In this document: piece by piece, positions 1 to 64,000 of the stretch
How positions within the stretch are numbered: the stretch's first letter is position 1
Layout of the letters: the number at the start of each line of letters is the position of its first letter
Source of the DNA: Parcubacteria group bacterium Gr01-1014_31
Lineage (GTDB): Bacteria; Patescibacteriota; Patescibacteriia; Buchananbacterales; GWA2-38-13
Direction: 5' to 3'
Length of the DNA stretch: 64,000 nucleotides
NCBI GenBank assembly: GCA_007376135.1
Contig: VMFR01000001.1
Span: 206,554-270,553, forward strand
Notes under the pieces: generated by a model
What the model was told of the DNA's origin: nothing
Seen by the model: the letters and a program-made list of their open reading frames with translations, nothing else
Database searches by the model: none
Position numbers and translations under genes: made by a program

Positions 1-491
1 GTGACAATGACATCCACGCCGCCCTGCTGCAACGCCGCAACCTCTGTGACGTTGGTGATGCCGCAATCCACGGTAATGACCAGCCGGTAACCATCCCCGA
101 CGATCTCGTTCGCGGCGGCGGCATTCAGGCCGTAGCCTTCCGTTTCGCGGAACGGCAAATACACTCCCGGAGCCGCGCCGAATGCCTCCAGCGAAGAGAC
201 CAACAGCGCGGCGGCGCACACGCCGTCGGCGTCGTAGTCGCCGTACACCAAAATGCGCTCACCGTTCTCCAGCGCCTGAACGACCCGCCCGACCGCGCGT
301 TCCATCGCCAAAAATTTGAACGGGTCGTGCACGTCGGTGCCGTAATCGGGCTGCAGGAATTCGTCGATCTGCGCCTGGGCGCGCAGGCCGCGGTTGTAGA
401 GCAATTGCAAAACCACCCCGTCGATCTCTGGGAAAGCGGCCCGAAATTCGGCCGGCGTCAGCGGGCTTACCTGCCATCGCTTTTTTGTCAT
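1..491 (-). CDS. recJ: Single-stranded-DNA-specific exonuclease RecJ, N-terminal DHH domain (3'-truncated by window edge; start codon at ~491..489)
   Basis: My translation of the minus strand (not in the ORF track because no stop lies in the window): MTKKRWQVSPLTPAEFRAAFPEIDGVVLQLLYNRGL...ILVYGDYDADGVCAAALL...VITVDCGI. This is the classic RecJ/DHH motif order DYDADG ... DCG. Confidence 0.7.
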   Translation of the reverse strand, partial: MTKKRWQVSPLTPAEFRAAFPEIDGVVLQLLYNRGLRAQAQIDEFLQPDYGTDVHDPFKFLAMERAVGRVVQALENGERILVYGDYDADGVCAAALLVSSLEAFGAAPGVYLPFRETEGYGLNAAAANEIVGDGYRLVITVDCGITNVTEVAALQQGGVDVIV

Positions 492-653
492 GGCGACATT
501 GTAGCACAAGCCCCGCAGGCGGTCCGCGGCAGGTCAAGGAAGGCATTTGACACCGCCGTAGACTCGGCCTACGATGGGGGCGGCGACCCCCGCGGCGGCA
601 TCGGTTTTCGCCGCACTTTTATCAGGGCACCGCCTGTGCTAGTCTGCCTGCGT

Positions 654-749
654 ATGAAAGCAAAAACGCGCAAAACCGTTTGGATCATCCTCAGCCTCAT
701 GGTGGCGGCGAGCATGGTCATTGCCTCGCTCACGCCGTTGTTCCTCTAA
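654..749 (+). CDS. 31-aa hydrophobic micro-protein (MKAKTRKTVWIILSLMVAASMVIASLTPLFL), possible small membrane peptide
   Basis: Short in-frame ATG..TAA inside ORF 327..749. It is a single predicted TM helix lying in the recJ upstream intergenic region. There is no homology evidence. Confidence 0.2.
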   Translation: MKAKTRKTVWIILSLMVAASMVIASLTPLFL

Positions 750-783
750 ACCGGCCGCTCTTAATAGAGAGAAGGAGTAGACA

Positions 784-1125
784 GTGTCTACCGCCGACGG
801 TCCACCGTCGGGTTTGCCGGACCCCGTTCCGGTACACCCGCAGCGCGAGCTGGACGATGCGCGGTCGCAACTCGCTACCGTCCGAAAGCTGCTGATCGAC
901 AAGCTCGCGGAAAGCAAATCCTCCTGGTGGAAGCGACGCCGCGCGCTCCAAGAACTGGCTGAGCAGCTAGCCGAACTGCTGCACCTGACCGATGAGGAGC
1001 TGCGCATTGCGGCTCCGGCGCCCGACGAGCGCGGGCCCAGTCTGATGGGCAAAACTGCCCAGATCATCCGCTCCTCCGCGACGCTCGAGTATTGGAAACG
1101 ACGCCGCAAAAAAGGGCCCGAATGA
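784..1125 (+). CDS. Hypothetical charged/coiled-coil protein (113 aa), GTG start
   Basis: ORF track 784..1125. AAGGAG Shine-Dalgarno 7 nt upstream of the GTG, and an intrinsic terminator immediately downstream. Confidence 0.5.
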   Translation: MSTADGPPSGLPDPVPVHPQRELDDARSQLATVRKLLIDKLAESKSSWWKRRRALQELAEQLAELLHLTDEELRIAAPAPDERGPSLMGKTAQIIRSSATLEYWKRRRKKGPE

Positions 1126-1130
1126 TCGCG

Positions 1131-1161
1131 CCCGCTGGCACCTCCGCCAGCGGGTTTTTTT
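1131..1161 (+). terminator. Rho-independent terminator (stem cccgctggc/gccagcggg, loop acctcc, T7 run)
   Basis: Perfect 9-bp inverted repeat followed by ttttttt, right after the stop at 1125. Confidence 0.6.
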
Positions 1162-1511
1162 GATTTCCGGCCGCAAGATCCCGAAATCAGCTCTTTCGGG
1201 GAAAGGACTGGGGAAGGTGCCACCGCCGCAGCGGGGTCCCGCCAGCGGCGGGAAATTGCGTGACGGAAATTAACCCCGCACCAATTTTGCCGATTTTTTA
1301 CTGCTGCATTTAGTATTCTTTGAATGATACGAGCAATCGCAGCCCGCGCGTGGCGAATAGCCACACTCCGCTGCCGGCGAAGCGGGCTGCCGTTGGCAGA
1401 CTCGCAAAATTGGTTGCTGGGTTAGTCATGCGCACGGCATCATACGTCCCTAGCTGCGTCGTTGCGCGAAAAATGCTATGCTGTTGGCAATTAAGATCTA
1501 ACCGGCCCTCT

Positions 1512-1892
1512 ATGAAATCACGCCGTCTTTTACTGGTGGAAGATGACGAATTTCTCGCCCGCTTGTTGAAGGAAAAATTGGAACAGGAACGCTGTCAGGT
1601 AACGCTCGCGGTGGACGGACAGCGCGCGCTCGACGCCCTGAAGACCGCGCCATTGCCCGAGGTCGTCATTCTTGACCTCATCCTCCCGGTGGTGGACGGT
1701 TTCGAGGTACTGCAGAACATCCGCTCCAATGACGACCCGGCGGTCAAAGCGCTTCCGGTCATCGTGCTGTCCAACCTCGGGTCGGCTCCGGATATCCAGC
1801 GCGTACGCGATCTTGGCGCCAACGAATACCTGGTCAAGGCGCAAATGACCCCTGGTGAGATCGTCGATCACGTTCTGCGCTTCACAAAATAA
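1512..1892 (+). CDS. Single-domain response regulator (CheY-like receiver)
   Basis: Internal Met of ORF 1320..1892: MKSRRLLLVEDDEFLARLL...VVILDLILPVVDGFEVL...K. It has the receiver D-D...D...K pattern and is a paralog of 14326..14715. Confidence 0.8.
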   Translation: MKSRRLLLVEDDEFLARLLKEKLEQERCQVTLAVDGQRALDALKTAPLPEVVILDLILPVVDGFEVLQNIRSNDDPAVKALPVIVLSNLGSAPDIQRVRDLGANEYLVKAQMTPGEIVDHVLRFTK

Positions 1893-2002
1893 CCCCGCCT
1901 GACCCCGTAGTACAACGGACCCCGCATACCCGCGGCGCAACCATTATCGTAGCTATTTACTATGCAGGCGAAAAACTGTTTTGACCGTTTGTCCTACCGG
2001 GT

Positions 2003-3613
2003 ATGCCGCACACGCCGCTGGCGCTCATCATCCTGGACGGCTGGGGTGTAGCGCCGCCCGGGCCGGGGAACGCCATCACCCAAGCCTCGACCTCCAACCT
2101 GGATCGCCTCGCGCGCGAGTACCCGCACGCCACCCTGGCGTCCAGCGGTATTGATGTCGGATTGATGTGGGGTGTGGTCGGCAATTCGGAGACCGGCCAC
2201 CTCAACATCGGCAGCGGTCGCGTCGTCTACCAGCACCTGCCGCGCATTCTTTTCGCCATCCGCGAAAAAAAGATATTCCAAAATCCGGCGCTGCTGATGA
2301 CCGTCAACTGGGTCAAGGCCCAACACCGGACCCTCCATGTGGCCGGCCTGGTCTCCTCGGGCACGGTGCACGGCTATATCGATATTCTCTACGCCATACT
2401 GGAACTCGCGCGCCGGGAACACGTGCCAAAGGTCGCGCTGCATCTATGGCTGGACGGGCGCGACAGCTACATCCGCGAAGGCGTCAAGGCGGTGGCCAAT
2501 ATCGAGCTGCGGCTTTCGGCGCTGCACTTGGGGAAAATAGCGACCATCATGGGCCGCAGCTTCGCGATGGACCGCAACGACAACTGGGCGAGGACCCAGT
2601 GCGCCTACGCCTGCATGGTGGAAAGCGACGGACGCAAGATCACTGATATCGGCGCGTACCTGCAGGCAAACTACGCGCTGGGGCTGACCGATGAGTTCAT
2701 TGAACCGGCCGTGGTCGTGGACGAACACGGTTCACCGGTCGGGCCGATCCAGCCCGGGGACGCGCTGGTGCTGATGAACTTCCGCGCCGACCGCGCGAGG
2801 CAGATCACGTCGGCGTTCGCCGACCCCGGCTTTGACCATTTCCACCGTCGCTACCTCGAACAGCTGCAGATCGTTACGATGACCGACTACGACCCGGATC
2901 TCCATGTCACCGTCGCGTTCCCGCAGGAGAACCTGAACGCAACCCTGGCCGAAGTCATCAGCCAGGCCGGGTTACGGCAGCTGCACATCGCGGAAACGGA
3001 AAAATATGCGCATGTAACGTATTTTTTTAACGGCCGCCGCGAATCGCCTTTCCCGGGCGAGGACCGCATTCTCATCCCCTCGCAACACTACGCCAGTTTT
3101 GAGAACACCCCGGAGATGCAGGCGCCGGAGATCACTGCGCACGTGCTGGAGGCGCTGCGGCGCGACCGCTACGATTGCTACATCATCAACTTCGCGAACG
3201 CCGACATGGTCGGCCACACCGGCAACCTGGCGGCAGCCATCAAAGCGGTGCAAGAGCTCGACCGCTCGGTCGGCGCCATCGTGGACGCGGTCGGCAATAC
3301 GCACCGCGGCGTCGCGCTCATAACCGGCGACCATGGCAACGCCGACCAGATGATCGACCCCGTCACCCACCAGCCCCGGCGCGAACACTCGCCCAACCCG
3401 GTCCCCCTCTACCTCGTCGGCAACGGCTTTCAACGCAACGGCAAAACCATCCCCGCGCCAAAAAAACACATCGGCCGTTTGGCCGACGTTGCGCCGACCA
3501 TTTTGGAACTTCTGTCCCTCTCCCAACCGCCGAAAATGACCGGCCACAGCTTGTTGCCCGCATTACTCGGCGACAACGGCCGCCGCCCCCTGCCCGCACC
3601 GACTCGACGCTAA
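2003..3613 (+). CDS. gpmI: 2,3-bisphosphoglycerate-independent phosphoglycerate mutase
   Basis: ORF track; motifs ILDGWG, NSETGHLNIG, and a metalloenzyme-superfamily C-terminal region (GDHGN). Confidence 0.9.
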   Translation: MPHTPLALIILDGWGVAPPGPGNAITQASTSNLDRLAREYPHATLASSGIDVGLMWGVVGNSETGHLNIGSGRVVYQHLPRILFAIREKKIFQNPALLMTVNWVKAQHRTLHVAGLVSSGTVHGYIDILYAILELARREHVPKVALHLWLDGRDSYIREGVKAVANIELRLSALHLGKIATIMGRSFAMDRNDNWARTQCAYACMVESDGRKITDIGAYLQANYALGLTDEFIEPAVVVDEHGSPVGPIQPGDALVLMNFRADRARQITSAFADPGFDHFHRRYLEQLQIVTMTDYDPDLHVTVAFPQENLNATLAEVISQAGLRQLHIAETEKYAHVTYFFNGRRESPFPGEDRILIPSQHYASFENTPEMQAPEITAHVLEALRRDRYDCYIINFANADMVGHTGNLAAAIKAVQELDRSVGAIVDAVGNTHRGVALITGDHGNADQMIDPVTHQPRREHSPNPVPLYLVGNGFQRNGKTIPAPKKHIGRLADVAPTILELLSLSQPPKMTGHSLLPALLGDNGRRPLPAPTRR

Positions 3614-3642
3614 GGCAGCAAGGACGCCCGTCCATCGAACGC

Positions 3643-4725
3643 ATGAATCCCGCGGTCAAGGATTTTCTGGAACGCAATGAACGGCGCATCGGCCTTGGCC
3701 TGATGGCGATGGGGTTTGGCATTGATAACTTGACCCTGAACCGTATCGACCTGCTGTTCGACAACCTCATCTTCTTTTTTTACCTTTCCATCGCGCTGAC
3801 GGCCATCTTTCTCACCAATGCCCACCAGGGCGGCGTGCTGCAGACCCGCTTCATTGCCAGGAACCACGCGTGGCTTCCTTTGCCGATGCAGTACGCCTTC
3901 GGCGGACTATTCAGCGGTTTTGTCGTCATTTACTCGCGCAGCGGCACCTGGGTAGCCAGCTGGATTTTTCTCAGCATTATGGCCGCCCTCCTGGTCGGCA
4001 ATGAATTCGCCAAAAACAACTACGTCCGCCTGGCCTACCACATCACCATCTTCTACACCGCGCTATTTTCGTTCGCCATCTTCTTTTTGCCAGTGCTCAC
4101 CCGGCGCATGGGCACGGGGATGTTCCTGCTGAGCGGAGCAACCAGCCTCGCGACCATTGCCGTCATTCTCTTCGCTTTGGCCAAACTCACGCCCGCGGTC
4201 TTTCTGCGCGCCCGCGTAAAGGCATATACCGGCATCGCTGCGGTCTTTCTGCTGTTCAACGTCCTCTACTTCACCAACGTCATCCCTCCCGTCCCGCTCT
4301 CGCTGAAGCAGATCGGCGTCTACCATGCCGTCGGCAAGAATCCCCTCGGCTATTCCGCTTTGGTGGAGCCCCCTCCCTGGCACCGGTTCTATGAAGACAC
4401 GAGCCGGGTCTTTAACCGCTACGGCAACGAGCCGGTCTTTGTTTTCAGCTCGGTCTTCGCGCCCACCGACCTGAAAGCACCAATTTTTCATCGCTGGTCC
4501 TTCTACAATCAGCAATTGCGCAAATGGACAGTGACCGACCGCTTGTCGTTCTCGATATTGGGCGGGCGAGACGGCGGGTACCGCGGCTACTCCCAGAAGC
4601 GGAATGTTGCACCGGGCCGATGGCGCGTAGATGTGGTAACCAGCCGCGGCCAGCTCATCGGGTATGTCACCTTTTCGGTGGTTACTGCCGACGTTATTCC
4701 CGGAACAAAACGGGTTACCCTTTGA
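3643..4725 (+). CDS. Polytopic membrane protein with soluble C-terminal domain (DUF2914-like)
   Basis: Internal Met (MNPAVKDFLERNERRIGLG...) of ORF 3175..4725. The upstream 155 codons are a high-GC read-through that overlaps gpmI. Multiple TM helices precede a C-terminal ...WRVDVVTSRGQLIGYVTF... domain. Confidence 0.6.
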   Translation: MNPAVKDFLERNERRIGLGLMAMGFGIDNLTLNRIDLLFDNLIFFFYLSIALTAIFLTNAHQGGVLQTRFIARNHAWLPLPMQYAFGGLFSGFVVIYSRSGTWVASWIFLSIMAALLVGNEFAKNNYVRLAYHITIFYTALFSFAIFFLPVLTRRMGTGMFLLSGATSLATIAVILFALAKLTPAVFLRARVKAYTGIAAVFLLFNVLYFTNVIPPVPLSLKQIGVYHAVGKNPLGYSALVEPPPWHRFYEDTSRVFNRYGNEPVFVFSSVFAPTDLKAPIFHRWSFYNQQLRKWTVTDRLSFSILGGRDGGYRGYSQKRNVAPGRWRVDVVTSRGQLIGYVTFSVVTADVIPGTKRVTL

Positions 4726-4867
4726 GCTCGTTAAATTCCTGAGCACCAACTGCTGAGTTTTGGCGTAGCGGAAATCCGGCAGGATACCATAACAACGCAC
4801 CCCCTCCATTCGGGGGTGCGTTGTATCGAGCGTCGGCAACGCTCTCGCAAAGAACGGCGTTCTCGGT

Positions 4868-6895
4868 CTAGCTTGCCAACTCGTCGCAGTGCCCTGGACC
4901 AGTGAGGCCTTCGTTATAGCTGCCCAGGATCCCCGCGAGGTCAATGAACTGCTTACGAGTCGCGCTATTGCCCTTCATCGCGGCAACTTGTGCCGGCGTG
5001 TATGCGTTGAACAGGGCAGTTGCATCGTCGATCGCAGTCTGTATATCGACGGGAACCGATGCGCCATTGTTGGCGTTCAGGACGGCGGCCATGTACTGGT
5101 GCGCCAAGTTGTAGTACGTGTTGCCTTTTGGCGCGGCCCAGAACACTTCGTACCACGTCTGGACGCTGAGGAAGAACACGGCGTCCGGCCCACCGACGGA
5201 ATCCCAATTGTCATCGGGATGAGCCGCCGGGCCGTACGTTGAATGCGTCTTCCAGTACCCTTGCGTCAAGGTGCAGCCCTGGAAGCAATTGACGGTCACG
5301 TGCACATTCCAGTCGTCCTGACCGGTCTCCTGAGTGTCATGAGTGAGGAATCGTGCAACGTTGGGCCAATCAATTTCTCCACACGTCACCGCGACATCAA
5401 CCCCCTCTCCGTCGGCCGGTCCGAACGTCACCTGATACTCGATCACCTTATCGATGGTATCTTGACAGACGACCACGCCCTGCGGACCGTTGGGGTTAGA
5501 ATCATTGACCGTGATGCACTCATCGGTCACATTGGCCGGAGCGCCCCAGGTGACCGCGGCAGTGTCCGAGCCACCGGGGACAACACCGCTCGTGCTGACC
5601 GTTGCTTCATTCTCGGTGTCATTCGGACTGGCGCCGTTCTTGGTGTAGGTGCAGACCAAGCTCTGGCCGCCAACGAGCGTGTGCGGGAAGCCAAGAAAAG
5701 TCGCGTCGCCGGTGCAATCAACCGCGGCAGCTCCCGATGCATCCAGCATATCACTCATGCCCGTGATGGTGGCATTGGGATTGCCCACCGGGTTCGTGGT
5801 GGTAATGGTACCGATGACCGTATGGTTGAGGTCTTCGGATGTCTGGTTTACCGCCACGGCGTAATTGACCGTGAAGCTTTCGCCTTCCGCCAGAACAAGG
5901 TCCGTTTGGTCGGCACGTTTGTCGATGGTCCAATCCCAGTCACGGTCGTACCTCGTCTCGGCCGTCTTTTCCACCACTAATGGGCTGACGACCCGGACGG
6001 TTGCCTGCGCCCGCTCATCCTGGTCACACCGTACCCCTTCTGGAGGGCTTTGCGGGTCTTGGCACCACGTCACATTGATGCCGTTCGGATCAAGGCCCCG
6101 ACCGGTCGCGGTATTGGTGGTATCGGCGTTAATGACCATGGCACACGTGTACAGCCATGCTTCGCCTTGGTCGAGCACGCCGTTCGCGTTGGTATCCCCG
6201 TCGTTGAATCCGTTCGCCGGCGCCACATCGACGCCTGTAACCGGAGCGCACATATCGTCCACGACGGAAGGCAACGTCAGCGGCACATCACCGTCGTTCC
6301 TTTCCGTGTACGTGTAGGTCACCAAGGTACCGGCGACCACGGCGGTCTGATCCGCCTGCTTGGCGAGCACCGTGCTCGGATGAATGACGGTCTTGCTCAA
6401 CGTGTCATGATCGGATGCCACTTCCTCGTCCGCATCCTGGTGCAAAATTCCGGCAATATCGAAGAGCGCCGTCACGCTGTTCCCTACCTCATTCGCGTGG
6501 TTCACGGTATAGGTGTAGGGGCCAGCCGCACATCCTGCCCCGCCAGGGCAGCTAATGCTATCCCCGACGTTCAGCGTTGTACCGACCAAAACATTCACCA
6601 CGCTGCCGTTCGGCAACGTGATATCCGCATTTGCGCCGGTAATGTTACAAGGCGCGACCGGACCCGCTTCATCGGGATCCGAGTTGACGTAGATAACCGA
6701 GTAGGTTATCACGTCTCCGTCATACGCGCTTCCCGCGGGGGAAACGATCGACGGAAACTGCTGCAAGCCGCTCGCATTACAGCTCGCAGGATCTTGGTGC
6801 GCCTGTGCTTGAGGCGATACCAGTGCGAATAACGCGAGCAGCGGTGCCATGAGCCGTGCACCAACCGACCAGGCGCGAGGTACGTTTTTATGCAT
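4868..6895 (-). CDS. Large secreted multidomain protein (675 aa) with signal peptide, DUF11-like conserved repeat domains and an uncharacterised Cys-containing C-terminal domain
   Basis: ORF track. N-terminus MHKNVPRAWSVGARLMAPLLALFALVSPQAQA is signal-like. Repeated TYTYTxxNxGxV/LT-type segments are typical of DUF11. Confidence 0.7.
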   Translation of the reverse strand: MHKNVPRAWSVGARLMAPLLALFALVSPQAQAHQDPASCNASGLQQFPSIVSPAGSAYDGDVITYSVIYVNSDPDEAGPVAPCNITGANADITLPNGSVVNVLVGTTLNVGDSISCPGGAGCAAGPYTYTVNHANEVGNSVTALFDIAGILHQDADEEVASDHDTLSKTVIHPSTVLAKQADQTAVVAGTLVTYTYTERNDGDVPLTLPSVVDDMCAPVTGVDVAPANGFNDGDTNANGVLDQGEAWLYTCAMVINADTTNTATGRGLDPNGINVTWCQDPQSPPEGVRCDQDERAQATVRVVSPLVVEKTAETRYDRDWDWTIDKRADQTDLVLAEGESFTVNYAVAVNQTSEDLNHTVIGTITTTNPVGNPNATITGMSDMLDASGAAAVDCTGDATFLGFPHTLVGGQSLVCTYTKNGASPNDTENEATVSTSGVVPGGSDTAAVTWGAPANVTDECITVNDSNPNGPQGVVVCQDTIDKVIEYQVTFGPADGEGVDVAVTCGEIDWPNVARFLTHDTQETGQDDWNVHVTVNCFQGCTLTQGYWKTHSTYGPAAHPDDNWDSVGGPDAVFFLSVQTWYEVFWAAPKGNTYYNLAHQYMAAVLNANNGASVPVDIQTAIDDATALFNAYTPAQVAAMKGNSATRKQFIDLAGILGSYNEGLTGPGHCDELAS

Positions 6896-7116
6896 ACGTG
6901 TGATTTCTTATTTATTAATCGGCATATTTTCACCGACGGAGAAATATGCCCACCACCACTTTTCGACCTTTATCTATATGACGTAAGAAATCACAAATTT
7001 TAATTGCCCAGGAACGGCGAGCGTGGTACCGACGAATCTTTGCCAACGTAAGCCATTTTTTCAGGCCCAACTTACAACAAAAAAACGGCGGGGCCATACC
7101 TCGCCGGTCATTCCCC

Positions 7117-7287
7117 ATCACCGGCGGCCGCGACGGCGGGTGCCGCGTCTTTTCGCTCAAGCGGAATATCCAGAACGGCAAATGGCGCGTTGACGTCGTC
7201 ACGAGCCGCGGCCAACTCATCGCGTACGTCACCTTCTGGGCCACCAGCTCCCCGCAGACCACCATCACCACACCGGTCACGCTCTAG
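7117..7287 (+). pseudogene. Decayed duplicate of the 3' end of the DUF2914-like gene (3643..4725)
   Basis: My translation ...ITGGRDGGCRVFSLKRNIQNGKWRVDVVTSRGQLIAYVTFWATSSPQTTITTPVTL* aligns with the C-terminus of 3643..4725 (ILGGRDGGYRGYSQKRNVAPGRWRVDVVTSRGQLIGYVTFSVVTADVIPGTKRVTL*). No upstream start or body is present. Confidence 0.5.
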
Positions 7288-7632
7288 CGCACGATGAAAA
7301 AGCCGAGAACGGCGGATGCCCGAAGGCAATCTGTCGTTCTCGGCGGCTCGTTGCGTAGCGTTCTTCTCGGCTACTTGGCGGTGCGTCTCACGTACCGGAA
7401 GAGAACCTTTTTGGCCATGGCTCGTTTCTCCCGTCAGCAGTTGGGTGTTGTTGTGACAGAACAATGAACTTTCGTCTCGGCGTATCCGCTGGGGCGGATA
7501 GACCGCCTCCGGCACTCCGGAGGACCATCAGACAATCAAATGGGCCTCCTTTCCGCTCGGCATGAGCAAAAGAACGCGTCGGTACCCAAATTGTAGGAAA
7601 ACCGCGAGGCAATTGCAATCATCGCCATCCAC

Positions 7633-9423
7633 TCACCGCTTCAGCACGGACAAGTACGCTTCCGCGGGCACTTCCACCCGGCCCACGCCGGCGGCCATCA
7701 TCTTCTTCTTGCCCTTCTTCTGTTTCTCTAAAAGCTTGCGTTTGCGGGTGTAGTCGCCGCCCGACAGCTTGACCGTCACGTCCTTGCGCAGCGCGGAGAT
7801 GCGCTCCGCGGCAATGACCCGGCCGGTAACCGACGCCTGCAGCTTGATAACGAACTGGTGTTTCGGAATGGTCTCTTTCAGCTTGGCGACGATGCGCTTC
7901 CCCACCTCGTAGGCCTCATCGCGGTACACCAGGCTGGCGAGCGACTCCTCCGGATCATCCGCGACCATAATATCCAGCCGCACCACTTCGCACGGCCGGT
8001 ACGAATCGAACTCGTAATTCAACGACGCGTACCCGGCGGAAATGCCTTTCAGCTTGTCGTAGAAATCCACGAGCAACTGCGTCAACGGGATGCGGTAATG
8101 GAGTACCGCCAATTCGTCATCCAGGTACTCGGTGGTCTGGTACTCGCCGCGGCGCGACGAGACCATCTGCATCACCCCGCCCAGGTACTCTTTCGGCGTC
8201 ACAACGTCCAGCCGCATCACCGGTTCCAACACCTGCTGGTAACGGTCGGCGGACGGCAGTTGCTGCGGGGAACGGATGATGGTCGTAGCACCCTGCGTGT
8301 CCACGACCTGGTACGCGACCGACGGCACCGTCACCACCACATCTTGCCCGTACTCGCGGCGCAGCCGTTCTTGAACTATCTCCAAATGGAGCAGCCCCAA
8401 CAGCCCGCAACGGAACCCGTATCCCAGCGCGGGAGAATGCTCGGGTTCGTACTGCAAGGCGGAATCCGATAGCGCAAGTTTTTCCAACGCGGAGCGCAAA
8501 TGCGGGTAGTCGTCCCCCTCACGGCAAAAGAACCCCGCGAACACCATCGGCTTGACCTGACGGTACCCGGGCAGCGGGGACTGATCGGCACGCAAGGTTA
8601 CGGTATCGCCGACCCGGCAGTCAGCCACGTGCTTCAGACCGGTTGCCAGGTACCCGATCTCTCCGGCGGTCAGTAAATCGCCTCGCTTGAGCTCCGGCGC
8701 GAACGTTCCGACCTCGATAATGTCCGAATCCTTGCCGGTGGCCAGAAAACGCACGGTCTGTCCGGCGGAAACTTGCCCGTCCACCACCCGCACATAGGCG
8801 ATGACGCCCCGGTAGTCGTCGAATTTTGAATCAAAAATGAGCGCGCGCAACTCCGGTATCTTTCCGGGATTCGGCGGCGGTACCCGCTCGATGACCGCGC
8901 TCAAGAGCGCTTCCGCGCCCAGGCCGGTCTTGCCCGAGATCTTGAGCACCTCTTCGGGCTTGACGCCCAGCAGCCGCACCAGCTCATTGACCGAACGGTC
9001 CACCTGTGCCGCGGGCAGGTCGATCTTGTTAACGACCGGAATGATGGTCAGGTTCTGCTCCATTGCCAGGTAGAGGTTGGCGAGCGTCTGCGCCTGGATG
9101 CCTTGCGTCGCGTCCACCAGCAAGATAGCGCCCTCCACGGCCGCCAGGCTCCGCGATACTTCGTAGGTGAAATCCACGTGCCCGGGCGTATCGATGAGAT
9201 TCAGTTCGAACAGCTTTCCCTGGAGGCGGTATTGCATCCTAACTGGCTGCAGCTTAATGGTAATGCCCCGTTCGCGTTCCAGGTCCATCATGTCGAGCAT
9301 CTGCGCCTTGAGGTGGCGCTTCTCGACCGTTCCCGTCATTTCTAAAAAGCGGTCGGCCAGGGTGGACTTCCCGTGGTCGACGTGCGCGATGATGCAAAAA
9401 TTACGGATGTGTGCGGTGTCCAT
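7633..9423 (-). CDS. lepA: Elongation factor 4 (LepA)
   Basis: ORF track; N-terminus IRNFCIIAHVDHGKSTLADR (GTPase G1) and the LepA-specific C-terminus. Confidence 0.95.
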   Translation of the reverse strand: MDTAHIRNFCIIAHVDHGKSTLADRFLEMTGTVEKRHLKAQMLDMMDLERERGITIKLQPVRMQYRLQGKLFELNLIDTPGHVDFTYEVSRSLAAVEGAILLVDATQGIQAQTLANLYLAMEQNLTIIPVVNKIDLPAAQVDRSVNELVRLLGVKPEEVLKISGKTGLGAEALLSAVIERVPPPNPGKIPELRALIFDSKFDDYRGVIAYVRVVDGQVSAGQTVRFLATGKDSDIIEVGTFAPELKRGDLLTAGEIGYLATGLKHVADCRVGDTVTLRADQSPLPGYRQVKPMVFAGFFCREGDDYPHLRSALEKLALSDSALQYEPEHSPALGYGFRCGLLGLLHLEIVQERLRREYGQDVVVTVPSVAYQVVDTQGATTIIRSPQQLPSADRYQQVLEPVMRLDVVTPKEYLGGVMQMVSSRRGEYQTTEYLDDELAVLHYRIPLTQLLVDFYDKLKGISAGYASLNYEFDSYRPCEVVRLDIMVADDPEESLASLVYRDEAYEVGKRIVAKLKETIPKHQFVIKLQASVTGRVIAAERISALRKDVTVKLSGGDYTRKRKLLEKQKKGKKKMMAAGVGRVEVPAEAYLSVLKR

Positions 9424-9560
9424 AGTACGACGTAGAATTCAAACTGTACCAACAATCCTTCGTCCTGTCGAGGTTACAGAAGCAAGTATCAAGAAGTAAG
9501 GAGCAAGGGAAAAACAATCCGACACCTTGATTCCTGATTCTGAATTCTAGTTTCTCCCGC

Positions 9561-11207
9561 CTAGGCGCCCGGCTCCGTCACGGTTTCCGTCACATTCACC
9601 AGCGTCCGGCGCCGGCGGCGGAAGGTTTCCGCGAATGCCATGGCTTCCGGCGAACGCATCAATAGCATCATTCCGCCGTAGGTAACCGCGCCCACAAAGG
9701 TGGCCACGGTCGCCTGGGCCGCCACGCCGAGGAACGTTTGCGTGCCCGATAGCGGCGCTATCGCGTACTTTACGAGCTGCACGGCTGTCACCATGACAAA
9801 GGTGGCCAGGGTCATCTTGCCCACCGAAGCCAGCACCGTCCGGCCGTCCATTCCGCCCAGCCGCGCCCGCAGCATGACGAGCAGCACCGCCAGCTGCAAA
9901 ATGTTGGCGAGACTGAACGCGAGGGCGAGCCCCGCGACGCCCAGCGTGCGCGACTGGCCGGGCAGGCTCAGACCCGGTAAAACGATGGCGAGCGTGATGT
10001 TGAGCAGGAAACCGCCGAGCGACGTCAGCAACGGCGTCACGCTGTCGCGCTGGGCAAAGTAGGCGCGCATCAAGAGCGGAATGAGCGCCTGGGCGAACAA
10101 GCTCAGACAAAACATCACCAGCGCGTCGGTCGTCTGCACCGTATCATGCCAGTCGAACCGCCCGCTCCCCAGCAGCCCCCGCACCAGCTGCGCCCGCAAC
10201 GCGACCAAAAGCGCGGTTGCCGGCAGCATCAGGAACAATATCTGGCGGATAGTTTGTGACAGCGTGGCAATGAACCGCTCGCGATTTCCCACCAGCTCCG
10301 ACAGGGTCGGGAACGCGGCAACGGCGAACGAGATGCCAAAGACTCCCAGCGGGAATGATTGCAAATTATTGGCGAACGTGAAGACGGTCAGACTGCCGGC
10401 GCTCAACGACGAGGCGAACACTGTAACTGCGACGAGGTTGAGCTGCGCGATGGCAAGACTGGCGGTGCGCGGACCCATCAGGCGCAGGATCTGGCGCAGC
10501 TGGCGGTCGCGGAGGTCCAACACCCACCCGTAGCGAAACCCGGCCGAGATCAACGCGGGCAGCTGGATGGCCAAATGCAGCCCCGCTCCCAGCACCACGC
10601 CCCACGCCAGTCCCCGGATGCCGAACTGCGGGACGAGAAATAGGGCGCCGGCGATGATGCCAACGTTATAGAGTATCGGCGAGAGGGAAAAAACGAAAAA
10701 TTGCTTCAACGACTGCAGGACTCCCCCCAGCACCGCGGATATTCCCAGCAACAGCGGTGACAGCAACATCACGCGCGTCAGATCGGCCGTCTGCCGCACC
10801 TCCTCGGCGGAAAACCCGGGGGTCAGGAGCCGCGTCACGGGCGTCACGAACGCAAAGATGGCCAGCCCCGCCGCGACCGACGCCAAAGCCACCGTATGCA
10901 GCACGTTGTTCACCAGCCGCCAGGCCGCCGCATGCTGTCCCCCGTCGCGGTTGAACATTTCGGTGAAAATGGGAATGAACCCGGCCGACAACGCCCCGAC
11001 TACGAGCAGGTTGAACAGCAGGTCCGGTAAACGGAACGCCGCGTAGTAGGTATCCAAGAGCGCGTCAGCTCCGAACTCTCCCGCCAGAACACGGTCGCGC
11101 AGCAACCCCAGCGCCCGCGACACGAGCGACATCAACCCGACGACGGCCGCCGCCGACGTGATGCTTTTGCTGACGTTGCCGACCAAGAGACGCCGAAACA
11201 TTGCCAA
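9561..11207 (-). CDS. murJ: Lipid II flippase MurJ (MviN)
   Basis: ORF track; 548 aa polytopic protein with N-terminus ...SAAVVGLMSLVSRALGLLRDRVLAGEFGA typical of MurJ. Confidence 0.85.
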   Translation of the reverse strand: MAMFRRLLVGNVSKSITSAAAVVGLMSLVSRALGLLRDRVLAGEFGADALLDTYYAAFRLPDLLFNLLVVGALSAGFIPIFTEMFNRDGGQHAAAWRLVNNVLHTVALASVAAGLAIFAFVTPVTRLLTPGFSAEEVRQTADLTRVMLLSPLLLGISAVLGGVLQSLKQFFVFSLSPILYNVGIIAGALFLVPQFGIRGLAWGVVLGAGLHLAIQLPALISAGFRYGWVLDLRDRQLRQILRLMGPRTASLAIAQLNLVAVTVFASSLSAGSLTVFTFANNLQSFPLGVFGISFAVAAFPTLSELVGNRERFIATLSQTIRQILFLMLPATALLVALRAQLVRGLLGSGRFDWHDTVQTTDALVMFCLSLFAQALIPLLMRAYFAQRDSVTPLLTSLGGFLLNITLAIVLPGLSLPGQSRTLGVAGLALAFSLANILQLAVLLVMLRARLGGMDGRTVLASVGKMTLATFVMVTAVQLVKYAIAPLSGTQTFLGVAAQATVATFVGAVTYGGMMLLMRSPEAMAFAETFRRRRRTLVNVTETVTEPGA

Positions 11208-11231
11208 GGAAGGACAAGGAAAAAACTGCGG

Positions 11232-12455
11232 TCAGGCGGCTACCGCGGGTTGCTGCGCCGCCGGTGCGGCCTCAACGGGCGGCGGCAGGCGGCGCGCCAG
11301 CGACTGCGAAAGTTTTGCGATCTGCCATTCTTCGTCGGTCGCAATGGTCAGCGCGACGAACGGTAAAAATATCTTCAGCCGCTCTTTCACCAGCGCCCGC
11401 ACCACCGCGCTCCGTTCGCCGATGGCGCCGGAGAACACCAGCGCATCCATCCCGCCCATCACCGTCGCGAACGCTCCAACGTACCGGATAATATCGTAGA
11501 TGAATACGTCCAGCGCGAGCTTGGCCCGCGTCCGATCCTGCGCGGTGAAGGGTTTGGGCGGCTGATAGCCGGTCACCGCATGGCCGGCCGCGCACAGCAC
11601 GTCGCGCAAGTCGCTGGAGTACCCGAACAGCCCCAAGATGCCCGACTGGCGGTTGAGGATGGTCTCCACCACCTCGGGAGACAGGCGTTGCACCTTTTGT
11701 AGGTAGGTCACGACCGTCGGGTCGACGTCGCCGCTGCGGGTACCCATCGTCAGGCCTTCCAGCGGGCTGAAACCCATGGTCGTATCCACCGGAGCGCCGT
11801 TCTTTACCGCCGCCAGACTGCAGCCGGAACCCAGATGCGCGATCACCAGCCGTAACCGTTCCAAGGGCTTGCCGAGGCTCTTGGCCGCCGCTTCGGCGAG
11901 GAATTGATGCGAAATGCCGTGGAACCCATAGCGGCGGATGCCGTACTTTTCCGCATACTCATACGGCAGCGCGTAGATGGCGGCCTCCTCGGGCAGGTCG
12001 GCAAAGTACGCCGTGTCAAACACGCCGATCTGCGGCACGCCAGGGAATAACCGTACGGTCTCCTCAACAACCGCCAGGTTGATGGGATTATGGAGCGGCG
12101 ATATCGCAGAAAGCGCGTGCAGCTGCGTCAGCACATCCTTCGTCAACGCCGTTGGCTTGCGGAATGTTCTGCCGCCGTGGACTATACGGTGTGCAGCCGC
12201 CCGCAGACGCTCGCCCCAGTGGTTGAGGTGGCTGCGAATCTCGCGCAGCGCTTGCTGGTGCTGGGCGACCCCCCCGGGAAAATTTCGCCGGATCATGCGG
12301 CCCGAGGATGTCTCGTGCACCTCCAAGGTGCTGCCGGACAACCCGATGCGCTCCATCTGGGCAGCTACCTGCAGCGAGAGGTCGCTGAGTTTAAAAATTT
12401 TGACCTTCAGGGTCGCGGAACCGGCGTTGACCACCAGGAGACAATCACGGGACAT
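11232..12455 (-). CDS. ackA: Acetate kinase
   Basis: ORF track; N-terminus LVVNAGSATLKVKIF (acetokinase signature 1) and HLGSGCS. Confidence 0.9.
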   Translation of the reverse strand: MSRDCLLVVNAGSATLKVKIFKLSDLSLQVAAQMERIGLSGSTLEVHETSSGRMIRRNFPGGVAQHQQALREIRSHLNHWGERLRAAAHRIVHGGRTFRKPTALTKDVLTQLHALSAISPLHNPINLAVVEETVRLFPGVPQIGVFDTAYFADLPEEAAIYALPYEYAEKYGIRRYGFHGISHQFLAEAAAKSLGKPLERLRLVIAHLGSGCSLAAVKNGAPVDTTMGFSPLEGLTMGTRSGDVDPTVVTYLQKVQRLSPEVVETILNRQSGILGLFGYSSDLRDVLCAAGHAVTGYQPPKPFTAQDRTRAKLALDVFIYDIIRYVGAFATVMGGMDALVFSGAIGERSAVVRALVKERLKIFLPFVALTIATDEEWQIAKLSQSLARRLPPPVEAAPAAQQPAVAA

Positions 12456-12562
12456 AAATATAATTCAAAAGGCAAAAATCAAAGGGTAAAATTATGGAGT
12501 CCCGCCCTTGGCGGGACGACATAATATCCTAACTTTTGACTTTTGCATTTTGACTTTTGCAT

Positions 12563-13126
12563 TCACTTCACGATCGTCCCCCATTCCCCGGCCCGGATGC
12601 CGGCCGCATTGGCCTCATCCGTGTCCAAGTGGCAGGCGAGCTTGAACTTCGGATGTATCCGCACGACCACGTCATGGAACGTCAGGGGCCGCGTGCCGTG
12701 CGTACGGACCGACACCGTCTGGCGGTTGCGCAGGCCCAGGCGGGCAGCCGCGCGCGGGTCGCAGTGGATATGGCGGTGCGCGATAATGACGGCCTTGCGT
12801 CGCACCCGCCCCTTGGGGCCGATAAGTTCGCACAGCACCCGCGGCGCCGAGCTGTTGCCGAAGTAGGTCACCGGTGGATTAACGCCCAGGTGCACAGCCA
12901 AAGTCTTTGGTATCTCCACCTGGGTATGGGGACGTTCCGGGCCGACGATGCGCGCGGTGATCTCTCCCGTGCCGATGCGGATACGCACGTTCTCGGCCGC
13001 CGCATATTGTCCCGGCTGGGAGATCGACCGCCGAGGCCGCAAACGATAGCCGCGGCCAAAAAGGATGGCAACGTCTTCGCCGGTCACGTGACAATGGTGT
13101 GCCGAGACTTCCAGGCGTACGCGCAT
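12563..13126 (-). CDS. PduL/EutD-type phosphate acyltransferase (phosphotransacylase), immediately upstream of ackA
   Basis: 187 aa. The conserved AHRHIH and HCH-containing halves fit the two PduL repeats. Pairing with ackA gives an acyl-CoA to acyl-phosphate to ATP pathway. Confidence 0.65.
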   Translation of the reverse strand: MRVRLEVSAHHCHVTGEDVAILFGRGYRLRPRRSISQPGQYAAAENVRIRIGTGEITARIVGPERPHTQVEIPKTLAVHLGVNPPVTYFGNSSAPRVLCELIGPKGRVRRKAVIIAHRHIHCDPRAAARLGLRNRQTVSVRTHGTRPLTFHDVVVRIHPKFKLACHLDTDEANAAGIRAGEWGTIVK

Positions 13127-13295
13127 ACAGGTACTAAGCTGAGGTTATTGAGAAATAGCTGAAAGTTGGAAAAATTAGCCTTCGAGCCCGGTCGAGAAGC
13201 GAATAATTCTGGTAACTTCTCGACTCCGCTCCGCTTCGCTCGAAGGATAACTGATTTTTCTATGTTTCATGTTCCAAGTTTTAAGTTCCACGAGA

Positions 13296-14315
13296 TCACC
13301 GCGCCCGCCGCAGCTGCGCGGCCAGCTCGGCTCGGGTCAGAACGCCGTGCTGCGCGCCGACCTTGGTCAGGACCGATGCGGCGTTGGTCACACCCCAGCG
13401 CAGCGCCAGCGCCACGTCGCCCTTGGCAAGCTGCAGGCCCGCGATGAACGCCGCGCCGAACGCGTCGCCGACGCCGGTCGTGTCGGCCTCCTTGCGCCGC
13501 AACGCCTTCTGGCGGTACACCTTGCCGGCGTGCAGCGCGTACACCCCATGCACCCCGTCGGTAATGACCACGTGCTTAGGCCCCCAATCGCTCAAAATGT
13601 TGAGCAGGTACAGCGGCTTGTTCAGGAAACTGGGGTTGCGCTTGCCCAACTTAATGCCCGAGAGCACCAACTCAATAGCCTCATCCTTGTTGACGATCAG
13701 CACGCCCGTCATCTTCAGGAACCGTTCCAACGCCCGCCGGCCCGCGGAGATCTGCTCGCCGCCGGGATTCCACGCCACTTTGGCCCCGCTACGCTCCGCC
13801 GCCGCGAACACCGCCCTGATGTTCTGCTGCCAGGCGTCGCCGGTCAGCGCCGTCATATATATCCAACGCGGGCGCAGCCCGCTAAAGCTTCCACTGTCCA
13901 GCCGCAGCCCTTCGGACGCCCCGCGGTAGACGAAAATGACATGGTCGTGCTCGCCCTTGGCCGACGCGATGATGGAGGACATGGCGGAATGGCGCGACGC
14001 ATCCGTCTGTATCCGGGAAGCGTCCACGCCTTGCCGCGCCAGGTCGCTTTTCAGGAACGCGCCCTCGGCGTCGTTGCCCACCCGGCTGATGACCGACACC
14101 CGCAATCCCAGCCGCCGAAAAGTGAGCGCGGCATTACCCGCGCCTCCGCCGGCGCCAAAGTGCGCCTGCGGCACTCTGATCTTGGCGCCGTACTCGAACC
14201 CGATCATCCGCTGCGCCGTCAGGTTGCCGGGGGTCTTGAGCACCTGGCCCTGGGTCGTAAACATGGTCACGTCCCGCACCAGAGTTCCGACCGTTACGAT
14301 GTCGTACTGCGCCAT
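13296..14315 (-). CDS. PfkB-family carbohydrate kinase (ribokinase-like)
   Basis: ORF track; GAGGxxN motif (FGAGGGAGNAA) and the C-terminal DTTGVGDAFGAAF anion-hole motif. Confidence 0.85.
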   Translation of the reverse strand: MAQYDIVTVGTLVRDVTMFTTQGQVLKTPGNLTAQRMIGFEYGAKIRVPQAHFGAGGGAGNAALTFRRLGLRVSVISRVGNDAEGAFLKSDLARQGVDASRIQTDASRHSAMSSIIASAKGEHDHVIFVYRGASEGLRLDSGSFSGLRPRWIYMTALTGDAWQQNIRAVFAAAERSGAKVAWNPGGEQISAGRRALERFLKMTGVLIVNKDEAIELVLSGIKLGKRNPSFLNKPLYLLNILSDWGPKHVVITDGVHGVYALHAGKVYRQKALRRKEADTTGVGDAFGAAFIAGLQLAKGDVALALRWGVTNAASVLTKVGAQHGVLTRAELAAQLRRAR

Positions 14316-14325
14316 AAAAAACGTT

Positions 14326-14715
14326 TTACGCCCTTTTTCCCTTCAAAACCTGCTGCACTTTGTGCACGACCTGGTCGATGGCGATATCGGCCTTCACCAG
14401 GTAGTCGACCGCGCCCAGGTCCATGCCGGTGCGGATCTCCTGTTCCTGGCCCAGGTTGGACAGGATGACCACAGGGATGTTCTTCGTGTCTGCATGCGCT
14501 TTCAGCTGGCGCAAAACGTCAAATCCGCTCTCCCCCGGGAGCAGGATATCCAGCAGGATGATATCGGGCCGCAACTTCTGCAGATGAGACTTGGCCTCTT
14601 TCCAATCCAGGGCGAGGGAGACGGTGTATTGGCCGCCCTCCAGCGCGTCTTTGAGCAAGCGCACCAGGTTCTTATCGTCTTCGATGACGAGCACTTTTTT
14701 TGTGGACCTTGGCAT
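14326..14715 (-). CDS. Single-domain response regulator (receiver)
   Basis: MPRSTKKVLVIEDDKNLVRLL...DIILLDILLPGESGFDVL...K. Confidence 0.85.
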   Translation of the reverse strand: MPRSTKKVLVIEDDKNLVRLLKDALEGGQYTVSLALDWKEAKSHLQKLRPDIILLDILLPGESGFDVLRQLKAHADTKNIPVVILSNLGQEQEIRTGMDLGAVDYLVKADIAIDQVVHKVQQVLKGKRA

Positions 14716-14745
14716 ACGGTTGGGGTTAATTTACGAACACTTCGG

Positions 14746-16659
14746 CTACCGCTTCGTGGCGACTGGCACGCTGAAGCTGAACACGGAACCGCGGCGGAGC
14801 TGGCTTTCGAACCAAATGTCGCCGCGATGCAGTTCGACGATCGCGCGCGCGATGTACAAGCCGAGGCCGGTGCCCTCGATCTTGCGTTTTAGCACCTCCT
14901 GGGAGCGGAAGAACATCGTGAAGAGCTTGCGCCGCTGGTTGAGAGGGATGCCGATGCCGCTATCCTGCACCGAGAATATCAGATACTGGGGCGACTCGGT
15001 GTGGCGCACGGCCACGCCGAGTTTCCCCGTCAATTGGCGCAGTTCCGTCCCGCTGACCGTCCGCGCGCGCACGGTGACGCGGCCGCGCGGCGGAGTGTAT
15101 TTGATGGCGTTGCTGATGAGATTGGTGAAGACCTGGGCGATACGGCCCGCATCGGCGCTCACGCTGGGCATCCGTTGCGCGCCCACCCATCGCAGCGTGA
15201 TGCGCTTGACGTGTGCGGCCGTACGGAAGCTGTCCAGCACATCGCGGAGCGTCACGGCCAGGTTGGTCGGCTGCGGGTTGATGGAAAACCGCCCCTGCTG
15301 GAGCTTCGCCAGGTTCAACATATCCTTGACCAGGACCAGCTGGCGTTCGTTGTTGCGGTAGATCTGTTCCACCAGGCGGCGCTGTTCGGCGTTCAATTTG
15401 CCGATGGATTCCCGTTTCAGCATCTCCAGGCTCCAGCGGTTCACGCTCAACGGGCCGTTGAGCTCGTGCACGGTGATGGAGACGAACTCGCGTTCGCGCC
15501 GGATGCGCTCCGCGGCGGCCAGGTCTGCCCGGCGGTGGTCGATGGTCTCCTGCACCACCAGCGCCCAGCCGGTAATGACATCCTGGTTGCGCAACGGCAG
15601 CAGCAGCAGGCGGAACGGCGCCAGATGGTCATCTCCCGGCAGGCGCAATTTCGCCTCCATGGAATCCTCGGCGGTCGGGCGGCGTTTCAAGAATTTTATC
15701 AGCTCCGGAGCGTCCACCAGATCGCCGACATAGCGGCTGATGGCCTCGCGATTGAGGCTGAAAAGTTTTGCTGCCGCGCTGTTGCAATGCAGCACGCGGA
15801 AGGCCGTATCCAGGATGAGTACGCCGTCGCCCAGATGCTGGACCATCCGGGAAAGCTCATCAGCGGCGCGCCGCGCGGGAACCGGCACGGGCAGCAGCTT
15901 GCCCGCGAGGGGTTTGCGCGGCAACGCGACCATGAACGTCGTGCCCTCGCCGGGAACGCTGTTAAACACGATCGTGCCGCCCATCGCGGTCACGTAGTGG
16001 CGCGCGATGTAGAGCTCAAGGCCCAGCCCCTCCGTCTGCGAACGGATGGCATTTTCGGCCCGGAAAAATTTTGTAAAGATGTTCTTCTGCTCGCGCGCGG
16101 GAATGCCGATGCCGTGGTCGCGCACGCTGATGAGGATATTCTCCTTCTTGGCCGCGATCTTGATATCGACGCGGCCTTCACGCTTGCCGTACCGGATGGC
16201 GTTGTCCACCAGCACCTGCAGCACCTCTTTCAATTTTATCTGGTCGCTGGTCACCGCGGGCACGCCGTCCTTCGTTTGCACCGCCAATGTGCAGTTGTAC
16301 GCCTTGGCCAGCAGCGAGGATTCCAAAAGCACCGTGCGCGCCAGCGCGGGCACGCTGAACGTGCTGAAGACCACGCTGATGCCGCCCTCCTCAATGCGGC
16401 TGATGCGCAGCAGGTCGCCGACGATGCGCGCCATGAACGAGTTCTGCTGATAGGCGCGCTCCAGGTACTCGCGCTGCTTGATGGTCAGCCGGCCGCTGCG
16501 GCCCGACAGCACGGAATCCAGCGCCCAGCGGATGATGGAGATAGGCGTGCGCAGCTGGTGGCTGGCGACGGTCGCAAAGTCTGCGCGGACGCGGTCACGG
16601 CTGACGGAGAGCGTTGACCAGGCGCCGGGGCCTTGCGGATGCGCTGACGTTGCAGGCAT
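14746..16659 (-). CDS. Cytoplasmic sensor histidine kinase with two tandem HisKA-HATPase cores separated by a PAS-like region
   Basis: There are two H-boxes (ASHQLRTPIS and VHELNGPLS) and two ATPase G-box regions (GLGLELYIARHYVTAMGGTI and GTGLGLYIARAIVELHRGDI) in one 637-aa ORF. No TM helices are evident. Confidence 0.8.
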   Translation of the reverse strand: MPATSAHPQGPGAWSTLSVSRDRVRADFATVASHQLRTPISIIRWALDSVLSGRSGRLTIKQREYLERAYQQNSFMARIVGDLLRISRIEEGGISVVFSTFSVPALARTVLLESSLLAKAYNCTLAVQTKDGVPAVTSDQIKLKEVLQVLVDNAIRYGKREGRVDIKIAAKKENILISVRDHGIGIPAREQKNIFTKFFRAENAIRSQTEGLGLELYIARHYVTAMGGTIVFNSVPGEGTTFMVALPRKPLAGKLLPVPVPARRAADELSRMVQHLGDGVLILDTAFRVLHCNSAAAKLFSLNREAISRYVGDLVDAPELIKFLKRRPTAEDSMEAKLRLPGDDHLAPFRLLLLPLRNQDVITGWALVVQETIDHRRADLAAAERIRREREFVSITVHELNGPLSVNRWSLEMLKRESIGKLNAEQRRLVEQIYRNNERQLVLVKDMLNLAKLQQGRFSINPQPTNLAVTLRDVLDSFRTAAHVKRITLRWVGAQRMPSVSADAGRIAQVFTNLISNAIKYTPPRGRVTVRARTVSGTELRQLTGKLGVAVRHTESPQYLIFSVQDSGIGIPLNQRRKLFTMFFRSQEVLKRKIEGTGLGLYIARAIVELHRGDIWFESQLRRGSVFSFSVPVATKR

Positions 16660-16670
16660 GGAAATTCAAA

Positions 16671-17927
16671 TTAGAGGATACGCAGCTGGCTTCCCACCCG
16701 TTCCAGGAAATGCAGCTTGGTCAGCACCATTGCGATGAGCAGCGACAGCACCGCGATGCTCTGCACGATGAGGGTCGGGTGCTGCACGCGGATATGCACG
16801 AAGATATTGAGCAACAGCGCCGCCGCCAAAAAGACCACCAGCGCCATTAGGAAAAAATTAGAGAATGAGAGGACCATGGCGACCAGCTGGTCGGTGCGGT
16901 TCTCTGCGCCCAGAACGAGTATCGGCTCTCCGGCCAACGTGACGGACGGCTCCAGGGTCAGGCCACGCTCCCCGCCGATACTGGCAACCAGCGTCGGCGG
17001 CTCCTGCAGCGGCTGCGGTATCGGAGCTGGAGTTGGGGTCGCGCTCGGCTCCGGCGTCGGGCTGACTTGGGCGACGGGTACCGGCGTCGGCGTCGGACGC
17101 ACGGCCGTCGGACTCGGCGACGGTTGCGGCGTCGGCGTTGCCGCCGGGGCTACCGCCAGCGTCGGGCTCTGCCGCCGGGTCCCGAAAAACTGGACCAGCA
17201 GCTCGGTCTCGCGCCCGGCCAGCGTGCCGTTGACCACGGCCACGCCGATATCCTGGTACCGCGCATTCATGATGTTGGCGCGGTGCGACGGGCTGCGCAT
17301 GAACGCTTCATGAATGGCATCGGCGGACATGAAATCCACGGCCAGGTTCTCGCCCGCGTAGACGTAATCGTACCGCTCGCGGTCAATGAAACTCCAGGGT
17401 TTGCGGCCATCGGGCGTATCGTGCGCGAAGTAATCGCGCGCGATCATATCCTCCCCCTTGCGCAAGGCGCTGGTAACCAGCAGCGGCTCCACCCGCAATC
17501 CGGGAATACCCGCCTCCTCGCGCGACTGGTTCGCCAGGGCCACGATCTCCTGGGCGACGATGCGTGCCAGTTTTGCCGGCGTCGGGAAGTAGAGGAAGAG
17601 CGCACCCGACGCGATGACCTTCACCAGCACGGCCGCGACCGTATACGTCAAGAGGCTGCGCGGCCGCAAGGCGTGCGGGCGGTGGTCGTTGCCGTGGTGC
17701 GGAATGAGGAAATCGCGCAGCAGGCTATGGGAATCGCGGAAGAACTGCCGCCAACCCTCTTTGCCGCTGAACAGCTGTTCCAGCTCGCCGGCCTCCCCGC
17801 GCGCGAATCGCTTGGCGCGCGAAGTAAGCGAAAACCGGCGGGCGATCCACTGGCCTACGCCCACCGCGAGCTCCGCGCCGATAGCGAGCAATGCCAATTT
17901 TTTTCCCCAGGACCCCCGTTTTTTCAT
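16671..17927 (-). CDS. Membrane-anchored CAP (SCP/PR-1-like) domain protein with Pro/Thr-rich linker
   Basis: CAP core (HDTPDGRKPWSFIDRERYDYVYAGENLA...HRANIMN) is followed by PTPTP linker and a C-terminal hydrophobic segment. Confidence 0.75.
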   Translation of the reverse strand: MKKRGSWGKKLALLAIGAELAVGVGQWIARRFSLTSRAKRFARGEAGELEQLFSGKEGWRQFFRDSHSLLRDFLIPHHGNDHRPHALRPRSLLTYTVAAVLVKVIASGALFLYFPTPAKLARIVAQEIVALANQSREEAGIPGLRVEPLLVTSALRKGEDMIARDYFAHDTPDGRKPWSFIDRERYDYVYAGENLAVDFMSADAIHEAFMRSPSHRANIMNARYQDIGVAVVNGTLAGRETELLVQFFGTRRQSPTLAVAPAATPTPQPSPSPTAVRPTPTPVPVAQVSPTPEPSATPTPAPIPQPLQEPPTLVASIGGERGLTLEPSVTLAGEPILVLGAENRTDQLVAMVLSFSNFFLMALVVFLAAALLLNIFVHIRVQHPTLIVQSIAVLSLLIAMVLTKLHFLERVGSQLRIL

Positions 17928-18082
17928 TGCTGTAAAAGGATTACCCGATGGGATAAAGTATACCAGATGCGGGGATTTTCATGTCTGTTCATAAATCATG
18001 GTATTATACCAAAAAATGTACTTCCCGTCAATACCCTAAATAACCGCCGTAATAAAAAAATCCACTTCATCCGTCTCCTATA

Positions 18083-18598
18083 TTGTGCACATCCATGGGC
18101 CCTGAACAGGCATTCATCCAAGCCTATGACCAATATGCCGACGCCATTTACAGGCATTGCTACTTTCGCGTGCTTGACCGAGAGAAGGCGCGGGACCTGA
18201 TGCAGGAGGCCTTCACCCGCACCTGGTCGTACCTTGCCGACGGCAATGAGGTCGACAACCTACGCGCTTTCCTTTACCGGGTCGCCAATAACCTCATCAT
18301 TGACCAGTCCCGCAAACGGCCGACCGTTTCTCTGGATGAAATTCGGGAGCGCGGGGTCGAACTGGGCAAAACCTCGCCGGAGGACATCGGCAAGCGGCTG
18401 GACCTGCAAGTGGTGGCCAAGGCCCTGCAACAGATCGACCCGCCGTGCCGCGACCTCCTGATACTCCGTTATCTGGATGGCATGCCGCCGCGCGATATCG
18501 CCAAAACCTGCCACCTACCCATCAGCCGCGTCTACGTCCAACTCCACCGCGGCCGTCAGCAGCTCCGTATACTTCTTTCCACCACCTACCATGCGTAA
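18083..18598 (+). CDS. ECF-type RNA polymerase sigma-70 factor
   Basis: Region 2 (FTRTWSYLA, LYRVANNLIIDQSRK) and region 4 HTH (RDIAKTCHLPISRVYVQLHRGRQQL). Confidence 0.85.
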   Translation: MCTSMGPEQAFIQAYDQYADAIYRHCYFRVLDREKARDLMQEAFTRTWSYLADGNEVDNLRAFLYRVANNLIIDQSRKRPTVSLDEIRERGVELGKTSPEDIGKRLDLQVVAKALQQIDPPCRDLLILRYLDGMPPRDIAKTCHLPISRVYVQLHRGRQQLRILLSTTYHA

Positions 18599-20024
18599 AT
18601 TTCTAAAACTCTTCCGCCACGCGTTGACCAACGAGCAGCTCGCCCCCGCCGACCGCGAGGCCATCCGGTCAACGATACTGCGCGCCATCGCTTTGCACCC
18701 GGCGAAGAACGAGCAGCTTTTCCAGCGGGTGCGCGTACGCGACGCCGCGCCTGACCTGTTCGCGTTCTTGCGGCGCCCGTCGTTCGCGGTCATTAGCCTC
18801 GGCATTCTGCTGGCCGGCGGCGGGGTATCCTATGCCGCCGAGGACGCGCTGCCCGGCGGGTTCTTGTACCCGATCAAGGTTGCCGTTACCGAACCGTTGC
18901 GCGCCACGCTGACGTTCTCGGCCGAGCAGCGCGCCGTGCTGGCGGCAAAACTCGCGGACCGGCGCCTGCGCGAAGCCGAGCGCCTCGCGGCGGACGGCCG
19001 ATTGACCGCCGAAACCAGCGCGCAGCTCGCCAACCAGCTGACCAAGCATGCCGCCAAGGTGCAGGCCAACGTTGCCCGCCTGGAAGCCGCCGGGAACGTG
19101 CAGGCCGCGGCCAACATAGGCACCGCGCTGGAGGCCAACCTGTACGCCCACGCCGAGGTCATGACCCAGCTGGAACGGAAAGCGAAGGAGCTCCGCGGGA
19201 ATGACGACGAGCCCGATGAGGACTGGGAAACCCTCGCGACCTCCACCACGGCCGGCGTCGCGGCGACCACGACCGCCGCCGCGGACCAAAACTCCGGCGA
19301 TAATGACGGCCGTCCGCGCAAGGAAAGCACGCTGCTGGAGACCATCCGTGATCGGAGCGGCATGGCGCGCCGCCAGCAGGAAAACCTGGAGCGCCGGGTC
19401 GCCGAACGATCCAAGCAATCACGGAAGGCGGCGGAAAATAAACGCGCCGCCGCGGAGAATGCCATTGAAGAAACGCGCAAGTTCCTCCGCAAAGCCTCGG
19501 CGCGGTACGGCACGGCCGCCACCGCTGCCGCCACGGTCCGGCTGGATGCCGCCATGACCGTTCTGTCCCAGGGCATTGAACGCTTCAATGCCGACGAGTT
19601 TGCCCAGGCTTTCGTCCAATTCCAGCTGGCGCACCGCGGGGCCCAGGAAGCCAGGCAGCTCATCGTGGCCGTGAAAGACCTCGAAAAGAGACTGCCGACG
19701 CTTTCCACGGGTACCCCCTCCTGGTTGCTCGCGGCCAGCTCCACGCCAGTGATGACCATTGGCGGTGAGGATGCGCGGGATGATGACGATGAAGATGCCG
19801 CGGAAGCGCCAAAACCTGCGACCACGACCAGCCAGAGCGCCGCGGAACGACGCCGCGAAATTGAGCGCGAACAAAATGAGCTGCGGCGCAAGGAAGAGCG
19901 GCGGGAAGAGAATAGGCGGAGCGAGAATGGCGCACCAACACCCACTCCGACGCCCTCCCCCACCCCCAAAATTGAAGTGGAAGTCGAAATAGACACCAAG
20001 ACCGAACTGGACCTGAATTTCTAG
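18591..20024 (+). CDS. DUF5667-like protein cotranscribed with the ECF sigma (putative anti-sigma or partner); membrane-anchored, Ala-rich coiled-coil, Pro-Thr tail
   Basis: Internal Met MRKFLKLFRH... of ORF 18477..20024 overlaps the sigma stop by 8 bp, which suggests translational coupling. One TM segment (VISLGILLAGGGV). Confidence 0.55.
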   Translation: MRKFLKLFRHALTNEQLAPADREAIRSTILRAIALHPAKNEQLFQRVRVRDAAPDLFAFLRRPSFAVISLGILLAGGGVSYAAEDALPGGFLYPIKVAVTEPLRATLTFSAEQRAVLAAKLADRRLREAERLAADGRLTAETSAQLANQLTKHAAKVQANVARLEAAGNVQAAANIGTALEANLYAHAEVMTQLERKAKELRGNDDEPDEDWETLATSTTAGVAATTTAAADQNSGDNDGRPRKESTLLETIRDRSGMARRQQENLERRVAERSKQSRKAAENKRAAAENAIEETRKFLRKASARYGTAATAAATVRLDAAMTVLSQGIERFNADEFAQAFVQFQLAHRGAQEARQLIVAVKDLEKRLPTLSTGTPSWLLAASSTPVMTIGGEDARDDDDEDAAEAPKPATTTSQSAAERRREIEREQNELRRKEERREENRRSENGAPTPTPTPSPTPKIEVEVEIDTKTELDLNF

Positions 20025-20105
20025 CGAGGGGCGAAAAATCCGCGCATCGTGCCTGCGATGCGCGGATTTTTTGTGTCATCGTTGCCCCTCTGATACACTA
20101 CCCGT

Positions 20106-22766
20106 ATGCGAACCAGCCCCGCCTTCCCGCAAAAACCGGCCCGCGTCGCGATTAAAACCGCGCACCGGGTAGCGGTCGCGTCGCTGCTCATCACCGGGTC
20201 GACGGCTATCGCGCTTGCGTTCGGTACGTCGGCGACCCTGTTGGGTTTTGCGCTCTTCCCGCCGTTGCAGGTGCAAATGCAGGGCGTCGTACTACAGGCA
20301 GCAAACCGGCCCTTTATCCAACCCGCCATTCCCGATGCCTGGCGGCCATACATCGCCGAGAGATCCCTCAATAACTTGACTTTGCGCTTGTACGCCGGCA
20401 TCACCACACTGGGCATCCATATTTCCAGCAACACGAACCTGGCGACTGGACTGAACCGCCCGGTGTACTACCGCGAGAAGGGTGCGCTGCAATGGCTTCC
20501 GGCACACCCCTTGACGGGCCGCATCACCAAATCGCTTCCGCAGGAGGACGGTTCCTACGAGTACGAACCCTTGGAGCTGTACGTTACCTCGCTGTTCTGG
20601 CTCAAACCGGGAATTGTCTACGAGGTTTGCCTGTTGATTTCCGGCGCAACATGCGACGCCGACGGCAATCTGAAAGTCTCCCTGGCGACCCGGCAGGCAA
20701 CGAATTCGCCTACGCCGGAGGCGTTCTTTACCCCCACCCGCACGGTCATCGTGGACCCGGACCCGGCGAAGGGCGACTTTACTGCCATTCAGGCGGCAGT
20801 GAACGATTCCGCGACCGCACCGGGTACGCGCATCCAGATCAACGCCGGCGTCTACCACGAAGCGGTGACGATAAAATCCGACCGGTCCGGTGCCCCTGGC
20901 CGCTGGCTCCAGTTGTACGGCATGCCCGGCGCAGTTTTGGACGGTTCCTATGCCGCTTCGGAGCTTTTTACGCCCGGCTCCGCCTGGGAAAAGGTGACCC
21001 CGCCGAATGCCGTGAACGGCGACCACATCTACAAACGTCCGGTTCGCGATGACGTGCTGATCGGCTGGCTGGGCGACGAACAACTGCTGCGCCACCGCGA
21101 TTCCGACCGCGGCAGCGGCTGGAAGAATTTTGTCGATGCCAACGCGGGAGAATTCCGCGACGGCTGCGATGAACCGAAGTTCCTTGTCCGACGCAGCTGG
21201 TACATGGACGAGGCCAACGACCTTATCTACCTCCGCTGGGACAGCGCCGTTGACCCCGCCGGCCTGGACCTGACATTCTCTCGCTACCCCATGGGCATCA
21301 TGCTGGACGGCGCCGACTGGGTGTGGGTGGAGGGGCTGCAGATCAGCCGCTTCGGCAATGGCCCCCGCACCGGTGCAGTCTACATCCAGAACGGTGAGTT
21401 CAACATCGTGCGCCGCAATGCCATTCTGCGCAATGCCGACGGCATTAGCGTCATCTGGCGCGAGAGGGGCGAAAATTGCCAAACCGCGCTCTGCAGCGGC
21501 GACGACGGCTCGTCATTCAACCGCGTCGAGGACAATACCATCGATAACGGCATTCCCGACGCCACGCTTTCTTACTGCCACACCAAGCGCTCCGCCCCAT
21601 TCTTCGGCATTCGCCTGGGCGGCAGCCTAGGCAACTCGGCTTCCGGCAATTCCCTCACCCGCATCGGCGAGAACAGCATCCAGATCACGCTCGCCGGAGA
21701 CATGGCGAAAGCGACACGCTGCAACGACGAGGAATCCTGCCGGGATCTTTTCCCGTACGTGCTCTGGGAGACCGACGTGTACGACAACACCATCTTTACC
21801 AACGTGGAGGGGCTGGAACCGGACGGCGCCCAGGTCAACGGCCGCCTGTTTCACAACCGCCTCCGCAACGTGGAGAAATATCTTGTCTCCCTGCAGGCCT
21901 CGCAGTACGGACCGACGTTCGTCGTGCGCAATATCCTGACGCGCAGCGAACCCTCCGAACTGCTGCTGACGGAAACGACCAAGAACCGCTATCCGTACCT
22001 GCACCGCTACACCTACATCTACCACAACAATCTCTGGCTGGACTACCACAGCCGACCACTCTCGACCAAAATGTATTTCAAGGAATTTCACCTGCGCTAC
22101 CGCAACAATGTCTTTCGCAACAGCAGCGGCTCGGTCGCCTCGTTTGACAACCGCCTGGATGCCGACGAGGAGGAGTACGCTGGCAACGCCGACCTGGATT
22201 ACAACGCATACAGCTCCGGCGAGGGCAGTCCCATCGTCAACTGGGTGACTGAGAGCGGCTGGGACGACATCCGCACCAGCAGCCGGCTTTGCTCCGAACA
22301 CGGGCTGGAATGCCACGGCATCGGCGGCGGCGGATTTTGGCCCGACGGGTTGTCCGCTCCGGCCGAGGAGGATTTCACACCCCTGTCGAACGGCAAATAC
22401 TTGGATGCCGGCGAGGTCATTCCCGGCATCAATCTGCCCTACTACGGCAAGAAGCCCGACATCGGCGCGGAGGAGCTGGCGATGTTCAAACGCGGCGACT
22501 CGAACGGCGACGGCAAGATGGATATCGGCGACAGCATTTTTACGCTCAACCATTTGTTCATTGGCGGCCGACAGCCTGGTTGTCTGGACGCCGCCGACTA
22601 CACCGATGACGGCAAGGTGAATCTTGCCGACGCGGTCGCCAATATCAACTACCTATTCCTCGGCAGCGAGGTTCCGCCGAGCGAGCCCGCCTCCGCCTGC
22701 GGCTACGACCCCACCCCCGACACTCTCCGTTGCGCGGAATTCCTCCCGTGCGCGAAGTGGGAATAA
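20106..22766 (+). CDS. Secreted right-handed parallel beta-helix protein (pectate-lyase/NosD-like fold) with C-terminal type-I dockerin domain
   Basis: Beta-helix repeats across residues ~230-650. The C-terminus has two Ca-loop/helix dockerin repeats (GDSNGDGKMDIGDSIFTLNHLF ... DYTDDGKVNLADAVANINYLF). Confidence 0.7.
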   Translation: MRTSPAFPQKPARVAIKTAHRVAVASLLITGSTAIALAFGTSATLLGFALFPPLQVQMQGVVLQAANRPFIQPAIPDAWRPYIAERSLNNLTLRLYAGITTLGIHISSNTNLATGLNRPVYYREKGALQWLPAHPLTGRITKSLPQEDGSYEYEPLELYVTSLFWLKPGIVYEVCLLISGATCDADGNLKVSLATRQATNSPTPEAFFTPTRTVIVDPDPAKGDFTAIQAAVNDSATAPGTRIQINAGVYHEAVTIKSDRSGAPGRWLQLYGMPGAVLDGSYAASELFTPGSAWEKVTPPNAVNGDHIYKRPVRDDVLIGWLGDEQLLRHRDSDRGSGWKNFVDANAGEFRDGCDEPKFLVRRSWYMDEANDLIYLRWDSAVDPAGLDLTFSRYPMGIMLDGADWVWVEGLQISRFGNGPRTGAVYIQNGEFNIVRRNAILRNADGISVIWRERGENCQTALCSGDDGSSFNRVEDNTIDNGIPDATLSYCHTKRSAPFFGIRLGGSLGNSASGNSLTRIGENSIQITLAGDMAKATRCNDEESCRDLFPYVLWETDVYDNTIFTNVEGLEPDGAQVNGRLFHNRLRNVEKYLVSLQASQYGPTFVVRNILTRSEPSELLLTETTKNRYPYLHRYTYIYHNNLWLDYHSRPLSTKMYFKEFHLRYRNNVFRNSSGSVASFDNRLDADEEEYAGNADLDYNAYSSGEGSPIVNWVTESGWDDIRTSSRLCSEHGLECHGIGGGGFWPDGLSAPAEEDFTPLSNGKYLDAGEVIPGINLPYYGKKPDIGAEELAMFKRGDSNGDGKMDIGDSIFTLNHLFIGGRQPGCLDAADYTDDGKVNLADAVANINYLFLGSEVPPSEPASACGYDPTPDTLRCAEFLPCAKWE

Positions 22767-22804
22767 TTTTTGGCACCTGAAAGGTGCCACCAAACCGATT
22801 GTTT

Positions 22805-23177
22805 CCCCACCTTTCTAGGAAAGGTGGGACCAAAGTCGCGCCCCGTGTCAGAAGGTAGAAAAAATCAGACTCGCTCGGCGTAAAATCGCTATGCGCACTC
22901 GGCGTCAGCACGCGATTTCCCACCTCCTCGCTTGTCTCGATTTTTTACCTACTTTCCTCCAATGGGCGCATCGCGTCGGTCCGGGCCGATCCGAGCATTG
23001 GAGTAATTCAGGAAGAATTACGCGGCGAGAAGGCCGGGTTTGCGCCGCGCAAAACGCGAGGGTGTCTGAGGAGCGGAGCGACGAGTTCGCGAGCGTACGG
23101 ACGACGAGTCGCATAATTCTCTGAATTACGGAGTCTGCTCGGCAGTTTTTGGCCACCTTTTGCTGCCAAAAGGTGGC
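22805..23177. repeat. Hairpin-ended repeat element, copy A (contains a nested 128-bp palindromic-ended insertion at ~23007..23134). It is an inverted copy of 44942..45209.
   Basis: The reverse complement of 44942..45209 aligns base-for-base over ~270 bp, with a few substitutions. The outer hairpin is ccacctttctaggaaaggtgg and the inner hairpin is gccaccttttgctgccaaaaggtggc. Confidence 0.85.
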
Positions 23178-23215
23178 GATAAAATCATTTTAACGTAGCC
23201 AAAATCAGTCAATTC

Positions 23216-23250
23216 CTATTGACTTTTTTTATTATCTATGGTATATTAAT
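23216..23250 (+). promoter_or_regulatory. Putative sigma70-type promoter (TTGACT -35, ~18 bp spacer, TATATT -10) for the dockerin gene
   Basis: AT-rich tract ttgactttttttattatctatggtatattaat lies 45-75 bp upstream of the ATG at 23293, and GGAG sits 7 nt before the start. Confidence 0.4.
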
Positions 23251-23292
23251 ATCCTTTGTATACGCCCTTTCCACAATCTTCGGAGTAGAGCC

Positions 23293-23622
23293 ATGTTCTC
23301 AACGCTTGTTCTTGCAGCAGTACTGCTGGGCCAGGGTGAGGAGTCGGACATCACCGCGTTCATTCGCGGCGACGCCAATAACGACCAACGGGTCAATATC
23401 GCCGATGCGATAGCCATCGTTTCCGTCCTGTTCGGACGCCAGCATCCCCCACTCCTGTGCGGGGACGCGGCCGATGCGAACAACGACGGCGCCATCACCA
23501 TCGCCGACCCCCTCTTCCTCATCCAGTACCAATTTGGCGGCGGTATTCCACCTCCGTCGCCATTCCCGGCTCCCGGCCTGGACACCGGCTGGGACCAATT
23601 AGCCTGCGGCGTCGCGGGCTAA
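23293..23622 (+). CDS. Small free-standing dockerin-domain protein (109 aa) with N-terminal signal-like segment
   Basis: Two dockerin repeats: GDANNDQRVNIADAIAIVSVLFG and GDAADANNDGAITIADPLFLIQYQFGG. Confidence 0.6.
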   Translation: MFSTLVLAAVLLGQGEESDITAFIRGDANNDQRVNIADAIAIVSVLFGRQHPPLLCGDAADANNDGAITIADPLFLIQYQFGGGIPPPSPFPAPGLDTGWDQLACGVAG

Positions 23623-24682
23623 GCACTCTCCTTTTCTCGTGGCGGGCGGCATCCTTCGGGGTCCCGCCCGCTTTTCATTTTCCCTACCTCCAGATATAAA
23701 GACCCTCCATCTCTGGCCATTTGCGCCCCCAACGTCATTCCGGCCTCGGCCTGTCCCGCTGTTGACGGGGAGCCGGAATCCAGAACGAACATAACCCGTC
23801 ATCCCTGGCCCGGACCAGGAATGACATCTTGAATGAGGGTTACCCACATGAAATCGAGTGATGACCGTCCTGGATGCAGGATTCTCACTCATAAAAAAAC
23901 ACCCCGCGTTGCAAGCGCAGGGCATTTGAGTGAAGAACGGGGGCGGACTAACCGTAGTGGTTGTCCGACATCGAAATGTGGGTGGCGGCCAATCCTGGCC
24001 ATGCAGGCGGCGGAGCGGCGGGCTCTGCTTGTTCGTTGGAATGTGCGGCTTCACTGCCACTGGGTTGTGCTTCGCTGCCGAGTACTGCTTGTGGCGCATA
24101 CACACCGTCACCACTGGAAAAGGGCGAGTCAAACGGATATGGCATCCTACCTCCTATCGGGTTGGCGGAAAATTCGGAAACTACAGATTAGCGGAAATCG
24201 ACCCCCTGGTCAAGGGTCGCTGCATACGGGGTAAGAAAACTTTTTACAGTGCTAGGTACTAAGAAGATAGTAGGCGCTTGATGTCATCCCGGCACCCCTC
24301 ACCCAACCCCTCTCCCTGAGGGAGAGGGTGGCCGGAGGCCGGGTGAGGGCGCCCACCCCAAACTCCGTCATCGTGAAAATGACCAAACACCCGCACCCTC
24401 CGGTCCCCCTCCCCGCGCCCAACCGTCATTCCGGCCCCGGCCTGTCCCGCAGTTGGCGGGAAGCCGGGATCTCACCCACGGGTGACCCCCCCCGAAGGGG
24501 GGCAGAACACAATCACCGGGTTTCTGGGTCCCCGCAGAAGTTTACCCTCATGAAAATGGGGGCGAGGACGACCAGACGGCCACAGAAACGACAAATACCA
24601 AAAAGCGGCCCGTGAGGGCCGCTTTTCACTTCTCCTAAACCGATCCTACCGTCCTACTCGACTACACTCCTACTCACCCTGA

Positions 24683-24763
24683 CTATCGGTAGGACAACAT
24701 CGTCACGTGCTTGCCGGACTTCTTCCGGTGCTTCTTCTGCGCAACTTTGCGTTTCTTATTCAT
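24683..24763 (-). CDS. 26-aa highly basic peptide (MNKKRKVAQKKHRKKSGKHVTMLSYR), speculative
   Basis: Small ORF followed on the same strand by a strong hairpin plus T-run at ~24600..24628. Confidence 0.2.
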   Translation of the reverse strand: MNKKRKVAQKKHRKKSGKHVTMLSYR

Positions 24764-24804
24764 GGGGTAAGGTTAGCACGACAAGCGCGGTCTCACAATG
24801 GTCA

Positions 24805-26637
24805 TTACGGCAGGGTCGGCAACGGCATATTCAGGTCAGGGCACTCCAGCAGGTTTATCCAACGCTTGGTGGTCTTGTAGACGTACCCGGTCGGGGTCTG
24901 CGCGTTGGGCAAGCCGTACGGCACCCATGGCAGCAGCACCTGCTCCCAGTACTTTTTCTGGAATTCCATCACCGCGTCGCGGGTCGCCTTATCGTAGACG
25001 CCCGTCACGGCGAGGCTCAGCCCGAGGTTCTTGTTCAGGAACTCCTGCAGTTTCTTCACTTCCTCCGGGTCGTTCTTGGCCCCGTACTTGATGAATTTTT
25101 TCAGGTACTCGGTGCTGCATACGAACGGGGTTTCCTCAGTGCTGACACCCAAGACCCGCGGCTGCGGGACGCTGCCCGCCGGAACGCCAGTGGGCACTCC
25201 TGGACCGCGACCCGGCGGGCCGTTGGCGCCGCCCCTTGGCGTCGGAGTCGGCGTGGGTGAGCTGCCACCACCGCCGGGGGTTGGCGTTGGGGTGGGCGTG
25301 GGTTCAGGTGTTGGCGTGGGTGTCGGGGTCGGGCCAGGACCGTCGCCGTTGTCTTCATTATCGTCGTCCGTGCCTGTGCAACCCGGGTCATCCATATCCA
25401 CGAGTTCGTCGTCGTCATTGTCAACGCCGTCGGAACATTCCGTGGTCGGAGTCGGCGTGGGGGTTGGCGTTGGGGTGGGCGTCGGGTCAACCGGGTCGGT
25501 TTCGTCATCGTCCTCGTCGCTGTCGCAGCCCAGGTCGTCCAAATCCACCTCGCCGTCGTCGTCATTGTCCTCCCCATCCGAACACTGCGGTGTCGGCGTC
25601 GGACTGGGCGTCGGGGTCGGCGTGGGCGTCGGGTCAACGGGGTCGGTTTCGTCATCATCGTCCGGAGCACTGCAACCCGGGTCGTCCGAATCTATCAGCT
25701 CGTCGGCGTCGTTATCCTCTCCGTCCGAACACTGCGGTGTCGGCGTAGGCGTCGGGTCAACGAGGTCGGTTTCGTCATCATCGTCCGGGTTGGAACAACC
25801 CGGGTCCTCGGAATCTACCAACTGGTCCCCATCATTATCGGTAGTATCCGAACACTGCGGTGTCGGCGTCGGACTGGGTGTCGGGGTGGGTGTTGGGGTC
25901 GGGTCAACGGGGTCGGTTTCGTCATCATCGTCCGGAGCACTGCATCCCGGGTCCTGCTCATCCACGAGTTGGTCGCCGTCATTGTCCGTAGTGTCCGAGC
26001 ACTGCGGAGTTGGCGTTGGAGTCGGAGTTGGCGTCGGCGTGGGTGTCGGGGTGACCGGGTCCGTTTCGTCGTTGTCCTCGGCGTTGGCGCATCCCGGGTC
26101 CGCCAAATCTACTAACTGGTCGCCGTCGTTATCGGTGGTGTCGGAACACTGCGGAGACGACTCGCTGACCGTCACCTGCACGGATGCCGTTGCCTCGCCG
26201 GAGCTTTCTGCGCCCGGAGGAGTCGCGTGATACAGCTTGGCGATAATGGTATAGGTACCGCCAGCCTCGTAGTCGTGGGTATTGTGCCACGGCCCGGAAA
26301 AATTCTTCACGTTACCGTGAGACAGGTCCACGAATTCCAGCACGGACGTATCGTCCACGTTGCCGTCGCCCCAGTTCACCTGCACGTCGTGCTGCGAGAA
26401 CTGGCCGACGAACGGGACGCCGAACCCGGTGCCGTCCACCTGGACCGACAGACCGTTCACGGTCGTGCCGGTAATAGTTAGGTCATACTCTCCCCCGCCC
26501 GTGGCGGCCATGATGGCCGCGGGCGAAAATGCGGACACCACCATGGAAAAGATGGTCGCGGCGGCCACGGTCCGCAGCCCGTCCAGACGGGAGTGCACAG
26601 AGGCAAACAGCCGTTTCGCGCGGATGTTTTTCTTCAT
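24805..26637 (-). CDS. Secreted protein with six Cys-bracketed Ca-binding-like repeats (QCSDTTDNDGDQLVDxxDPGC) joined by PT linkers, a Gly/Pro-rich spacer and a C-terminal peptidoglycan-binding (PGBD1-like) domain
   Basis: ORF track. The repeats are DxDxDG-type. The C-terminus ...LQEFLNKNLGLSLAVTGVYDKATRDAVMEFQKKY... matches the PG_binding_1 pattern. Confidence 0.7.
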   Translation of the reverse strand: MKKNIRAKRLFASVHSRLDGLRTVAAATIFSMVVSAFSPAAIMAATGGGEYDLTITGTTVNGLSVQVDGTGFGVPFVGQFSQHDVQVNWGDGNVDDTSVLEFVDLSHGNVKNFSGPWHNTHDYEAGGTYTIIAKLYHATPPGAESSGEATASVQVTVSESSPQCSDTTDNDGDQLVDLADPGCANAEDNDETDPVTPTPTPTPTPTPTPTPQCSDTTDNDGDQLVDEQDPGCSAPDDDDETDPVDPTPTPTPTPSPTPTPQCSDTTDNDGDQLVDSEDPGCSNPDDDDETDLVDPTPTPTPQCSDGEDNDADELIDSDDPGCSAPDDDDETDPVDPTPTPTPTPSPTPTPQCSDGEDNDDDGEVDLDDLGCDSDEDDDETDPVDPTPTPTPTPTPTPTTECSDGVDNDDDELVDMDDPGCTGTDDDNEDNGDGPGPTPTPTPTPEPTPTPTPTPGGGGSSPTPTPTPRGGANGPPGRGPGVPTGVPAGSVPQPRVLGVSTEETPFVCSTEYLKKFIKYGAKNDPEEVKKLQEFLNKNLGLSLAVTGVYDKATRDAVMEFQKKYWEQVLLPWVPYGLPNAQTPTGYVYKTTKRWINLLECPDLNMPLPTLP

Positions 26638-26763
26638 AGATAAACGGTTATAACGGGTTTGAAATTAGTCGACCACTTTACCCTGACCAAAGCATTGTGT
26701 CAACCCGCGCACAAAGGGCGCCATACCGGCGCCCTGGCATGCCTAACTCTTCGTGGCGCGCGG

Positions 26764-27996
26764 CTACTCGCAAAGCTGCCCGGCAATGGTGTTGTAGATG
26801 GCGGCAAGGTCCCCGCTGGACGGGCTGAAGTAGTACTGCCCGCCGGTCATCGTTGCGATCTGCTGCAACATCGTGCTGTTGACGTTGGAGCCAAGGCCGA
26901 TAGTGAAAATGGTGGTGCTGGCGTTGGCCGCGTCCTGCGCGCGGTTGATGGCGTAGGTAACATCTGCGGCGTACTCACCGTACCCGGGGCCGAACGGCTT
27001 GTTGGCCTTGCCGTCGGTCAAAAGGATTTCCACGTGAGCTGCTGCTGGGCGCATCCGCACGGATGTAAGCTCGGTGTTCGCGGTCTTAATGGCGTCGCCA
27101 ATGTTTGTTGCGCCAACCGCCACCAGCGCGTCGATCTTGGTCTTTACCAATGGGTAGTTGTTGGTCAACGTTTGGTCCAGGGTCACGCTGGTTGCGAACG
27201 ATACCAAGGACGCCTGGTCGTTCGGAGTGAGTAGGTCCACAAAGCCCTTGGCTGCCGCCTTGGCGTCAACGAACCGCTGGCCGCTGTCAAACAGCATGGA
27301 GCCGGAGCGGTCAATGATGAGGACGACGTCCACCGGCCCGGTGCACTGCTGGGTTGTGCAGCTCGCGCTGCAGGAAGCTCCCGGCTGGCCGTTCTGCGGC
27401 CCCAGGTCGCACTCCTCGCCCGGTTCCATAATGCCGTTGCCGCAGGAGGGGTCGATGTTGACCGACAGGTCACAGCCGAATTCGCCGTTGGTGGTAACGA
27501 TGCCGCCTTTGTGGTCCTGGGCGACGCCGCCGCTGGTCGGGTCGGCGATGGCCGGCGCGTCCAAAAGCACGGTCCAGACGTCGGTCTCGTCCGTGCTTTC
27601 CGTTAAGGTCGCGTTGGCCGGCACGTCGCCTTCGCCCGTTTCGCCCGTCAGCGAGATGTACGGACACAGGTCGCGGTAGTAGCCGGGCAGCTCAGGGTCG
27701 CCGCCGTCCGGGTACTCCGGGTGCTCCGGCGGCAAGGGCTTGCGCTTCTCCTCTATCCAGTAATCCTGCGACTGGCCCAGGAATTCCGGCGCCAGGGTAA
27801 TAGTGAAGGTTTCGTCCAGCTGCTCGCCCGGGAAGACCATGCCGAAGTCCAAATGGTTGATGGATTCCAAGATGGGCAGCAAGGTGGCCGACACGCCGAT
27901 GAGCGCAGACTGGAATATCGCGAACACCAGCCCGCTCACCACGAGTGTGGCGGTTCCCTTGGCCCAGCGGCGGATGGTCATTTTGGAGGTGAACAT
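26764..27996 (-). CDS. Secreted vWA-domain protein with a Myxococcus-type Cys-rich repeat; member of the SipW-cognate-like N-terminal family
   Basis: VWA MIDAS region (VVLIIDRSGSM, ... LTDG). CGNGIMEPGEECDLGPQNGQPGASCSASC repeat. N-terminal AIFQSALIGVSATL...FGMVFPGEQLDETF parallels the paralogs at 33291 and 35135. Confidence 0.8.
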   Translation of the reverse strand: MFTSKMTIRRWAKGTATLVVSGLVFAIFQSALIGVSATLLPILESINHLDFGMVFPGEQLDETFTITLAPEFLGQSQDYWIEEKRKPLPPEHPEYPDGGDPELPGYYRDLCPYISLTGETGEGDVPANATLTESTDETDVWTVLLDAPAIADPTSGGVAQDHKGGIVTTNGEFGCDLSVNIDPSCGNGIMEPGEECDLGPQNGQPGASCSASCTTQQCTGPVDVVLIIDRSGSMLFDSGQRFVDAKAAAKGFVDLLTPNDQASLVSFATSVTLDQTLTNNYPLVKTKIDALVAVGATNIGDAIKTANTELTSVRMRPAAAHVEILLTDGKANKPFGPGYGEYAADVTYAINRAQDAANASTTIFTIGLGSNVNSTMLQQIATMTGGQYYFSPSSGDLAAIYNTIAGQLCE

Positions 27997-28005
27997 GGCG
28001 ATAGT

Positions 28006-31000
28006 CTAGCTGCCATCAACAGGCGTCGGGGTCGGCGTTGGCGACACGGTCGGCGATTCCTCGGTCACGACCGGTTCATCGGACGGCTCCGGCGGCAAAA
28101 CAGCATCGGTTTCCGGTGAAGTTGTGGCAGTATCGTCCGTCGGCGTAGGCGTCGGGGTCGGACTGGGCTCGGGCGTTGGCGATGGGGTGGGTTCCGGCGT
28201 TGGTTCCGGGGTCGGTGACGGCGATGGCGTGGGGGTCGGTTCCACGACCGGCTCCTCTACTTTGCTGACGGGAGCGACCAATTCCTCGGGGCTGGGTTCC
28301 GGCGTCGGGGTCGGCGACGGAGACGCCAGAAGCTCTTCATTCACGGGCTCGAACGCGATCGGGCTGGAGTAGTCATCCGACGGGAAGAGCGCGTCCCACT
28401 CCGCATCGGTCAGCAATGCCGCGTCCTCCACTTCCGGTTCATCCGGCAGCTCGCTGACCACGCCGACCTCCTCGGCCGGTTCGCCGTCGCAGGTTTCGCC
28501 GGTGTTGTCGTCGCCGGGCGTCGGGCACGGGTCCACCCAGTCGCCCGTGCCGTCCGGCACGCGAGCGTAGGAATTGCCCTCGCCTTTCTCACTGGTCCAA
28601 ATGAATTCGTCCAGCAGCGCGCCGTTGCCGCCGATCTCGCGGTTGTACAGCCGCACGCGGTCCCCGCTGTTGTTCAGATTGAAGTCCGAATCGCCGTTAC
28701 GGTAGACCACCATCTGCCCGCCCGCCGCAATGGTCGTGGTGCCGGTGTCCGTGTTGAAGGCGCCAATATCCAGCTCATTGCCGTTGCTGCTGTCGTACAG
28801 CATCCACCCGGCCAGGGAAATAGGCTTGCCGGAACGGTTATAGAGCTCCACCCATTCGCCATTGGGTTTGCCGGCGTCATCGGCGCCAGCGGGGTTGGGC
28901 AGCACTTCGTTCAGCACTACCTCCTGCTGCCCGGTCGGCGAGCAGCCGTCCCATGGGATGAGGTTGCCGTCGTCGCACTGTTCATCCTGTTCCAGCACGC
29001 CGTTGCCGTAGCCCGGCAGGATGCACTGGCCGGCGTTCGGATTCTCGTCCTCGTAGAAATTGTAGATACGGGCGGCGACGTACGCGGCGCGCGCCAGGTC
29101 ATCGCGGGTGGCGCTGCCGTTGGCGATGTACTGCTCCACAGCGGCGATCGCCTGCTGCACCGTCGACGTCGGGCTTAAGCCAAGAACGTCGAAGGCGGCA
29201 TTCCCGTCGTCGGAACCGCCCAAGAGCGCGTCCAGACGCAGACGGCCGGCCGAGACGTTGGCCTCATCGGCCAGGACGTGCGCCTTGGCGCGGCAGCGCT
29301 GGCCGGAAACCGTGCCGCCGCTCGGGCAGTTGCTGGTGTTCACATTGGCGCAGACTTGCGGCCCGGTGATGCCGACAAAGACATCCGAGAAACCGTCCGA
29401 CAACACGCTGACCTCGTCGGCCCAGATGCTGGACGTCGGGCAGCCGTCGTTGTTGCGGTAGTAGCCGATGGACAGGGCCGAGCACTCATTGGTCAGCGGC
29501 TCACAGGTCGTCGAGCAGTTGCTGCCCGGCTGGCCGTTCTGGGTCCCTTCGTCGCACTGTTCGGTCTGACCGAAGGAATTGGGCGTCTGTACCGTGCCGT
29601 CGCCGCACCAGTTGGTCGGCGTACAGGTGTTGTCACAGTCGTCGAAATTATTGGTGTTGCCGTCGTCGCACTGCTCCGGGGCTTCCACGGTGCCATTGCC
29701 GCACTCCGGCGCGACCGTGCAGTCGTTCCGGCAGGCGTCCTCGTCATTCGTATTGCCATCGTCGCACTGCTCCGTTTCCTGGTTGACGATGCCGTCGCCG
29801 CAGCGGACCGGGATGGGGCACAGCACCACTTCATCAACGGCGTAGCTGTCGCCGCCGCGCAACTTGAGCTGGCGGATGCCCGTCGTCTGATCGCCGGTTA
29901 TCTTTTGCACCGAGTTACCGCCCTTGGTCGGCACGGGGATGGAGAACACCTGCGCGGTGCCACTCGCGTCTGCGTACCCGACCACCTCGCCGGTGCTGTT
30001 GTCCAGGTCAATATACTTGACCGAGGAGAACGCCATCGGTTGAGCAAAGGTGAAACGGAGGGAACCGCCGGCCGGTTCGTCGTTCGGGTCATCCACGTCG
30101 CCGTCGGCGGGGGCCGTGTCCACCACGTTGTCGGGGATGATGAGGAGGTTGTGCAGCGCCGTCGCGTTGGACGGTTCCTTGCCGTCGCCGCTCTCGCTGT
30201 TGCCCGGGCCGCCGAACTGGAGGTTGGGGGTGCCCAGGTCCACGTCCACGATGCCGTCGCCGTTGACGCCGCCCGTCGGGGTGTCGGAATCAAAGGTGAT
30301 CCCCACCTGCGGATGCCCGGCGTTGTAGTTGTGCGCGGTGACGGCGATACCCCACGGCAGGTATTCGCCGTCAATGAATTGGCCGCGGCGTATCACGCCG
30401 CCGTTCGCGTCGGTGTCAAAATCCAAAGTGATGGCGTTTTCGCACACGCCGTCCTGGTAGTTGCCGAAGTCCAAGTTGGAGGCAAACTCGCCCTGCGCCA
30501 GGGTCACGTTGATGTTTACTGGCGTGCTGTGGGTCCAGCCGTCGCGGTCCTCTTCCATCACCGTGTAGCTGCCCGCGTTCAAACCGGAGAATTCATAGTA
30601 CCCGGCCGTGTCCGTCACGGCCCCGCCCACGGCATCGCCCGAAAGCGTTATCTGCCAGCCGGGAATCGCGGGTTCGCCCGCGTCCCAAACACCGTCCTTG
30701 TCCAAGTCGTTGAACTTGTGGCCGGACAGGCCGCCGCGGCGCTCTTCCTGCTTGTTGCCGAAGTCCACGACCGTTTCGCATCTGCCGAGGTACACGGCCA
30801 CGCTGTCGTCTGTGGTGGATATCCAGCCGTTCTGCGGCGCCTCGGTCACGATGTAGTCGCCGAAGTCCAGGTTCCCGAACTGGTAGTTGCCGTTCGAGTC
30901 CGTCACCTGGTTGCCGAGGTCGCGCGCCGCCAGCCAGTTCTGGAAATCGCCCAGGTCGCCGGACGGAAGCGCGAGGGAGGAGTCATTGTTGAAATCACAC

Positions 31001-31380
31001 TGCGTGCCGGCGGGACACGTTGCCCCGTCCACGATAACGTCTTCCAGCACGCCGTAGTCGTTGGAATCGTTAAATCCGTTGCCGTTGTAATCAAATTCAG
31101 CGGCATAGGGCCCGCGCTTCAGCTCAATGACCCAGTTCTCCAGGCCCGGCTCGCCCGCGTCGCGGATACCGTCGCCGTCCAGGTCGTTGAACTTGGTCCC
31201 GTGGAGCACGACCTCCTCGCACCGCGGCGTGATGCGGGCCGTGACGTTCACGACCGAAGCCTCAAAGGCCGCAATGACCGGCAGCTGGGTGAGCACCACC
31301 GCAAACGCGACCAGCGAAGCACCCACACGCTTGGTAGCGGTGAGCACGCGCTTCGTCAGTTTTTTAGTTCGTGACCTCAT
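28006..31380 (-). CDS. Giant secreted adhesin-like protein (1124 aa): SipW-cognate-like N-terminus, Cna-B/SdrD-B-like domains, four Myxococcus Cys-rich repeats, a lamin-tail domain (LTD) and a PT-rich C-terminal tail
   Basis: N-terminus ...[14 protein letters not shown]. Cna-B-like segments ([29 protein letters not shown]). [23 protein letters not shown] repeats x4. LTD segment [28 protein letters not shown]. Confidence 0.8.
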
Positions 31381-31387
31381 GGTGAGA

Positions 31388-31830
31388 ACGTATCTAGTAT
31401 CTGGTATCTCGTATTTAGGTAAAGGATTTGCACTTTTTGATCAGACCATTCAGTAACTTATGAACTTCAACGGTCAGTTTTGCGATGGTCTGGAATTTAT
31501 CGTTCGTAATATATTTAACGTCGCGCGCAACGAGTAATTGGTTCTGTAATTCCGTTACTGATCCCTCCGCGAATGAATAAAAGTGTAATTTCTCTTTCCA
31601 GGATTGGCGGCTAAAGCCTTCGGCGATATTGGAAGTGATGGATACTGCGCTCCGGCGCATCTGACTGACCAGCCCGAATGTTTCGTCTTTTGGAAACCCT
31701 TTTGTCGTCTGATAGATCTGGAGGACCAACTGATGCCCCTGCTGCCACGTTGTTAAATTCGTGAAGTTTTTAATTTTTTCCATTTTTATATTCGCTAGAT
31801 ACTAGATACTACATACTAGATACTCCGCCT
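31388..31830. mobile_element. Low-GC cassette carrying a four-helix-bundle gene, flanked by inverted arrays of heptamer repeats (GTATCTN x3.5 on the left, TAGATAC x4 on the right)
   Basis: Left gtatctagtatctggtatctcgtat (~31390..31416) and right tagatactagatactacatactagatact (~31795..31826) are reverse complements. Interior GC is about 43% against ~65% in the flanks. Confidence 0.55.
31415..31783 (-). CDS. Four-helix-bundle protein (TIGR02436 family, the type found in 23S rRNA intervening sequences and mobile DNA)
   Basis: 122 aa, [59 protein letters not shown]-rich codon usage. Confidence 0.75.
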
Positions 31831-31831
31831 T

Positions 31832-32395
31832 TCACTTCTGCACCTTCTTACTCACCATTATGGAAATGAACCCCAGCTTCGGTATCCGCACCGGTTTGCC
31901 CGACGACCAGTTCAGCGTGCGGCCGATGACGGTAGTGACGGCGACTGGCTTATCATCCACGTTGTTGGCGTCGCCGCGGGTGGTGATCTCACCTTTGGCG
32001 GTGTCAATTTCCTTGATGCGGTGGATGGTGAACCCGCGCTCGTTGGTGTAGACCACGATGTCCCCGACCTTCAGCTCTTCGGCGGAGACGGCCTGCACCA
32101 GGATGAGGTCCCCGACCTTCAGTTCGGGCCACATGGACCCGGACGTGATTGCCGCCATCGGGTACTCGGTCTTCAGCCACCTGGACAGCCCAATGGGCAG
32201 CCCCCACACCAGCAGGGCGACGAACCCGACGTAGACGACCACGTTCAGGACCAGTTTCAGGATGCGCCGCGACATCGGCTTTTTCTTTTTCTCCGACATC
32301 CTGGGCGTCACCGTGGAACGCTCGATACCGGCCGCTGCCGCATCGGTGCCCTCCATCTGCGGCGTCGCGGATTCGTTGTTTTGTTCTTCTGACAT
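31832..32395 (-). CDS. Signal peptidase I, SipW/archaeal type (SPase I, S26B-like)
   Basis: 187 aa. Its N-terminal acidic/basic segment is followed by one TM helix. Catalytic SGSMWP motif, a GDANNV-type motif (TRGDANNVDD), and a C-terminal second hydrophobic region. Confidence 0.8.
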   Translation of the reverse strand: MSEEQNNESATPQMEGTDAAAAGIERSTVTPRMSEKKKKPMSRRILKLVLNVVVYVGFVALLVWGLPIGLSRWLKTEYPMAAITSGSMWPELKVGDLILVQAVSAEELKVGDIVVYTNERGFTIHRIKEIDTAKGEITTRGDANNVDDKPVAVTTVIGRTLNWSSGKPVRIPKLGFISIMVSKKVQK

Positions 32396-32515
32396 TGTAA
32401 GGTGCAGTCCGGTGAATTAGGAATCAGGAATAAGGAATTATGCGCCGCAGCATCCCTTATTACTAACTCCTAATTCATGCCGTTCCCTAATTCCTAATTC
32501 TTAATTCCCTATTCG

Positions 32516-33028
32516 CTAAAACAACTTGGGCCACTTGAATATCATCACCCGTCCGCTGTACTTGCGGTATTGCGCCGACGACGGGATGCGGACATTGAAC
32601 TCCAGCTTCACCTCTTCGCCCGGCTGCAGCGTGAATTTCGCCGGCCGGTCCACTTTCATCAGCTCGGCCAGCTCGCCGGATTTCACCACCCAGATGGTCT
32701 TTGCCATTTTGCCGGGGTTTTTCAGGTTGATGAAGCGGGAAGCTCCGGTGTCGCGCGACAGGTCGCCAAAGTCCAGGCGCTCGGCCGTCGGGTTGACGCC
32801 GACTCGGTCGGTGCCCTCCACCACCTGCACGATGGCCTGGTAGCGTTCGGCTGCCATCACCTGCACGCCGATAAACCACACGACCGCAATGGCGCCGATC
32901 AACAGGAACGCCTGCTTCTTGGTCCACTGCTTGCGCGGCTTTTTCGGCGCAGCAACCGGAGCCGGCGCCGGAGCAGCCTGCGTCGTATTCGGTACTTGAG
33001 GTTCTGCGCTTGGCATCTGGGGTTCCAT
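32516..33028 (-). CDS. Membrane-anchored hypothetical protein (170 aa) between the signal peptidase and its putative substrates; possible accessory (TapA-like role) protein
   Basis: A Pro/Ala-rich N-terminus and TM helix (FLLIGAIAVVWFIGV) precede a ~110-aa beta-rich ectodomain. Confidence 0.45.
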   Translation of the reverse strand: MEPQMPSAEPQVPNTTQAAPAPAPVAAPKKPRKQWTKKQAFLLIGAIAVVWFIGVQVMAAERYQAIVQVVEGTDRVGVNPTAERLDFGDLSRDTGASRFINLKNPGKMAKTIWVVKSGELAELMKVDRPAKFTLQPGEEVKLEFNVRIPSSAQYRKYSGRVMIFKWPKLF

Positions 33029-33290
33029 AGATCGGTGAATTAGGAATTTCGAATTATGAATTGGGGGTGCGGTTTTTGGAATTTTTGTCTCAGGCGCCTA
33101 ATTCCTGATTCATAATTCCTTATTCCCCGTATTAACTCCCCATCCCCCTCCGCCCCTTTGGTTGGTGAAGTATGAAGTTCGAATTATGAATAAGGGTATC
33201 GGTTGCCCAATTCCTGATTCATAATTCCTTATTCTTCACGAAACCGCAGGGACGAAGGGCGGATTGGCAGTCAATCGAAGCAGAAATGCC

Positions 33291-34628
33291 TTACGGAACG
33301 GGCTCTGGGGTCGGCTCCGGCGTCGGCGACGGCAGCGGGTCAACCCCATTTTGGGTGAGGTTGTCGATGGCCGTCACTTCAAACCACAGGTCGCAGCCAA
33401 ACACCTCGTGCTCCAGCTCCGGAGGGAGCATGTAGTCATTCGGGTCGGCCGCTGGATTGTGGCTACGGACGAAGTCCGCCCAGTCCTGGGCGCAGGCGCC
33501 CTTGAAACAGGGCACCGGCAGGTCGATGATCCACGTGTCGCCCACGTCCGTACCCGTCTTTTTGATCTTGCCGCGGGCAACGGATGTTGCCAGCTCAGGG
33601 TCATGGAAGGCGGGCACCCCGTAGTCATTGGCCACCGGATGGTTGTCCGGCGTCTTTGACAGGTAGGGGCAGAGGGATGGATAGCACTTTTCCAAGTACG
33701 TTGTCCACACCGTATCGGACGAGTCGTACGGGGTCGTCGGAAGGTTGAGGTGGCAGTAATCGCGTGCGACCGTCACCCCAACCTCCTGCAAGAATCCGTC
33801 CCGCGGCTTGGGTTTCTGCTTGATCACGTAGTGCACCGTGGAAACGCGGGTCTGGTCGGTTTCCGAAAAGGATTCGCTGAAGGTGACAAAGGTGCCACGC
33901 TCCAGATACTCCTGCGGGAACACGGTGCCATGGTTATCCGGGTCCTGGACGTAGTCTGCCGGATCCGCGGTCGGGTTGATTCCGTGGACGTAGTCCTCCC
34001 AGTCCTGGGCGCAGAAACCGTCAAAGCACGGAACCTTCAGGTCGATCTTCCACTGGTCGCGAACGTCATCGTTTGACTTGGCCAGATAACCAATGGCCTC
34101 GAGCCAAGAAATGGACGACGTCGAAACCGTGAACGGCTGGTGGAATGCGGCGACCTCAACCTCGTTAATTTCGACACCATCTGCACCCTTGTGCTTGGAC
34201 AGGTAGGGGCAGAGTGACGGTAGTACGCCCCAGTCCGCGCCCTCGGGCATGTTTTCCGGCCGAGGACCACAATCAATACGGTAACCGCCCTGACCATCTA
34301 AAACGACATGGCCAGTGGCCGTCGGGAAGTCCAACATCACGGTTCCGCCGTCGGTGGTAACTGCGCACTTGGGCTTCTGGCGAATCATGTACTGGACATC
34401 ATCCGCGTCCTTTTCGTCCAAGAACGAGCCAGAAAGCTGAACATCAAAAACCTTGTCCAGCTGCTCCTGCGGGAATACGGTGCCGTAGCGGATTTCCTTG
34501 ATCGGTACTTCCAAGGCGTTCTCGATGCGCGCCGTCACGTTGATGACGTGTGCCTCAAAGGCGGCGAACATTGGGACCGATGCGACGGCCAATGCCAGCG
34601 CCGAGAAGCCGAACAAAACTTTCTTCAT
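33291..34628 (-). CDS. Secreted protein, SipW-cognate-like N-terminus, internally duplicated Cys-motif domain (LCPYLSK ... VPCFxGxCAQDW)
   Basis: MKKVLFGFSALALAVASVPMFAAFEAHVINVTARIENALEV... has two repeats of the LCPYLSK/VPCF(D/K)G(F/A)CAQDW(E/A)D(Y/F)V module, then a Pro-Thr tail. Confidence 0.75.
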   Translation of the reverse strand: MKKVLFGFSALALAVASVPMFAAFEAHVINVTARIENALEVPIKEIRYGTVFPQEQLDKVFDVQLSGSFLDEKDADDVQYMIRQKPKCAVTTDGGTVMLDFPTATGHVVLDGQGGYRIDCGPRPENMPEGADWGVLPSLCPYLSKHKGADGVEINEVEVAAFHQPFTVSTSSISWLEAIGYLAKSNDDVRDQWKIDLKVPCFDGFCAQDWEDYVHGINPTADPADYVQDPDNHGTVFPQEYLERGTFVTFSESFSETDQTRVSTVHYVIKQKPKPRDGFLQEVGVTVARDYCHLNLPTTPYDSSDTVWTTYLEKCYPSLCPYLSKTPDNHPVANDYGVPAFHDPELATSVARGKIKKTGTDVGDTWIIDLPVPCFKGACAQDWADFVRSHNPAADPNDYMLPPELEHEVFGCDLWFEVTAIDNLTQNGVDPLPSPTPEPTPEPVP

Positions 34629-35134
34629 AATGGTTTGCTCCTTTTTAGGGTATTAGGTGCGTACTTGTTACTTTTTAAGTAACTCACCCCATACAGGAAT
34701 CACTCCTGTCCTCCGGGGGAATTGCGCCCGCAATCCCACGTTCCGGGATCGGGCAAGGTACTTAATGAGCTTGAGGCCACCCACGCCTGTTCCGTGGAGG
34801 AACGGAAGAGGTGTGGGTTCGACTTTTGGCCGCAAGTGATTGTCAACCCTTCGATAGGATCTGCTCAGGGTTGCCCTGAGCGCCGCCGAACGGGCAATTG
34901 GGCGGAACGTCCCGCCAACGGCGGGAATGTTGTCCTCCCATCCCCCAGCCTCTTCCCGATAAGGGGCTGGGTCAATGGACGGACAACCGACTCCTCGTCA
35001 TCCCGGCACCCTCACCCTATCCCTCTCCCCGAGGGAGAGGGTGGCCGGAGGCCGGGTGAGGGCCGGAATGACGGTTTAGTTACGGTTGGTCAATGGTACA
35101 GACTACCCGCCTACATCACTACCTAACTTCACGT

Positions 35135-36451
35135 CTACTCCGGGCAGGACGCCAGCTTCTCCAATTCGGCCTGCAGCGTCGCAAAGTCGGCGGCCGAGAA
35201 GTAGTGCGCGTCGTTGGTGGCAATGGTCTTCAGGTAGGTGGCGTCCACGTCGCCGCCGATGCCGACCACGTAGATTTCCACACCTGCCGCCTTGGCCGCG
35301 TCAGCGGCGGTCTTGGCAGCGGCCTTGTCAAGCGTCACGTCGCCGTTCGGGCGGTTCGGGTTGCCATCGGTCATGATGACCATGACGTCCGGCACTGCTG
35401 GACGCTCGTGCGGGTCGGCGCTGTCCAATTCACCGGTCGCAAGTTCAATACCTTCCTTGAGGTTGGTGAACCCGCCGTTGACCAGGGCGTCAATGGCAGC
35501 GTTGATGGTCGAGGTCGCATCGCTCAAGTGCAGGTCCAGTGTGCCCGTGTCCGAGAAACTGCTTTGCCCGACGTGGGTTCCTGCCGTGGACGGGTTGACC
35601 GCGGTTACGAAGGCCTTGGCAGCTGTCTTCAGGTCGCCTAACTCCGTGGAATCAATGCTGCCGGAGCGGTCAATGACCAGCATCATATCCAGGGTCTTGC
35701 AGCCCAAGCCTGGCAGCGAAATCCCGAACACTTCTATCCATAGGTCGCACCCAAAGATCTGGTGCTCGTTGGAACTCGGCTGGATGTATTCGGTCGGGGT
35801 CGCCGAGGGATTTGCGTCATGGACGAAATCGGCCCAATCCTGCGCGCACTGGCCCTCAAAACACGGGGTCTTGAGGTCAATGAGCCAGCGGTCGCCCGTG
35901 TCCTCCTGGGACTTGGCCAGGTGACCGGTTACCTGCGTGTCCAGCGTGGTCTGCAGCGTCCAGCCGTCAATAACGCCATGGAACGCCGGGATTCCCTGCG
36001 AGTCGTTCTCCGTCACGAGGCCATCTGGGGAAACCTCATGCTTGGACAGGTAGGGGCAAAGCAACGGCAGCGGTACATAGCCATCCGGGCAGATGAACAC
36101 GCCCGTATCCTTGTTGTGGCCGATGACCGCAGCGTAACCCTCATATTGAACCGGGTCCGTATTCGCGATCGGCAAACCACACTTGGGCTTCTGCCGGATC
36201 ATGTAGTCAATGTCATCCACGCGCCCCTCGTCGACGAACGACTGGGACAGCGCGATGCTGATGAACTTGTCCAGCTTTTCCTGCGGGAAGACCGTGCCGA
36301 ACTGGATGGGCTCGGTGTTCACCGCCAACGCGTTCTCAATTCTCGCCGTAACGTTAATGACGTGCGCTTCGAATGCCGCGAACATCGGCACCGACGCGAC
36401 CGCCAACGCCAGGGCGGAAAGAGAAAGCAACGCTTTCTTCATAGTTTGCAA
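35135..36451 (-). CDS. Secreted protein, paralog of 33291..34628 (the first 39 residues are nearly identical), carrying a C-terminal vWA domain
   Basis: MQTMKKALLSLSALALAVASVPMFAAFEAHVINVTARIENALAV... One LCPYLSK/TPCFEGQCAQDWADFV module. VWA (LDMMLVIDRSGSIDS ... MVIMTDGNPN). Confidence 0.75.
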   Translation of the reverse strand: MQTMKKALLSLSALALAVASVPMFAAFEAHVINVTARIENALAVNTEPIQFGTVFPQEKLDKFISIALSQSFVDEGRVDDIDYMIRQKPKCGLPIANTDPVQYEGYAAVIGHNKDTGVFICPDGYVPLPLLCPYLSKHEVSPDGLVTENDSQGIPAFHGVIDGWTLQTTLDTQVTGHLAKSQEDTGDRWLIDLKTPCFEGQCAQDWADFVHDANPSATPTEYIQPSSNEHQIFGCDLWIEVFGISLPGLGCKTLDMMLVIDRSGSIDSTELGDLKTAAKAFVTAVNPSTAGTHVGQSSFSDTGTLDLHLSDATSTINAAIDALVNGGFTNLKEGIELATGELDSADPHERPAVPDVMVIMTDGNPNRPNGDVTLDKAAAKTAADAAKAAGVEIYVVGIGGDVDATYLKTIATNDAHYFSAADFATLQAELEKLASCPE

Positions 36452-36967
36452 TTTTCTGGCTAAGTACCTAGCACTTCGTACTTAGCACTGAGAACTTATT
36501 ACTTAGAACTTCGTTCAGTGACTCGCCCCGCACTTGAAAGCGTGCCCTCCGGGAGCCTGCGCCCGCACCTTCCAGTATGGAGCTAGCCACTGCATTGGAC
36601 TTCCACTACACCCCGCCTTTGGCGGGTTCGACCTTTTGCAGCGGAATAAAATGTAAGGTTCCTCGGGAGTATATTGTCCTCCCATTTCCGGTCCCCTCAC
36701 TCGGCCAGGTGAGGGCACGGGTCAATGGACGGATAACCGACTCCTAGTCGTCCCCGCCCCCATTTTCATGGGGGTAAACTCCAGCGGGGATGATGCATGG
36801 CTCGGGAATGACGGTTTGGTTACGGTTGGTCAATGCTGCGGTTCTACCCGCCTACCCAACTACTTTACCTACCCAACTCTTCCTGCGCCCGTGACGGTCG
36901 CTCCCGGGTGTACGTCAGCCGTAAGCCAACGTACACCCGGCGGCAACCGTCGCCGCCGTTTTCGGAA

Positions 36968-37225
36968 TCAAGCGTAGAGAGGACAATGGGAACAGTGCGC
37001 GGCAAGCCGGCAAAAGACGTTCTTGCCCACGCGGTTCTTGGCGATAAGCCCGGCTTTCTGCAGCTGGTTGAGGTGGAAGGTAACGGTCGGCTGGCGCAGG
37101 CCGGTCAGCTTGACCAGCGACGACACCGACGAGTTCTTGTTCCCCGCTTTCATTAGGTGGTAGAAGATCTGGAATCGAGCTGGCACCGCGATGGATTTTA
37201 GGCACTTCAGGCACTTTGGTTTCAT
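36968..37225 (-). CDS. ArsR/SmtB-family winged-helix transcriptional regulator (85 aa)
   Basis: HTH core FYHLMKAGNKNSSVSSLVKLTGLRQPTVTFHLNQLQKAGLI, with flanking Cys pairs (CLKCLK, CSHC). Confidence 0.65.
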   Translation of the reverse strand: MKPKCLKCLKSIAVPARFQIFYHLMKAGNKNSSVSSLVKLTGLRQPTVTFHLNQLQKAGLIAKNRVGKNVFCRLAAHCSHCPLYA

Positions 37226-37384
37226 AGGTTGCAGTCTATAACTTCGATAGATGGTTGTCTATATGCGTTCGCCCGGATAAATTGGCCATCAGGGAGCGCG
37301 GCAGGGAGAACCGTTGAGATGCCAATGGAGCGCAAAAGCGTTCAGATGTACCTTCCTCCCCTCCTCCAAGGGGTACAACGCGAC

Positions 37385-38959
37385 TTAGGTGGTATTCTTT
37401 GGCGGTGCTGGGGTGTTCACTTCGGGCGGCGCCGTGATCTCTCCGGACGGTCCGCCTTTGTTGGCCAGAGAATAGAGCATCGCTCCCGACGCCACCGCCG
37501 TCACCGCCAGCCAGTAATTCAATTCGCACGCCGGGTACCAGATGATCATCGGCACCGCCGCGGCCAGCATCATCACCACCCAGCGGCTGCCGCCGTCCTT
37601 GGAAACTTTGCGTTCCTTCATCGCCAGCATCGCGATGAGCACGGCATTGAGCGCGGCCAGTAGTCCCAGCCAGTTGGTGCAGCTGGACAGCAATCCCGGG
37701 GTCGTGGTGGCCGTACCGGTCGCCAAGGCATCCACCGGGACTACGAGCGGCTCTTCATTCTCGCCGCCAAACAGCGTGTCCGGGGCGGGAGTCGGGCTGG
37801 CTGCATCTTCGGGCGTTGCCTCCGGGGTCGGGGAATCCTGCGGGCCGCCGATGGGCGCTTCCGGCGTCGGGGTCGCGACCGGCGAGAACGATGGTTTGGG
37901 TGTCAAGGAAGGCGTCGCGGTGCCCGCCACGGCCGGCTTTGGCGCCTGCGCCGCGGGCTTGGCCGCCGGCGTCGGTTCCGGAGTGCCCGCGCCCATCACC
38001 GAGCCGCTCTGCAGCGAGAATTCCAGACGGTCGTAGGCTGCCCCTTCGCTGCCGCGGCCGTTCGATATCATAGCCGTTACATAGGTCGCAACGGTGACCG
38101 TTGACGCCACCGTTTCCGCTTTCACCGGGTACGACAGCGTGTAGCTGCCGCGGGAACCGATGGCGCCCAGGTCCCAGACGCGTTCTCGGCTGTTGTCGTC
38201 GGCAAAGACGAGACCGGACGGCAACTGCTGTGCCAGGGTCAGGTCGTAGCCGACCGAATAGCCGGTGTTGGTAATGGTCACGGTCACGTCGGTGGACTGT
38301 CCCGAACGCAGGATATCCTCATCCAGCACCGCGTTGATGGCTAGTGCCGGAAAATTGTGTTTGGGCACGACCTTCGGCGACGACAGGGGGCACAGGTAGA
38401 TGGCCGAGACGCCGCTGCCCTCGGTCAGCGCGATGTCCAGCCGGGTCGCCGCATCCAGCGTGTCCAGCGTCAGGGCGCGGATCTCGTTGGCTGTCCCGGC
38501 CGTCAGTGGAATGCCCGCCGGCATCTCGCTGTTCTGGTCGTACACCAGGATCTTGGCGCCGTCGCGGTTCGCCCCGATGAGTTCTACCACTTGCACCGAA
38601 ACGACGTTTCCGAATTCAAAACTGATGGTGCCGGCCTGGCCGTCGCCGACGCGGGCAGCCGATACCGGCCCGGTGGTGGAGGGCAACTCCGCGATGGTCG
38701 CCGTCTGGCTGCCGGAGGTATTCCACGCCGCGATGTCCACACCCCACATCCGGTACTGGTCGGTGGCGGCGTCGCCGGGTTTTAACGTGTTGCCCTCCGC
38801 GTCGGACACAAAATCCACAACCATCAAGCTGTCGCACACCGGCTCCAGGTTCGGAATGGACGTCGTGGTTTGCGCGAACGCCGAAAGAGGTGCGCTGGCA
38901 ACCAGCGCCAAAGCAAGCATCAAACTGGAAAGCGGCGCGCGCATGCGGTTGAGTTTCAT
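37385..38959 (-). CDS. Secreted DUF11-like surface protein with Ala/Pro/Thr linker and multi-TM C-terminal anchor
   Basis: Signal-like MKLNRMRAPLSSLMLALALVASAPLSAFA. DUF11-like VTVTITNTGYSVGYDLTLAQQLPSGLVF. C-terminal three hydrophobic helices. The start was chosen at an internal Met of ORF 37385..39001. Confidence 0.6.
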   Translation of the reverse strand: MKLNRMRAPLSSLMLALALVASAPLSAFAQTTTSIPNLEPVCDSLMVVDFVSDAEGNTLKPGDAATDQYRMWGVDIAAWNTSGSQTATIAELPSTTGPVSAARVGDGQAGTISFEFGNVVSVQVVELIGANRDGAKILVYDQNSEMPAGIPLTAGTANEIRALTLDTLDAATRLDIALTEGSGVSAIYLCPLSSPKVVPKHNFPALAINAVLDEDILRSGQSTDVTVTITNTGYSVGYDLTLAQQLPSGLVFADDNSRERVWDLGAIGSRGSYTLSYPVKAETVASTVTVATYVTAMISNGRGSEGAAYDRLEFSLQSGSVMGAGTPEPTPAAKPAAQAPKPAVAGTATPSLTPKPSFSPVATPTPEAPIGGPQDSPTPEATPEDAASPTPAPDTLFGGENEEPLVVPVDALATGTATTTPGLLSSCTNWLGLLAALNAVLIAMLAMKERKVSKDGGSRWVVMMLAAAVPMIIWYPACELNYWLAVTAVASGAMLYSLANKGGPSGEITAPPEVNTPAPPKNTT

Positions 38960-39706
38960 AGATCGCTGAGGCAGCAAAAAACCTGCGCCGTTACCTGGCA
39001 CAGGTTTTCATGTTTACAAATGAAGACTGCGGAAACAGCCGCCACACGGCAGCGTGCCCGCAAGCCTTGACCCCCTCCGCGCGGTTCACTTTTTTGTTCG
39101 AACCCGTACCGTGCTTCATGGTGTCGCGTTACGCGGCAAACGCCGCACGCTCTCCGCCGGAAGCAGTAAACAAAACAAAAAACCAAAAATCTTTCCCCCT
39201 CCGACTCCTGACTTTCCAGAGCTGCCACACGGCAGCGGGTACAAAGATTTTGGCCTTTTTGGATCTTTTGTCCTTGATTTTTCTTTTTGATTTCGCGTTC
39301 CTGCTCTACTCTAGCAGCGCCTCACATATACTGCAATAGATTTTATCCACAAAAATGCGGGGACTTACGCACAGGATGAAAACAAGTTGAGCGCAGGGGG
39401 AAAATCAGGTTACGACACACCACGAATGAATTGGCAAGGAGCGTCCGGCGCACTGTATATAGAGACGCTCGTATATACGTTTTTCGCTCGGCCGCAACCC
39501 GCCCCAAAACCGAACTTCGACCCTGGTTAAACGAGCTCAAAAAATCGGTTATTCTGAATTCCGGCTTCCCGCCAACAGCGGGACAGGCTGGGCCCGGAAT
39601 GACGCTGTAAACTCGTCACTGAGCACGGAGCACTGAGCACCGGGCACTAAAACCTCCTACTCCACCTTTAGCGCTTCTACCGTATACCTGTTCGATGCAT
39701 TCCACA

Positions 39707-40639
39707 TCAGCCACCCGTCGGAACCGGCGTCGTACGCCGCCTTGAATTGGGCAAGGATTTTCTCCCGGCTAGACTCTTGTAGACAATTTCATAAGGGTAA
39801 TCCGCTGGATTGGCGTATCCTTCAAAATTATCAGGGTAGTGTGACGGGTAGACCATCGGATACACGTAATCGAAAAATCCGACAGTATCCTGGAACCGCT
39901 GACCGATGCCGAGCCCGTCATCCCGCCACAGCGTCATCCCGAAGAGGTCGACAGACGAGCGCGCCGGCAGGTACCTCATTTGCGAAGCCAGATAACGGAA
40001 GAAGTCCCGCATCGCATCGTTCTTGGTCCTCCCGGTATCCTCAAAGGAAAAATGCATCTCCTTTATCCTACCGTCGGATGGGAATCTGACGTAGTCAAAG
40101 TTGACCTCATCAAATCCTGCCTCAACCGCAGCCCTGGCGATCGCGGCATTGTAGTCCCAGACCTCCCAGCGAGATGCATCCACCCACGCCAACCCCTTGA
40201 AATCGCGCCACACGGCGCCGGACTTCGTTTTAACGGCTAAATCGAGCCGTTTTTCTGCCAAATGGGGGTCCTGAAATACCGCGATCCTGGCAATGGCGTA
40301 GATACCCTGCTTTTTCAGGCCGGAGACTATCCCGCGCAGATCCTTGATGCGCGGCTGGTAGGAACCAACCTCCTTCTCCATGGCATGCCCGGTCTCTATG
40401 AATACCCTGCCGGTGTAGTCCTTCAGGTCGATAACAACCGCGTTCAGCTCGGTCCGGTTGACCAAATCCACCAGCTGCTGAAACCTCGAGCTGTCCCCGG
40501 CGGTATACGCGGTAATGTAAATAGCCTTCACCGGTATTTCCGGAGGTTTTTCCGCTATAGTATATGAAAATAGCGGCGTCCCGCTGATGATCGCCAGCGA
40601 CAGTATTGCTTTCACCGCCATGAGAACGAATTCAAGCAT
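39707..40639 (-). CDS. Putative glycoside-hydrolase-like TIM-barrel protein (DUF4015/GHL family), N-terminal anchor
   Basis: 310 aa; AIYITAYTAGDSSRFQQLVDLVNRTELNAVVIDLKDYTG... matches my recollection of the DUF4015 family pattern. Confidence 0.55.
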   Translation of the reverse strand: MLEFVLMAVKAILSLAIISGTPLFSYTIAEKPPEIPVKAIYITAYTAGDSSRFQQLVDLVNRTELNAVVIDLKDYTGRVFIETGHAMEKEVGSYQPRIKDLRGIVSGLKKQGIYAIARIAVFQDPHLAEKRLDLAVKTKSGAVWRDFKGLAWVDASRWEVWDYNAAIARAAVEAGFDEVNFDYVRFPSDGRIKEMHFSFEDTGRTKNDAMRDFFRYLASQMRYLPARSSVDLFGMTLWRDDGLGIGQRFQDTVGFFDYVYPMVYPSHYPDNFEGYANPADYPYEIVYKSLAGRKSLPNSRRRTTPVPTGG

Positions 40640-41215
40640 AACGTGCTTGATTTTAGCAATTTAATGCCTTTCTTGACATGAATTTTTATGGAAAATGAGG
40701 GTGAAATATTCACACTGTGTAGTTAATTCCAAATTTCAAAATATTCAATTATATTTATTTCACAATGAAAATTTTCGTCTAATCTTAGTTCCACGTGCAA
40801 CATTACATATGAGTCGCAAAAATATCATTGACTAATTTTTTCAGTATCAGCGAACAGATCTTTCTATCTTTAATGCCTGTGGATAATTTCTCCGACTGAT
40901 ACCGTCATCCCCGCCCCCATTTTCATGAGGGTAAACTCCAGCGGGAGAATCCAGAAATCGGGTTATGTTTTTTCTGGATTCCGGCTCCGGGGCCGGAATG
41001 ACGGTTGGGCGCGAGGATGACGTGTGTTGAGATTGCCGTGCAGGACGTCATCCCGGGCCCGGCCTGTCCCGCCGTTGGCGGGAACCCGGGATCCAGAAGC
41101 AAAAAACATCGTTTCTTGGTCCCCTCTTTTGCAATGATGGCGAACGAAAATCTGAGTTGTACTTTCCCCGCTTTTATGGTAAGACAAGCAACTGTTTAAA
41201 TATCTTCTAACGCCT

Positions 41216-44200
41216 ATGGCAAATTCCGCCTGCGGTCCGGTCAAACACCAAAAACCCATCGGCTATCAGGCCGCGGCGTTGCTTGCCCATATCAAGTCAT
41301 CAACCGCCCGAAAAGTCGCGGTTTTTTTATTGCCGCTCCTGGCTGCCAACCTGGTGTTGAGCGTGGTGCCCGTCGGACGTGTCGCAGGGGTATTAGCGTA
41401 TGAAGACGAACCGGGACCGTCCTGCGCGGCGCGTTCCGTCGGATTTTTCAAAAACAATGAGGGCTGCCCGGCCGAAAGCATTTGGGCCGATGAGGTTAGT
41501 ACGCTATCGGGCGGCTACGCGGGAGAATTTTCGGGTTTGACCGGCGCGCAATTCTGCATTGACTCCAGCATCAGCGAATGCCCTGCCGGCAACACCGTTG
41601 AAGGACAGCGTTGCCGGGCCCGCGCCCACCTGCTGGCCAATGAAGCCAACGTGGTCTCCGCCCGCCTGCAGACCGATGCCCTGCTTGCCGGCGCCGACAA
41701 CGGCGATCCGGCATTCTCCGCGCTCGGCCTTTCGTCTTCGTCCACGGTCGGCCAAGCACTCGCCATTTTGGAGCAAGCACTTGCCGACGTGAACGCCACC
41801 GCCGCCCAGCTGGAAGATATCGCCACGGTGGCGGCGCGCATCTACACGTTCTACGAAAGCGAAAATACCAGCGCCCCGGCCTGCGTCATGCCCACCCCCA
41901 CGCCGACGCCGACCCCGACGCCCACGCCAACACCGGCCTGCGTGATGGAGCTAGTGAAGACCGACTCCCCGGACCCGGTTGAGCCAGGCCAAAACATTTC
42001 CTACCACCTGCGCCTGGAAAGCACCGGCACGGGGATGTGCACCGGCGGCGGCGTGGAGCTGAAGGAGTTCTACGACAGCGCAACGACGTTCGTGTCCGCC
42101 AACCCCGCTCCGACGTCCGGCAACAACCGCTGGAACTTCGGCGAGGTGCCGCCGGGCGAGGTCAACGAGGTGGACGTTATTGTCCACGTGCCCGCGACCG
42201 CCCAGGATGGCGATATCATCACCAACCAAGCGTGCTTCTGGACGCGCGAGTATAACACCTGGACCTGCGTGACGGAACAAACGACCGTCCGCGTCCCTCC
42301 GCCGCCCACCCCAACGCCTACGCCGACACCGGAACCGACCCCGACGCCGACCCCATCGCGAGCCTACTGTGGCGACGAGGTTGTCCAAACCCCCAACAGC
42401 GACGGCCAGGCCGAGCAGTGCGACGACGGCAACCTCATCAATTTCGACGGCTGCAACGTGCACTGCCAGCTGGAGCAGTTCTCCTGTCCCGCGCCGGTCA
42501 TCATTGATTTTGACCGGGACGGCAGCGGCAGCCCGATAGCGGCCGGCCAACTCCTGGATACTGAGTACGCGACCGTTGGCGTGACCATCACGGCCGCCAA
42601 CGACAACGCCTCCCGCCCGCAGATGGCGATCACTTTTGACGGCCAGAACCCAACCGGCGGCGCCGACAGCCTGGACCACGGCACGCCAAACGTTTTCTAC
42701 GGCGGCACCGGCGTCGGTGCCGGCGGCGTACCATCCAATAATGTGCCACTTTACCTGCACCTCATTATTCCAAAGAACGTGACCGACGCGAACCACGATG
42801 GCTTGGTGGACGACCCGGACGAGGACAGCGCCGGCACTGTGACGTTCACGTTCGCCGACCCGGTGAGGCCGGAGCTCATCACCCTCATCGACATAGACCA
42901 CAACGCCGGAACCCATTCCGTCAAAGGGTACCTCGGCTCCACGCTGGTCAGCACCGTGGCTATCCCCACCTACGGCGACAACAACGTCCAATACCTCGAG
43001 TTGGACAATACCCAGGAAGTCGACCAGCTGCGAGTCCGGCTCAACGACTCCTTCGGCATTGACCACCTGGTGTTCTGCCCGCAGACGCCGCCACCCCCGA
43101 CGCCAACGCCTACTCCCACACCCACCCCGATACCCACGCCTACTCCGACGCCAACGCCCACACCGACACCAACGCCGGAGCCAACTCCCACGCCAACACC
43201 TGAACCTACCCCAACGCCGACACCGACTCCTACTCCCACACCGACCCCGACGCCAGAACCCACACCGACGCCGACCCCGGAACCCACGCCAAGCCCGACA
43301 CCTGCGCCCACGCCGACACCTACCCCGCCCCCTGGTGGCGGTGGAGGCGGGGGCGGCGGAGGGGGTGGCGGTGGCCCCATTCCCAACCCCCGGTTGAGCG
43401 TTACGAAAACCTCTCCGGTCATCACCGCCTGCGCGGGCAGCACGGTTCCCTACACCATCACGGTGCAAAACATCGGTTCCTACAGCGGATTCAACCTTGT
43501 ACTCACCGACACGCTGCCCTCCGGCTTCACGTTCGGCACCTCTACCGCCGGGTCGTTCCAGCGCAGTTTCGGCAACGTCGCGCCGCACGAAGTGAAGAGC
43601 TACTCCTACACCGCGACGGTTCCGCCGGGGACTCCGAATGGCAGCTACACGAATACCGTTGTCGCGAAGATCGACAACGGCGGCCCGGCCAACAACACGG
43701 CCAGCGCCAGTTTTATCGTGAAGGTCGCCAACGCATGCGCCGCCCCCGCCCTGGCCCTGGAAAAAACCGTCGCGCAGGACTTCGTGAACGCCGGCGGTTT
43801 GGCTGACTTCACCCTCATAGTTTCCAACGTCGGTCCCGTAACGCTGACCAACGTGACGCTCGCCGATGTTCTGCCCGACGGCTTCACCGCGTCTGACGGC
43901 ACCACTTCATGGTCGCTGAACGATCTTGCGCCCGGCGCCACGAAAACGGTTCAACTGAAAGTCAGCGTCGGCGCAAATGTTGCTCCCGGCACCTATCCCA
44001 ACGTCGCGAAAGCCAAGGCCGACAACCACGCCGAAGTCGTGGACTCGGTCAGTGTGGAGGTCCGCGCGGGCCAGGTCCTGGGCACGGCTTTTGAAGAGCT
44101 GCCCGACACCGGCTCCGGGTTCACGATGCTGGCGTACTTCATCGTCAACCTCATGGCATTAGCCGCCGGTGTCGCGCTCTACCGCTGGACCAACCGCTAC

Positions 44201-44227
44201 GCCCGCCAGTACCAGCTGTGGGCATAA
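41216..44227 (+). CDS. LPxTG-anchored cell-surface protein (1003 aa): Myxococcus Cys-rich repeat, three PT linkers, a 14-Gly run, DUF11 repeats, and a C-terminal LPDTG + TM + basic-tail sorting signal
   Basis: ...[44 protein letters not shown] at the C-terminus. [37 protein letters not shown]11-like [13 protein letters not shown] and [13 protein letters not shown]. Confidence 0.8.
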
Positions 44228-44237
44228 CAATGCAGCG

Positions 44238-44918
44238 ATGAACTTCCTGCCGTCCTACCGCGCTACCCGATTCTTGCGCCGCGCCGCGGTTGCGCTCATT
44301 GTCGCCAGCTTGGCACTGCTCGCCTATCCATTCGCCGGCCGGGTGAATTTCGCGGTGGCGCAGTTGCCGATTTTGGCGCCGACGATTACCCCGCCTGCCG
44401 TTACCCCTTCCCCCGTTCCGTCCACGGAAGGGACGGTAACGCTGGCCGCATGGCTTGCTGCCCAGCAGAAACCGCAGCCCACACAACCGACCCCAACTCC
44501 GGCGACAACTCCGATTCCTGCCGGCAACCTGCTGGAGATCCCCTCCATCGGCGTGAGGATGGCGATCACCCAAGGTTTAGACAGTAAAGCCGCGCTGCGC
44601 CAAGGCGCATGGCTCATCCCGGGGACTCCGACGCCAGACCGCGGCGGCAACACCGTCCTGGGCGGTCACCGCTACCTCTACCGGCCCCCAAGCGCCAAAA
44701 CCTTCTACAACCTGGACAAGGTCAAGGCGGGCGACGCCATCACGGTCACCTGGCAGGGAAAGATCTACAACTACAAAGTCCGCGAAGTAAAAATCGTTGA
44801 ACCCTACCAGGTGGAAATTCTCGAGAACTCCAACGAGAATATTCTCACCCTCTTCACCTGCACGCCGCTGTTCACATCCAAGCAACGATTGGTGGTCATC
44901 GCCGAGTTACAGCAGTAA
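44238..44918 (+). CDS. Sortase (transpeptidase) directly downstream of its LPxTG substrate
   Basis: Internal Met of ORF 44169..44918. N-terminal TM, catalytic His in LGGHRYL, TLxTC motif ILTLFTCTP, and a downstream Arg. Confidence 0.8.
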   Translation: MNFLPSYRATRFLRRAAVALIVASLALLAYPFAGRVNFAVAQLPILAPTITPPAVTPSPVPSTEGTVTLAAWLAAQQKPQPTQPTPTPATTPIPAGNLLEIPSIGVRMAITQGLDSKAALRQGAWLIPGTPTPDRGGNTVLGGHRYLYRPPSAKTFYNLDKVKAGDAITVTWQGKIYNYKVREVKIVEPYQVEILENSNENILTLFTCTPLFTSKQRLVVIAELQQ

Positions 44919-44941
44919 TCCTTGCTGCAGAGTACCCTTTC

Positions 44942-45209
44942 ACCACCTTTTGGCAGCAAAAGGTGGCCCAAAACTGCCGAGCAGGCTCCGTCCCGCCGTT
45001 GGCGGGACTCCAATGCTCGGATCGGCCCGGGCCGACGCGATGCGCCCATTGGCAGGAAAGTAGGTAAAAAATCGAGGCGAGCGAGGAGGTTCGAAATCGC
45101 GTGCTAAGGTCACTTGCGCATAGCGATTTTACGCCGAGCGAACCTGATTTTTTCTACTTTCCGAACACGGGGCGCGACTTTGGCGCCACCTTTCCTAGAA
45201 AGGTGGCCG
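44942..45209. repeat. Hairpin-ended repeat element, copy B (inverted relative to 22805..23177); it lacks the nested 128-bp insertion and carries a GTCCCGCCGTTGGCGGGAC hairpin instead
   Basis: See copy A. The inner hairpin caccaccttttggcagcaaaaggtgg is at 44942..44969 and the outer hairpin ccacctttcctagaaaggtgg at 45186..45209. Confidence 0.85.
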
Positions 45210-45225
45210 GTACTATACTGAGCCC

Positions 45226-45987
45226 ATGCAGTTCAAATTTCTCCACTGCAACATCTGGAACGGCGGCATGCTGATTTCCAATCTCATCGCGTTCCTGCAG
45301 AAGGAAAAACCGGACGTGCTGGCGATGCAAGAGGTCTACAACGGCCACGACGCGACCATGGAACGGCGCTTCCGCTCCATCGAGGTCCTGCAGGAGGTGA
45401 CCGGGCTGCGTCACTTCGCGTTCGCTCCGGCATTCTCCGAAGACCTGGCCAGCTTCTCGGTACAGAACGGCAACGCCGTCCTGTCGCGTTTCCCCATCAT
45501 GAAACACGAGCACTGGTTCTACGACCGGCCCTACGACCCGCACTTCGTGGACAATAAGGTATCCTACTTCAAAACGCCGTATAATTTGCAGCACGTGGTA
45601 CTGGACCTGCCCGGCCGCAACCTGCACGTCTACAACACGCACGGCATCTGGGGCGAGCATGGCCGCGACACGGAACCGCGCCTGCAGATGGCGCAGTTCA
45701 TCCTGGAAAAAATGTCGGGTATAACACCGGCGGTGCTGTGCGGGGATTTCAACGTCAACGAAGGCACCCAGACCATCGCCAATTTGAGCGCCGCTTTGGT
45801 CAATGTGTTCGCGCCCGACCGGCGGCAGAACAGCTTTAACCTCGACCACAAGGCGCCGGGAACGGGCTATGGCACCGCTGTGGTGGACTTCATTTTCACC
45901 ACGCCCGACGTGACCACACTCACCCGCCGCCAGCCGGAGGACGACGTCACCGACCATCGTCCGCTGGTGTGCGAATTTACGATATAA
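45226..45987 (+). CDS. Endonuclease/exonuclease/phosphatase (EEP) family protein
   Basis: ORF track; FLHCNIWNGG...VLAMQEV, and C-terminal D..H motifs (DHRPLVCEF). Confidence 0.8.
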   Translation: MQFKFLHCNIWNGGMLISNLIAFLQKEKPDVLAMQEVYNGHDATMERRFRSIEVLQEVTGLRHFAFAPAFSEDLASFSVQNGNAVLSRFPIMKHEHWFYDRPYDPHFVDNKVSYFKTPYNLQHVVLDLPGRNLHVYNTHGIWGEHGRDTEPRLQMAQFILEKMSGITPAVLCGDFNVNEGTQTIANLSAALVNVFAPDRRQNSFNLDHKAPGTGYGTAVVDFIFTTPDVTTLTRRQPEDDVTDHRPLVCEFTI

Positions 45988-45999
45988 CCCTTTCCCTCT

Positions 46000-46260
46000 A
46001 TGGACGAAGTGAAGTTGCGCTGCCAAAGCTGCGGCATGCCGCTGGACCCGGGCTACTTCGGTACGAACGCCGACGCCAGCCAGAACCGAGAGTGGTGCTT
46101 CCTGTGCTTCAAGCAGGGAGTCTTCACCAAGCCGGAAATGACGGTGGAGGAAATGCTCCAAATGTCCATCGACCACATGATGCGGCACCTGGGATTTGCG
46201 CGGGACAAGGCCGAACAGACGGCCAAGGAAATCATCCCTAATCTGAAGCGCTGGCAGTGA
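46000..46260 (+). CDS. Zinc-ribbon domain protein (86 aa)
   Basis: CQSCGMP...CFLCF four-Cys arrangement. Confidence 0.55.
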   Translation: MDEVKLRCQSCGMPLDPGYFGTNADASQNREWCFLCFKQGVFTKPEMTVEEMLQMSIDHMMRHLGFARDKAEQTAKEIIPNLKRWQ

Positions 46261-46372
46261 AGAGTCAGTACTCCGTACCCAGTGCTCAGTGCTCCGTACG
46301 AACATAAAAAAAGAAGGCGTCTGCTGGAGTGGCAGACGCCTTTTCGGACCCACGGGTTCACGCCTCGGGAAG

Positions 46373-47233
46373 TTACACTGCGTCGTCCCACGCGCTGCGC
46401 AGGCCAAGCGCCCCAAGGTACGACACGTCGTCGGGGCTGCGGTACAACGGCCGCCAGATGCGGGTGGCCGCCGCCAGGTCAGGCAGCGCCTGCCCAAACG
46501 CCTCGATGGTGACGAAGCCGTCGTAGTCCGCGCGCCGCAGTACCCGGAACGTGTTGGCGAATGGCACATGGCCATGGCCCGGCACGCCACGATCGTTCTC
46601 GCTGGCATGAAAATGGACCACGGAGCCGACCACCTTCTCCAACGCCGCCACCGGGTCGCGTTCCTCGATGTTGGCGTGGAACGTGTCGTACATCATCCGC
46701 AGCCCATCATGGCCAACCAGCGTGACCAGCTCGGCAGCCTGATCGCAGGTGTTAATGAGCCAGCACTCAAAACGATTGAGCGCCTCCATGGCCAGCGTCA
46801 GGTAGGGCGAAGCGATCTCAGCGGCCTCGCGCAACGTGTCAGCCGACCAGCGCAGGCGGTCGGCGCGCACCAGGTCGTCGGGCGAACTCGCGGGGAACAC
46901 CCCGAGCGCGGAGTGGAACGGACCGCACAGGATCGTGCTGCCCAGTTTCACCGAGGTCTGGATAGCCCAGCGCAAGCGCTCGAGCGCCATCTTCCGGACC
47001 GCAGCGTCGGGACTGCTCGGGTCGGCGTCGGCCGTTGCGATGGTGACGGTCGTGCGCGCCAACCCAAGCCGGTCCAGCTCGCTGCGCAGCCGGATGTAGT
47101 CGGTGTTCGGCTGCTCCACGAGCAGCGGCACTTCGATACTCTCGAACCCATGCCGCTTGAGAACGGGAAAAAGAGGGAACTGCTCCTCAGTGACGGTGGC
47201 ACCGTAGAGCAGCATATTGAATCCGAGTTTCAT
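46373..47233 (-). CDS. Sugar phosphate isomerase/epimerase (xylose-isomerase-like TIM barrel)
   Basis: The C-terminal 286 aa of ORF 46373..48079 start at MKLGFNMLLYGATVTEEQF... The upstream 282 codons are antisense to the 47426..48202 gene and have high-GC nonsense composition. My hand-derived start coordinate disagreed with the ORF-track frame by 1 bp. Confidence 0.65.
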   Translation of the reverse strand: MKLGFNMLLYGATVTEEQFPLFPVLKRHGFESIEVPLLVEQPNTDYIRLRSELDRLGLARTTVTIATADADPSSPDAAVRKMALERLRWAIQTSVKLGSTILCGPFHSALGVFPASSPDDLVRADRLRWSADTLREAAEIASPYLTLAMEALNRFECWLINTCDQAAELVTLVGHDGLRMMYDTFHANIEERDPVAALEKVVGSVVHFHASENDRGVPGHGHVPFANTFRVLRRADYDGFVTIEAFGQALPDLAAATRIWRPLYRSPDDVSYLGALGLRSAWDDAV

Positions 47234-47425
47234 GCGGATTCTCCTTTCAAAGTTCTGACCTTGGGTTGAAATCGGGGCCAACCCATCCCCGTACGTACGG
47301 AAAACGATTTTCCGTTGGCTTACCGTAGGCAAAATCCGAACTCTTGTCAACCCATCGGTATTGACGCCATGGTCCCGCCCTGCTATGTTTGCTGTGTTAA
47401 TGCGGTAATAAAGAGACCTATATCT

Positions 47426-48202
47426 ATGCTTTCTCTGCTCCGCCGTCCGACCGTCCGTTATGCGGCAGCAACGCTGGCCATCGGCGCGATCGCCGTCGCC
47501 GCCGGCGCCACCCATTCCTGGGGCGGCTACCACTGGGCGCGGACCCAAAACCCGTTCACCCTGAAACTCGGGGATAACGTATCCAGCGCCTGGGACTCCT
47601 ACCTGGTCACGACCGCCGCCGATTGGAGCGCGTCTACCGTTCTGGACACGACCAAGGTCGCCGGCAGCACGAACCCCAAGAACTGCCGCGCGGTCGCCGG
47701 CCGCGTGGAGGTCTGCAACAGCAAGTACGGCAACAACGGGTGGCTTGGCGTCGCCAGCATCTGGGCCAGCGGTACGCATATCACCCAGGGCACCGTCAAG
47801 GTCAACGACACCTACTTCAACACCGCGAGGTACAACACGCCCGCCTGGCGCAACCTCGTAATGTGCCAGGAGGTCGGCCACACGCTCGGCCTTGACCACC
47901 AGGACGAGGACTTCGACAACGCGGCGCTGGGTACCTGCATGGATTACTCGAGCGACCCGACCCCCAACCAGCATCCCAATCAGCACGACTACGACATGCT
48001 GGAGGAGATCTACGCGCACCTGGACACGACCACGACCGTCGGGCAAACGGCTGCGCGCGGAAACTCTGACGTTGACCACGCCGACCGCAGCTCTTGGGGC
48101 AAGGAGCTGCGTACGTCGCCCGATGGGCGCAAGTCCCTCTACGTCCGGGACTTCGGCGCCGGAGAAAAGATCTTCACGTTCGTCATTTGGGCCCAGGAGT
48201 AA
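47426..48202 (+). CDS. Secreted metzincin/snapalysin-like putative metalloprotease
   Basis: Internal Met MLSLLRRPTVRYAAATLAIGAIAVAAG (signal) of ORF 47315..48202. CQEVGHTLGLDHQDED resembles the snapalysin HExxHxxGxxDH motif, but Q replaces the first His. Confidence 0.5.
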   Translation: MLSLLRRPTVRYAAATLAIGAIAVAAGATHSWGGYHWARTQNPFTLKLGDNVSSAWDSYLVTTAADWSASTVLDTTKVAGSTNPKNCRAVAGRVEVCNSKYGNNGWLGVASIWASGTHITQGTVKVNDTYFNTARYNTPAWRNLVMCQEVGHTLGLDHQDEDFDNAALGTCMDYSSDPTPNQHPNQHDYDMLEEIYAHLDTTTTVGQTAARGNSDVDHADRSSWGKELRTSPDGRKSLYVRDFGAGEKIFTFVIWAQE

Positions 48203-48285
48203 ACCCGGCTTTCCTGAAATTCAGAAAACCGCTCTGGCAGTCCGGAGCGGTTTTTCGTTGGTTCCAAATAAGCGATCCTCCGCAA

Positions 48286-48360
48286 AGCTCGGGGACAGGG
48301 ATTCGAACCCCGATTCTCAGGTTCAGAGCCTGATGTCCTGCCGTTAGACGATCCCCGAGC
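48286..48360 (-). tRNA. tRNA-Gln (anticodon CUG)
   Basis: The minus-strand sequence GCTCGGGGATCGTCTAACGGCAGGACATCAGGCTCTGAACCTGAGAATCGGGGTTCGAATCCCTGTCCCCGAGCT folds as a cloverleaf: 7-bp acceptor, anticodon stem TCAGG/CCTGA with loop CTCTGAA, T-loop TTCGAAT. CCA is not encoded. Confidence 0.8.
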
Positions 48361-48584
48361 TTTGGGGAGGAACTATAAACATTGCAAAACGATGTAGCAC
48401 AGCGTACGAAAAATTGCGGCAATTGTCAATAAAAAGAACCCCTGCGTCTCTTAAATTTTCGCAGACCGGCGGGGTATAGACTACGGTGTGCAGCAGAACC
48501 GCGCAGTACAGACCAGCGGTTGCCAGCAGGCACCCCTCGGCCTACAATGACCCCAGAACTTACCCACCTTAACGTACCCTGGAT

Positions 48585-49115
48585 ATGCGCGGCTATGTCG
48601 GAAATCTTGAAAAGGAAACGTTGGAGAATACGACGTTCCGCACGGTGCTCTACACCGCCAAGCACTGTCAGTTGGTGATGATGAGCCTGTTGCCGGGCGA
48701 GGACATCGGCGAGGAAGTGCACAAGCTGGACCAGTTCATCCGCGTGGAACAAGGCATCGGCTCGGCGGTATTGGATGGCGTTGCCCATTCCCTGCAAGAC
48801 GGCAGCGCCGTGATCATTCCCGCCGGCACTCGGCACAATATCGTCAATACCTCGCCGCGCTCGGCGATGAAACTCTACACCCTGTACGCGCCGCCCGAGC
48901 ACCGCGACCGCGAGGGAGTTTTTTTTCTATCGGCTATTCCCTACCGCACTGGCGGCGTACTGGTGGCGTTCTGCGGCAGCGGCCGAAGTTGGATGGAGTC
49001 GGCCGTGATGCTGCCGTCCTGGCCGGCTCGCCCGGTCACGACCACCGTTTTGCCGACCTCCAGGTCGGTTGAATTTCCGTCCACGACCTTCCCGACGGAG
49101 GTCGCGCCGCCGTAA
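48585..49115 (+). CDS. Cupin-domain protein (3' boundary uncertain because the ORF runs 175 bp into the convergent gene)
   Basis: The first ~110 aa have cupin_2 features (G-x5-H-x-H... / ...IIPAGTRHNIVN). The distal part looks like antisense read-through. Confidence 0.55.
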   Translation: MRGYVGNLEKETLENTTFRTVLYTAKHCQLVMMSLLPGEDIGEEVHKLDQFIRVEQGIGSAVLDGVAHSLQDGSAVIIPAGTRHNIVNTSPRSAMKLYTLYAPPEHRDREGVFFLSAIPYRTGGVLVAFCGSGRSWMESAVMLPSWPARPVTTTVLPTSRSVEFPSTTFPTEVAPP

Positions 49116-49405
49116 AAAACGATGACCGTACCGCCGTCCCGCAATTTCACCGTGATGCTGGTCTCATCTTTTGCGATGATCTCGCCTGCCGCGCCGCCTC
49201 CGGCGCGCCCGGCAAACACCCGCGCGCCATCCGGTGCGCCCCCCAGGTCGCGGAACCGCTGCTGCCGCTGCTCCGGCGTGAGATTACGCAACGCCGCGGC
49301 ATTGAACTGCGGAGACTTCGAGGCCTGATATTTCATCCCCCCGAAGAACGCCCCGCTTCCGACCGCTACCGCAACCACCGCCGTAATGACGAACGTATTT
49401 TTCAT
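48941..49405 (-). CDS. Small secreted beta-rich protein (DUF5666-like), last gene of the ABC/amidase operon
   Basis: Signal MKNTFVITAVVAVAVGSGA. Repeated VTG...DGS beta-strand motifs resemble the C-terminus of 53971..54471. Confidence 0.5.
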   Translation of the reverse strand: MKNTFVITAVVAVAVGSGAFFGGMKYQASKSPQFNAAALRNLTPEQRQQRFRDLGGAPDGARVFAGRAGGGAAGEIIAKDETSITVKLRDGGTVIVFYGGATSVGKVVDGNSTDLEVGKTVVVTGRAGQDGSITADSIQLRPLPQNATSTPPVR

Positions 49406-49426
49406 AGACGCTGCGCGGTTAAATGA

Positions 49427-50641
49427 TTATTCGTGACGCAATGCCTCGATAGGATTCAGTTTGGCTGCACGGCGCGCCGGATAGTACCCGAACACGATGC
49501 CGATCGCGGCGGCAACGCCGAACGCCAGCGCAACCGATTCCGGGGAAACCCGGGTCGCGATCGAGCCCAACCGCGACACCAGCCGGGCGATGACCCACCC
49601 CAATCCGATGCCGACCGCGCCGCCGATAAAAGTGAGCGCGATGGACTCGGCAAGGAACTGCGCCGCCACTTCGCGCCGCTTGGCGCCCAAGGCCATCCGC
49701 AGGCCGATCTCGCGCGTGCGTTCGGTGACCGCCGTCAGCATCATGTTCATAATGCCGATACCGCCGACCACCAAGGAAATACCGGCGATGGAGGCGAGAA
49801 AAACGGTGAACGCGGTCATCACCTGCGACAGCGTACCGAGAATATCAGCCTGGGAAATGATGGAAAAATCAGGCGTGGCGACGCGATGCCGCATGGTCAG
49901 GAGCGCGGACGCCTCGGCCTGCACGGACGCCATCAGGTCTTTCTGCTCGCTGGTCATTGCGATGGACGAGACGTAGTCGCTCCCGGCCAGCAGCTTCTGC
50001 ATGGAGGAAAGCGGCACGAACACCATATCGTCGGGGTTGGAAAATCCCGAACCGCCCTTCGTTTGCAGCATCCCGATCACTTTAAAATTGATACGGTTGA
50101 TGCGGATGGTCTTGCCGAGCGGATCCACTCCCTCGCCGAACAGGTCCTCCGACACGGTCGGGCCCAACACGGCTACCCGCCCCAAGCTGCGCTGGCTCTG
50201 CTCGGTGATGAACGTACCCATCGCCACGGCGACATTGTGCACGGCGGCGTACGCCGGTACTGCCCCCATCACGTTGGAGTTCGTGTTATTGCCGGTCGTT
50301 GCGCTGATCTGGTACCGCCGCGACACTTCCGGCGACACCGCGGCCACTCCGCTCACGCTCCGTAAAGCTTCCGCATCGTCGTTGGTCAGCGTTTGAGCCG
50401 ACCCGCGGCCCGCCGAGACGAACGCCCGGCCGGCCTGCTGCACGCCAGGCAGCACGGTCAGCAGATTGGAACCCAGTCCTTCGATGTTGGACTCGATAGT
50501 GCTCTGGGTCCCGGCGCCGATCGAGACCATCGCGATAACCGACGCGATGCCAATGACAATACCGAGGATGGTCAAGCCCGAACGCGCCTTGTTGGCCGTC
50601 AGCGCCGAATTCGTTTCCAGCAGCAGATCCCGCAGTTTCAT
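49427..50641 (-). CDS. ABC transporter permease, MacB/FtsX-like (one N-terminal TM, large periplasmic domain, three C-terminal TMs)
   Basis: ORF track; 404 aa, with the characteristic C-terminal ...GIMNMMLTAVTERTREIGLRMALGA. Confidence 0.85.
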   Translation of the reverse strand: MKLRDLLLETNSALTANKARSGLTILGIVIGIASVIAMVSIGAGTQSTIESNIEGLGSNLLTVLPGVQQAGRAFVSAGRGSAQTLTNDDAEALRSVSGVAAVSPEVSRRYQISATTGNNTNSNVMGAVPAYAAVHNVAVAMGTFITEQSQRSLGRVAVLGPTVSEDLFGEGVDPLGKTIRINRINFKVIGMLQTKGGSGFSNPDDMVFVPLSSMQKLLAGSDYVSSIAMTSEQKDLMASVQAEASALLTMRHRVATPDFSIISQADILGTLSQVMTAFTVFLASIAGISLVVGGIGIMNMMLTAVTERTREIGLRMALGAKRREVAAQFLAESIALTFIGGAVGIGLGWVIARLVSRLGSIATRVSPESVALAFGVAAAIGIVFGYYPARRAAKLNPIEALRHE

Positions 50642-51351
50642 ATGCCGGCATTTCTCACGAGCCGCCGCTGCCGGACCTCGTGGTCATCGGCGATCTGCCC
50701 ATCCCGGATGTGGATGATGCGACCGGCATGTTCGGCCACGTAGGGTTCATGGGTAATGAGCACGATGGTGCGGCCCTGTTCCGAGTGCAGGCGCTGGAAG
50801 GTCGCCAGCACCGCCTCGCCGGTGACGGAGTCCAGGTTGCCGGTTGGCTCGTCCGCGAGCACCAGCGACGGGTTGTTCACCAACGCCCGCGCGATGGCGA
50901 CCCGCTGCATCATCCCGCCGGACAATTGGTTGGGCTTGTGCCGCCAGAACTGCTCGGGGAACGCCGACGCGCGCAGCGCCGATTCGGCCAGGCCCGACCG
51001 GGTGCCCGGATCGTTTCCGGCGTACACCAGCGGCAGCATGACGTTGCGCAGAACACTCGCGCGCGGCAGCAAGTTGAACGACTGGAACACAAAACCGATC
51101 TTGCGGTTACGGATGTCCGCCAGCTCGTCGTCGTTGAGCTGCGCTACATCGCGCCCATCCAGAAGGTAGCTGCCCTGGGTCGGCACATCCAGGCAACCCA
51201 GAATATGCATCAGGGTGGATTTCCCCGAACCGGAGGGTCCCATGATGGCGACGAATTCCCCATCCCGGATGGTGAAGGACACCCGCTTCAACACCTGCGT
51301 CTCGATCTCCCCCGTGACGTAGGTTTTCACGATATCGCGGCACTCCATCAT
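50638..51351 (-). CDS. ABC transporter ATP-binding protein (MacB/LolD-like)
   Basis: Walker A GPSGSGKST, ABC signature LSGGMMQRVAIARAL, Walker B LVLADEPTGNLD. Confidence 0.9.
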   Translation of the reverse strand: MMECRDIVKTYVTGEIETQVLKRVSFTIRDGEFVAIMGPSGSGKSTLMHILGCLDVPTQGSYLLDGRDVAQLNDDELADIRNRKIGFVFQSFNLLPRASVLRNVMLPLVYAGNDPGTRSGLAESALRASAFPEQFWRHKPNQLSGGMMQRVAIARALVNNPSLVLADEPTGNLDSVTGEAVLATFQRLHSEQGRTIVLITHEPYVAEHAGRIIHIRDGQIADDHEVRQRRLVRNAGI

Positions 51352-52169
51352 AGCTCCAGAAATTTGCGGATTCCCGCGGCGATGCCCTGAGCGGCAACCT
51401 CGGGACGGCGGATAAGGATGCGCTGGTCGCGCGGACTGGTCAAAAACCCGGTCTCCATGATGGCGGCGACCGTCATCGGGTGGATGGCATGCTCATAGCG
51501 GCGCCAGTTGAACGCGTAGTAGCCGGTCATATTGCGCGTGATATTGGCGTCCTGCCGCATCCCGGTCACGCGGCCGTATTCCTCCTCCAGCGCGGCGACC
51601 AAGGCCGAACCGCGCCCGCGGTAATCGCGGCGCGGTGCGGCAGCTTTGAAACCCGAAACGCCAGGATTGCCGCTGCCGTCGGCATGAATGGCGATGATGA
51701 CATCCGCCCAATACGACGCCGGAATCGTTGCCGGCAGGATCTCCACCGTCATGCCGTTCGCTTCCAGGAGATCTTTGGTTGCTTCGGCAATGGCGAGGTT
51801 CACCTGCCACTCGGCCTTGCCGCCGCCCGAAGTGCCGCCGCCGCGTTCGCGCAAGCGCCCCAGCTCTTCCGGCAAGTCGGCGGTTTTCCAGTGTCCCACC
51901 TGTAAGGCAACTTTCCACGGGCCCTCAGGTCGGCGCCAGCCGCTCAGGTCCGGCATCGGCCGGAAGCGCCGTCCGAAATAATTTTGCGGACCGGGCTGCT
52001 CGGCCTCCTGCACGTCCTCGAATTCAACCTCCTGCTCCGATGAAACCACCGGCGACTGGGGCCACTGCGGGCCGCTGGTGTGCCGAGCGCCGCTACCGCG
52101 CGCAAAAATGAGGAGAGCTGCGGCGACCGCAACCGACAGGACCAAGGCAATAACCGGCAGCTTGTGCAT
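51348..52169 (-). CDS. N-acetylmuramoyl-L-alanine amidase (Amidase_3 family), exported
   Basis: Signal/anchor MHKLPVIALVLSVAVAAALLIFA. The AIHADGS...GFKAAAP block fits the Amidase_3 Zn-site. The gene overlaps both neighbours by 4 bp. Confidence 0.75.
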   Translation of the reverse strand: MHKLPVIALVLSVAVAAALLIFARGSGARHTSGPQWPQSPVVSSEQEVEFEDVQEAEQPGPQNYFGRRFRPMPDLSGWRRPEGPWKVALQVGHWKTADLPEELGRLRERGGGTSGGGKAEWQVNLAIAEATKDLLEANGMTVEILPATIPASYWADVIIAIHADGSGNPGVSGFKAAAPRRDYRGRGSALVAALEEEYGRVTGMRQDANITRNMTGYYAFNWRRYEHAIHPMTVAAIMETGFLTSPRDQRILIRRPEVAAQGIAAGIRKFLEL

Positions 52170-52177
52170 AGGCGTGG

Positions 52178-53962
52178 CTACCGATCAACGCGGAAAGCCC
52201 CGCCGCCCGTCGGCAACCCGGGGATGCGCAGTCCACTGTCTGAGCTTTGCGCCGCGCCTGCCGACTGCACCGAGCCGGTGATGACGCGCTCACCCTCAAC
52301 CAGGCCGCTAAGAATCTCGGTGGATTCATCATTGGCTAACCCGACCTCCACGGTCTGGCGCCGGAGCGGCAACGCGAGCTGGATGCTGGTCGCGCTCCCG
52401 ATGGCCGTGATCTCCTGCGCCGCAGGCATTTCCACGTAATTGCTATTGCCCTGATTTTTCACCGCCGCGTTGGGTGTGAGCAGCACATCCACCTTGGTGG
52501 CCGTGATGATATTGACCGAAACGCTCATACCCGGCTTGCTGCGGGGGTCCTGCGCGTCAAAGGTCACCTTCACGGCGTAGGAAACGACGCCCTGCGAAAC
52601 GGCGCCCAGGGTATCGATCTCGGCCACCATGCCGGTCAGCGACAACTCCTCGACCGCGTCGAACGTCAAAATGGCTTTCTGGCCGACCTGCACCGCGGCG
52701 ACATCCACCTCGTTGAGCGTGATCTCGGCCAGCTGCTGCGGCGATATCATGGTTGCCGCGACCGTGCCCGACGAGACCGCCTCGCCCCGCTTGATGTTCA
52801 GCTCGGCTACCACGCCGTCAATGGGAGCGCGCAGGGTGTACTTCGGCAGCTGTTCGCGCGCATCCTGCAGCGCAACTTCGCGCTGGCGAACCGCCAGCTC
52901 CTGGGTCTGCAGGTCCAGCGGATCGGTGCCCGCCTTCAGATCGGCAAGCTGCGCGGTCCGCTCGACGATGGACCGCTGGGCGGCGGTGATGACTTCTTTT
53001 TCGGATTGCACGCTGTTGCGGATGGACAGGAGGCTCAACAGATGGGAGTTGGTCGTGCCGGTGTGGCCATTGAGACTGTTAAGGTGCGTGGCGCTCAACG
53101 CCTGTGGGCGCGCCCGGCGTTCGGCCAGCGTATCCACGTAGAATTGGATAAGGTTGGCGGCGCTCTTCACCGCCTCGGCGACCCCCTTGACGGTTTCATA
53201 CGTTTCGTCGATGAGCGCTTCGATCTCGGCCCGTTCGGAAAAACGGCTGGCCTCCTTATAGTCGCTGAAATTTTCATCGTAGGCGGTGCGGGCGGTCTGG
53301 TACGCCGCGTCGGCGGCATCGCGGTACTGGAACACTTTTTCGTCGTAGGCCTTAATGGCATTGACGTAGTAGTCCAGGTTCCACTGGCTGCCGTCCAGCG
53401 TGTTGTCGTAGAGGATGTCGTTGAGGCTGGTCATCAGGTCCGGCAGATCCAAAAATGCGTCCGCGACGACGTTGAACCCGTCTTCATAGGCTTTGGCGAG
53501 ATCGTCCCGGGCCTGCTGTTTGGAATTTTCAGCCGTCAGCAGCGCATGTTCGGCCTGCAGCAGGGAAAGCGCATCGGCCGGTCGCCGCAATTTTTCCAGC
53601 GACAATTTCGCCGATGCCAGGCTGGTCTCGGCGTCCCGCACCGCCTTCAGAGCATCCCCCGCATCCAACTGGGCGATGACCGCGCCGGACTTGACGGTCT
53701 GGCCCGCAACGACCTGGACGCTGAGCACATCGCCGGCAGCCTTGGGTTTCACCTCCACGAGGTTCGCGGCTGATACCTGGCCGCTGCCGGAAACCGTCAC
53801 GTTCAGCGTCCCGCGCTCCACCGTTCCCAGCAGGTAACGCGCGGCAGCGGCCGGGGTCCGCCATCTCCGGTAGGCCCATACGCCCGAGCCGGTGGCAAGC
53901 AGCACGAGCGCGATGAGGAGGAACTTGCGCCGCGCGAGCGCCTTGATGAACGTAGGTTGCAT
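52178..53962 (-). CDS. HlyD/MacA-family periplasmic adaptor with an unusually long coiled-coil (594 aa)
   Basis: N-terminal anchor, biotinyl-lipoyl-like ends (GTVERGTL...VSGSGQVSAA ... VDGVVAELNIKRGEAV), and a long heptad-rich middle section. Confidence 0.8.
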   Translation of the reverse strand: MQPTFIKALARRKFLLIALVLLATGSGVWAYRRWRTPAAAARYLLGTVERGTLNVTVSGSGQVSAANLVEVKPKAAGDVLSVQVVAGQTVKSGAVIAQLDAGDALKAVRDAETSLASAKLSLEKLRRPADALSLLQAEHALLTAENSKQQARDDLAKAYEDGFNVVADAFLDLPDLMTSLNDILYDNTLDGSQWNLDYYVNAIKAYDEKVFQYRDAADAAYQTARTAYDENFSDYKEASRFSERAEIEALIDETYETVKGVAEAVKSAANLIQFYVDTLAERRARPQALSATHLNSLNGHTGTTNSHLLSLLSIRNSVQSEKEVITAAQRSIVERTAQLADLKAGTDPLDLQTQELAVRQREVALQDAREQLPKYTLRAPIDGVVAELNIKRGEAVSSGTVAATMISPQQLAEITLNEVDVAAVQVGQKAILTFDAVEELSLTGMVAEIDTLGAVSQGVVSYAVKVTFDAQDPRSKPGMSVSVNIITATKVDVLLTPNAAVKNQGNSNYVEMPAAQEITAIGSATSIQLALPLRRQTVEVGLANDESTEILSGLVEGERVITGSVQSAGAAQSSDSGLRIPGLPTGGGAFRVDR

Positions 53963-53970
53963 AGTCGGCG

Positions 53971-54471
53971 TTATCTGGGCAGCGCACGCTCGAACGGCGA
54001 CGGCCCCGGCTGCCGCATCATTTGGCGCGGCGGCATGACCCGGATGACCTTGGCCTCGATCTGCCCACTGCTGTTGGGTTCGCCGACCACCACCACATCG
54101 TCGTCCACCTTCAGGTCGGAAATGGCGACGGTATCGCGAAAACGCTTGATGATAGTCTGTGCATTCACCAGCACGACCTTCTCCGCATCATCTGGGCTAG
54201 CCACCACCAACGTAGCGCCATCGATCTTGGCAATGCGGCCGAAGGCGCCCGAGGCCTCCATAAAATCCTGGCCCGAAAATTCCCGCAGAAAACCGCCGCG
54301 AGGACCGGCGAAATTCTTGTGGTAACTTTCGCCCCAGCGGTAGGAGAACGTCGCTTTCCGGTAGCCGACCGCCTTGCCCGCCGCGAACCCAACGACGAGC
54401 GCCAGCAGCAGCGCGAGAACGAAACTGCCGATCTTGAAGCCCTTGGATTGCACCGCCTTGTTCAGGTCCAT
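53971..54471 (-). CDS. Membrane-anchored DUF5666-like beta-domain protein
   Basis: TM helix FVLALLLALVVGFAA, then C-terminal ...VVVVGEPNSSGQIEAKVIRV. Confidence 0.45.
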   Translation of the reverse strand: MDLNKAVQSKGFKIGSFVLALLLALVVGFAAGKAVGYRKATFSYRWGESYHKNFAGPRGGFLREFSGQDFMEASGAFGRIAKIDGATLVVASPDDAEKVVLVNAQTIIKRFRDTVAISDLKVDDDVVVVGEPNSSGQIEAKVIRVMPPRQMMRQPGPSPFERALPR

Positions 54472-54472
54472 A

Positions 54473-54904
54473 CTATGCGTGGGTTAATTTCAAATTCCGC
54501 ATCCGGGCAAGGTCGCGCAACGCCGCACGAAGCGACCGCAGACCGGTGAACGCCGCTGAAAGAAGCAGCAGCAGACCGAATGTCGGCACCGACTCCAGGA
54601 GCGCTGCGGCAAAGTCCTGCCAATACGCCGCCAATACTTCCGCGTCGGCTGCCGCCGCGGACAAAAACTCAAAAAAGCCGCTGCGTGCGGCATCGACAGC
54701 GACCCAGCGGAACGAAACAATAAGCACCACAAGCGACAACGCGTTCACTGCGATGGCAGAGGCCAGTTGCGTGATCACTCGCCGCCGCTCCGCAACACGC
54801 AGTGCGCTAAGAACCGCGCCCTGAAGCTCAACCGGCGGAATGGCCGGCGACAGCTTGCGAAAAAGGGAAACATTCAGGTCCATACCCCGTAGGACAATCG
54901 TCAA
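54473..54904 (-). CDS. Putative membrane anti-sigma factor or partner (143 aa) downstream of the ECF sigma
   Basis: Position immediately after the sigma gene, with two TM helices. There is no recognisable sequence signature, so this rests on context only. Confidence 0.35.
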   Translation of the reverse strand: MTIVLRGMDLNVSLFRKLSPAIPPVELQGAVLSALRVAERRRVITQLASAIAVNALSLVVLIVSFRWVAVDAARSGFFEFLSAAAADAEVLAAYWQDFAAALLESVPTFGLLLLLSAAFTGLRSLRAALRDLARMRNLKLTHA

Positions 54905-55249
54905 ATGCGTAATAATTTTTCCTGTCTGTATCGAATTTTACCAACTCTTCACTTTACCCCGACGCTCCGTTGTACAGCGGGGCATATTGGTATATACGCA
55001 AAAGTTTCGTTTTTGGTGCAAAACCCTCCGGCTGCCCAATGAAAAGGACCTCCTTGTTGGAAGCAAGGAGGTCCACCGTACCGGGGGTTTAACCCGGCAC
55101 AGCGCCCAGCGCCTTGTACGGAGGCACCGATGCTTACCCATCTTGGGGCAAAATATCTCCGTAGGTCAAGACCGAGCAAATAAATAGCGCTGGCGGTAAC
55201 GTATGTATTAAATAAACTACAGCGTCGCAAAACGTAATTCGGATGCCGC

Positions 55250-55822
55250 TCAACCGTTCTTTTCCAGCAACCCACGCAGCTTTTGCACGGCACGGCGGTG
55301 GCGGCTCTTGGCCGTGGAAAGCGGCTGCCCCAATACCTGGCCGATCTCTTCGAACGTGAACTCCTCCTGATAGTGCAGGAGCAGCACGGTGCGCGAATCG
55401 GGATCCAGTAGCTCCAGGGCCGCCGATAAACGCTGTGCCGCGTCAGCACGGTCCATCTGGTCGGGCGGCAACAACGCGGGGTCGACGACTTCTGCTCCCG
55501 GGTCACCTTCCTCCTCCCCGGCCGCCAGCGGCAACGGGCTGCCCTTCTTCCGCCGCAGCAGGTCGTAAGCCGCATTACGGCCGATGCGAAACAGCCAGGT
55601 TTTAAAACGACGTCGCTCGTCGAAACGACGCAGCTGGCGCCATGCCTTCAGCCAGGTTTCCTGCGCGAGATCCTGAGCGTCGCGCTCGTTGCCGACCAGC
55701 CGAAATAGCCATCCGTACAGCGGTGGCAGCAAACGCCGGACCAGCGCGTCGAATGCCGCGCGGTCGCCGCGGCGGTAGTCGGCCACCAATTGTTCATCCG
55801 TCCGCTCATCCATGGTTCCCAT
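55250..55822 (-). CDS. ECF-type sigma-70 factor (alternative start at 55813)
   Basis: Internal Met MGTMDERTDEQLVADYRRGDRAAFDALV... of ORF 55250..55960. Region 2 (LAQETWLKAW) and region 4 (EEIGQVLGQPLSTAKSRHRRAVQKLR). Confidence 0.8.
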   Translation of the reverse strand: MGTMDERTDEQLVADYRRGDRAAFDALVRRLLPPLYGWLFRLVGNERDAQDLAQETWLKAWRQLRRFDERRRFKTWLFRIGRNAAYDLLRRKKGSPLPLAAGEEEGDPGAEVVDPALLPPDQMDRADAAQRLSAALELLDPDSRTVLLLHYQEEFTFEEIGQVLGQPLSTAKSRHRRAVQKLRGLLEKNG

Positions 55823-55951
55823 ATTCAACGGCCGCAGTATGGTGATGGTAGGCGCGAATATTACTTGCGTCAAATGGAAAAACAATGTTTTTGTGTTACC
55901 ATGATGGCGAGCGTACCGATCATAAATATTATTCGTAACCGCCACCATCAT

Positions 55952-56458
55952 ATGCGTCAACGCAGTTTTATGACCCTGGCCGCACTAGCGGCAACGGCCA
56001 TCGTCCTCGCCGGTTGCACTCCGAGCCAGACCCCGACGCCAACGCCGACCACGGCACCCGCGCCCGATACGACCGCGGGATTTTCGGCAGGCGCCAAAGT
56101 CGGCCCGAACGCGATCTACGCGGCCGACCAAAAGCCCGGCACGCAACTGACCGTCGGCATGGTTTCGCTGGAAGCGGCCGGCTACGTGGTCATCCACGCC
56201 GATAACGAAGGCAAGCCCGGACCGATCCTGGGCCAAAGCGCCTTGCTTTCCTCAGGCGTGAGCAACAACGTCACCGTCACGCTCCCGCAGACGGTCGCCA
56301 ACGGCGTGCAATTGCACGCCATGCCGCACCGCGACGACGGCGACGGCATATTCGATGCCGCCAAGGACGCGCCGATCAAGGATACGCTCGGCAACGTCAT
56401 TTCCATGATGTTTGCCATTGACGCCCAAGCCGCGGAAGCGCCGCCGGTGCAATTCTAG
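55952..56458 (+). CDS. Lipoprotein (lipobox LAGC) with PT linker and beta-rich domain, divergent from the ECF sigma
   Basis: MRQRSFMTLAALAATAIVLAGCTPSQTPTPTPTT...; internal Met of ORF 55790..56458. Confidence 0.5.
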   Translation: MRQRSFMTLAALAATAIVLAGCTPSQTPTPTPTTAPAPDTTAGFSAGAKVGPNAIYAADQKPGTQLTVGMVSLEAAGYVVIHADNEGKPGPILGQSALLSSGVSNNVTVTLPQTVANGVQLHAMPHRDDGDGIFDAAKDAPIKDTLGNVISMMFAIDAQAAEAPPVQF

Positions 56459-56500
56459 ACCGGCCAAAAAAAAGACCCCGCGTTCCCGCGGGGTCTTTTT

Positions 56501-56695
56501 TTATGGCAGGCGGAACACGTCTTCGATGGCGCGGCGTTTCAGCGCGCGGGTGATGGCGTACGCCAGGCCCAACGACGGATTGTACCTCCCCTGCTCCAGC
56601 GAAATGATGGTCTGCCGCGTCACGCCGACCAGTGCTGCCAATTGCTCCTGCGTCAACCCAAGATCGCGACGGAGTTCACTGATGCTCGTTTTCAT
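56501..56695 (-). CDS. XRE-family helix-turn-helix transcriptional regulator (64 aa)
   Basis: [41 protein letters not shown]. Confidence 0.8.
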
Positions 56696-56701
56696 GCGCG
56701 G

Positions 56702-57130
56702 TCAGTTGCGGCGTTCAAGGTAAAGGTTGGTAAGCGCCTTGGCCGCAACGCCGCCGACCAGCGCGGCGATGATGACCGGGTCGATGTGCACCGCGCCGCG
56801 CGCGATGCCGGCGGCGACCTGGTAGCCAATCCCGGCCGCCAAGATCGCGACCATCGCCCAAACGGCGTTCCGCTCGGCAAACGCCTCATGCAGGCGCTCG
56901 CGTTCGTCGCGCGGCATACGGACCATGATATCCACGAGATCAACGGTCACCAGCGCGGCCCAAACGATAAGCAGCGCGAGGCGTGCGCTGGATACCGCGC
57001 CGGGCAGCGACTGGATGATGAACATCGGCGCGACGACCGCAGCCAAATACACCCAGCCTTGCCAGGTCTTCGGGGCCAGCCCCCAACCGCCGTACTTACG
57101 CCGTTGAAACCATGCCGGATTGCCGATCAT
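56702..57130 (-). CDS. Small polytopic membrane protein cotranscribed upstream of the XRE regulator
   Basis: 142 aa with four predicted TM helices, separated by 6 bp from the regulator. Confidence 0.45.
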   Translation of the reverse strand: MIGNPAWFQRRKYGGWGLAPKTWQGWVYLAAVVAPMFIIQSLPGAVSSARLALLIVWAALVTVDLVDIMVRMPRDERERLHEAFAERNAVWAMVAILAAGIGYQVAAGIARGAVHIDPVIIAALVGGVAAKALTNLYLERRN

Positions 57131-57231
57131 ACTGCGAAGATTAAAAATGAGTATGTAAAAAATATATTACATTCTCCGCAACTTGTCAAGTGGATAACCC
57201 TACCCCGCGATGGTACAATGCGGGAACTATC

Positions 57232-58392
57232 ATGCGCGCAAACAAAAAAACATTCCACCTCATCTACCTCCTGAACTTCCTGCTGGCGCTGGCCTGGGCG
57301 CTGCCCGCCTACATCGAATCCGCCTACCTGCAGGCAACCGCCGGTCCAAAAGCCGTCGCCCTCTTTCTGTCGGCCGCGACCCTGGTCACCGCGGTGGTGG
57401 TCTTTTTTTATCCGCGCCTGATACGCCGCGTCAGCAACTACCGAGCGATGGTGCCGGTCCTGGTCGCCAACTTCGTTCTCCTTTCCGCCCTGGCGTTCGC
57501 TACCCACGCCGGTGCGATATTCTTCATCTTCATCGCCTACTACACGACGGGGACGCTGCTCGGCATCAATATCGATGTTTTTTTGGAGGACATTTCGGAT
57601 GACGAACACACCGGCCGCATCCGCACCAACCTCCTGATGGTCGCCAACATCAGCTGGGTGCTGGCACCGCTGGTCATGGGCCTGCTCGCGGACGGCGAAC
57701 GCTACCGGCTGGTATTCATGGCCGCCGCCACCGCACTGCTGCCGGCCCTGCTGCTGCTCGCGCTGCAACGGCGTTCCATGCGCGACCGATTCGCGTACCG
57801 AAGCCGCCACTTCCACCAGCTGCTGGCCGCGGTCTGGCGCGATCCCAACCTGGTCAAAATATTCTCGCTGGCGCTGGTGCTGCGCTTTTTCTATTTCATC
57901 ATGGTGCTCTACATTCCGCTGCATCTGCACCACGCGCTCGGATTCTCCTGGGGCACGATCGGCTGGATACTGACGGTGATGCTACTCCCGTTCCTGCTGC
58001 TGCAGTTCCCGGCCGGCCGCATCGCCGACCGGTTCCTGGGCGAAAAAGAGATCATCATCACCGGCCTGCTAACCATGATCGTGTTCACCGGGCTGATCTT
58101 TTTCACACGCTCCACCAGCCCCGTGGTATGGGCAGGCATCCTTTTTATGACCCGCGTGGGCGCAGCGCTGGTAGAAGCGATGCAGGAAGTGTATTTCTTC
58201 AAGCACATCAGCCGCCAGGACGTCGACCTCATCAACCTTTTCCGCGACCTGGGGCCGGTGGGCTGGCTTGGCGCCTCGCTGTTCTCGCTGACAGTACTTT
58301 CGTTCTTCACCATCCCCTACCTGTTCCTGTTCCTGGCGGTCATCTTGATGACGGCCTTGCGGCCGGCGCTGACGCTGGTGGATACGAAATGA
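57232..58392 (+). CDS. MFS transporter (alternative GTG start at 57190)
   Basis: 12-TM pattern; an extended -10 TGgTACAAT sits at ~57211..57219. Confidence 0.75.
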   Translation: MRANKKTFHLIYLLNFLLALAWALPAYIESAYLQATAGPKAVALFLSAATLVTAVVVFFYPRLIRRVSNYRAMVPVLVANFVLLSALAFATHAGAIFFIFIAYYTTGTLLGINIDVFLEDISDDEHTGRIRTNLLMVANISWVLAPLVMGLLADGERYRLVFMAAATALLPALLLLALQRRSMRDRFAYRSRHFHQLLAAVWRDPNLVKIFSLALVLRFFYFIMVLYIPLHLHHALGFSWGTIGWILTVMLLPFLLLQFPAGRIADRFLGEKEIIITGLLTMIVFTGLIFFTRSTSPVVWAGILFMTRVGAALVEAMQEVYFFKHISRQDVDLINLFRDLGPVGWLGASLFSLTVLSFFTIPYLFLFLAVILMTALRPALTLVDTK

Positions 58393-58691
58393 AACGGTAG
58401 AAATGAATTTCTACCGTTTCATCCCGAGCAGAGTCGAGGGATCTAATGGCGCCTTTTATAAACAGGCGCTAATTTTTTATGCTATCTTTCCGGTACCTTT
58501 CTAAGAAAGGTACCACCAACCTGCCGGCAGGCAGGAGTCGCGCCCGGATGTCATTCCCGAGCCTCGGAGGGAATCCAGTAAATCGGTAAAACGGCCTCGG
58601 GTTACTGGATCCCGGGTCTAGGCCCGGGATGACGCTTCGTGTCACTTTCCTACCAATGGGCACAATCGAATGCTAAGCAGGTGTTAATTTG

Positions 58692-59396
58692 CTATTTGCA
58701 AGTTAGCTGTTTTTGTCTATTCGCGACAAGTGGCAGAACAAGATCATCAATTGCTTGCTGGTCTTTGGTGGTTAAACTCGACAATTTTTCGTCACCGGCG
58801 ATATAACTATAATAAATCTCATCGCCATAATAACGTCCCGTAGCCAGGTCACAATATCTTAACAGGAAGACGAGAGCCATTTTCACTTTTTCGGTGGGAA
58901 GATCATAGCCAAGCACTTCCCCCGTTATCGGATTCTGCAACGGGGCAGCCCCTAGTTCCAACAATTTCTCATGAGCAGTGGTTGAAAAAAAGGAATACGG
59001 CAGTTCGGTGTCGGGATAGATAGTATTTCTCATCCTTTCGTCAACGAATATTGGGAACACTTTTTTATCAAAAATCTCGACTCCGTATAAATCAAATTCG
59101 ATTTTATTAGCAGCGGTCTGCCCGAAATTCTTCAGGTTAAAATTATATATAAATTTGATTTCGTTGCCCCTCCTTTCAGGTTTAACTCTGGAACCAGTGA
59201 CACCTATAAATGGCCTAAGCCGCGGCAGACTCTCACCATAAACTTTTTCCGACAGTTCGTTGGCTTTCCTTGAAAAAAAATTTGCTGCACCGGAGTTACG
59301 TAGCGAGAAAGAAGACAAAACTAAAGAAACGACTGAGACAGTTATCGCAATCCAATCTCTCGGCTTATTTATTTGTCGTGTTCCGCCGCTCCCCAT
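58692..59396 (-). CDS. Hypothetical N-terminally anchored protein (234 aa) in an AT-rich patch
   Basis: ORF track. Locally low GC (aaattatatataaatttgatttcg), flanked on the 58480..58640 side by MITE-like hairpins. Confidence 0.45.
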   Translation of the reverse strand: MGSGGTRQINKPRDWIAITVSVVSLVLSSFSLRNSGAANFFSRKANELSEKVYGESLPRLRPFIGVTGSRVKPERRGNEIKFIYNFNLKNFGQTAANKIEFDLYGVEIFDKKVFPIFVDERMRNTIYPDTELPYSFFSTTAHEKLLELGAAPLQNPITGEVLGYDLPTEKVKMALVFLLRYCDLATGRYYGDEIYYSYIAGDEKLSSLTTKDQQAIDDLVLPLVANRQKQLTCK

Positions 59397-59407
59397 GGGA
59401 GATTACC

Positions 59408-61063
59408 CTATTCCACGATGGTTCCCCCGAAATTCTCCAACAGCGGCTGCAAAGCGTCGTCGGCGGCCTTGAACCCCGGACCGCGGTCGGCGGGCACGAC
59501 CACCACTTCCAGGCGGACGGGCTTGCCAACGACTGCGGCGAGCGCCTGCTCAAGAATTTGACGATTCTTTGGCTCACGCACCCGTTCCAGATGGAAATCA
59601 TACGCCACCCCGACCCGCACCAGGTCCCCGGAAACCTGCACCAAACGCGTCCCCCGCAAGAGCGAAAACAGGCTGTAGTTCTGCGTTTTCACATTCGCGA
59701 CGATGGTCGGCCACTGGCTCTGCAGGGATTCCAGCGTCGCCACCGGCGGGTCTTTCGGGGACTCGCGGTGTGGGATGCCTGACGGCGCGGCTTCCCCGGC
59801 TACGGGTTTGACCGCCGCCTTGGCGGCGGGTGCCTTTGCCGCTTTGCCCTTGGCCGCTTTCTTGGGTTCATCAGACGGAGGACGGAGCGTCGTCGCGCCC
59901 CCCGCCGCCGTTGCGGGCGCATCCGCCCTTGCCGTTGGCGCAGGGGTCGCGGCATCGGCCGCAGGAATACCGCCCATGCACAGCTCCACCACGGCCAGCT
60001 CGAGCGGCAGCTGCGGAATAGTGGCAAACCGCAGCTCGTTGGCGCGCGAAACCCAGACCGACAGCATGGTCACCAGCGCCGCGGCGCTGGGACGAGCGAC
60101 CAGCTCGCTCAAAACCTGCTCCTGGGCAGCCGTCAGACTGACCCCAAGTTCGGATGCCCGCACCCCGCTCTTCAAAAGGAGCAGGCGACGCAACCAGTCG
60201 GTCACCTCGTTGGCAAAATGCCCCATGTCGACGCCGTCGGCCGCCAGCTTGCCAATCAGCTCCAGGGACTGCGCAGCCTGCTTACCCACCAGCGCGTTCA
60301 GAAAGGCAACGACCGAAGAGGCGTCCGTATAGGGAATGACCAGCCGCGCCTGGTCCAAGGTGATGGGATCATCGCCGAGCGCCAGCACTTGCTCCAGCAC
60401 GCTTTCCGCATCACGCACGGAGCCGTCGGCATTCGCGACGATCGCGGCAATGGCTTCCTCGCCGACGGTTCGTCCTTCGCGGGCGACCAGTTGGACGAGC
60501 CGCTCGGCCATGTCCGGAACTGAAACCTTTTTAAAATCAAAACGCTGGCAGCGGCTGACAATGGTCGGCGGGAGCTTGGCGACCTCCGTGGTGGCAAGAA
60601 CGAACAGCACATTGGCCGGCGGCTCCTCCAAGGTCTTGAGGAGCGCGTTGAACGCCGCCAGCGACAGCATGTGCACCTCGTCGATGATGAACACCTTCCA
60701 GCGCAGGCTGGTCGGCGCCACGCGCGTATTGCCGATGATGTGCTCGCGCACGTGATCCACGCCGGTGTGCGACGCCGCATCGATCTCCAGCACGTCCAGG
60801 GCATTCCCTGCCGTGATGCTCGTGCAGGCCACGCAGTCGTTACACGGCTCCGCCGACCCGGACTTGCGCCGCAGACAATTCACGGCTTTCGCCAGTACGC
60901 GCGACGTGGTGGTCTTACCGGTACCCCGCGGACCCGCGAACAGATACGCGTGGGCGACGCGGTCGGTTTCCAGCTGGTGCTTGATCGTCGTGAGCACGTG
61001 CCGCTGGCCGGTGATGTCGGAAAATTTTTGCGGTCGGTGCTTGCGGTACAGCGAAGTAGTCAT
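59408..61063 (-). CDS. dnaX: DNA polymerase III subunit gamma/tau
   Basis: Walker A AGPRGTGKTT, Zn-module CxxC (CNDCVAC), DEVHML box, and an Ala/Pro-rich linker. Confidence 0.9.
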   Translation of the reverse strand: MTTSLYRKHRPQKFSDITGQRHVLTTIKHQLETDRVAHAYLFAGPRGTGKTTTSRVLAKAVNCLRRKSGSAEPCNDCVACTSITAGNALDVLEIDAASHTGVDHVREHIIGNTRVAPTSLRWKVFIIDEVHMLSLAAFNALLKTLEEPPANVLFVLATTEVAKLPPTIVSRCQRFDFKKVSVPDMAERLVQLVAREGRTVGEEAIAAIVANADGSVRDAESVLEQVLALGDDPITLDQARLVIPYTDASSVVAFLNALVGKQAAQSLELIGKLAADGVDMGHFANEVTDWLRRLLLLKSGVRASELGVSLTAAQEQVLSELVARPSAAALVTMLSVWVSRANELRFATIPQLPLELAVVELCMGGIPAADAATPAPTARADAPATAAGGATTLRPPSDEPKKAAKGKAAKAPAAKAAVKPVAGEAAPSGIPHRESPKDPPVATLESLQSQWPTIVANVKTQNYSLFSLLRGTRLVQVSGDLVRVGVAYDFHLERVREPKNRQILEQALAAVVGKPVRLEVVVVPADRGPGFKAADDALQPLLENFGGTIVE

Positions 61064-61387
61064 GAACGTGGGAGGTTGTTTGAAGCAGGGGTATTGTACA
61101 CCGCGGTAGCACGCTGCGCAATCCGACGTTGGCGCCGGATTTTTCGCTTTATTGAATAAAAAAGGGGCCGGTACGAGGAAGCATACCGAGCCCCAGAGAG
61201 GAGAGGAAGAGAGTGTTTTTGGGCCGCGTGGCCGTAATGAGCAGGGTGAAGGAAGGAAAAGAGAGTAGTCCTATCTCTACCCGTGGCGGGTACAAGCAAG
61301 GCTACTCTCTTCTTCTCCTCCGTAGAAAAGAACCGACTGAAAGATGAAGTATAGCAGAACTGCTGCCGTTGTCAAGCGGGGTGGCGC

Positions 61388-61714
61388 CTACGGCGTCATA
61401 CGCTCCGGGTCCGCGGCTTCGGGATCGGGCGGCAGCAGCCACCCGCCGCGCGCCGGCGCACAGGCGTTGTAGATGGTCTCCATCTGGCGCGACATCCGCT
61501 CCTCCATGGCTCGCAGGTCGTCCTGCAGGGTGCGATAATTCCGCTCGGCCACGCGCGGGAATTCGGTCATCATATAGCGGAGCGTGATCTTCTGCGCGAC
61601 GATGATGCTGCCCAATGTGAACAGCAAAAACATTATGATGGCCATGAAAAAAGCCACATCGCCGTGGATGTTGACGCGGCGCGGGGGAACTTTGGGCGCG
61701 GTCTTCCTGGGCAT
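61388..61714 (-). CDS. Small single-TM membrane protein (108 aa)
   Basis: Internal Met MPRKTAPKVPPRRVNIHGDVAFFMAIIMFLLFTLGSIIVA of ORF 61388..61876. It starts 11 bp after the stop of 61726..62301. Confidence 0.4.
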   Translation of the reverse strand: MPRKTAPKVPPRRVNIHGDVAFFMAIIMFLLFTLGSIIVAQKITLRYMMTEFPRVAERNYRTLQDDLRAMEERMSRQMETIYNACAPARGGWLLPPDPEAADPERMTP

Positions 61715-61725
61715 ACCCGAGGTGC

Positions 61726-62301
61726 CTAGGCGGCGATGATATTCTCCACCGCGGCCCAGTTGCTGCGGGAGCTCTTGGGAACGAGGATGACCACTTGATC
61801 GCCCGGCTTGCCGTGGAAGTACGTGACCGACGCGGTCAGCACCCGCCACCGGCGCTCGCCTTTGACCGCGTACCAATCGCCGGTCAGCTGGTCGCGCGCC
61901 AGCACGCCGATGAACTGGTCGCGCTCGATGGGCCCGATCTGCTTATAAATAAAGGAACCATTCTGGGTAATGGTCAATTTCAAGATATCGCCCTCGACGA
62001 GCTTGGATTTACTGGCGTAGTTGGGCGGCACGTTGTAGCGCTTGCCGTCCGCTCCGACCATCGCCTCCCCATTGAAGACGCCTTCGATGACGCGACCGAC
62101 GGCGCCGCTGGCAATGGCGCGGGCGGCGGAGTTGGCCTGCTGCAGGCTCTCCATCACGAGCGCAGCGTTGGCATCGCCGCTATTGAGCGACTCCAGCGCG
62201 CGCGAAATATTCTTCTGGGTGTCCTCCAGCAGTTTCTTCAGGTCTTCCGCCGACTGGCCTTCGCCGACCGGCGTCTGTTCGTGATTTTTGTTTTCCCGCA
62301 T
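61726..62301 (-). CDS. Conserved hypothetical protein (191 aa)
   Basis: ORF track; mixed alpha/beta composition and an ordinary coding look. No family assigned. Confidence 0.5.
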   Translation of the reverse strand: MRENKNHEQTPVGEGQSAEDLKKLLEDTQKNISRALESLNSGDANAALVMESLQQANSAARAIASGAVGRVIEGVFNGEAMVGADGKRYNVPPNYASKSKLVEGDILKLTITQNGSFIYKQIGPIERDQFIGVLARDQLTGDWYAVKGERRWRVLTASVTYFHGKPGDQVVILVPKSSRSNWAAVENIIAA

Positions 62302-62425
62302 ACCCCGTAGGACAACGGTCGTGCGTACTATGCCGACGCCTCGACCGATTTATTTCAACACCTTGGTGTTCGCTCATCCAGGTCGCCCCGTTGTACTACG
62401 GGGTATACCCGGGAGTTTTTCGCTT

Positions 62426-62977
62426 TTAGATTTTCTGGCCGGGTTGGTTGGTCACGCCGCCGATATCGTACCGATAGATAGCGACGCTGGTCGGGGTGGG
62501 CTTAGAAACCGCGCTGGGCTGCCAGCCCACGATCGGAAAGGCGTAGCTCACTACCCTGGCCCCGGACCGTAATTCCGCCGCGAGCTTCGGGCCAAGCTTG
62601 ACCATCGCGCGCGGCGTCAGGAACGTCGTGACCACTGCCGCGTCGGAAAGCGATCGATTGAAAAAATTGCGATAGCGGACCTTCGCACGCCGCCACTGGC
62701 CCGCACCCAGTATTCTACCCCAGGCCAAAAGGTAGGGCAAGAGCGACACCTCAAACCCGATCGCCGGGGCCCCCAAACGGGCCGCCGCGGCCAGAATGCG
62801 CCCATCCCCGCAACCCAGGTCGTACAGCAATTCCCCGCGCCCCAGGCCAGCCAGGGCCAGCATCCGCCGCACGTCGGCTTTCGGCATCGGCAGCCAGGGC
62901 GCGGCCAGCAGTCCGCCCCACGCCATCGTCCCCAAGAACACAATGATTCCCAGGGTCATCCACCACGGCAGTACCAT
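62426..62977 (-). CDS. Class I SAM-dependent methyltransferase with N-terminal TM helix
   Basis: The C-terminal 183 aa of ORF 62426..63778 begin at MVLPWWMTLGIIVFLG. Motif I is LYDLGCGDGRILAAAARLGA. The upstream portion is antisense to the CorA-like gene. Confidence 0.6.
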   Translation of the reverse strand: MVLPWWMTLGIIVFLGTMAWGGLLAAPWLPMPKADVRRMLALAGLGRGELLYDLGCGDGRILAAAARLGAPAIGFEVSLLPYLLAWGRILGAGQWRRAKVRYRNFFNRSLSDAAVVTTFLTPRAMVKLGPKLAAELRSGARVVSYAFPIVGWQPSAVSKPTPTSVAIYRYDIGGVTNQPGQKI

Positions 62978-63073
62978 ATCCCCATATCCTACCTTACGGG
63001 GACCGCGCCGGCCACCTGTGGTATACTGAAGTGAGCCGAAAACCGACACCGATCGCGGAAACAAAACGGCGCC

Positions 63074-64000
63074 ATGCGCAATGCGACAGAAATAAAATTC
63101 CCCCGCTATACCTTGGTCACCGTCAGCAATCCCGCCAGCCTTGATCTGGACGAGTTGGCGCGGCGTTGGCATTTTCATCCCCTCGACCTGCAAGAAGCCG
63201 GAACGCTCGCCAAGCGTTCGCGGCTGGAAACATACGCCGACTATGCGTGCCTGGTCACGCTTTGGCCGACCTACCGCCGCAGCACCCGCGACATCAAGCC
63301 GGTGGTGCTGACCTTCTTCATCCGCACCGACGCGCTCGTGGTGCTGCAGCGCGGCACGTTCCCGGTCTTCACCGAATCTATCCAGCGCTACGCCGCCAGC
63401 AACGAGCTGCGCACGGCGTTGGCGGAACGCTCCCCCGAACGGTTGCTCTACGAGATCCTCAACCAGCTCTACCAGTCGCTCTTCCCGATGATCGACCACC
63501 TGATCGACGACTGCGACGTCATCGAACAGGAAATTTTCGCGAGCCACGAACGGCAGATGATCTCCCATATCCTCGCCATCCGCCGCAACATCACCGACGT
63601 GCGCAAGATCCTGCAAGTGCACAAGAGCGTGCTCAAACGCCTGGCTACCTACCTGACGGAAAATCCGCGCTACGCGATGCAATCCACCGACCGTTACTTC
63701 GGCGACCTCATCGACTACGCCAAGGAAGACTGGGACACGCTGGAAAATCTGAAGGAGCGGATCGAAGCCCTGCAGCAAACCAACGAATCGCAGATCTCGT
63801 TCCGGCTGTCCGACATCATGAAGACCCTGACCATCATTTCGGTCTTCACCTTCCCCCTGACCCTGGTCGCGGCGATGTTCGCGCTGCGCCCGGGAGGCGG
63901 CATGCCGTGGGCATCCGACCCGAACGGTTTCTGGTACGTCGTCGGCGTCCAGGGCACGCTGGCGCTGGTGATGTTCTTCGTCTTCAAGCGGAAACGGTGG
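63074..64000 (+). CDS. CorA-like divalent cation transporter (3'-truncated by window edge)
   Basis: My translation MRNATEIKFPRYTLVTVSNPASLDLDELARRWHFHPLDL...IMKTLTIISVFTFPLTLVAAMF... The GMN-type motif is replaced by GGM. Confidence 0.65.
   Translation, partial: MRNATEIKFPRYTLVTVSNPASLDLDELARRWHFHPLDLQEAGTLAKRSRLETYADYACLVTLWPTYRRSTRDIKPVVLTFFIRTDALVVLQRGTFPVFTESIQRYAASNELRTALAERSPERLLYEILNQLYQSLFPMIDHLIDDCDVIEQEIFASHERQMISHILAIRRNITDVRKILQVHKSVLKRLATYLTENPRYAMQSTDRYFGDLIDYAKEDWDTLENLKERIEALQQTNESQISFRLSDIMKTLTIISVFTFPLTLVAAMFALRPGGGMPWASDPNGFWYVVGVQGTLALVMFFVFKRKRW

Follow-up and report, generated by a model that had tools for sequence, protein, structure and literature searches.

The locus is placed among surface-protein genes on the chromosome of a CPR organism, Parcubacteria group bacterium Gr01-1014_31, and was analysed within a stretch of 64 kb, which is called the window throughout. 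Open reading frames for three genes, designated A, B and C, are present at the positions given in Table 1. A and B are encoded on the plus strand and C on the minus strand, so that B and C are convergent. They are separated by 1.18 kb and each is followed at its 3' side by a terminator-like hairpin of its own; a comparison with Rfam gave no RNA gene near threshold in this gap. Gene A corresponds to G01um101431_218 of this organism (identical database protein P0290).

Table 1. Features of the locus; positions are counted from the first nucleotide of the window.
Feature	Position	Strand	Description
Gene A	20106..22766	+	886 aa; N-terminal hydrophobic anchor or signal, right-handed beta-helix-like body, C-terminal dockerin
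Dockerin module of A	22467..22751	+	About aa 788–882; two F-hand Ca loops, Pro-rich tail with 3 Cys
Promoter of B	23219..23247	+	Sigma-70-type TTGACT, 17 nt, TG-n-TATATT; 10/12 consensus matches, extended -10 TG
Gene B	23293..23622	+	109-aa free-standing dockerin; hydrophobic 15-aa leader, repeats aa 27–48 and 61–82, PPPSPFP...LAC tail
Intrinsic terminator of B	23641..23681	+	GC-rich hairpin, then UUUUCAUUUU; RNA fold -24.9 kcal/mol, z = -3.05
Gene C	24805..26637	-	610 aa, secreted; Ig-like N-domain about aa 50–160, six repeats aa 162–455, PG_binding_1 aa 525–563
Tandem DNA array in C	25377..26156	-	Period about 147 nt, 74–80% matches (Tandem Repeats Finder); encodes acidic repeats and PT linkers
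Promoter-like site of C	26675..26703	-	TTGACA, 17 nt, TAAAGT; 10/12 consensus matches

Exactly two dockerin modules were detected in the 64 kb, those of B (121 bits) and A (90 bits), with a profile of small dockerin proteins (alignment A2) from which A had been left out. The arrangement of A and B is kept in one relative, L004, where A is 81% and B 98% identical. The close relative of A is known from contigs of 4.0–5.2 kb, which end before C, and the neighbours of more distant small dockerins are unrelated. We also considered B as a recent duplicate of the dockerin of A, but the two are only 40% identical and B is nearer to other small dockerins (45–66%). A and B are independent genes, both bearing a widespread non-cellulosomal dockerin subtype.

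The modules of A and B are dockerins

The C-terminal module of A matches Pfam Dockerin_1 (PF00404) over aa 797–850 with 23.0 bits, which is borderline at a gathering cut-off of 22.9, and B matches the same model over aa 26–79 with 34.8 bits. With the profile from the small dockerins the C-terminus of A reaches 90 bits at an E value of 4e-27 and aligns to profile positions 20–115; its matches in the PDB, found with phmmer, are dockerins. Both proteins show two duplicated 12-residue EF-hand-like calcium loops, with D or N at positions 1, 3, 5, 9 and 12, each followed by a helix. These loops are DANNDQRVNIAD and DANNDGAITIAD in B, and DSNGDGKMDIGD and DYTDDGKVNLAD in A, the second of which has Thr at position 3. 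B has two Cys residues, C56 and C105.

A structure of B was modelled with AlphaFold2 (pLDDT 73.8, with 86–95 over the second dockerin repeat, aa 61–90, and a low value of about 54 in the tail). The model has helices at residues 36–46 and 71–81, and a Foldseek search of the PDB returned solved dockerins for all of the top 28 matches and nothing else with a probability above 0.1. Superposition gives TM scores of 0.7–0.8 on the target and an rmsd of 1.3–2.6 A, at sequence identities of 22–34%. The modules of A and B are true dockerins, as an earlier note on this DNA had proposed, and the paired helices of B set it apart from generic EF-hand-like loops. The note had also called the module of A a type-I dockerin; "type I" is here only the name of the Pfam family, and the type of a dockerin is assigned through its cohesin.

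The remainder of A is less familiar. Its body matches Pfam Beta_helix and NosD, both below the cut-off. With regard to a cargo acting on polymers there are weak matches to Beta_helix, NosD and pectinesterase-like domains, and its homologues are confined to one close relative. The GTDB species set contained no relatives of A beyond dockerin-only matches. The body of A is lineage-specific, an orphan, and pN/pS for the gene is 0.25. Its sequence suggests a beta-helix protein with the look of a polysaccharide-active enzyme, exported or membrane-anchored.

B is a functional gene

A ribosome-binding site, GGAG, is placed 7 nt 5' of the ATG of B. It is invariant across three related contigs and so are both promoter hexamers, TTGACT and TATATT, whereas spacer and leader carry 2–3 substitutions; the homology to these contigs stops just upstream of the promoter, at about position 23196. 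Between B and its relative there are 13 synonymous and 3 non-synonymous differences (pN/pS = 0.08), and the length of B is identical in four related contigs. Homologues of 97–183 aa, likewise with hydrophobic leaders, were found, and similar small proteins, forming a family of about 100–120 aa, are present in metagenomes. One homologue of 114 aa with a canonical signal peptide is located on a CPR-like contig.

Several features of B could also be expected of a non-functional remnant, the C-terminal end of a dockerin gene that has decayed: it is very short, its leader is atypical in having no basic residues, and it sits in a gene-poor stretch of 2 kb with dispersed repeats. Such an origin is nevertheless highly improbable. 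A decaying remnant would fit poorly with invariant promoter hexamers and ribosome-binding site, a terminator right after the stop codon, the excess of synonymous changes at constant length, and independent small homologues with leaders in other lineages. Furthermore, neither an upstream in-frame start nor a homologous coding remnant was found in the list of open reading frames or by profile search of the window. B is a functional, separately transcribed gene under purifying selection, and its description as a free-standing dockerin gene rather than a fragment is borne out.

The leader of B, MFSTLVLAAVLLGQG, differs from those of the other secreted proteins in the window in having no basic n-region, and export of B is therefore uncertain. 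The description of B as a signal segment plus a dockerin can be kept for the dockerin, whereas the signal segment is weaker than claimed.

The dockerin subtype and its association with cohesins

In the subtype to which A and B belong, two calcium-binding F-hand repeats are joined via a conserved Cys, and a Pro-rich tail containing additional Cys comes after them; this conserved Pro/Cys tail extends beyond the 57 positions of Pfam Dockerin_1. The subtype is non-cellulosomal and very large, with 54,097 cluster representatives. With an iterated profile, cohesin domains were detected in the same protein in 85–90 of the 150 best-scoring members, a list ranked by summed score and biased to multi-module proteins. 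Pfam Cohesin is found in 23 out of 95 sampled subtype proteins, and of the 32 PDB matches of the iterated profile 31 are solved cohesins. Typical architectures are Doc-Coh-Coh-Doc, Doc-Coh-Doc and similar ones, in which dockerins alternate regularly with cohesins. At metagenome loci with B-like modules a cohesin resides in the same open reading frame in 17 of 79 cases, thus the rate for single modules is below that among the top 150.

Approximately 60 of the 150 top proteins are pure poly-dockerin arrays without a cohesin, and the subtype commonly includes dockerin-only proteins, which have between 1 and 14 modules. Ruminococcus albus 8 even has 62 dockerin proteins and not a single cohesin (PMC4081043). 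Against this background it was an overstatement to call cohesin-less dockerins, or a protein made of a dockerin alone, unusual.

In the window itself no cohesin was recognised, in agreement with what had been noted from the letters of the sequence. Pfam PF00963 gave no match in the approximately 48 likely genes, and a cohesin profile, iterated from cohesins that are fused to or co-occur with the A/B dockerin subtype, detected none in the six-frame translation (option --max), the best E value being 0.57. Two unannotated neighbours, at 33291–34628 and 32516–33028, had been candidates for hidden cohesins; phmmer against the PDB gave nothing for either. Hence, within these 64 kb, and this scope is the window only, there is neither a cohesin-bearing partner nor a scaffoldin.

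Gene C encodes a wall protein with calcium-binding repeats

C is tethered to the wall and rich in calcium loops, as had been suggested for it. The PG_binding_1 domain (PF01471; aa 525–563) scores 33.9 bits at a cut-off of 23, and the six repeats match NCBIfam NF033662 in 6 stretches with 96 bits (cut-off 41). The repeats are bracketed by Cys, follow the pattern C-S-D-x2-D-N-D-x-D-x3-D-x2-D-P-G-C and are connected by PT linkers. Each has two Cys and aligns to positions 4–28 of the 32 in the profile, whereas the family name, "acidic double-disulfide repeat", implies two disulfides and four Cys. Pfam TSP_3 (PF02412) gave no match in C at E<=0.1, and in one homologue, P0180, TSP_3 is found at the position of the repeats with 53.7 bits. 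In the PDB the repeat has relatives only among the C-rich domains of teneurins.

The N-terminal domain of C was modelled with AlphaFold2 as a beta sandwich (pLDDT 82–93) with Ig and E-set domains as top matches. It was considered as a cryptic cohesin and rejected: it gave no Pfam match at E<=1 and none with the subtype cohesin profile, and among the top 50 structure matches of this Ig-like sandwich there is no cohesin.

Homologues of C are surface proteins of CPR, DPANN and Myxococcota. Their repeats are an interchangeable stalk, with varied adhesin-like heads on one side and the PG_binding_1 anchor on the other; in P0247 the repeat family occurs as a linker inside a multi-domain cellulase/chitinase. 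C is built from a head, a stalk and a wall anchor, an architecture common among CPR wall proteins.

The earlier note had put forward C as a plausible docking partner. Its six calcium-loop repeats would then serve as a non-canonical scaffold on which A and B dock, with B as a cap. C is indeed a neighbour of A and B, wall-tethered and multivalent, and the second loop of the dockerin, P-x-C-x-D-A-A-D-x-N-D-D-G, resembles P-Q-C-S-D-x-x-D-N-D-G-D in C. This resemblance accounts for weak cross-matches between the two profiles, and what is shared is the common EF-hand/T3-type calcium loop, not a binding interface. Eight apparent dockerin matches in homologues of C turned out to be the acidic repeat cross-matching the second calcium loop of the dockerin, and a true dockerin or cohesin is found in 0 of 120 C homologues. 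Conversely, the C-type acidic repeat is found in 1 of the 150 best-scoring subtype proteins, as against 85–90 with cohesins. The repeats belong to a known curated family, widespread in CPR, DPANN and Myxococcota, that links unrelated domains and can be swapped for TSP_3; the N-terminal domain is generically Ig-like; and B and C, being convergent and 1.18 kb apart, are separate transcription units. We know of no precedent for dockerins docking to C-type acidic repeats, and consider the scaffold role of C very improbable. C is probably unrelated to the dockerins, and we infer that it adjoins A and B by way of the surface-protein island and not as their partner.

Possible partners of the dockerins

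Taking these results together, we favour a reading in which A and B carry true dockerins, their likeliest ligand is a cohesin encoded outside the window, and C is an unrelated neighbour; we give this combination a probability of roughly one half. A cohesin is the likeliest ligand because more than half of the best-scoring proteins related to this subtype have the dockerin fused to bona fide cohesin domains. Since, in addition, the repeats of C are of a different family, the partner to be expected is a cohesin elsewhere or a non-cohesin ligand, rather than C. The cohesin could be encoded in another part of the contig of about 0.54 Mb or of the genome, and a partner organism is conceivable as its source; binding of the cohesin to A and B would be calcium-dependent. 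A would be docked by this external cohesin, and B, which is monovalent and free of cargo, would take up a site of this kind, acting as competitor, cap or filler. The capping or competing role that had been suggested for B may apply and is compatible with the data.

A cohesin may also be truly absent and the module bind something else, because dockerin-rich organisms that have no cohesin, such as R. albus 8, exist (PMC4081043). The dockerins would then be adhesin- or lectin-like, with a glycan of a host cell or of the own cell, or another surface structure, as ligand, the organism would be free of cohesins, and B would be a small secreted calcium-dependent binder. This fits the result for the window and the poly-dockerin arrays among the top 150 proteins. 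It also fits SEML1_0315, an essential dockerin protein of the envelope of the cultivated Saccharibacterium Southlakia, for which host-glycan targeting has been proposed (PMC10633639), and a giant open reading frame of Omnitrophota with nine non-cellulosomal dockerins, a proposed adhesin (PMC10066038). The binding of glycans by dockerins is, however, speculation of the authors in both of these studies, and the strong fusion of the subtype with true cohesins indicates a protein partner. We regard a non-cohesin ligand as possible, if doubtful.

Tandem arrays that reach 14 modules and have no other domain, a calcium-loop motif that is shared with stalk repeats, and a search of the window that yielded no partner would all suit dockerins that have no specific partner and are calcium-stabilised structural or folding modules of exported proteins, comparable to the acidic repeats, B being a small calcium-binding surface or periplasm-like protein. 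Yet all solved homologues that match the model of B are cohesin-binding dockerins, the regular alternation with cohesins points to binding, and purifying selection on a stand-alone protein of 109 aa fits poorly with a purely structural role. Partnerless modules therefore appear unlikely.

A further version of the capping idea sees in B a hitherto undescribed class of monovalent, cargo-free dockerin mini-proteins that would regulate surface assemblies of the cohesin-dockerin type as caps or competitors at the docking sites; A and B might dock onto surface proteins of a host that bear cohesins. We rate it as rather improbable. Host docking presumes an episymbiotic CPR bacterium that possibly has no cohesins of its own.

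Identification of the partner of A and B would bear on the surface organisation and host attachment of ultrasmall CPR bacteria, and on the role of tens of thousands of environmental non-cellulosomal dockerin modules. The conserved stand-alone dockerin B is a handy minimal probe in this respect, because it is a protein of 109 aa with two Cys and predicted calcium binding that could be expressed and used as bait.

Comparison with known systems

The closest structural counterpart of the repeats of C is the C-rich domain of teneurin, which has six Cys, three disulfides and three calcium sites (Meijer et al. 2022, PMC9058538; PDB 7PLP). The consensus QCSDxxDNDxDxLVDxxDPGC aligns to teneurin-4, with the N-terminal 22 residues only (E 0.0068). 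It keeps the acidic residues for the calcium ions I and II, which are T3-like (PMC9058538), and a Cys pair matching C838-C857. In contrast to teneurin there are two instead of six Cys per unit, the third, LA-module-like calcium site is missing, and six tandem copies with PT linkers are found in a bacterial wall-anchored protein. Thrombospondin type 3 repeats take the place of the C repeat in P0180, although C itself is without a Pfam TSP_3 match.

The dockerins of A and B share with cellulosomal type I dockerins, such as those of C. thermocellum Cel48S (2MTE), C. acetobutylicum CaDoc0917 (6KGF), R. flavefaciens and A. cellulolyticus, the fold with two F-hand calcium loops and two main helices, the calcium ligands at loop positions 1, 3, 5, 9 and 12, and the internal two-fold symmetry. 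The C-terminal position of the module on an enzyme-like protein, in the case of A, is another point in common. Unlike cellulosomal systems, the window contains neither a scaffoldin or cohesin nor recognisable glycoside hydrolase cargo, the tail has extra Cys, and the host is a CPR bacterium.

Non-cellulosomal dockerin-containing proteins are reportedly the subject of Peer et al. 2009 (FEMS Microbiol Lett 291:1); those of R. albus 8, SEML1_0315 and the giant Omnitrophota protein named above are examples. Proteins of this kind resemble A and B in being exported, in coming from organisms that do not produce a cellulosome and in their missing partner, and some of their carriers are ultrasmall or episymbiotic bacteria, Patescibacteria among them. 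B differs from them as a separately transcribed single-module protein of 109 aa. Dockerins without a cohesin are an already known situation, and the locus is a further example of a known puzzle and not of a new mechanism.

Doc-Coh-Coh-Doc, Doc-Coh-Doc and poly-dockerin proteins from metagenomes and Planctomycetota, for example P0116, P0133 and P0032, share the dockerin subtype of A and B together with its tail, over profile positions 20–115. Such proteins possess cohesins of their own (Pfam 27–30 bits in P0116 and P0133, and PDB matches to cohesins), whereas the window has none. Where proteins made of dockerins alone form a series, B with its one module stands at the far end. In concept the Doc-Coh and poly-dockerin proteins recall the hypothetical "planctosome" (PMC6461901) and the cellulosome-like system described for Cloacimonadota (PMC8542988).

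Genomic setting

The window is a bacterial chromosome segment of high GC content (about 60%). The three reading frames of the earlier note are present as described: A (beta-helix protein with a C-terminal dockerin), B (stand-alone dockerin) and C (Ca-repeat wall protein). The product of A is identical to G01um101431_218 of Parcubacteria group bacterium Gr01-1014_31. Genes for DUF5667, DUF5666, sortase, DUF11, SpaA- and SdrD-like proteins, VWA proteins, an LTD domain, MurJ and PT-rich linkers lie in the neighbourhood, which is consistent with a CPR bacterium having a Gram-positive-type envelope. Besides a sortase and an S24/S26 signal peptidase, the surface-protein island encodes a 1124-aa SdrD_B/SpaA/DUF4215/LTD protein, two proteins with VWA and two with DUF11, a glycosyl-hydrolase-like DUF4015 protein, and two unannotated proteins of 170 and 445 aa. 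The whole may serve as a fibre or adhesin system that depends on the sortase. The DUF5667 protein upstream of A is a possible anti-sigma partner of the ECF-type sigma factor.

Four copies of an intergenic repeat of about 54 nt (GTCATTCCGGCCnCGGCCTGTCCCGC...) are dispersed over the window, where chance would give none. Two of them fall between B and C, in a gap of 1.18 kb that is poor in genes. Beyond C lies a very basic 26-aa reading frame (MNKKRKVAQKKHRKKSGKHVTMLSYR) with a strong terminator hairpin behind it. This frame had zero matches in NCBIfam, and its KKKHRK motif recalls the small ribosomal protein bS22.

Table. Positions of features in the window
Feature	Position	Strand	Remark
ECF-type sigma factor and DUF5667 protein	18083-20024	+	directly upstream of A, same strand
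Gene A	20106-22766	+	886 aa
A-B spacer	22767-23195		
Hairpins with CACCTTT...AAAGGTG core	22773-22790, 22808-22832, 23146-23183		in A-B spacer
Gene B	23293-23622	+	109 aa
Dispersed repeat copies	23734-23759, 24425-24450 (+), 39578-39603 (-), 41047-41072 (+)		about 54 nt
Terminator hairpin	24628-24599		after 26-aa frame
26-aa basic reading frame	24686-24763	-	41 nt downstream of C
Gene C	24805-26637	-	610 aa
Surface-protein / pilus-like island	26764-44918		
Second sigma-70, DUF5666 and DUF7282 group	53971-56458		

Dockerin modules of A and B

With the Pfam model Dockerin_1, B scored 34.8 bits and A, at 23.0 bits against a gathering score of 22.9, was borderline. A profile built from 13 small dockerin proteins, B included and A left out, gave 121 bits for B and 90 bits (E 4e-27) for the last 95 residues of A, and found no further dockerins in a six-frame translation of the 64 kb. 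Both modules have two Ca loops of 12 residues with D/N at positions 1, 3, 5, 9 and 12, and a helix comes after each loop. In the AlphaFold2 model of B the mean pLDDT is 73.8, reaching 86–95 in the second repeat (aa 61–90). When this model was compared with the PDB by Foldseek, the best 28 matches were all solved dockerins (probability 0.84–1.0; TM 0.54–0.82 normalised to the target, mostly 0.7–0.8; rmsd mostly 1.3–2.6 Å, up to 5.0 Å), and every match ranked after them had a probability of 0.06 or less. Therefore these are genuine dockerins and not generic EF-hand-like loops, the alternative that the earlier note had named.

B has promoter-like elements (TTGACT, 17 nt, TG-n-TATATT), a GGAG 7 nt 5' of the ATG, no earlier start codon in frame, and, 3' of the stop codon, a hairpin of -24.9 kcal/mol followed by UUUUCAUUUU. 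The -35 and -10 hexamers and the ribosome binding site are identical across three contigs of a related population, with 2–3 substitutions in spacer and leader; homology ends about 25 nt upstream of the -35 element. A relative on contig L004 has A directly upstream of a B that is 98% identical and differs by 13 synonymous and 3 non-synonymous substitutions (pS 0.154, pN 0.012, ratio 0.08). By these signs B is a free-standing gene, not debris. Its export is only plausible, since the N-terminus MFSTLVLAAVLLGQG is without a basic n-region, which C and the neighbouring VWA and SdrD-like proteins do have in their leaders.

A is most likely an exported or N-terminally anchored beta-helix protein, its body being an orphan with weak similarity to Beta_helix, NosD and pectinesterase-type folds. 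The relative's A (L004 227–2944) is 81% identical and has diverged in a mosaic manner, with synonymous divergence at 0.14 for the N-terminal anchor, 0.49 for the beta-helix body and 0.20 for the dockerin; for B it is 0.15. This unevenness suggests that recombination replaced the body of A, or that the body is an old allele, with both ends of A, and also B, being shared. The A-B spacer is not kept (526 bp here, 278 bp in the relative).

Gene C

C ends in PG_binding_1 (33.9 bits). It has six repeats that match NCBIfam NF033662 'acidic double-disulfide repeat' (96 bits, cut-off 41), and the tandem DNA array that encodes them has units of about 147 nt. The sole solved relatives of the repeats are teneurin C-rich domains (7PLP, E 0.0068; Drosophila Ten-m, E 0.05). 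A teneurin-4 segment, thrombospondin type-3-like according to its authors, binds Ca ions via D-x2-D-N-D-x-D-x3-D-x2-D and is closed by a C838-C857 disulfide (PMC9058538). C has the same pattern and a Cys pair corresponding to this disulfide; therefore the description of its repeats as Cys-bracketed and Ca-binding was accurate. The head (aa ~50–160) has zero Pfam matches and is modelled as a six-strand beta sandwich closest to Ig/E-set domains in the PDB; a cohesin assignment was rejected, with none among the top 50 matches.

Among the best 120 homologues, all surface proteins from Parcubacteria, Myxococcota or DPANN archaea, varying heads (Ig-like DUF5011, SpaA-like, VWA, PKD, DUF11) sit on the same stalk and anchor. 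One (P0180) has TSP_3 repeats in place of the acidic ones; another (P0247) combines acidic repeats with cellulase, chitinase and CBM domains.

C had been proposed as a non-canonical docking partner. However, the acidic-repeat profile matched 114 of 120 C homologues and only 1 of the best 150 proteins of the dockerin subtype (dockerin plus Pro/Cys tail), and the subtype cohesin profile described below matched none of the 120. Eight apparent dockerins in C homologues were cross-matches of the acidic repeat to the second Ca loop of the dockerin and its preceding Cys, a resemblance due to a Ca-loop motif that the two share. B and C, both within a region dense in surface-protein genes, are convergent; a separate terminator-like hairpin follows each of them, and C is preceded by a promoter-like site of its own. 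Hence the proposal finds no support; judged from sequence, C belongs to another, already known kind of protein.

Small dockerin proteins and probable cohesin partners

A word-indexed search with B returned 19 proteins, 17 of them of 73–153 aa and most with a hydrophobic leader, one dockerin and the tail PPPSP(F/G)P-x-C-G-x-D-P-x3-L-x-C. Their genomic neighbours are unrelated to one another. One homologue of 114 aa, with a canonical signal peptide, lies on a low-GC, CPR-like groundwater contig (L066, 1824–5935) after a type IV pilus cluster of a prepilin peptidase and four pseudopilin-like genes. In the 79 metagenome loci with the most B-like modules the module is mostly C-terminal on proteins of 300–3400 aa, and only about four complete frames are below 160 aa. 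Free-standing dockerins are thus a minority, but a recurrent one.

At E<=0.001 the dockerin-plus-tail profile matched 54,097 of 1.84 billion cluster representatives, and proteins with several copies were frequent. Pfam, run on 95 of the best 150, found Dockerin_1 in 90 and Cohesin in 23; in P0116 and P0133 a Cohesin above gathering score is flanked by two dockerins. A cohesin profile iterated from the cohesin segments of these proteins detected the domain in 85–90 of the best 150, arranged as D-C-C-D (22), D-C-D-C-D (19), D-C-D (18) or D-D-C-D (12). An alignment of the segments matched 32 PDB sequences, 31 of them solved cohesins (best E 5e-6). These fusions and matches argue for genuine cohesin partners of the subtype in other organisms. 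The rest of the 150 are pure arrays of 2–14 dockerins, such as P0032 (Planctomycetota); dockerin-only proteins form a series with B as its one-module end.

Many of the proteins P0020–P0169 are built of nothing but subtype dockerins and cohesins that alternate regularly (D-C-C-D, D-C-D-C-D). Being self-complementary, they could polymerise; this class is not known to have been described.

In the window, the subtype cohesin profile found nothing (best E 0.57), in line with the earlier reading that no cohesin is recognisable there. By analogy to the subtype's own architectures, both dockerins most probably bind a cohesin whose gene lies outside the window. A carries the docking module C-terminally, and B, the same module alone, monovalent and cargo-free, would occupy such a cohesin site. 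The main rival is an organism without any cohesin, in which the modules would bind to surface structures, glycans or others, as speculated for dockerins of a Saccharibacterium (PMC10633639) and of Omnitrophota (PMC10066038). A precedent for this rival is R. albus 8, with 62 dockerin proteins and zero cohesins (PMC4081043). Dockerins outside cellulosomes and without cohesins are well documented. Also already known are dockerins in Patescibacteria, and the acidic repeat is a curated family. B is not a new kind of system; this one-module gene, standing by itself and clearly showing selection, neatly exemplifies an architecture that has been little discussed.

Follow-up and report, generated by a model that had tools for sequence, protein, structure and literature searches.

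A secreted multi-domain protein of a Parcubacterium, encoded beside an ER-type signal peptidase, as a candidate cargo adhesin of a TasA-like fibre

How does a large surface protein remain on its cell when its C-terminus carries no recognisable anchor? The question is raised by a gene of Parcubacteria group bacterium Gr01-1014_31, a Parcubacterium and an ultra-small groundwater bacterium. To our knowledge, the means of host or surface attachment of most CPR bacteria (Patescibacteria) are obscure outside a few cultured Saccharibacteria. We analyzed the gene, hereafter the target, in a window of 64,000 nucleotides, by which we mean the whole stretch of DNA examined, from a contig of 539 kb (Table 1). 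An initial annotation of the window, made from the letters and their open reading frames, had described the product as a giant adhesin of 1124 residues that joins rarely combined domain types and ends without an anchor. The ORF is real and its product is identical to NCBI TSC77039.1 (“MAG: hypothetical protein G01um101431_222”); its location on the minus strand had not been given. Because independent assemblies contain 16 colinear homologues (40–77% identity), among them full-length orthologues, and colinear orthologues reach 56–75% identity, the ORF is not the fusion artefact of a frameshifted assembly that had been considered as an objection. “Giant” is too strong a label for 1124 residues, but the analysis bears out that the protein is secreted and adhesin-like, combines several of the domains named and lacks a C-terminal anchor; adhesion itself is its presumed function. 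The evidence points to tethering via an N-terminal strand that is common to TasA-like neighbours, together with a co-encoded ER-type signal peptidase.

Table 1. Features of the target and its neighbourhood (positions in the window; residues of the encoded protein).
Feature	Position	Strand	Remarks
Target ORF	28006..31380	minus	ATG start, 1124 aa
Signal peptide (predicted)	31270..31380	minus	residues 1-37; basic n-region, hydrophobic 19-37 (hydropathy)
Conserved N-terminal strand of predicted mature protein	31231..31269	minus	residues 38-50; candidate donor strand/docking tag
SdrD_B domain 1	30736..31221	minus	residues 54-215; searched by itself, this piece scores 40.4 bits (two stretches)
Insertion splitting SdrD_B domain 1	30907..31113	minus	~70 aa, residues ~90-158
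SdrD_B domain 2	30460..30735	minus	residues 216-307; best SdrD_B stretch 223-286
Domain X, beta jelly roll	29803..30459	minus	residues 308-526, C313...C521
Three canonical Cys-rich acidic repeats (TIGR02232/DUF4215)	29497..29802	minus	residues 527-628
Domain Y, helical, six Cys	29014..29496	minus	residues 629-789; opens with GY(Y/W)(R/K)N
Fourth Cys-rich repeat, degenerate	28936..29013	minus	residues 790-815; best TIGR02232 stretch 792-820
Lamin-tail domain (LTD, Ig-like)	28501..28935	minus	residues 816-960, conserved ending included
Acidic Pro/Thr/Ser-rich low-complexity tail	28009..28500	minus	residues 961-1124
410-aa protein	26764..27996	minus	starts 9 bp downstream of target
ER/archaeal-type signal peptidase I (SipW-like)	31832..32395	minus	187 aa; TIGR02228 88.1 bits vs 51.85
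Small conserved protein	32516..33028	minus	170 aa; TM helix and probable beta-sandwich
TasA-like secreted protein, two tandem bodies	33291..34628	minus	445 aa; N-terminus ...VPMFA followed by AFEAHVINVTARIENAL
TasA-like body with C-terminal VWA domain	35135..36442	minus	435 aa from ATG; VWA 99.4 bits; same N-terminal strand
Shuffled paralogue	41216..44227	plus	1003 aa; Y, DUF11-like, Cys repeat, X, two DUF11

Domain architecture of the target

The target is very acidic (184 Asp/Glu vs 53 Lys/Arg), disulfide-rich (28 Cys), modular and secreted. Pfam, NCBIfam and PDB searches matched no catalytic family anywhere along it, and the sole match of the whole protein in a phmmer search against the PDB was spurious and of low complexity. 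Its N-terminal half includes two SdrD_B domains (Pfam PF17210; 71.3 bits vs a cut-off of 29.7, in two stretches), which are of the Ca-binding type and would form a stalk. The first, probably clamped by C54-C201, is interrupted by an inserted segment in which two DxNxD-type loops and a CPxGxxC motif occur. Dockerin_1 (PF00404) matches this insertion in 3 of 16 orthologues (best E-value 1.7e-6); the target's own insertion gave no dockerin match at E≤5 and has no similarity to a dockerin-bearing 886-aa protein. The second SdrD_B domain, which is overlapped by SpaA and CarboxypepD_reg matches, is kept in some orthologues only, with a Cys repeat in its place in orthologues P0006-P0011. All three families are related prealbumin-like folds. 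Cna_B itself (PF05738) matched neither the target nor its 16 orthologues at E≤0.1, which leaves the SdrD_B part of the beta-sandwiches first described as SdrD-B/Cna-B-like and removes the Cna_B family proper.

The four Cys-rich repeats of the initial annotation can all be traced (TIGR02232 in NCBIfam, 76.6 bits vs 20.8; DUF4215 in Pfam, 48.2 bits vs 27, three stretches), but they are not equivalent. By regular expression, canonical four-Cys units (CGxG...CDDGN...C...C) occupy residues 527-554, 560-586 and 592-626, whereas the fourth, at residues 792-813 (core 792-805), is degenerate, with Tyr for the first Cys and two Cys only. The proposed lamin-tail domain was borne out (PF00932; 67.9 bits vs 34.3, residues 816-926) and is also matched in 16/16 orthologues. 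A conserved DAAxxTxxxW motif marks the onset of the tail, whose reported richness in Pro, Thr, Glu and Ser (30%, 17%, 14% and 13% of the final 125 residues) and lack of an anchor motif both hold: the C-terminus has no LPXTG, PEP-CTERM-type signal or hydrophobic segment (maximum 19-mer hydropathy 0.34 over the last 200 residues), and residues 19-45 form the sole hydrophobic stretch of the protein. These data refute an MSCRAMM-type or sortase-anchored wall adhesin, an alternative that we group with the assembly artefact dismissed above and to which we attach almost no credence. Such an adhesin would fit the SdrD_B domains and an organism in which one or more proteins end in an LPXTG-type signal; the target has neither LPXTG nor a C-terminal TM segment, and scores 24.5 bits against the SdrC model NF000535, for which the cut-off is 1700.

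About 380 residues of the target, in domains X and Y, are unannotated and were absent from the initial annotation, as was the dockerin-like insertion. Domain X has neither a Pfam nor an NCBIfam match and belongs to no CBM family by sequence; its relatives comprise at least 1206 representative clusters at E≤1e-3. In an AlphaFold2 model (core pLDDT 85-92), it adopts a galactose-binding-domain-like fold, a CBM-like jelly roll of the CBM32/CBM6/discoidin type. Foldseek returned 13 PDB matches at E≤1e-3 (probability about 1.0, target-normalised TM 0.3-0.5), which include CBM32, discoidin, CBM6, CBM29 and lectinolysin. The loop at residues ~367-398 is the most conserved part of X, yet it is poorly modelled. 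On the basis of this model, we propose X as a candidate ligand-binding (glycan-binding) head; no individual sugar-binding residues were pinpointed. Domain Y was modelled as seven helices (pLDDT 57-89). Profile searches found no relatives of Y in the PDB, Pfam or NCBIfam, and a Foldseek search of the PDB with a model of X and Y together returned X-type matches only.

A CBM-like fold could also belong to an extracellular enzyme, one that degrades polysaccharide or DNA for example, in which X and the LTD would bind substrate and Y or another region would be catalytic. CBM-like folds usually accompany glycoside hydrolases, and Y has no known function. Bacterial LTDs are often found together with extracellular hydrolases, the nuclease ExeM being one example (PMC6085458). 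We nevertheless regard an enzyme as very improbable, given the lack of any catalytic family match, the nature of Y as a small disulfide-rich helical bundle, and the simplest proteins in the same operon position, which consist of strand, Y and tail only.

The N-terminal strand and the gene neighbourhood

Judged from the sequence, the signal peptide of the target would be cleaved between ...PVIA and AFEAS. The strand then exposed is identical at 11/13 positions to AFEAHVINVTARI of the 445-aa and 438-aa neighbours. Across 209 ORFs from about 77 loci (71 of a cargo class and 138 of a TasA-like class), positions +1 to +11 are conserved at 73-100%, with the exception of +7, as counted with a regular expression of our own that preset the allowed residues at 9/11 positions. 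The first 13 residues of the predicted mature chain are the most conserved, and the signal peptide is weakly conserved. The N-terminus had been called SipW-cognate-like. The corresponding NCBIfam signal-peptide model, which we take to be TIGR04088, matched neither the target N-terminus, nor the neighbours, nor 39 members of their family at E≤10; the label therefore lacks a profile match, but the idea behind it is backed by gene context.

If the hydrophobic segment were not cleaved, it would serve as a signal anchor in the cytoplasmic membrane, and the conserved motif would be a juxtamembrane element. Residues 19-45 are long enough to span a membrane, and the C-terminus of the target is free. 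This arrangement seems improbable to us, since the residues at -3 and -1 are small (V-I-A before the A at +1), a signal peptidase is conserved beside these genes, and hhalign places the site opposite the cleavage site of TasA. In that alignment, FAAFE of the neighbour family sits opposite WAAFND of TasA, the mature chain of which begins at A28.

The target lies just downstream of the signal peptidase gene, with only a small four-helix-bundle gene between them, and the peptidase gene itself comes after genes for secreted proteins with predicted mature N-termini close to that of the target. The peptidase, named “signal peptidase, endoplasmic reticulum-type” by NCBI, has an N-terminal TM helix and the motifs SGSMWP, HR and GDANNVDD; against the Bacillus SipW equivalog model it scores 45.6 bits vs 190. 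The 170-aa protein has a weak ASH/PapD-like match (E-value 0.0017), and hhalign detected no homology between it and the TasA-like family; a role in membrane anchoring or in assembly is possible but speculative. On the other side of the target, the 410-aa protein combines a diverged strand, AIFQSALIGVSATL, with a short TasA-like body, one weak Cys repeat and a VWA domain. The Cys repeat had been thought to link the target to both this protein and the paralogue: the TIGR02232 match holds in the paralogue (34.4 bits), but in the 410-aa protein it falls slightly below the cut-off (18.9 vs 20.8 bits). We rejected a DGR as an explanation for the four-helix-bundle gene, which is Avd-like, as the scanned ORFs and sequence contained no reverse transcriptase and no template/variable repeat pair. 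A promoter/terminator scan gave counts not above those of shuffled sequences, with a single strong hairpin, located after a 610-aa gene.

The TasA-like neighbours belong to a secreted family of at least 1509 members without a Pfam model, which is defined here and whose members are labelled “hypothetical” in databases. The first 241 residues of the 435-aa product were modelled by AlphaFold2 with a pLDDT of 86.8. Its top match in a Foldseek search of the PDB was the TasA fibre (8aur_A; E-value 0.015, probability 0.94, TM 0.37-0.39), followed by other donor-strand fibre subunits (cannulae, AggA, FimA and CsuE); no PDB match reached E≤1e-3. Within this model, the pLDDT drops below 50 over three or more residues at the conserved strand alone, which may reflect mere disorder. 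Aligned with TasA by hhalign, the family has its signal peptide, AAF(E/N) and the two strands that follow in matching order (E-value 0.0015, probability 17%). The NCBIfam TasA model NF046066 matched 1/39 family members weakly (E-value 0.064), PF12389 matched none at E≤10, and the family profile found no relatives among PDB sequences or in Pfam. The link of these neighbours to TasA is thus a weak one.

A variable, putative cargo slot across Patescibacteria

We surveyed 74 genome loci of Patescibacteria that were retrieved with the TasA-like family. Homologues of the ER/archaeal-type signal peptidase occur in 60/74 loci and those of the 170-aa protein in 62/74; the loci that lack the peptidase are short (median 5.4 kb vs 16 kb). 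Of 62 peptidase-bearing loci, 49 have a strand-bearing ORF that is not TasA-like no more than 700 bp downstream of the peptidase. The gene order around the target, including the adjacency to the peptidase, is repeated in 5/5 loci of its homologues, and the same order can be seen across many Patescibacteria lineages. In searches of the literature, we found no account of such an operon from CPR bacteria.

The 49 proteins in this cargo slot carry the strand, lack a TasA-like body and vary in their modules, among them Y (20 proteins), LTD (20), X (8) and the first SdrD_B domain (8); X and Y may occur together, CBM-like modules are also present, and LTD is paired with CBM_4_9 or DUF642 in some of them. 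The simplest consist of the strand and a tail, with Y as their single module. Tails are acidic in 46/48 cases, with a C-terminal hydrophobic segment or LPXTG in 0/48. The domain types of the target can consequently no longer be called rarely combined, as LTD, SdrD_B, X, Y and Cys repeats recur in the same operon slot across Patescibacteria. With at least 1206 clusters for X, and with Y found in the paralogue in the window in addition to the slot, two widespread extracellular domains are newly defined.

Since the target occupies the variable slot of a TasA/TapA/SipW-like operon, its attachment to a fibre is probably through the N-terminus and not through a C-terminal anchor. We propose, with confidence that is evenly balanced, that it is a lectin-like tip or cargo adhesin mounted on a TasA-like fibre by a TapA-style N-terminal donor strand. 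Residues 28-38 of TasA form the donor strand, which is mimicked by the N-terminus of TapA (PMC9674648, PMC10151520). By analogy, the target would be exported by Sec and then cut by the operon peptidase at the predicted site; the exposed strand (residues 38-50) would fit into the groove left open in the beta-sheet of a TasA-like subunit, in the way that the TapA N-terminus does with TasA, and the groove end of the fibre would therefore hold the target by its N-terminus. The two SdrD_B domains would act as the stalk, and the jelly roll X, the Cys knots, the helical Y and the Ig-like LTD would make up the binding head, which would probably recognise surface glycans of a host or partner cell. The polyanionic tail would remain free.

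The conserved segment could instead be a mere recognition or export tag for the operon peptidase, in which case the cleaved target would be released or would stay loosely bound through Ca2+ or charge. A released target would act as a soluble lectin or matrix protein. The anchorless C-terminus and the tight linkage between peptidase and tagged genes would suit such a tag, and docking of the strand is itself a proposal. Type I signal peptidases read chiefly positions -3 and -1. The present proteins, however, show only moderate conservation in the signal peptide and at positions -3 to -1, and a near-invariant stretch from +1 to +13 of the mature chain that two unrelated protein classes have in common. 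The strand-bearing neighbours may have a fold like that of fibre subunits. We accordingly consider the tag unlikely.

Docking by a donor strand might extend well beyond this genome. On a broader and more tentative reading, to which we give somewhat less than even weight, an unrecognised donor-strand fibre is widespread in Patescibacteria and is capped by an exchangeable cargo adhesin, plugged in by its near-invariant N-terminal strand of 13 residues, with the target as the most elaborate cargo of its kind and as a tip that binds the host surface (glycans) in episymbiotic attachment. The parts of such a fibre would be the TasA-like subunits (often VWA-fused), the small membrane protein and a “dedicated” ER-type peptidase, a designation suggested by synteny alone. 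The compact operon of peptidase, TasA-like subunits and swappable strand-tagged binder is found across lineages and makes a testable candidate for an attachment apparatus, in which N-terminal docking, if it occurs, would account for the missing C-terminal anchors of these large surface proteins.

Known systems and a rearranged paralogue

The closest parallel is the tapA-sipW-tasA operon of Bacillus subtilis, which likewise includes an ER/archaeal-type signal peptidase, beta-sandwich subunits that start with AF... right at the cleavage site and a second, unrelated protein with the same N-terminal strand (TapA); the TasA fibre is also the best, albeit weak, PDB fold match of the Parcubacterium subunit. 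The two systems differ in that family-level sequence matches are absent here (PF12389 and the SipW-cognate model, with NF046066 limited to the weak match above), that the Parcubacterium operon has several paralogous subunits, often VWA-fused, and that its strand-bearing accessory protein is a multi-domain, lectin-like protein of 1124 aa with putative docking, compared with 253 aa for TapA. Archaeal bundling pili (ABP) and the cannulae of Pyrodictium (CanA) are usher-free donor-strand fibres with jelly-roll/beta-sandwich subunits, and the cannula subunit is among the fold matches of the TasA-like neighbour. The ABP donor strand has an N-X-S/T sequon, as does the target strand (NVT). The parallel between ABP/CanA and the present proteins is one of fold and proposed strand, and ABP operons lack a dedicated peptidase. 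We know of no large strand-tagged cargo proteins described for either fibre.

Individual modules also have known counterparts. Staphylococcal SdrC/D/E share with the target the SdrD_B-type B-repeat beta-sandwiches, probably a rigid Ca-dependent stalk, but the target is without their ligand-binding A region, Ser-Asp repeats and LPXTG. Shewanella ExeM is extracellular and has the same LTD, coupled to nuclease domains that are missing from the target. Myxococcus TIGR02232/DUF4215 repeat proteins are extracellular as well and have the same repeat, with no known link to a signal peptidase operon.

The nearest counterpart within the window is the shuffled paralogue, to which the target is related much more strongly than the shared Cys-rich repeat had indicated. 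Both proteins also have X and Y: Y of the target is 56% identical to paralogue residues 70-225 and X is 42% identical, in a different module order. In the paralogue, DUF11 domains replace SdrD_B and LTD, the N-terminus is an ordinary one without the strand, and the free acidic tail gives way to LPDTGSG, a hydrophobic stretch and a basic tail, which together form an LPXTG-type sorting signal.

Domain composition of the target protein

The target is a single minus-strand reading frame of 1124 codons, running from an ATG at 31380 to a stop codon at 28006-28008. The encoded protein matches GenBank TSC77039.1 exactly; this entry, from a 539-kb contig of Parcubacteria group bacterium Gr01-1014_31, is named "hypothetical protein". 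Sixteen homologues from independent assemblies are colinear with it (40-77% identity) and all carry SdrD_B, LTD and DUF4215; the ORF is therefore real, and the fusion artefact that the initial annotation had allowed for is ruled out. The window has a G+C content of about 60%, and among its other genes are ordinary housekeeping genes: those for LepA, MurJ, acetate kinase, iPGM, DnaX and tRNA-Gln.

Domain searches confirmed the proposed lamin-tail domain (see table). The suggestion of SdrD-B/Cna-B-like folds held for SdrD_B only, as the Cna_B family had no match in the target or the 16 homologues. Three of the four reported Cys-rich repeats are canonical four-Cys repeats (residues 527-554, 560-586 and 592-626), and the fourth (792-813) is a degenerate copy. 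An insertion of ~70 residues, carrying two DxNxD-type loops, interrupts SdrD_B domain 1; Dockerin_1 matches there in three of the 16 orthologues (best E 1.7e-6) and does not match in the target itself. The protein has 28 Cys and is strongly net negative (184 D/E vs 53 K/R). In its last 125 residues, Pro makes up 30%, Thr 17%, Glu 14% and Ser 13%, and there is neither LPXTG nor a hydrophobic segment, just as had been described; an MSCRAMM adhesin is refuted by this C-terminus. In the alignment of the target with its orthologues, the acidic tail varies except for a short conserved motif, DAAxxTxxxW, close to its beginning.

About 380 residues, covering two modules that we call X (308-526, bounded by C313 and C521) and Y (629-789), lacked any annotation. 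X has no match in Pfam or NCBIfam and occurs in 1206 representative clusters (E<=1e-3); the proteins concerned are 183 to 6892 aa long and combine it with DUF4215, LTD or a T9SS tail. In an AlphaFold2 model of residues 305-800, X is a confident beta-sandwich (core pLDDT 85-92). Foldseek matches of this model in the PDB are galactose-binding-domain-like jelly rolls, 13 of them at E<=1e-3; they include the CBM32 of AlyQ, discoidin II, CBM6, CBM29 and the lectinolysin lectin domain, as well as APC10/DOC, the Eph ligand-binding domain and SUN. Y is predicted to form seven helices and contains six Cys; searches of PDB, Pfam and NCBIfam detected no relatives. The target combines lectin-like, Ig-like and stalk-type modules. 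X would bind a ligand on the surface of a host or partner cell, as perhaps would LTD and Y; a glycan is the most likely candidate. An enzyme whose catalytic domain has escaped recognition is very improbable.

Features of the target, its operon and other surface genes, with positions in the window unless residues are stated
Feature	Position	Strand	Remarks
Target, 1124 aa	28006..31380	-	
SdrD_B of target	two stretches		71.3 bits
LTD of target	residues 816-926		67.9 bits
DUF4215 / TIGR02232 of target			48.2 / 76.6 bits
DAAxxTxxxW motif	28392-28439	-	target residues ~981-996
Four-helix-bundle "23S rRNA intervening sequence" protein	31415-31783	-	weak Avd-like matches
ER/archaeal-type signal peptidase I, 187 aa			TIGR02228, 88.1 bits vs 51.85; motifs SGSMWP, HR, GDANNVDD
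170-aa protein	32516-33028	-	TM helix and probable PapD/ASH-like beta-sandwich
TasA-like protein, 445 aa	33291..34628	-	N-terminus ...VPMFAAFEAHVINVTARIENAL
TasA-like protein with C-terminal VWA, 435 aa	35135..36442	-	N-terminus ...VPMFAAFEAHVINVTARIENAL
Shuffled paralogue, 1003 aa	41216..44227	+	Y, Cys repeat, X and DUF11 domains
610-aa protein	24805-26637	-	six acidic double-disulfide repeats (NF033662), C-terminal peptidoglycan-binding domain
886-aa secreted protein	20106-22766	+	C-terminal type I dockerin, 23.0 bits vs cut-off 22.9 (barely passes)
538-aa secreted protein	37385-39001	-	diverged X-like N-domain, DUF11 domain, Pro-rich region
Repeat pair	24296-24350, 35009-35063		95% identical
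Repeat pair	24424-24471, 41046-41093		92% identical
Repeat pair	34943-35011, 36693-36761		77% identical

A variable cargo slot in a conserved Patescibacteria operon

Following its hydrophobic segment, the target has nearly the same N-terminal sequence as two TasA-like proteins encoded upstream on the same strand, which read ...VPMFAAFEAHVINVTARIENAL; the target and the major secreted subunits of the operon share this predicted mature N-terminus. A degenerate version of this strand is found in a 410-aa VWA protein starting 9 bp downstream of the target; the motif is absent from the other secreted proteins of the window, whose signal peptides are ordinary. Three genes separate the TasA-like genes from the target. 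The first encodes a 170-aa protein, possibly an anchor or assembly factor, without homology to the TasA-like family. The second encodes a peptidase named "signal peptidase, endoplasmic reticulum-type" by NCBI. The third, a four-helix-bundle gene, is inserted here only in this lineage and its closest relative (loci L004/L006), and neither a reverse transcriptase nor a template/variable repeat pair was seen near it. The order TasA-like gene(s), small protein, peptidase and target homologue is kept at all five homologue loci examined.

We surveyed 74 distinct loci on one-genome-per-species GTDB contigs, fetched via the TasA-like family, from Giovannoni-, Azam-, Ryan-, Wildermuth-, Vogel-, Taylor-, Uhr-, Portnoy-, Doudna- and Harrisonbacteria, Paceibacteria and others. 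Three contigs with a Patescibacteria-type cluster (L015, L065, L075) are labelled "uncultured Gammaproteobacteria", which is probably mis-binning. Homologues of the peptidase and of the 170-aa protein occur at 60 and 62 of the 74 loci, respectively, and the 14 peptidase-free loci are mostly short contigs (median 5.4 kb vs 16 kb). A search for the strand motif returned 220 ORFs, typically two to four per locus. At 49 of the 62 peptidase-bearing loci examined, a strand-bearing ORF lies on the same strand within 700 bp downstream of the peptidase, and every one of the 49 lacks "IENAL", the continuation seen in TasA-like proteins.

The proteins in this cargo slot are 236 to 1133 aa long. By HMMs made from the target's own domains, Y and LTD are each present in 20 of the 49, and X and split SdrD_B each in eight; common forms are strand plus Y (~340-380 aa), strand plus X plus Y (~540-580 aa) and strand-bearing proteins with LTD (650-880 aa). 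All four modules occur together only in the target's own lineage, and others combine LTD with CBM_4_9, or with DUF642, DUF4215, DUF11 and SdrD_B (Pfam). A strongly acidic tail ends 46 of 48 cargo proteins, and none of the 48 has a C-terminal hydrophobic segment or LPXTG. The target is the variable cargo-slot protein of a conserved operon, with a free, acidic C-terminus like its counterparts elsewhere.

Probable likeness to TasA and a possible N-terminal tether

Apart from the VWA fusion, the TasA-like family (at least 1509 hits, restricted to Patescibacteria-type MAGs) lacks annotation. For the 435-aa protein, an AlphaFold2 model of its first 241 residues is confident (mean pLDDT 86.8), and only the near-invariant strand (residues 23-35) drops below pLDDT 50 over three or more residues. 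In the PDB this model best matches the cryo-EM TasA fibre 8aur_A (E 0.015, probability 0.94, TM 0.37-0.39); other donor-strand fibre subunits (cannulae, AggA, FimA, CsuE) come next. Using hhalign, the family matches B. subtilis TasA (sequence 100% identical to 8aur_A) locally, with E 0.0015 and a probability of 17%, pairing signal peptides, then FAAFE/WAAFND, VINVTARIENALSV/TLDLSAK-ENSASV and FPQEKLDKF/KPGDKLTKDF (family/TasA). The NCBIfam model "biofilm matrix protein TasA" weakly matches one of 39 members (E 0.064). Since these three signals, each weak alone, point to the same family, the likeness is probable. In the 445-aa neighbour, two TasA-like bodies follow one another, joined by a linker (VHGINPTADP) that is a degenerate copy of the N-terminal strand (AHVINVTARI), as if two fibre subunits had been fused covalently.

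Mature TasA begins at A28 (AFNDIK...), and the stretch 28-38 serves as the donor strand by which one subunit completes the next. The same operon encodes a different protein, TapA, which is processed by the same peptidase, SipW, and complements TasA with a look-alike N-terminus (PMC9674648, PMC10151520). Archaeal homologues of TasA have been described (bioRxiv 10.1101/2022.04.22.489182). The target operon appears to work in a similar way to tapA-sipW-tasA, yet by sequence-family tests it matches neither TasA nor the SipW-cognate signal peptide, and is therefore not a member of those families. For the SipW-cognate-like N-terminus described earlier, support comes from the gene context, as the operon encodes an ER/archaeal-type signal peptidase.

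The operon peptidase would cut the target between VIA and AFEAS, and the exposed strand would dock in a TasA-like subunit as a donor strand, much as TapA complements TasA, placing the target at the groove end of a fibre. We give this mechanism, from cleavage through docking to ligand binding, about an even chance. In both the TasA-like and cargo classes, conservation peaks at +1 to +11/+13 of the predicted mature chain, although the strand regex restricts residue classes at nine of 11 motif positions; unrestricted positions are also conserved (+5 His, and +13 Ile just past the motif). The signal peptide and positions -3 to -1 are far less conserved, and beyond +13 conservation collapses in cargo proteins. 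A strand that is only a peptidase or export tag, with the protein released, is a less probable reading, and an uncleaved signal anchor is improbable. With the docked strand as an N-terminal tether, the target would need no C-terminal anchor, which would account for the anchorless C-terminus that puzzled the initial annotation. The strand (31231-31269, minus strand of the DNA) contains a near-invariant N-V-T, an N-X-T glycosylation sequon, across ~209 ORFs of the fetched loci (L003-L079).

In an archaeal bundling pilin, the donor strand is N-glycosylated.

The target is not a new kind of object, as every domain that Pfam recognises in it is known and the existing names of homologues are "SdrD B-like" or "lamin tail domain-containing"; nor is the system categorically new. 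In the literature searched, we found no description of the operon-level pattern, of a strand common to TasA-like subunits and exchangeable cargo proteins, or of domains X and Y.

A wall-anchored paralogue and other surface genes

The initial annotation had linked the target to the protein at 41216..44227 by the Cys-rich repeat, and the relationship goes further: Y is 56% identical (E 4e-51, hhalign probability 100%) and X 42% identical (E 2e-36), in a different module order. This paralogue ends in an LPXTG-type sorting signal, read from the sequence as LPDTG, a hydrophobic stretch and RWTNRYARQ; no sortase gene was seen among the scanned ORFs. The same binding modules are therefore carried by two kinds of protein in one organism, one with a wall anchor and one without. 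If the target is tethered N-terminally, the strand would be missing from the paralogue because that protein is anchored otherwise. The paralogue also has a run of 14 Gly and very long Pro-Thr linkers.

The 610-aa protein, whose NF033662 repeats are separated by Pro-Thr linkers, may be a wall-bound partner of the cluster, and its gene is followed by a strong terminator-like hairpin (24628-24599). The 538-aa protein has C-terminal hydrophobic segments that probably span the membrane. Three pairs of short intergenic repeats, at least one with an evident internal palindrome, lie between and beside genes for surface proteins and resemble REP- or MITE-type elements.

Follow-up and report, generated by a model that had tools for sequence, protein, structure and literature searches.

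The window, the whole 64-kb stretch of DNA that was analysed, contains a surface-protein gene cluster (positions 24800-36500) with genes for two VWA proteins and for SipW; a sortase gene lies further on (44169-44918). Within the cluster, three genes follow one another on the minus strand. The first, sipW (31832..32395), encodes a SipW/archaeal-type signal peptidase I (TIGR02228, E 5e-25, above the cut-off), and the third (28006..31380) encodes a secreted, adhesin-like protein of 1124 residues with SdrD_B, LTD, and DUF4215 domains and a SipW-type signal peptide. Signal peptides of the type AAFEA[SH]V[VI]NVTARI are present on this protein and on the product of 33291..34628. The 451-bp gap between sipW and the adhesin gene is occupied by a cassette: a small gene of 369 bp (31415..31783), whose product of 122 residues matches the PF05635 and TIGR02436 profiles, with an array of heptamers on each side. 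An identical cassette is present at the same locus in two independent assemblies.

Anatomy of the cassette

The whole unit spans 434 bp (31390-31823) and consists of about 28 nt of degenerate heptamers, the ORF, and about 28 nt of complementary heptamers. Read in the sense of the gene, the upstream arm (31796..31823, minus strand) is GTATCTA GTATGTA GTATCTA GTATCTA, a tandem repeat of period 7 with 4.3 copies, and the downstream arm (31390..31418, minus strand) is its complement, TAAATAC GAGATAC CAGATAC TAGATAC. As an inverted-repeat pair (I5; 31390-31418 and 31795-31823), the arms are 29 nt each and 86% complementary. On the forward strand, the left array (31390-31417) reads GTATCTA GTATCTG GTATCTC GTATTTA and the right array (31796-31823) reads TAGATAC TAGATAC TACATAC TAGATAC. 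A preliminary description of this DNA had placed heptamer arrays on both sides of the gene, which is correct, and four copies of TAGATAC on the right, where there are three exact units and the variant TACATAC.

The first base of the upstream arm lies 8 nt past the sipW stop codon and its last base 12 nt ahead of the cassette ATG, while 9 nt separate the end of the downstream arm from the ATG of the adhesin gene. The TAA stop codon of the cassette (31415-31417) falls within the fourth unit of the left array, which in gene sense is the first unit, TAAATAC. When up to 2 mismatches are allowed, the 13-mer GTATCTAGTATCT has 6 matches in 64 kb, every one of them in the two arrays, versus 0.25 expected; 6 matches were reached in 0 of 100 shuffles. 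A chance origin of the arrays is thereby ruled out.

The preliminary description of a four-helix-bundle gene with about 43% GC between high-GC genes is confirmed by the composition: the cassette gene has a GC content of 0.43 and a GC3 of 0.54, and its flanking genes have values of 0.60-0.65 and 0.83-0.84, respectively. The leader of the cassette is A/U-rich and lacks a Shine-Dalgarno sequence. A consensus scan of the gene strand found neither a σ70-like promoter nor an intrinsic terminator in the spacers, although the promoters of Patescibacteria may differ from the consensus. An Rfam scan of the 64-kb window returned a single tRNA, no rRNA, and no known RNA family in the spacers.

The 122-residue protein and its family

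The protein matches PF05635 over profile positions 2-106 of 106 (E 1.5e-37; 128.5 bits, cut-off 33.8) and TIGR02436 (E 1.9e-36; 124.6 bits, cut-off 24). By sequence homology, the nearest solved structure is 2GSC (XCC0516; E 5e-18), and 2RLD is also related; each of these entries contains five chains as deposited. Residues R44, S48, N52, and E55 are present in the window protein and are invariant across an alignment of 18 sequences. They constitute the core motif, R-x3-S-x3-N-x2-E, quoted for the PF05635 family (PMC3936711); the leading G-x2-R spacing of the published consensus is not matched.

More than 4,000 PF05635/TIGR02436 relatives were returned by the search, and the nearest protein outside the genome itself, in a search of 5.8 billion sequences, is 73% identical. 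The window protein is probably under purifying selection. PF05635/TIGR02436 is a very large orphan family, whose sole characterised member is Avd, a protein of diversity-generating retroelements (DGRs).

Cassettes in other Patescibacteria

Homologues of the protein (58-70% identical) were sampled at 80 loci from other Patescibacteria genomes. The suggestion that other copies of the gene be checked for the same arrays could thus be followed up, and inverted heptamer arms are present in 73-74 of the 84-85 homologues, with a stem in 74 of 85 (median 26 bp). The flavour of the heptamer varies and includes GAATNNN, GTATNNN, GTAGNNN, and CGAATCA, among others. A period-7 signal in the flanks combined with inverted complementarity was found for 71% of 84 homologue genes versus 3% of 569 control ORFs, a crude control that takes in any ORF of at least 90 aa, and 81 of the 84 score higher for an inverted than for a direct arrangement. 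Each side carries about four units (medians 4.3 and 3.9), in which a 4-nt core is kept at 7-nt spacing and three positions vary. At nearly all of the loci, a purine-rich array reaches or enters the start codon, and the complementary array starts at or inside the stop codon; among 64 cassettes, the start codon is built by the array in 34 and the stop codon in 41. The array-ORF-array build is the rule for the relatives of the window protein in Patescibacteria.

Stop codons in all three frames are more frequent in the arrays than in shuffles (0.47 versus 0.26 upstream; 0.36 versus 0.05 downstream). The enrichment does not extend to every array and is probably a side effect of having a 7-nt period in AT-rich DNA. 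The GC content of the cassettes averages 0.34 versus 0.43 in their flanks (r = 0.75); where the host lies at 0.50-0.60, the cassettes lie at about 0.40-0.45. A GC content about 9 points below that of the host, whichever host it is, is a systematic trait of the family. The cassette had been called compositionally foreign; the low GC itself holds, but as a family-wide trait it gives no proof of recent import.

Almost every cassette immediately follows a host gene of the same orientation, and the distance from the stop codon of that gene is about one array length. By a simple gene call, the upstream neighbour is co-directional in 69 of 71 cases versus a background of 0.77 (p = 2.6e-6), and a median of 28 nt, one array length, separates the stop of that gene from the cassette ATG. 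No such bias is seen for the downstream neighbour, which is co-directional in 56 of 71.

Some variants of this build were also seen. Divergent PF05635 genes in the metagenome loci L143, L133, and L186 have far longer arrays, with 10-15 units. The arrays of L143 are direct, not inverted, and those of L133 and L186 have a polarity opposite to that of the window, with TAGATAC-type units upstream. In Falkowbacteria, the cassette of one family member (P0067) also lies directly behind a signal peptidase I gene, possibly by coincidence.

Gain and loss at the sipW-adhesin junction

Orthologous operons were found through SipW homologues, and loci L103-L110 were used for an empty-site comparison. The junction in the window (SipW 100%) holds the cassette with its GTATCTA arrays. 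In L103, whose SipW is 80% identical to that of the window, the two genes are separated by a spacer of 9 nt; in L104 (67%), by an ORF-less, GAAT-type hairpin of 135 nt; in L105 (62%), by a single nucleotide; and in L107 (62%), by a PF05635 cassette with GAATNNN arrays. Thus, the search for cassette-free versions of the site, which the preliminary description had proposed, yielded two empty junctions, L103 and L105, both without arrays. The SipW proteins of L105 and L107 are 74% identical. Given these identities, in each closest pair, window with L103 and L107 with L105, one site is filled and the other is empty.

The window protein is 63% identical to the L107 protein and 72% identical to that of L112, a locus with GTAT-type arrays and unrelated neighbours. 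When the cassette DNA of the window is aligned with that of L112 and L171, the GTAT and ATAC cores stay in register on either side of the ORF. This register, and the flavour shared with L112, indicate that the arrays belong to the unit. It is the whole unit, arrays included, that is gained or lost at the sipW-adhesin junction. Taken together, the states of the junction and the protein identities of 63% and 72% indicate that the junction has been hit or replaced at least twice. The stop codon that closes the sipW reading frame is supplied by the array in both L104 and L107.

The preliminary description had proposed a very small mobile or homing unit. One part of this proposal stands, since array, ORF, and array behave as a single indel unit at the junction (L103, L104, L105, L107). 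The other part is not supported. The PF05635 gene is the only ORF in the unit, so there is no recombinase or transposase; no direct repeat is common to the flanks (...GAGAAC and TCCGCC...), and no target-site duplication is seen; and the 64-kb window has no second copy of the cassette. The marks of a transposable element or MITE, namely a transposase, a target duplication, and near-identical copies, are therefore missing within the window. Active homing is not borne out either: for P0067 and another family member, P0065, the protein is unchanged and lies between the same flanking genes at every one of the 20 places returned, in different samples. With such constant flanks, and with the nearest relative of the window protein at 73% identity, recent mobility is rejected. 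Mobility is historical, not observed. A phage vehicle was also considered and rejected, as the viral contigs scanned with the family alignment contain no relatives.

A difference between strains was noted at another pair of loci. L093 and L096 come from strains with an identical PF05635 protein; behind a PrgI-like gene, one of them carries an extra stretch of about 80 nt (L093 3840-3935 versus L096 3840-3856). With its short units in tandem and its inverted complementarity, this insert resembles an ORF-less hairpin carried by only one of the two strains.

Hairpins and arrays that lack an ORF

Heptamer hairpins without an ORF are found in neighbouring spacers of the same operon. A hairpin of GAATNNN heptamers lies between a gene for a protein of 170 aa and sipW (32410..32514; pairs I3 and I10). 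Its sense strand folds at -39.7 kcal/mol (z -4.9), which is 11 kcal/mol better than the antisense strand, and its spacer is 86% identical to the orthologous spacer of L107, with array blocks of 28-30 nt that are identical. Within this spacer (window 32396-32515; L107 3871-4000), two tandem purine-rich arrays are followed by one pyrimidine-rich array, so that two alternative 5' arms compete for one 3' arm. Two more GAATNNN hairpins share the spacer directly upstream of the 170-aa gene, one at 33036..33129 (fold z -3.5; 80% identical to the L107 spacer) and the other at 33168..33234 (pair I7; -30.7 kcal/mol, z -4.7). Elsewhere, a hairpin of CAAAAGN/ACTTTTG heptamers (12465..12563; fold z -6.2 to -7.9) encloses a small GC-rich hairpin. 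Between the window and L107, the identity of the hairpin spacers is 86% and 80%, compared with 62% for the DNA of the sipW genes and 43% at their third codon positions. The ORF-less hairpins stop 7-26 nt short of start codons. They are either functional cis-elements or the targets of something that keeps them uniform.

Arrays are also frequent at a distance from cassettes: 99 were counted in 436 kb of 80 Patescibacteria loci, about one per 4.4 kb. A metagenome scan for three copies of GTATCTA returned 80 loci, mostly with single arrays, and in 7 of them a PF05635-like ORF lies within 120 nt. Because the other 73 have no such ORF within this distance, the exact heptamer is not specific to cassettes. 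The preliminary description had named ordinary promoter direct repeats upstream of unrelated genes as an outcome that would speak against it. This outcome is seen in part, since arrays of other flavours do occur upstream of unrelated genes in the window; however, these are conserved hairpins of inverted pairs, not direct repeats.

Single arrays of heptamers or 14-mers without an inverted partner are present in the window at 36462-36511, 39617-39648, and 46265-46299. Single arrays of the TAGNACT type lie just upstream of the VWA gene 35135..36451, and those of the related CACTGAG and TCAGTAC types lie downstream of genes.

Relation to 23S rRNA intervening sequences

The preliminary description had linked the TIGR02436 family to intervening sequences (IVSs) of 23S rRNA. 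Both the family and the link are upheld, by the profile matches and by a locus, L145, that came from the metagenome scan for the heptamer of the window. L145 is a bacterial LSU rRNA (Rfam) interrupted by a PF05635 ORF, a bona fide 23S rRNA IVS with the same build as the cassette. The IVS begins with GTCTAGA AACTAGA TACTAGA GACTAGA ahead of the ORF and ends with TCTAGTT TCTAGAC behind it, with 4 units per side. The rRNA operon of L145 contains three hairpins of CTAGANA heptamers (46-399, 1709-2155, and 2631-2731 of L145), all with GTCTAGA at the start and TCTAGAC at the end. These are a hairpin in the 5' leader of the 23S rRNA, the IVS with the PF05635 ORF, and an ORF-less IVS in the same rRNA. 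In a different locus, L121, a divergent family member is located after position 565 of a 23S rRNA.

In the 23S IVS of Coxiella burnetii, GACAGAT heptamers, 3-4 in tandem, directly precede the S23p ORF; this IVS has a 28-bp terminal stem and is excised by RNase III (PMC4990558). The window element thus has much in common with the ORF-bearing rRNA IVSs, which include those of Leptospira, S23p of C. burnetii, and the insertions reported in 16S and 23S rRNA of CPR bacteria: a protein of the PF05635 family, 3-4 tandem heptamers before the ORF, stem-forming terminal inverted repeats of about 28 nt, and the existence of ORF-less alongside ORF-bearing versions. An rRNA IVS is transcribed within a host transcript, as the window cassette probably is. 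The differences concern place and precision. Instead of lying inside a helix of a 23S or 16S rRNA gene, the window element lies in an operon, where it fills the spacer that separates one protein-coding gene from the next, and its arms are less perfectly complementary (86%) than those of rRNA IVSs. In addition, excision by RNase III, which is known for rRNA IVSs, is putative here, and its effect on an mRNA would differ from that on a ribosome. Since the heptamer-ORF-heptamer build is the same and the rRNA location is absent, the window element is of the IVS kind except for its location. We describe it as IVS-like in its working and not as an IVS itself.

In the open-access literature searched, heptamers are mentioned for the Coxiella IVS only, and nothing was found on heptamer-flanked PF05635 genes outside rRNA. 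The IVS class is known from rRNA; that literature has no description of an operon context, a family-wide rule, or a hitch-hiking geometry.

A proposed intervening element in an mRNA operon

The best explanation of the cassette, which we hold with moderate confidence, is that it is an ORF-bearing element of the IVS type located within an mRNA operon instead of 23S rRNA. The cassette would lack a promoter of its own and depend on read-through transcription from sipW. Once transcribed, the two arms would pair to form an imperfect stem of about 28 bp with the ORF looped out, and this stem would bring the end of sipW beside the start of the adhesin gene. By analogy with the 23S rRNA IVSs of Coxiella and Leptospira, such a stem is a plausible substrate for RNase III. 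The protein would be translated from the unstructured, A/U-rich leader, and the ORF-less hairpins in neighbouring spacers may be the same kind of element minus its cargo. Processing by RNase III, coupling of translation, and recognition of heptads by the protein are all putative.

Folding of the RNA from 31375 to 31840 (minus strand) agrees with parts of this scheme: both the MFE and the centroid structures pair the two arrays, and the A/U-rich translation start stays open. The fold of the whole transcript is no stabler than that of shuffles (z -0.4). Mismatches between the arms, read on the sense strand, show no excess of G:U-compatible over A:C-type pairs, either in cassettes (42 versus 36; p = 0.57) or in ORF-less hairpins (13 versus 9), and therefore do not demonstrate selection on RNA rather than on DNA. 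A unit-by-unit palindrome is also rejected, since the order of units is no better mirrored between the arms than chance would have it (1.21 mismatches per unit versus 1.13 when permuted). Each heptamer has about 1.2 mismatches between the arms; most are A:A or T:T and fall at the three variable positions. They look more like two arrays of one degenerate motif than like a maintained helix.

Alternative explanations

This character of the arms bears on another reading, in which the heptamers are putative heptad binding sites for the four-helix-bundle protein. The protein would then be an autoregulated host factor that acts at the ORF-less hairpins, on RNA or on DNA, in the manner of RAYT/REP, TRAP, or omega rather than by way of a passive stem. 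Several features of the arrays fit this idea, namely the 4-nt core conserved at 7-nt spacing beside three variable positions, the lack of both unit-by-unit covariation and G:U bias, and the direct arrays of L143. The 4-5 units per array can be set beside the five chains in each of the solved relatives, 2GSC and 2RLD. The idea would also be consistent with the ORF-less hairpins being far more conserved than neighbouring synonymous sites, and with distant arrays being slightly nearer to the cassette units of their own locus (2.00 versus 2.33; 0 of 300 permutations). However, the cassette of the window has the GTATCTA flavour and all of the nearby ORF-less hairpins have GAATNNN, a PF05635 gene is missing from within 120 nt of the array in 73 of the 80 GTATCTA metagenome loci, and the near-universal inverted arrangement in the subfamily is equally predicted by a simple stem. 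On balance, we consider binding of the protein to the heptads unlikely, if worth bearing in mind.

Known systems illustrate what such binding might look like. The omega repressor of plasmid pSM19035 is a small oligomeric autoregulator for which contiguous 7-bp units, direct or inverted, serve as cooperative sites. Omega has a ribbon-helix-helix fold, whereas the window protein is a four-helix bundle, for which heptad binding is purely hypothetical. The reported REP/RAYT, REPIN, and MITE elements offer a second comparison. REP/RAYT systems consist of a small gene between inverted copies of a short repeat that also occurs as many gene-less hairpins in spacers, and window-type elements do likewise. 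The window protein, in contrast, has no transposase or HUH nuclease fold, and its repeats are degenerate 7-mer arrays rather than one conserved palindrome, with no recent copying found. Heptanucleotide STRRs, which are reportedly abundant direct tandem arrays in cyanobacteria, share with the window the occurrence of tandem degenerate heptamers in non-coding DNA, in many flavours per genome, although in a different taxon, which has many PF05635 genes of its own; we know of no report of STRRs paired around PF05635 genes.

In a broader form of the idea, PF05635 and the heptamer arrays would make up one widespread system, in which a pentamer reads 4-5 tandem heptads of RNA or DNA, the cassette is the autonomous form, and ORF-less hairpins and IVSs are either cargo-free derivatives or targets. 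This is a doubtful proposition at present. If true, the system would be REP/RAYT-like, would shape the processing of transcripts in Patescibacteria, and would explain the origin of rRNA IVSs.

It is rather improbable that the hairpins are host cis-elements of operon spacers, with a role in mRNA processing or stability, for example, and that the ORF simply landed in an existing loop, in which case the arrays would be outside any mobile unit. ORF-less hairpins do occupy three consecutive operon spacers and are conserved between the window and L107, arrays are found about once per 4.4 kb away from cassettes in the 436 kb surveyed, and L104 has an ORF-less hairpin at the sipW-adhesin junction itself. 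On the other hand, the empty junctions of L103 and L105 (9 and 1 nt) have no arrays, and the arrays of the window match those of L112 in flavour and register rather than the other hairpins of their own host. Start and stop codons that are built by the arrays, in 34 and 41 of 64 cassettes, respectively, also argue that the ORF and the arrays form one unit.

Finally, the gene might be an orphaned accessory gene of a DGR, since Avd of Bordetella phage BPP-1 (bAvd) is a small, basic four-helix-bundle pentamer that works with nucleic acid and the window protein matches the bAvd-like profile PF22296 at its cut-off (40.2 versus 40 bits), but this is hardly credible: the match to NF033474 is weak (33.7 versus a cut-off of 80), which together with the absence of a reverse transcriptase domain from the 24 ORFs scanned against Pfam (14.7-59.4 kb) led us to reject identity with the Avd equivalog; template and variable repeats are absent from the locus; heptamer arrays are not known as a feature of DGRs; and the same architecture is found inside rRNA genes. 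Homology between PF05635 proteins and Avd has been noted (PMC10053308).

Significance

For more than 30 years, rRNA IVSs have been without an accepted origin or function. If the cassette is indeed an IVS-type element within an mRNA operon, then heptamer-ORF-heptamer units in ordinary operon spacers would turn an rRNA curiosity of a few pathogens into a general class of element with a testable anatomy. The case for such a class is built on the location in operon spacers, the status of the build as the norm in Patescibacteria, the co-directional upstream gene, and the coexistence of conserved hairpins without an ORF. One consequence concerns annotation by context: where a PF05635 gene is wedged into a cas or secretion operon, it is probably a hitch-hiker and not a working partner of its neighbours.

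Other features of the window

Three further features were noted. An ENA assembly of the same organism carries 240 extra bases at 33930/33931 (L001 4226-4465). In that version, the place of the gene for 445 aa at 33291..34628 is taken by a tandem pair of paralogues (255 and 261 aa), both of which have their own SipW-type signal peptide, whereas the window and a Logan contig have a fused, single gene. The difference reflects either a real deletion between paralogues or a collapse in assembly.

A family of GC-rich dispersed repeats, with ends GTCATYCCGGG ... CCCGGRATGAC, is found at 39560-39605, 40903-41003, 41046-41100, 58545-58634, and about 10 other sites. With at most 1 mismatch, CCSGGRATGACG has 17 occurrences versus 2.7 expected. 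These repeats often form palindromic pairs in low-GC intergenic islands and have a MITE-like look. GC-rich palindromic repeats also adjoin an ORF for 234 aa (58692..59396, minus strand), which has a GC content of 0.42 and a GC3 of 0.42 in a genome of 0.62 GC and no match in Pfam.
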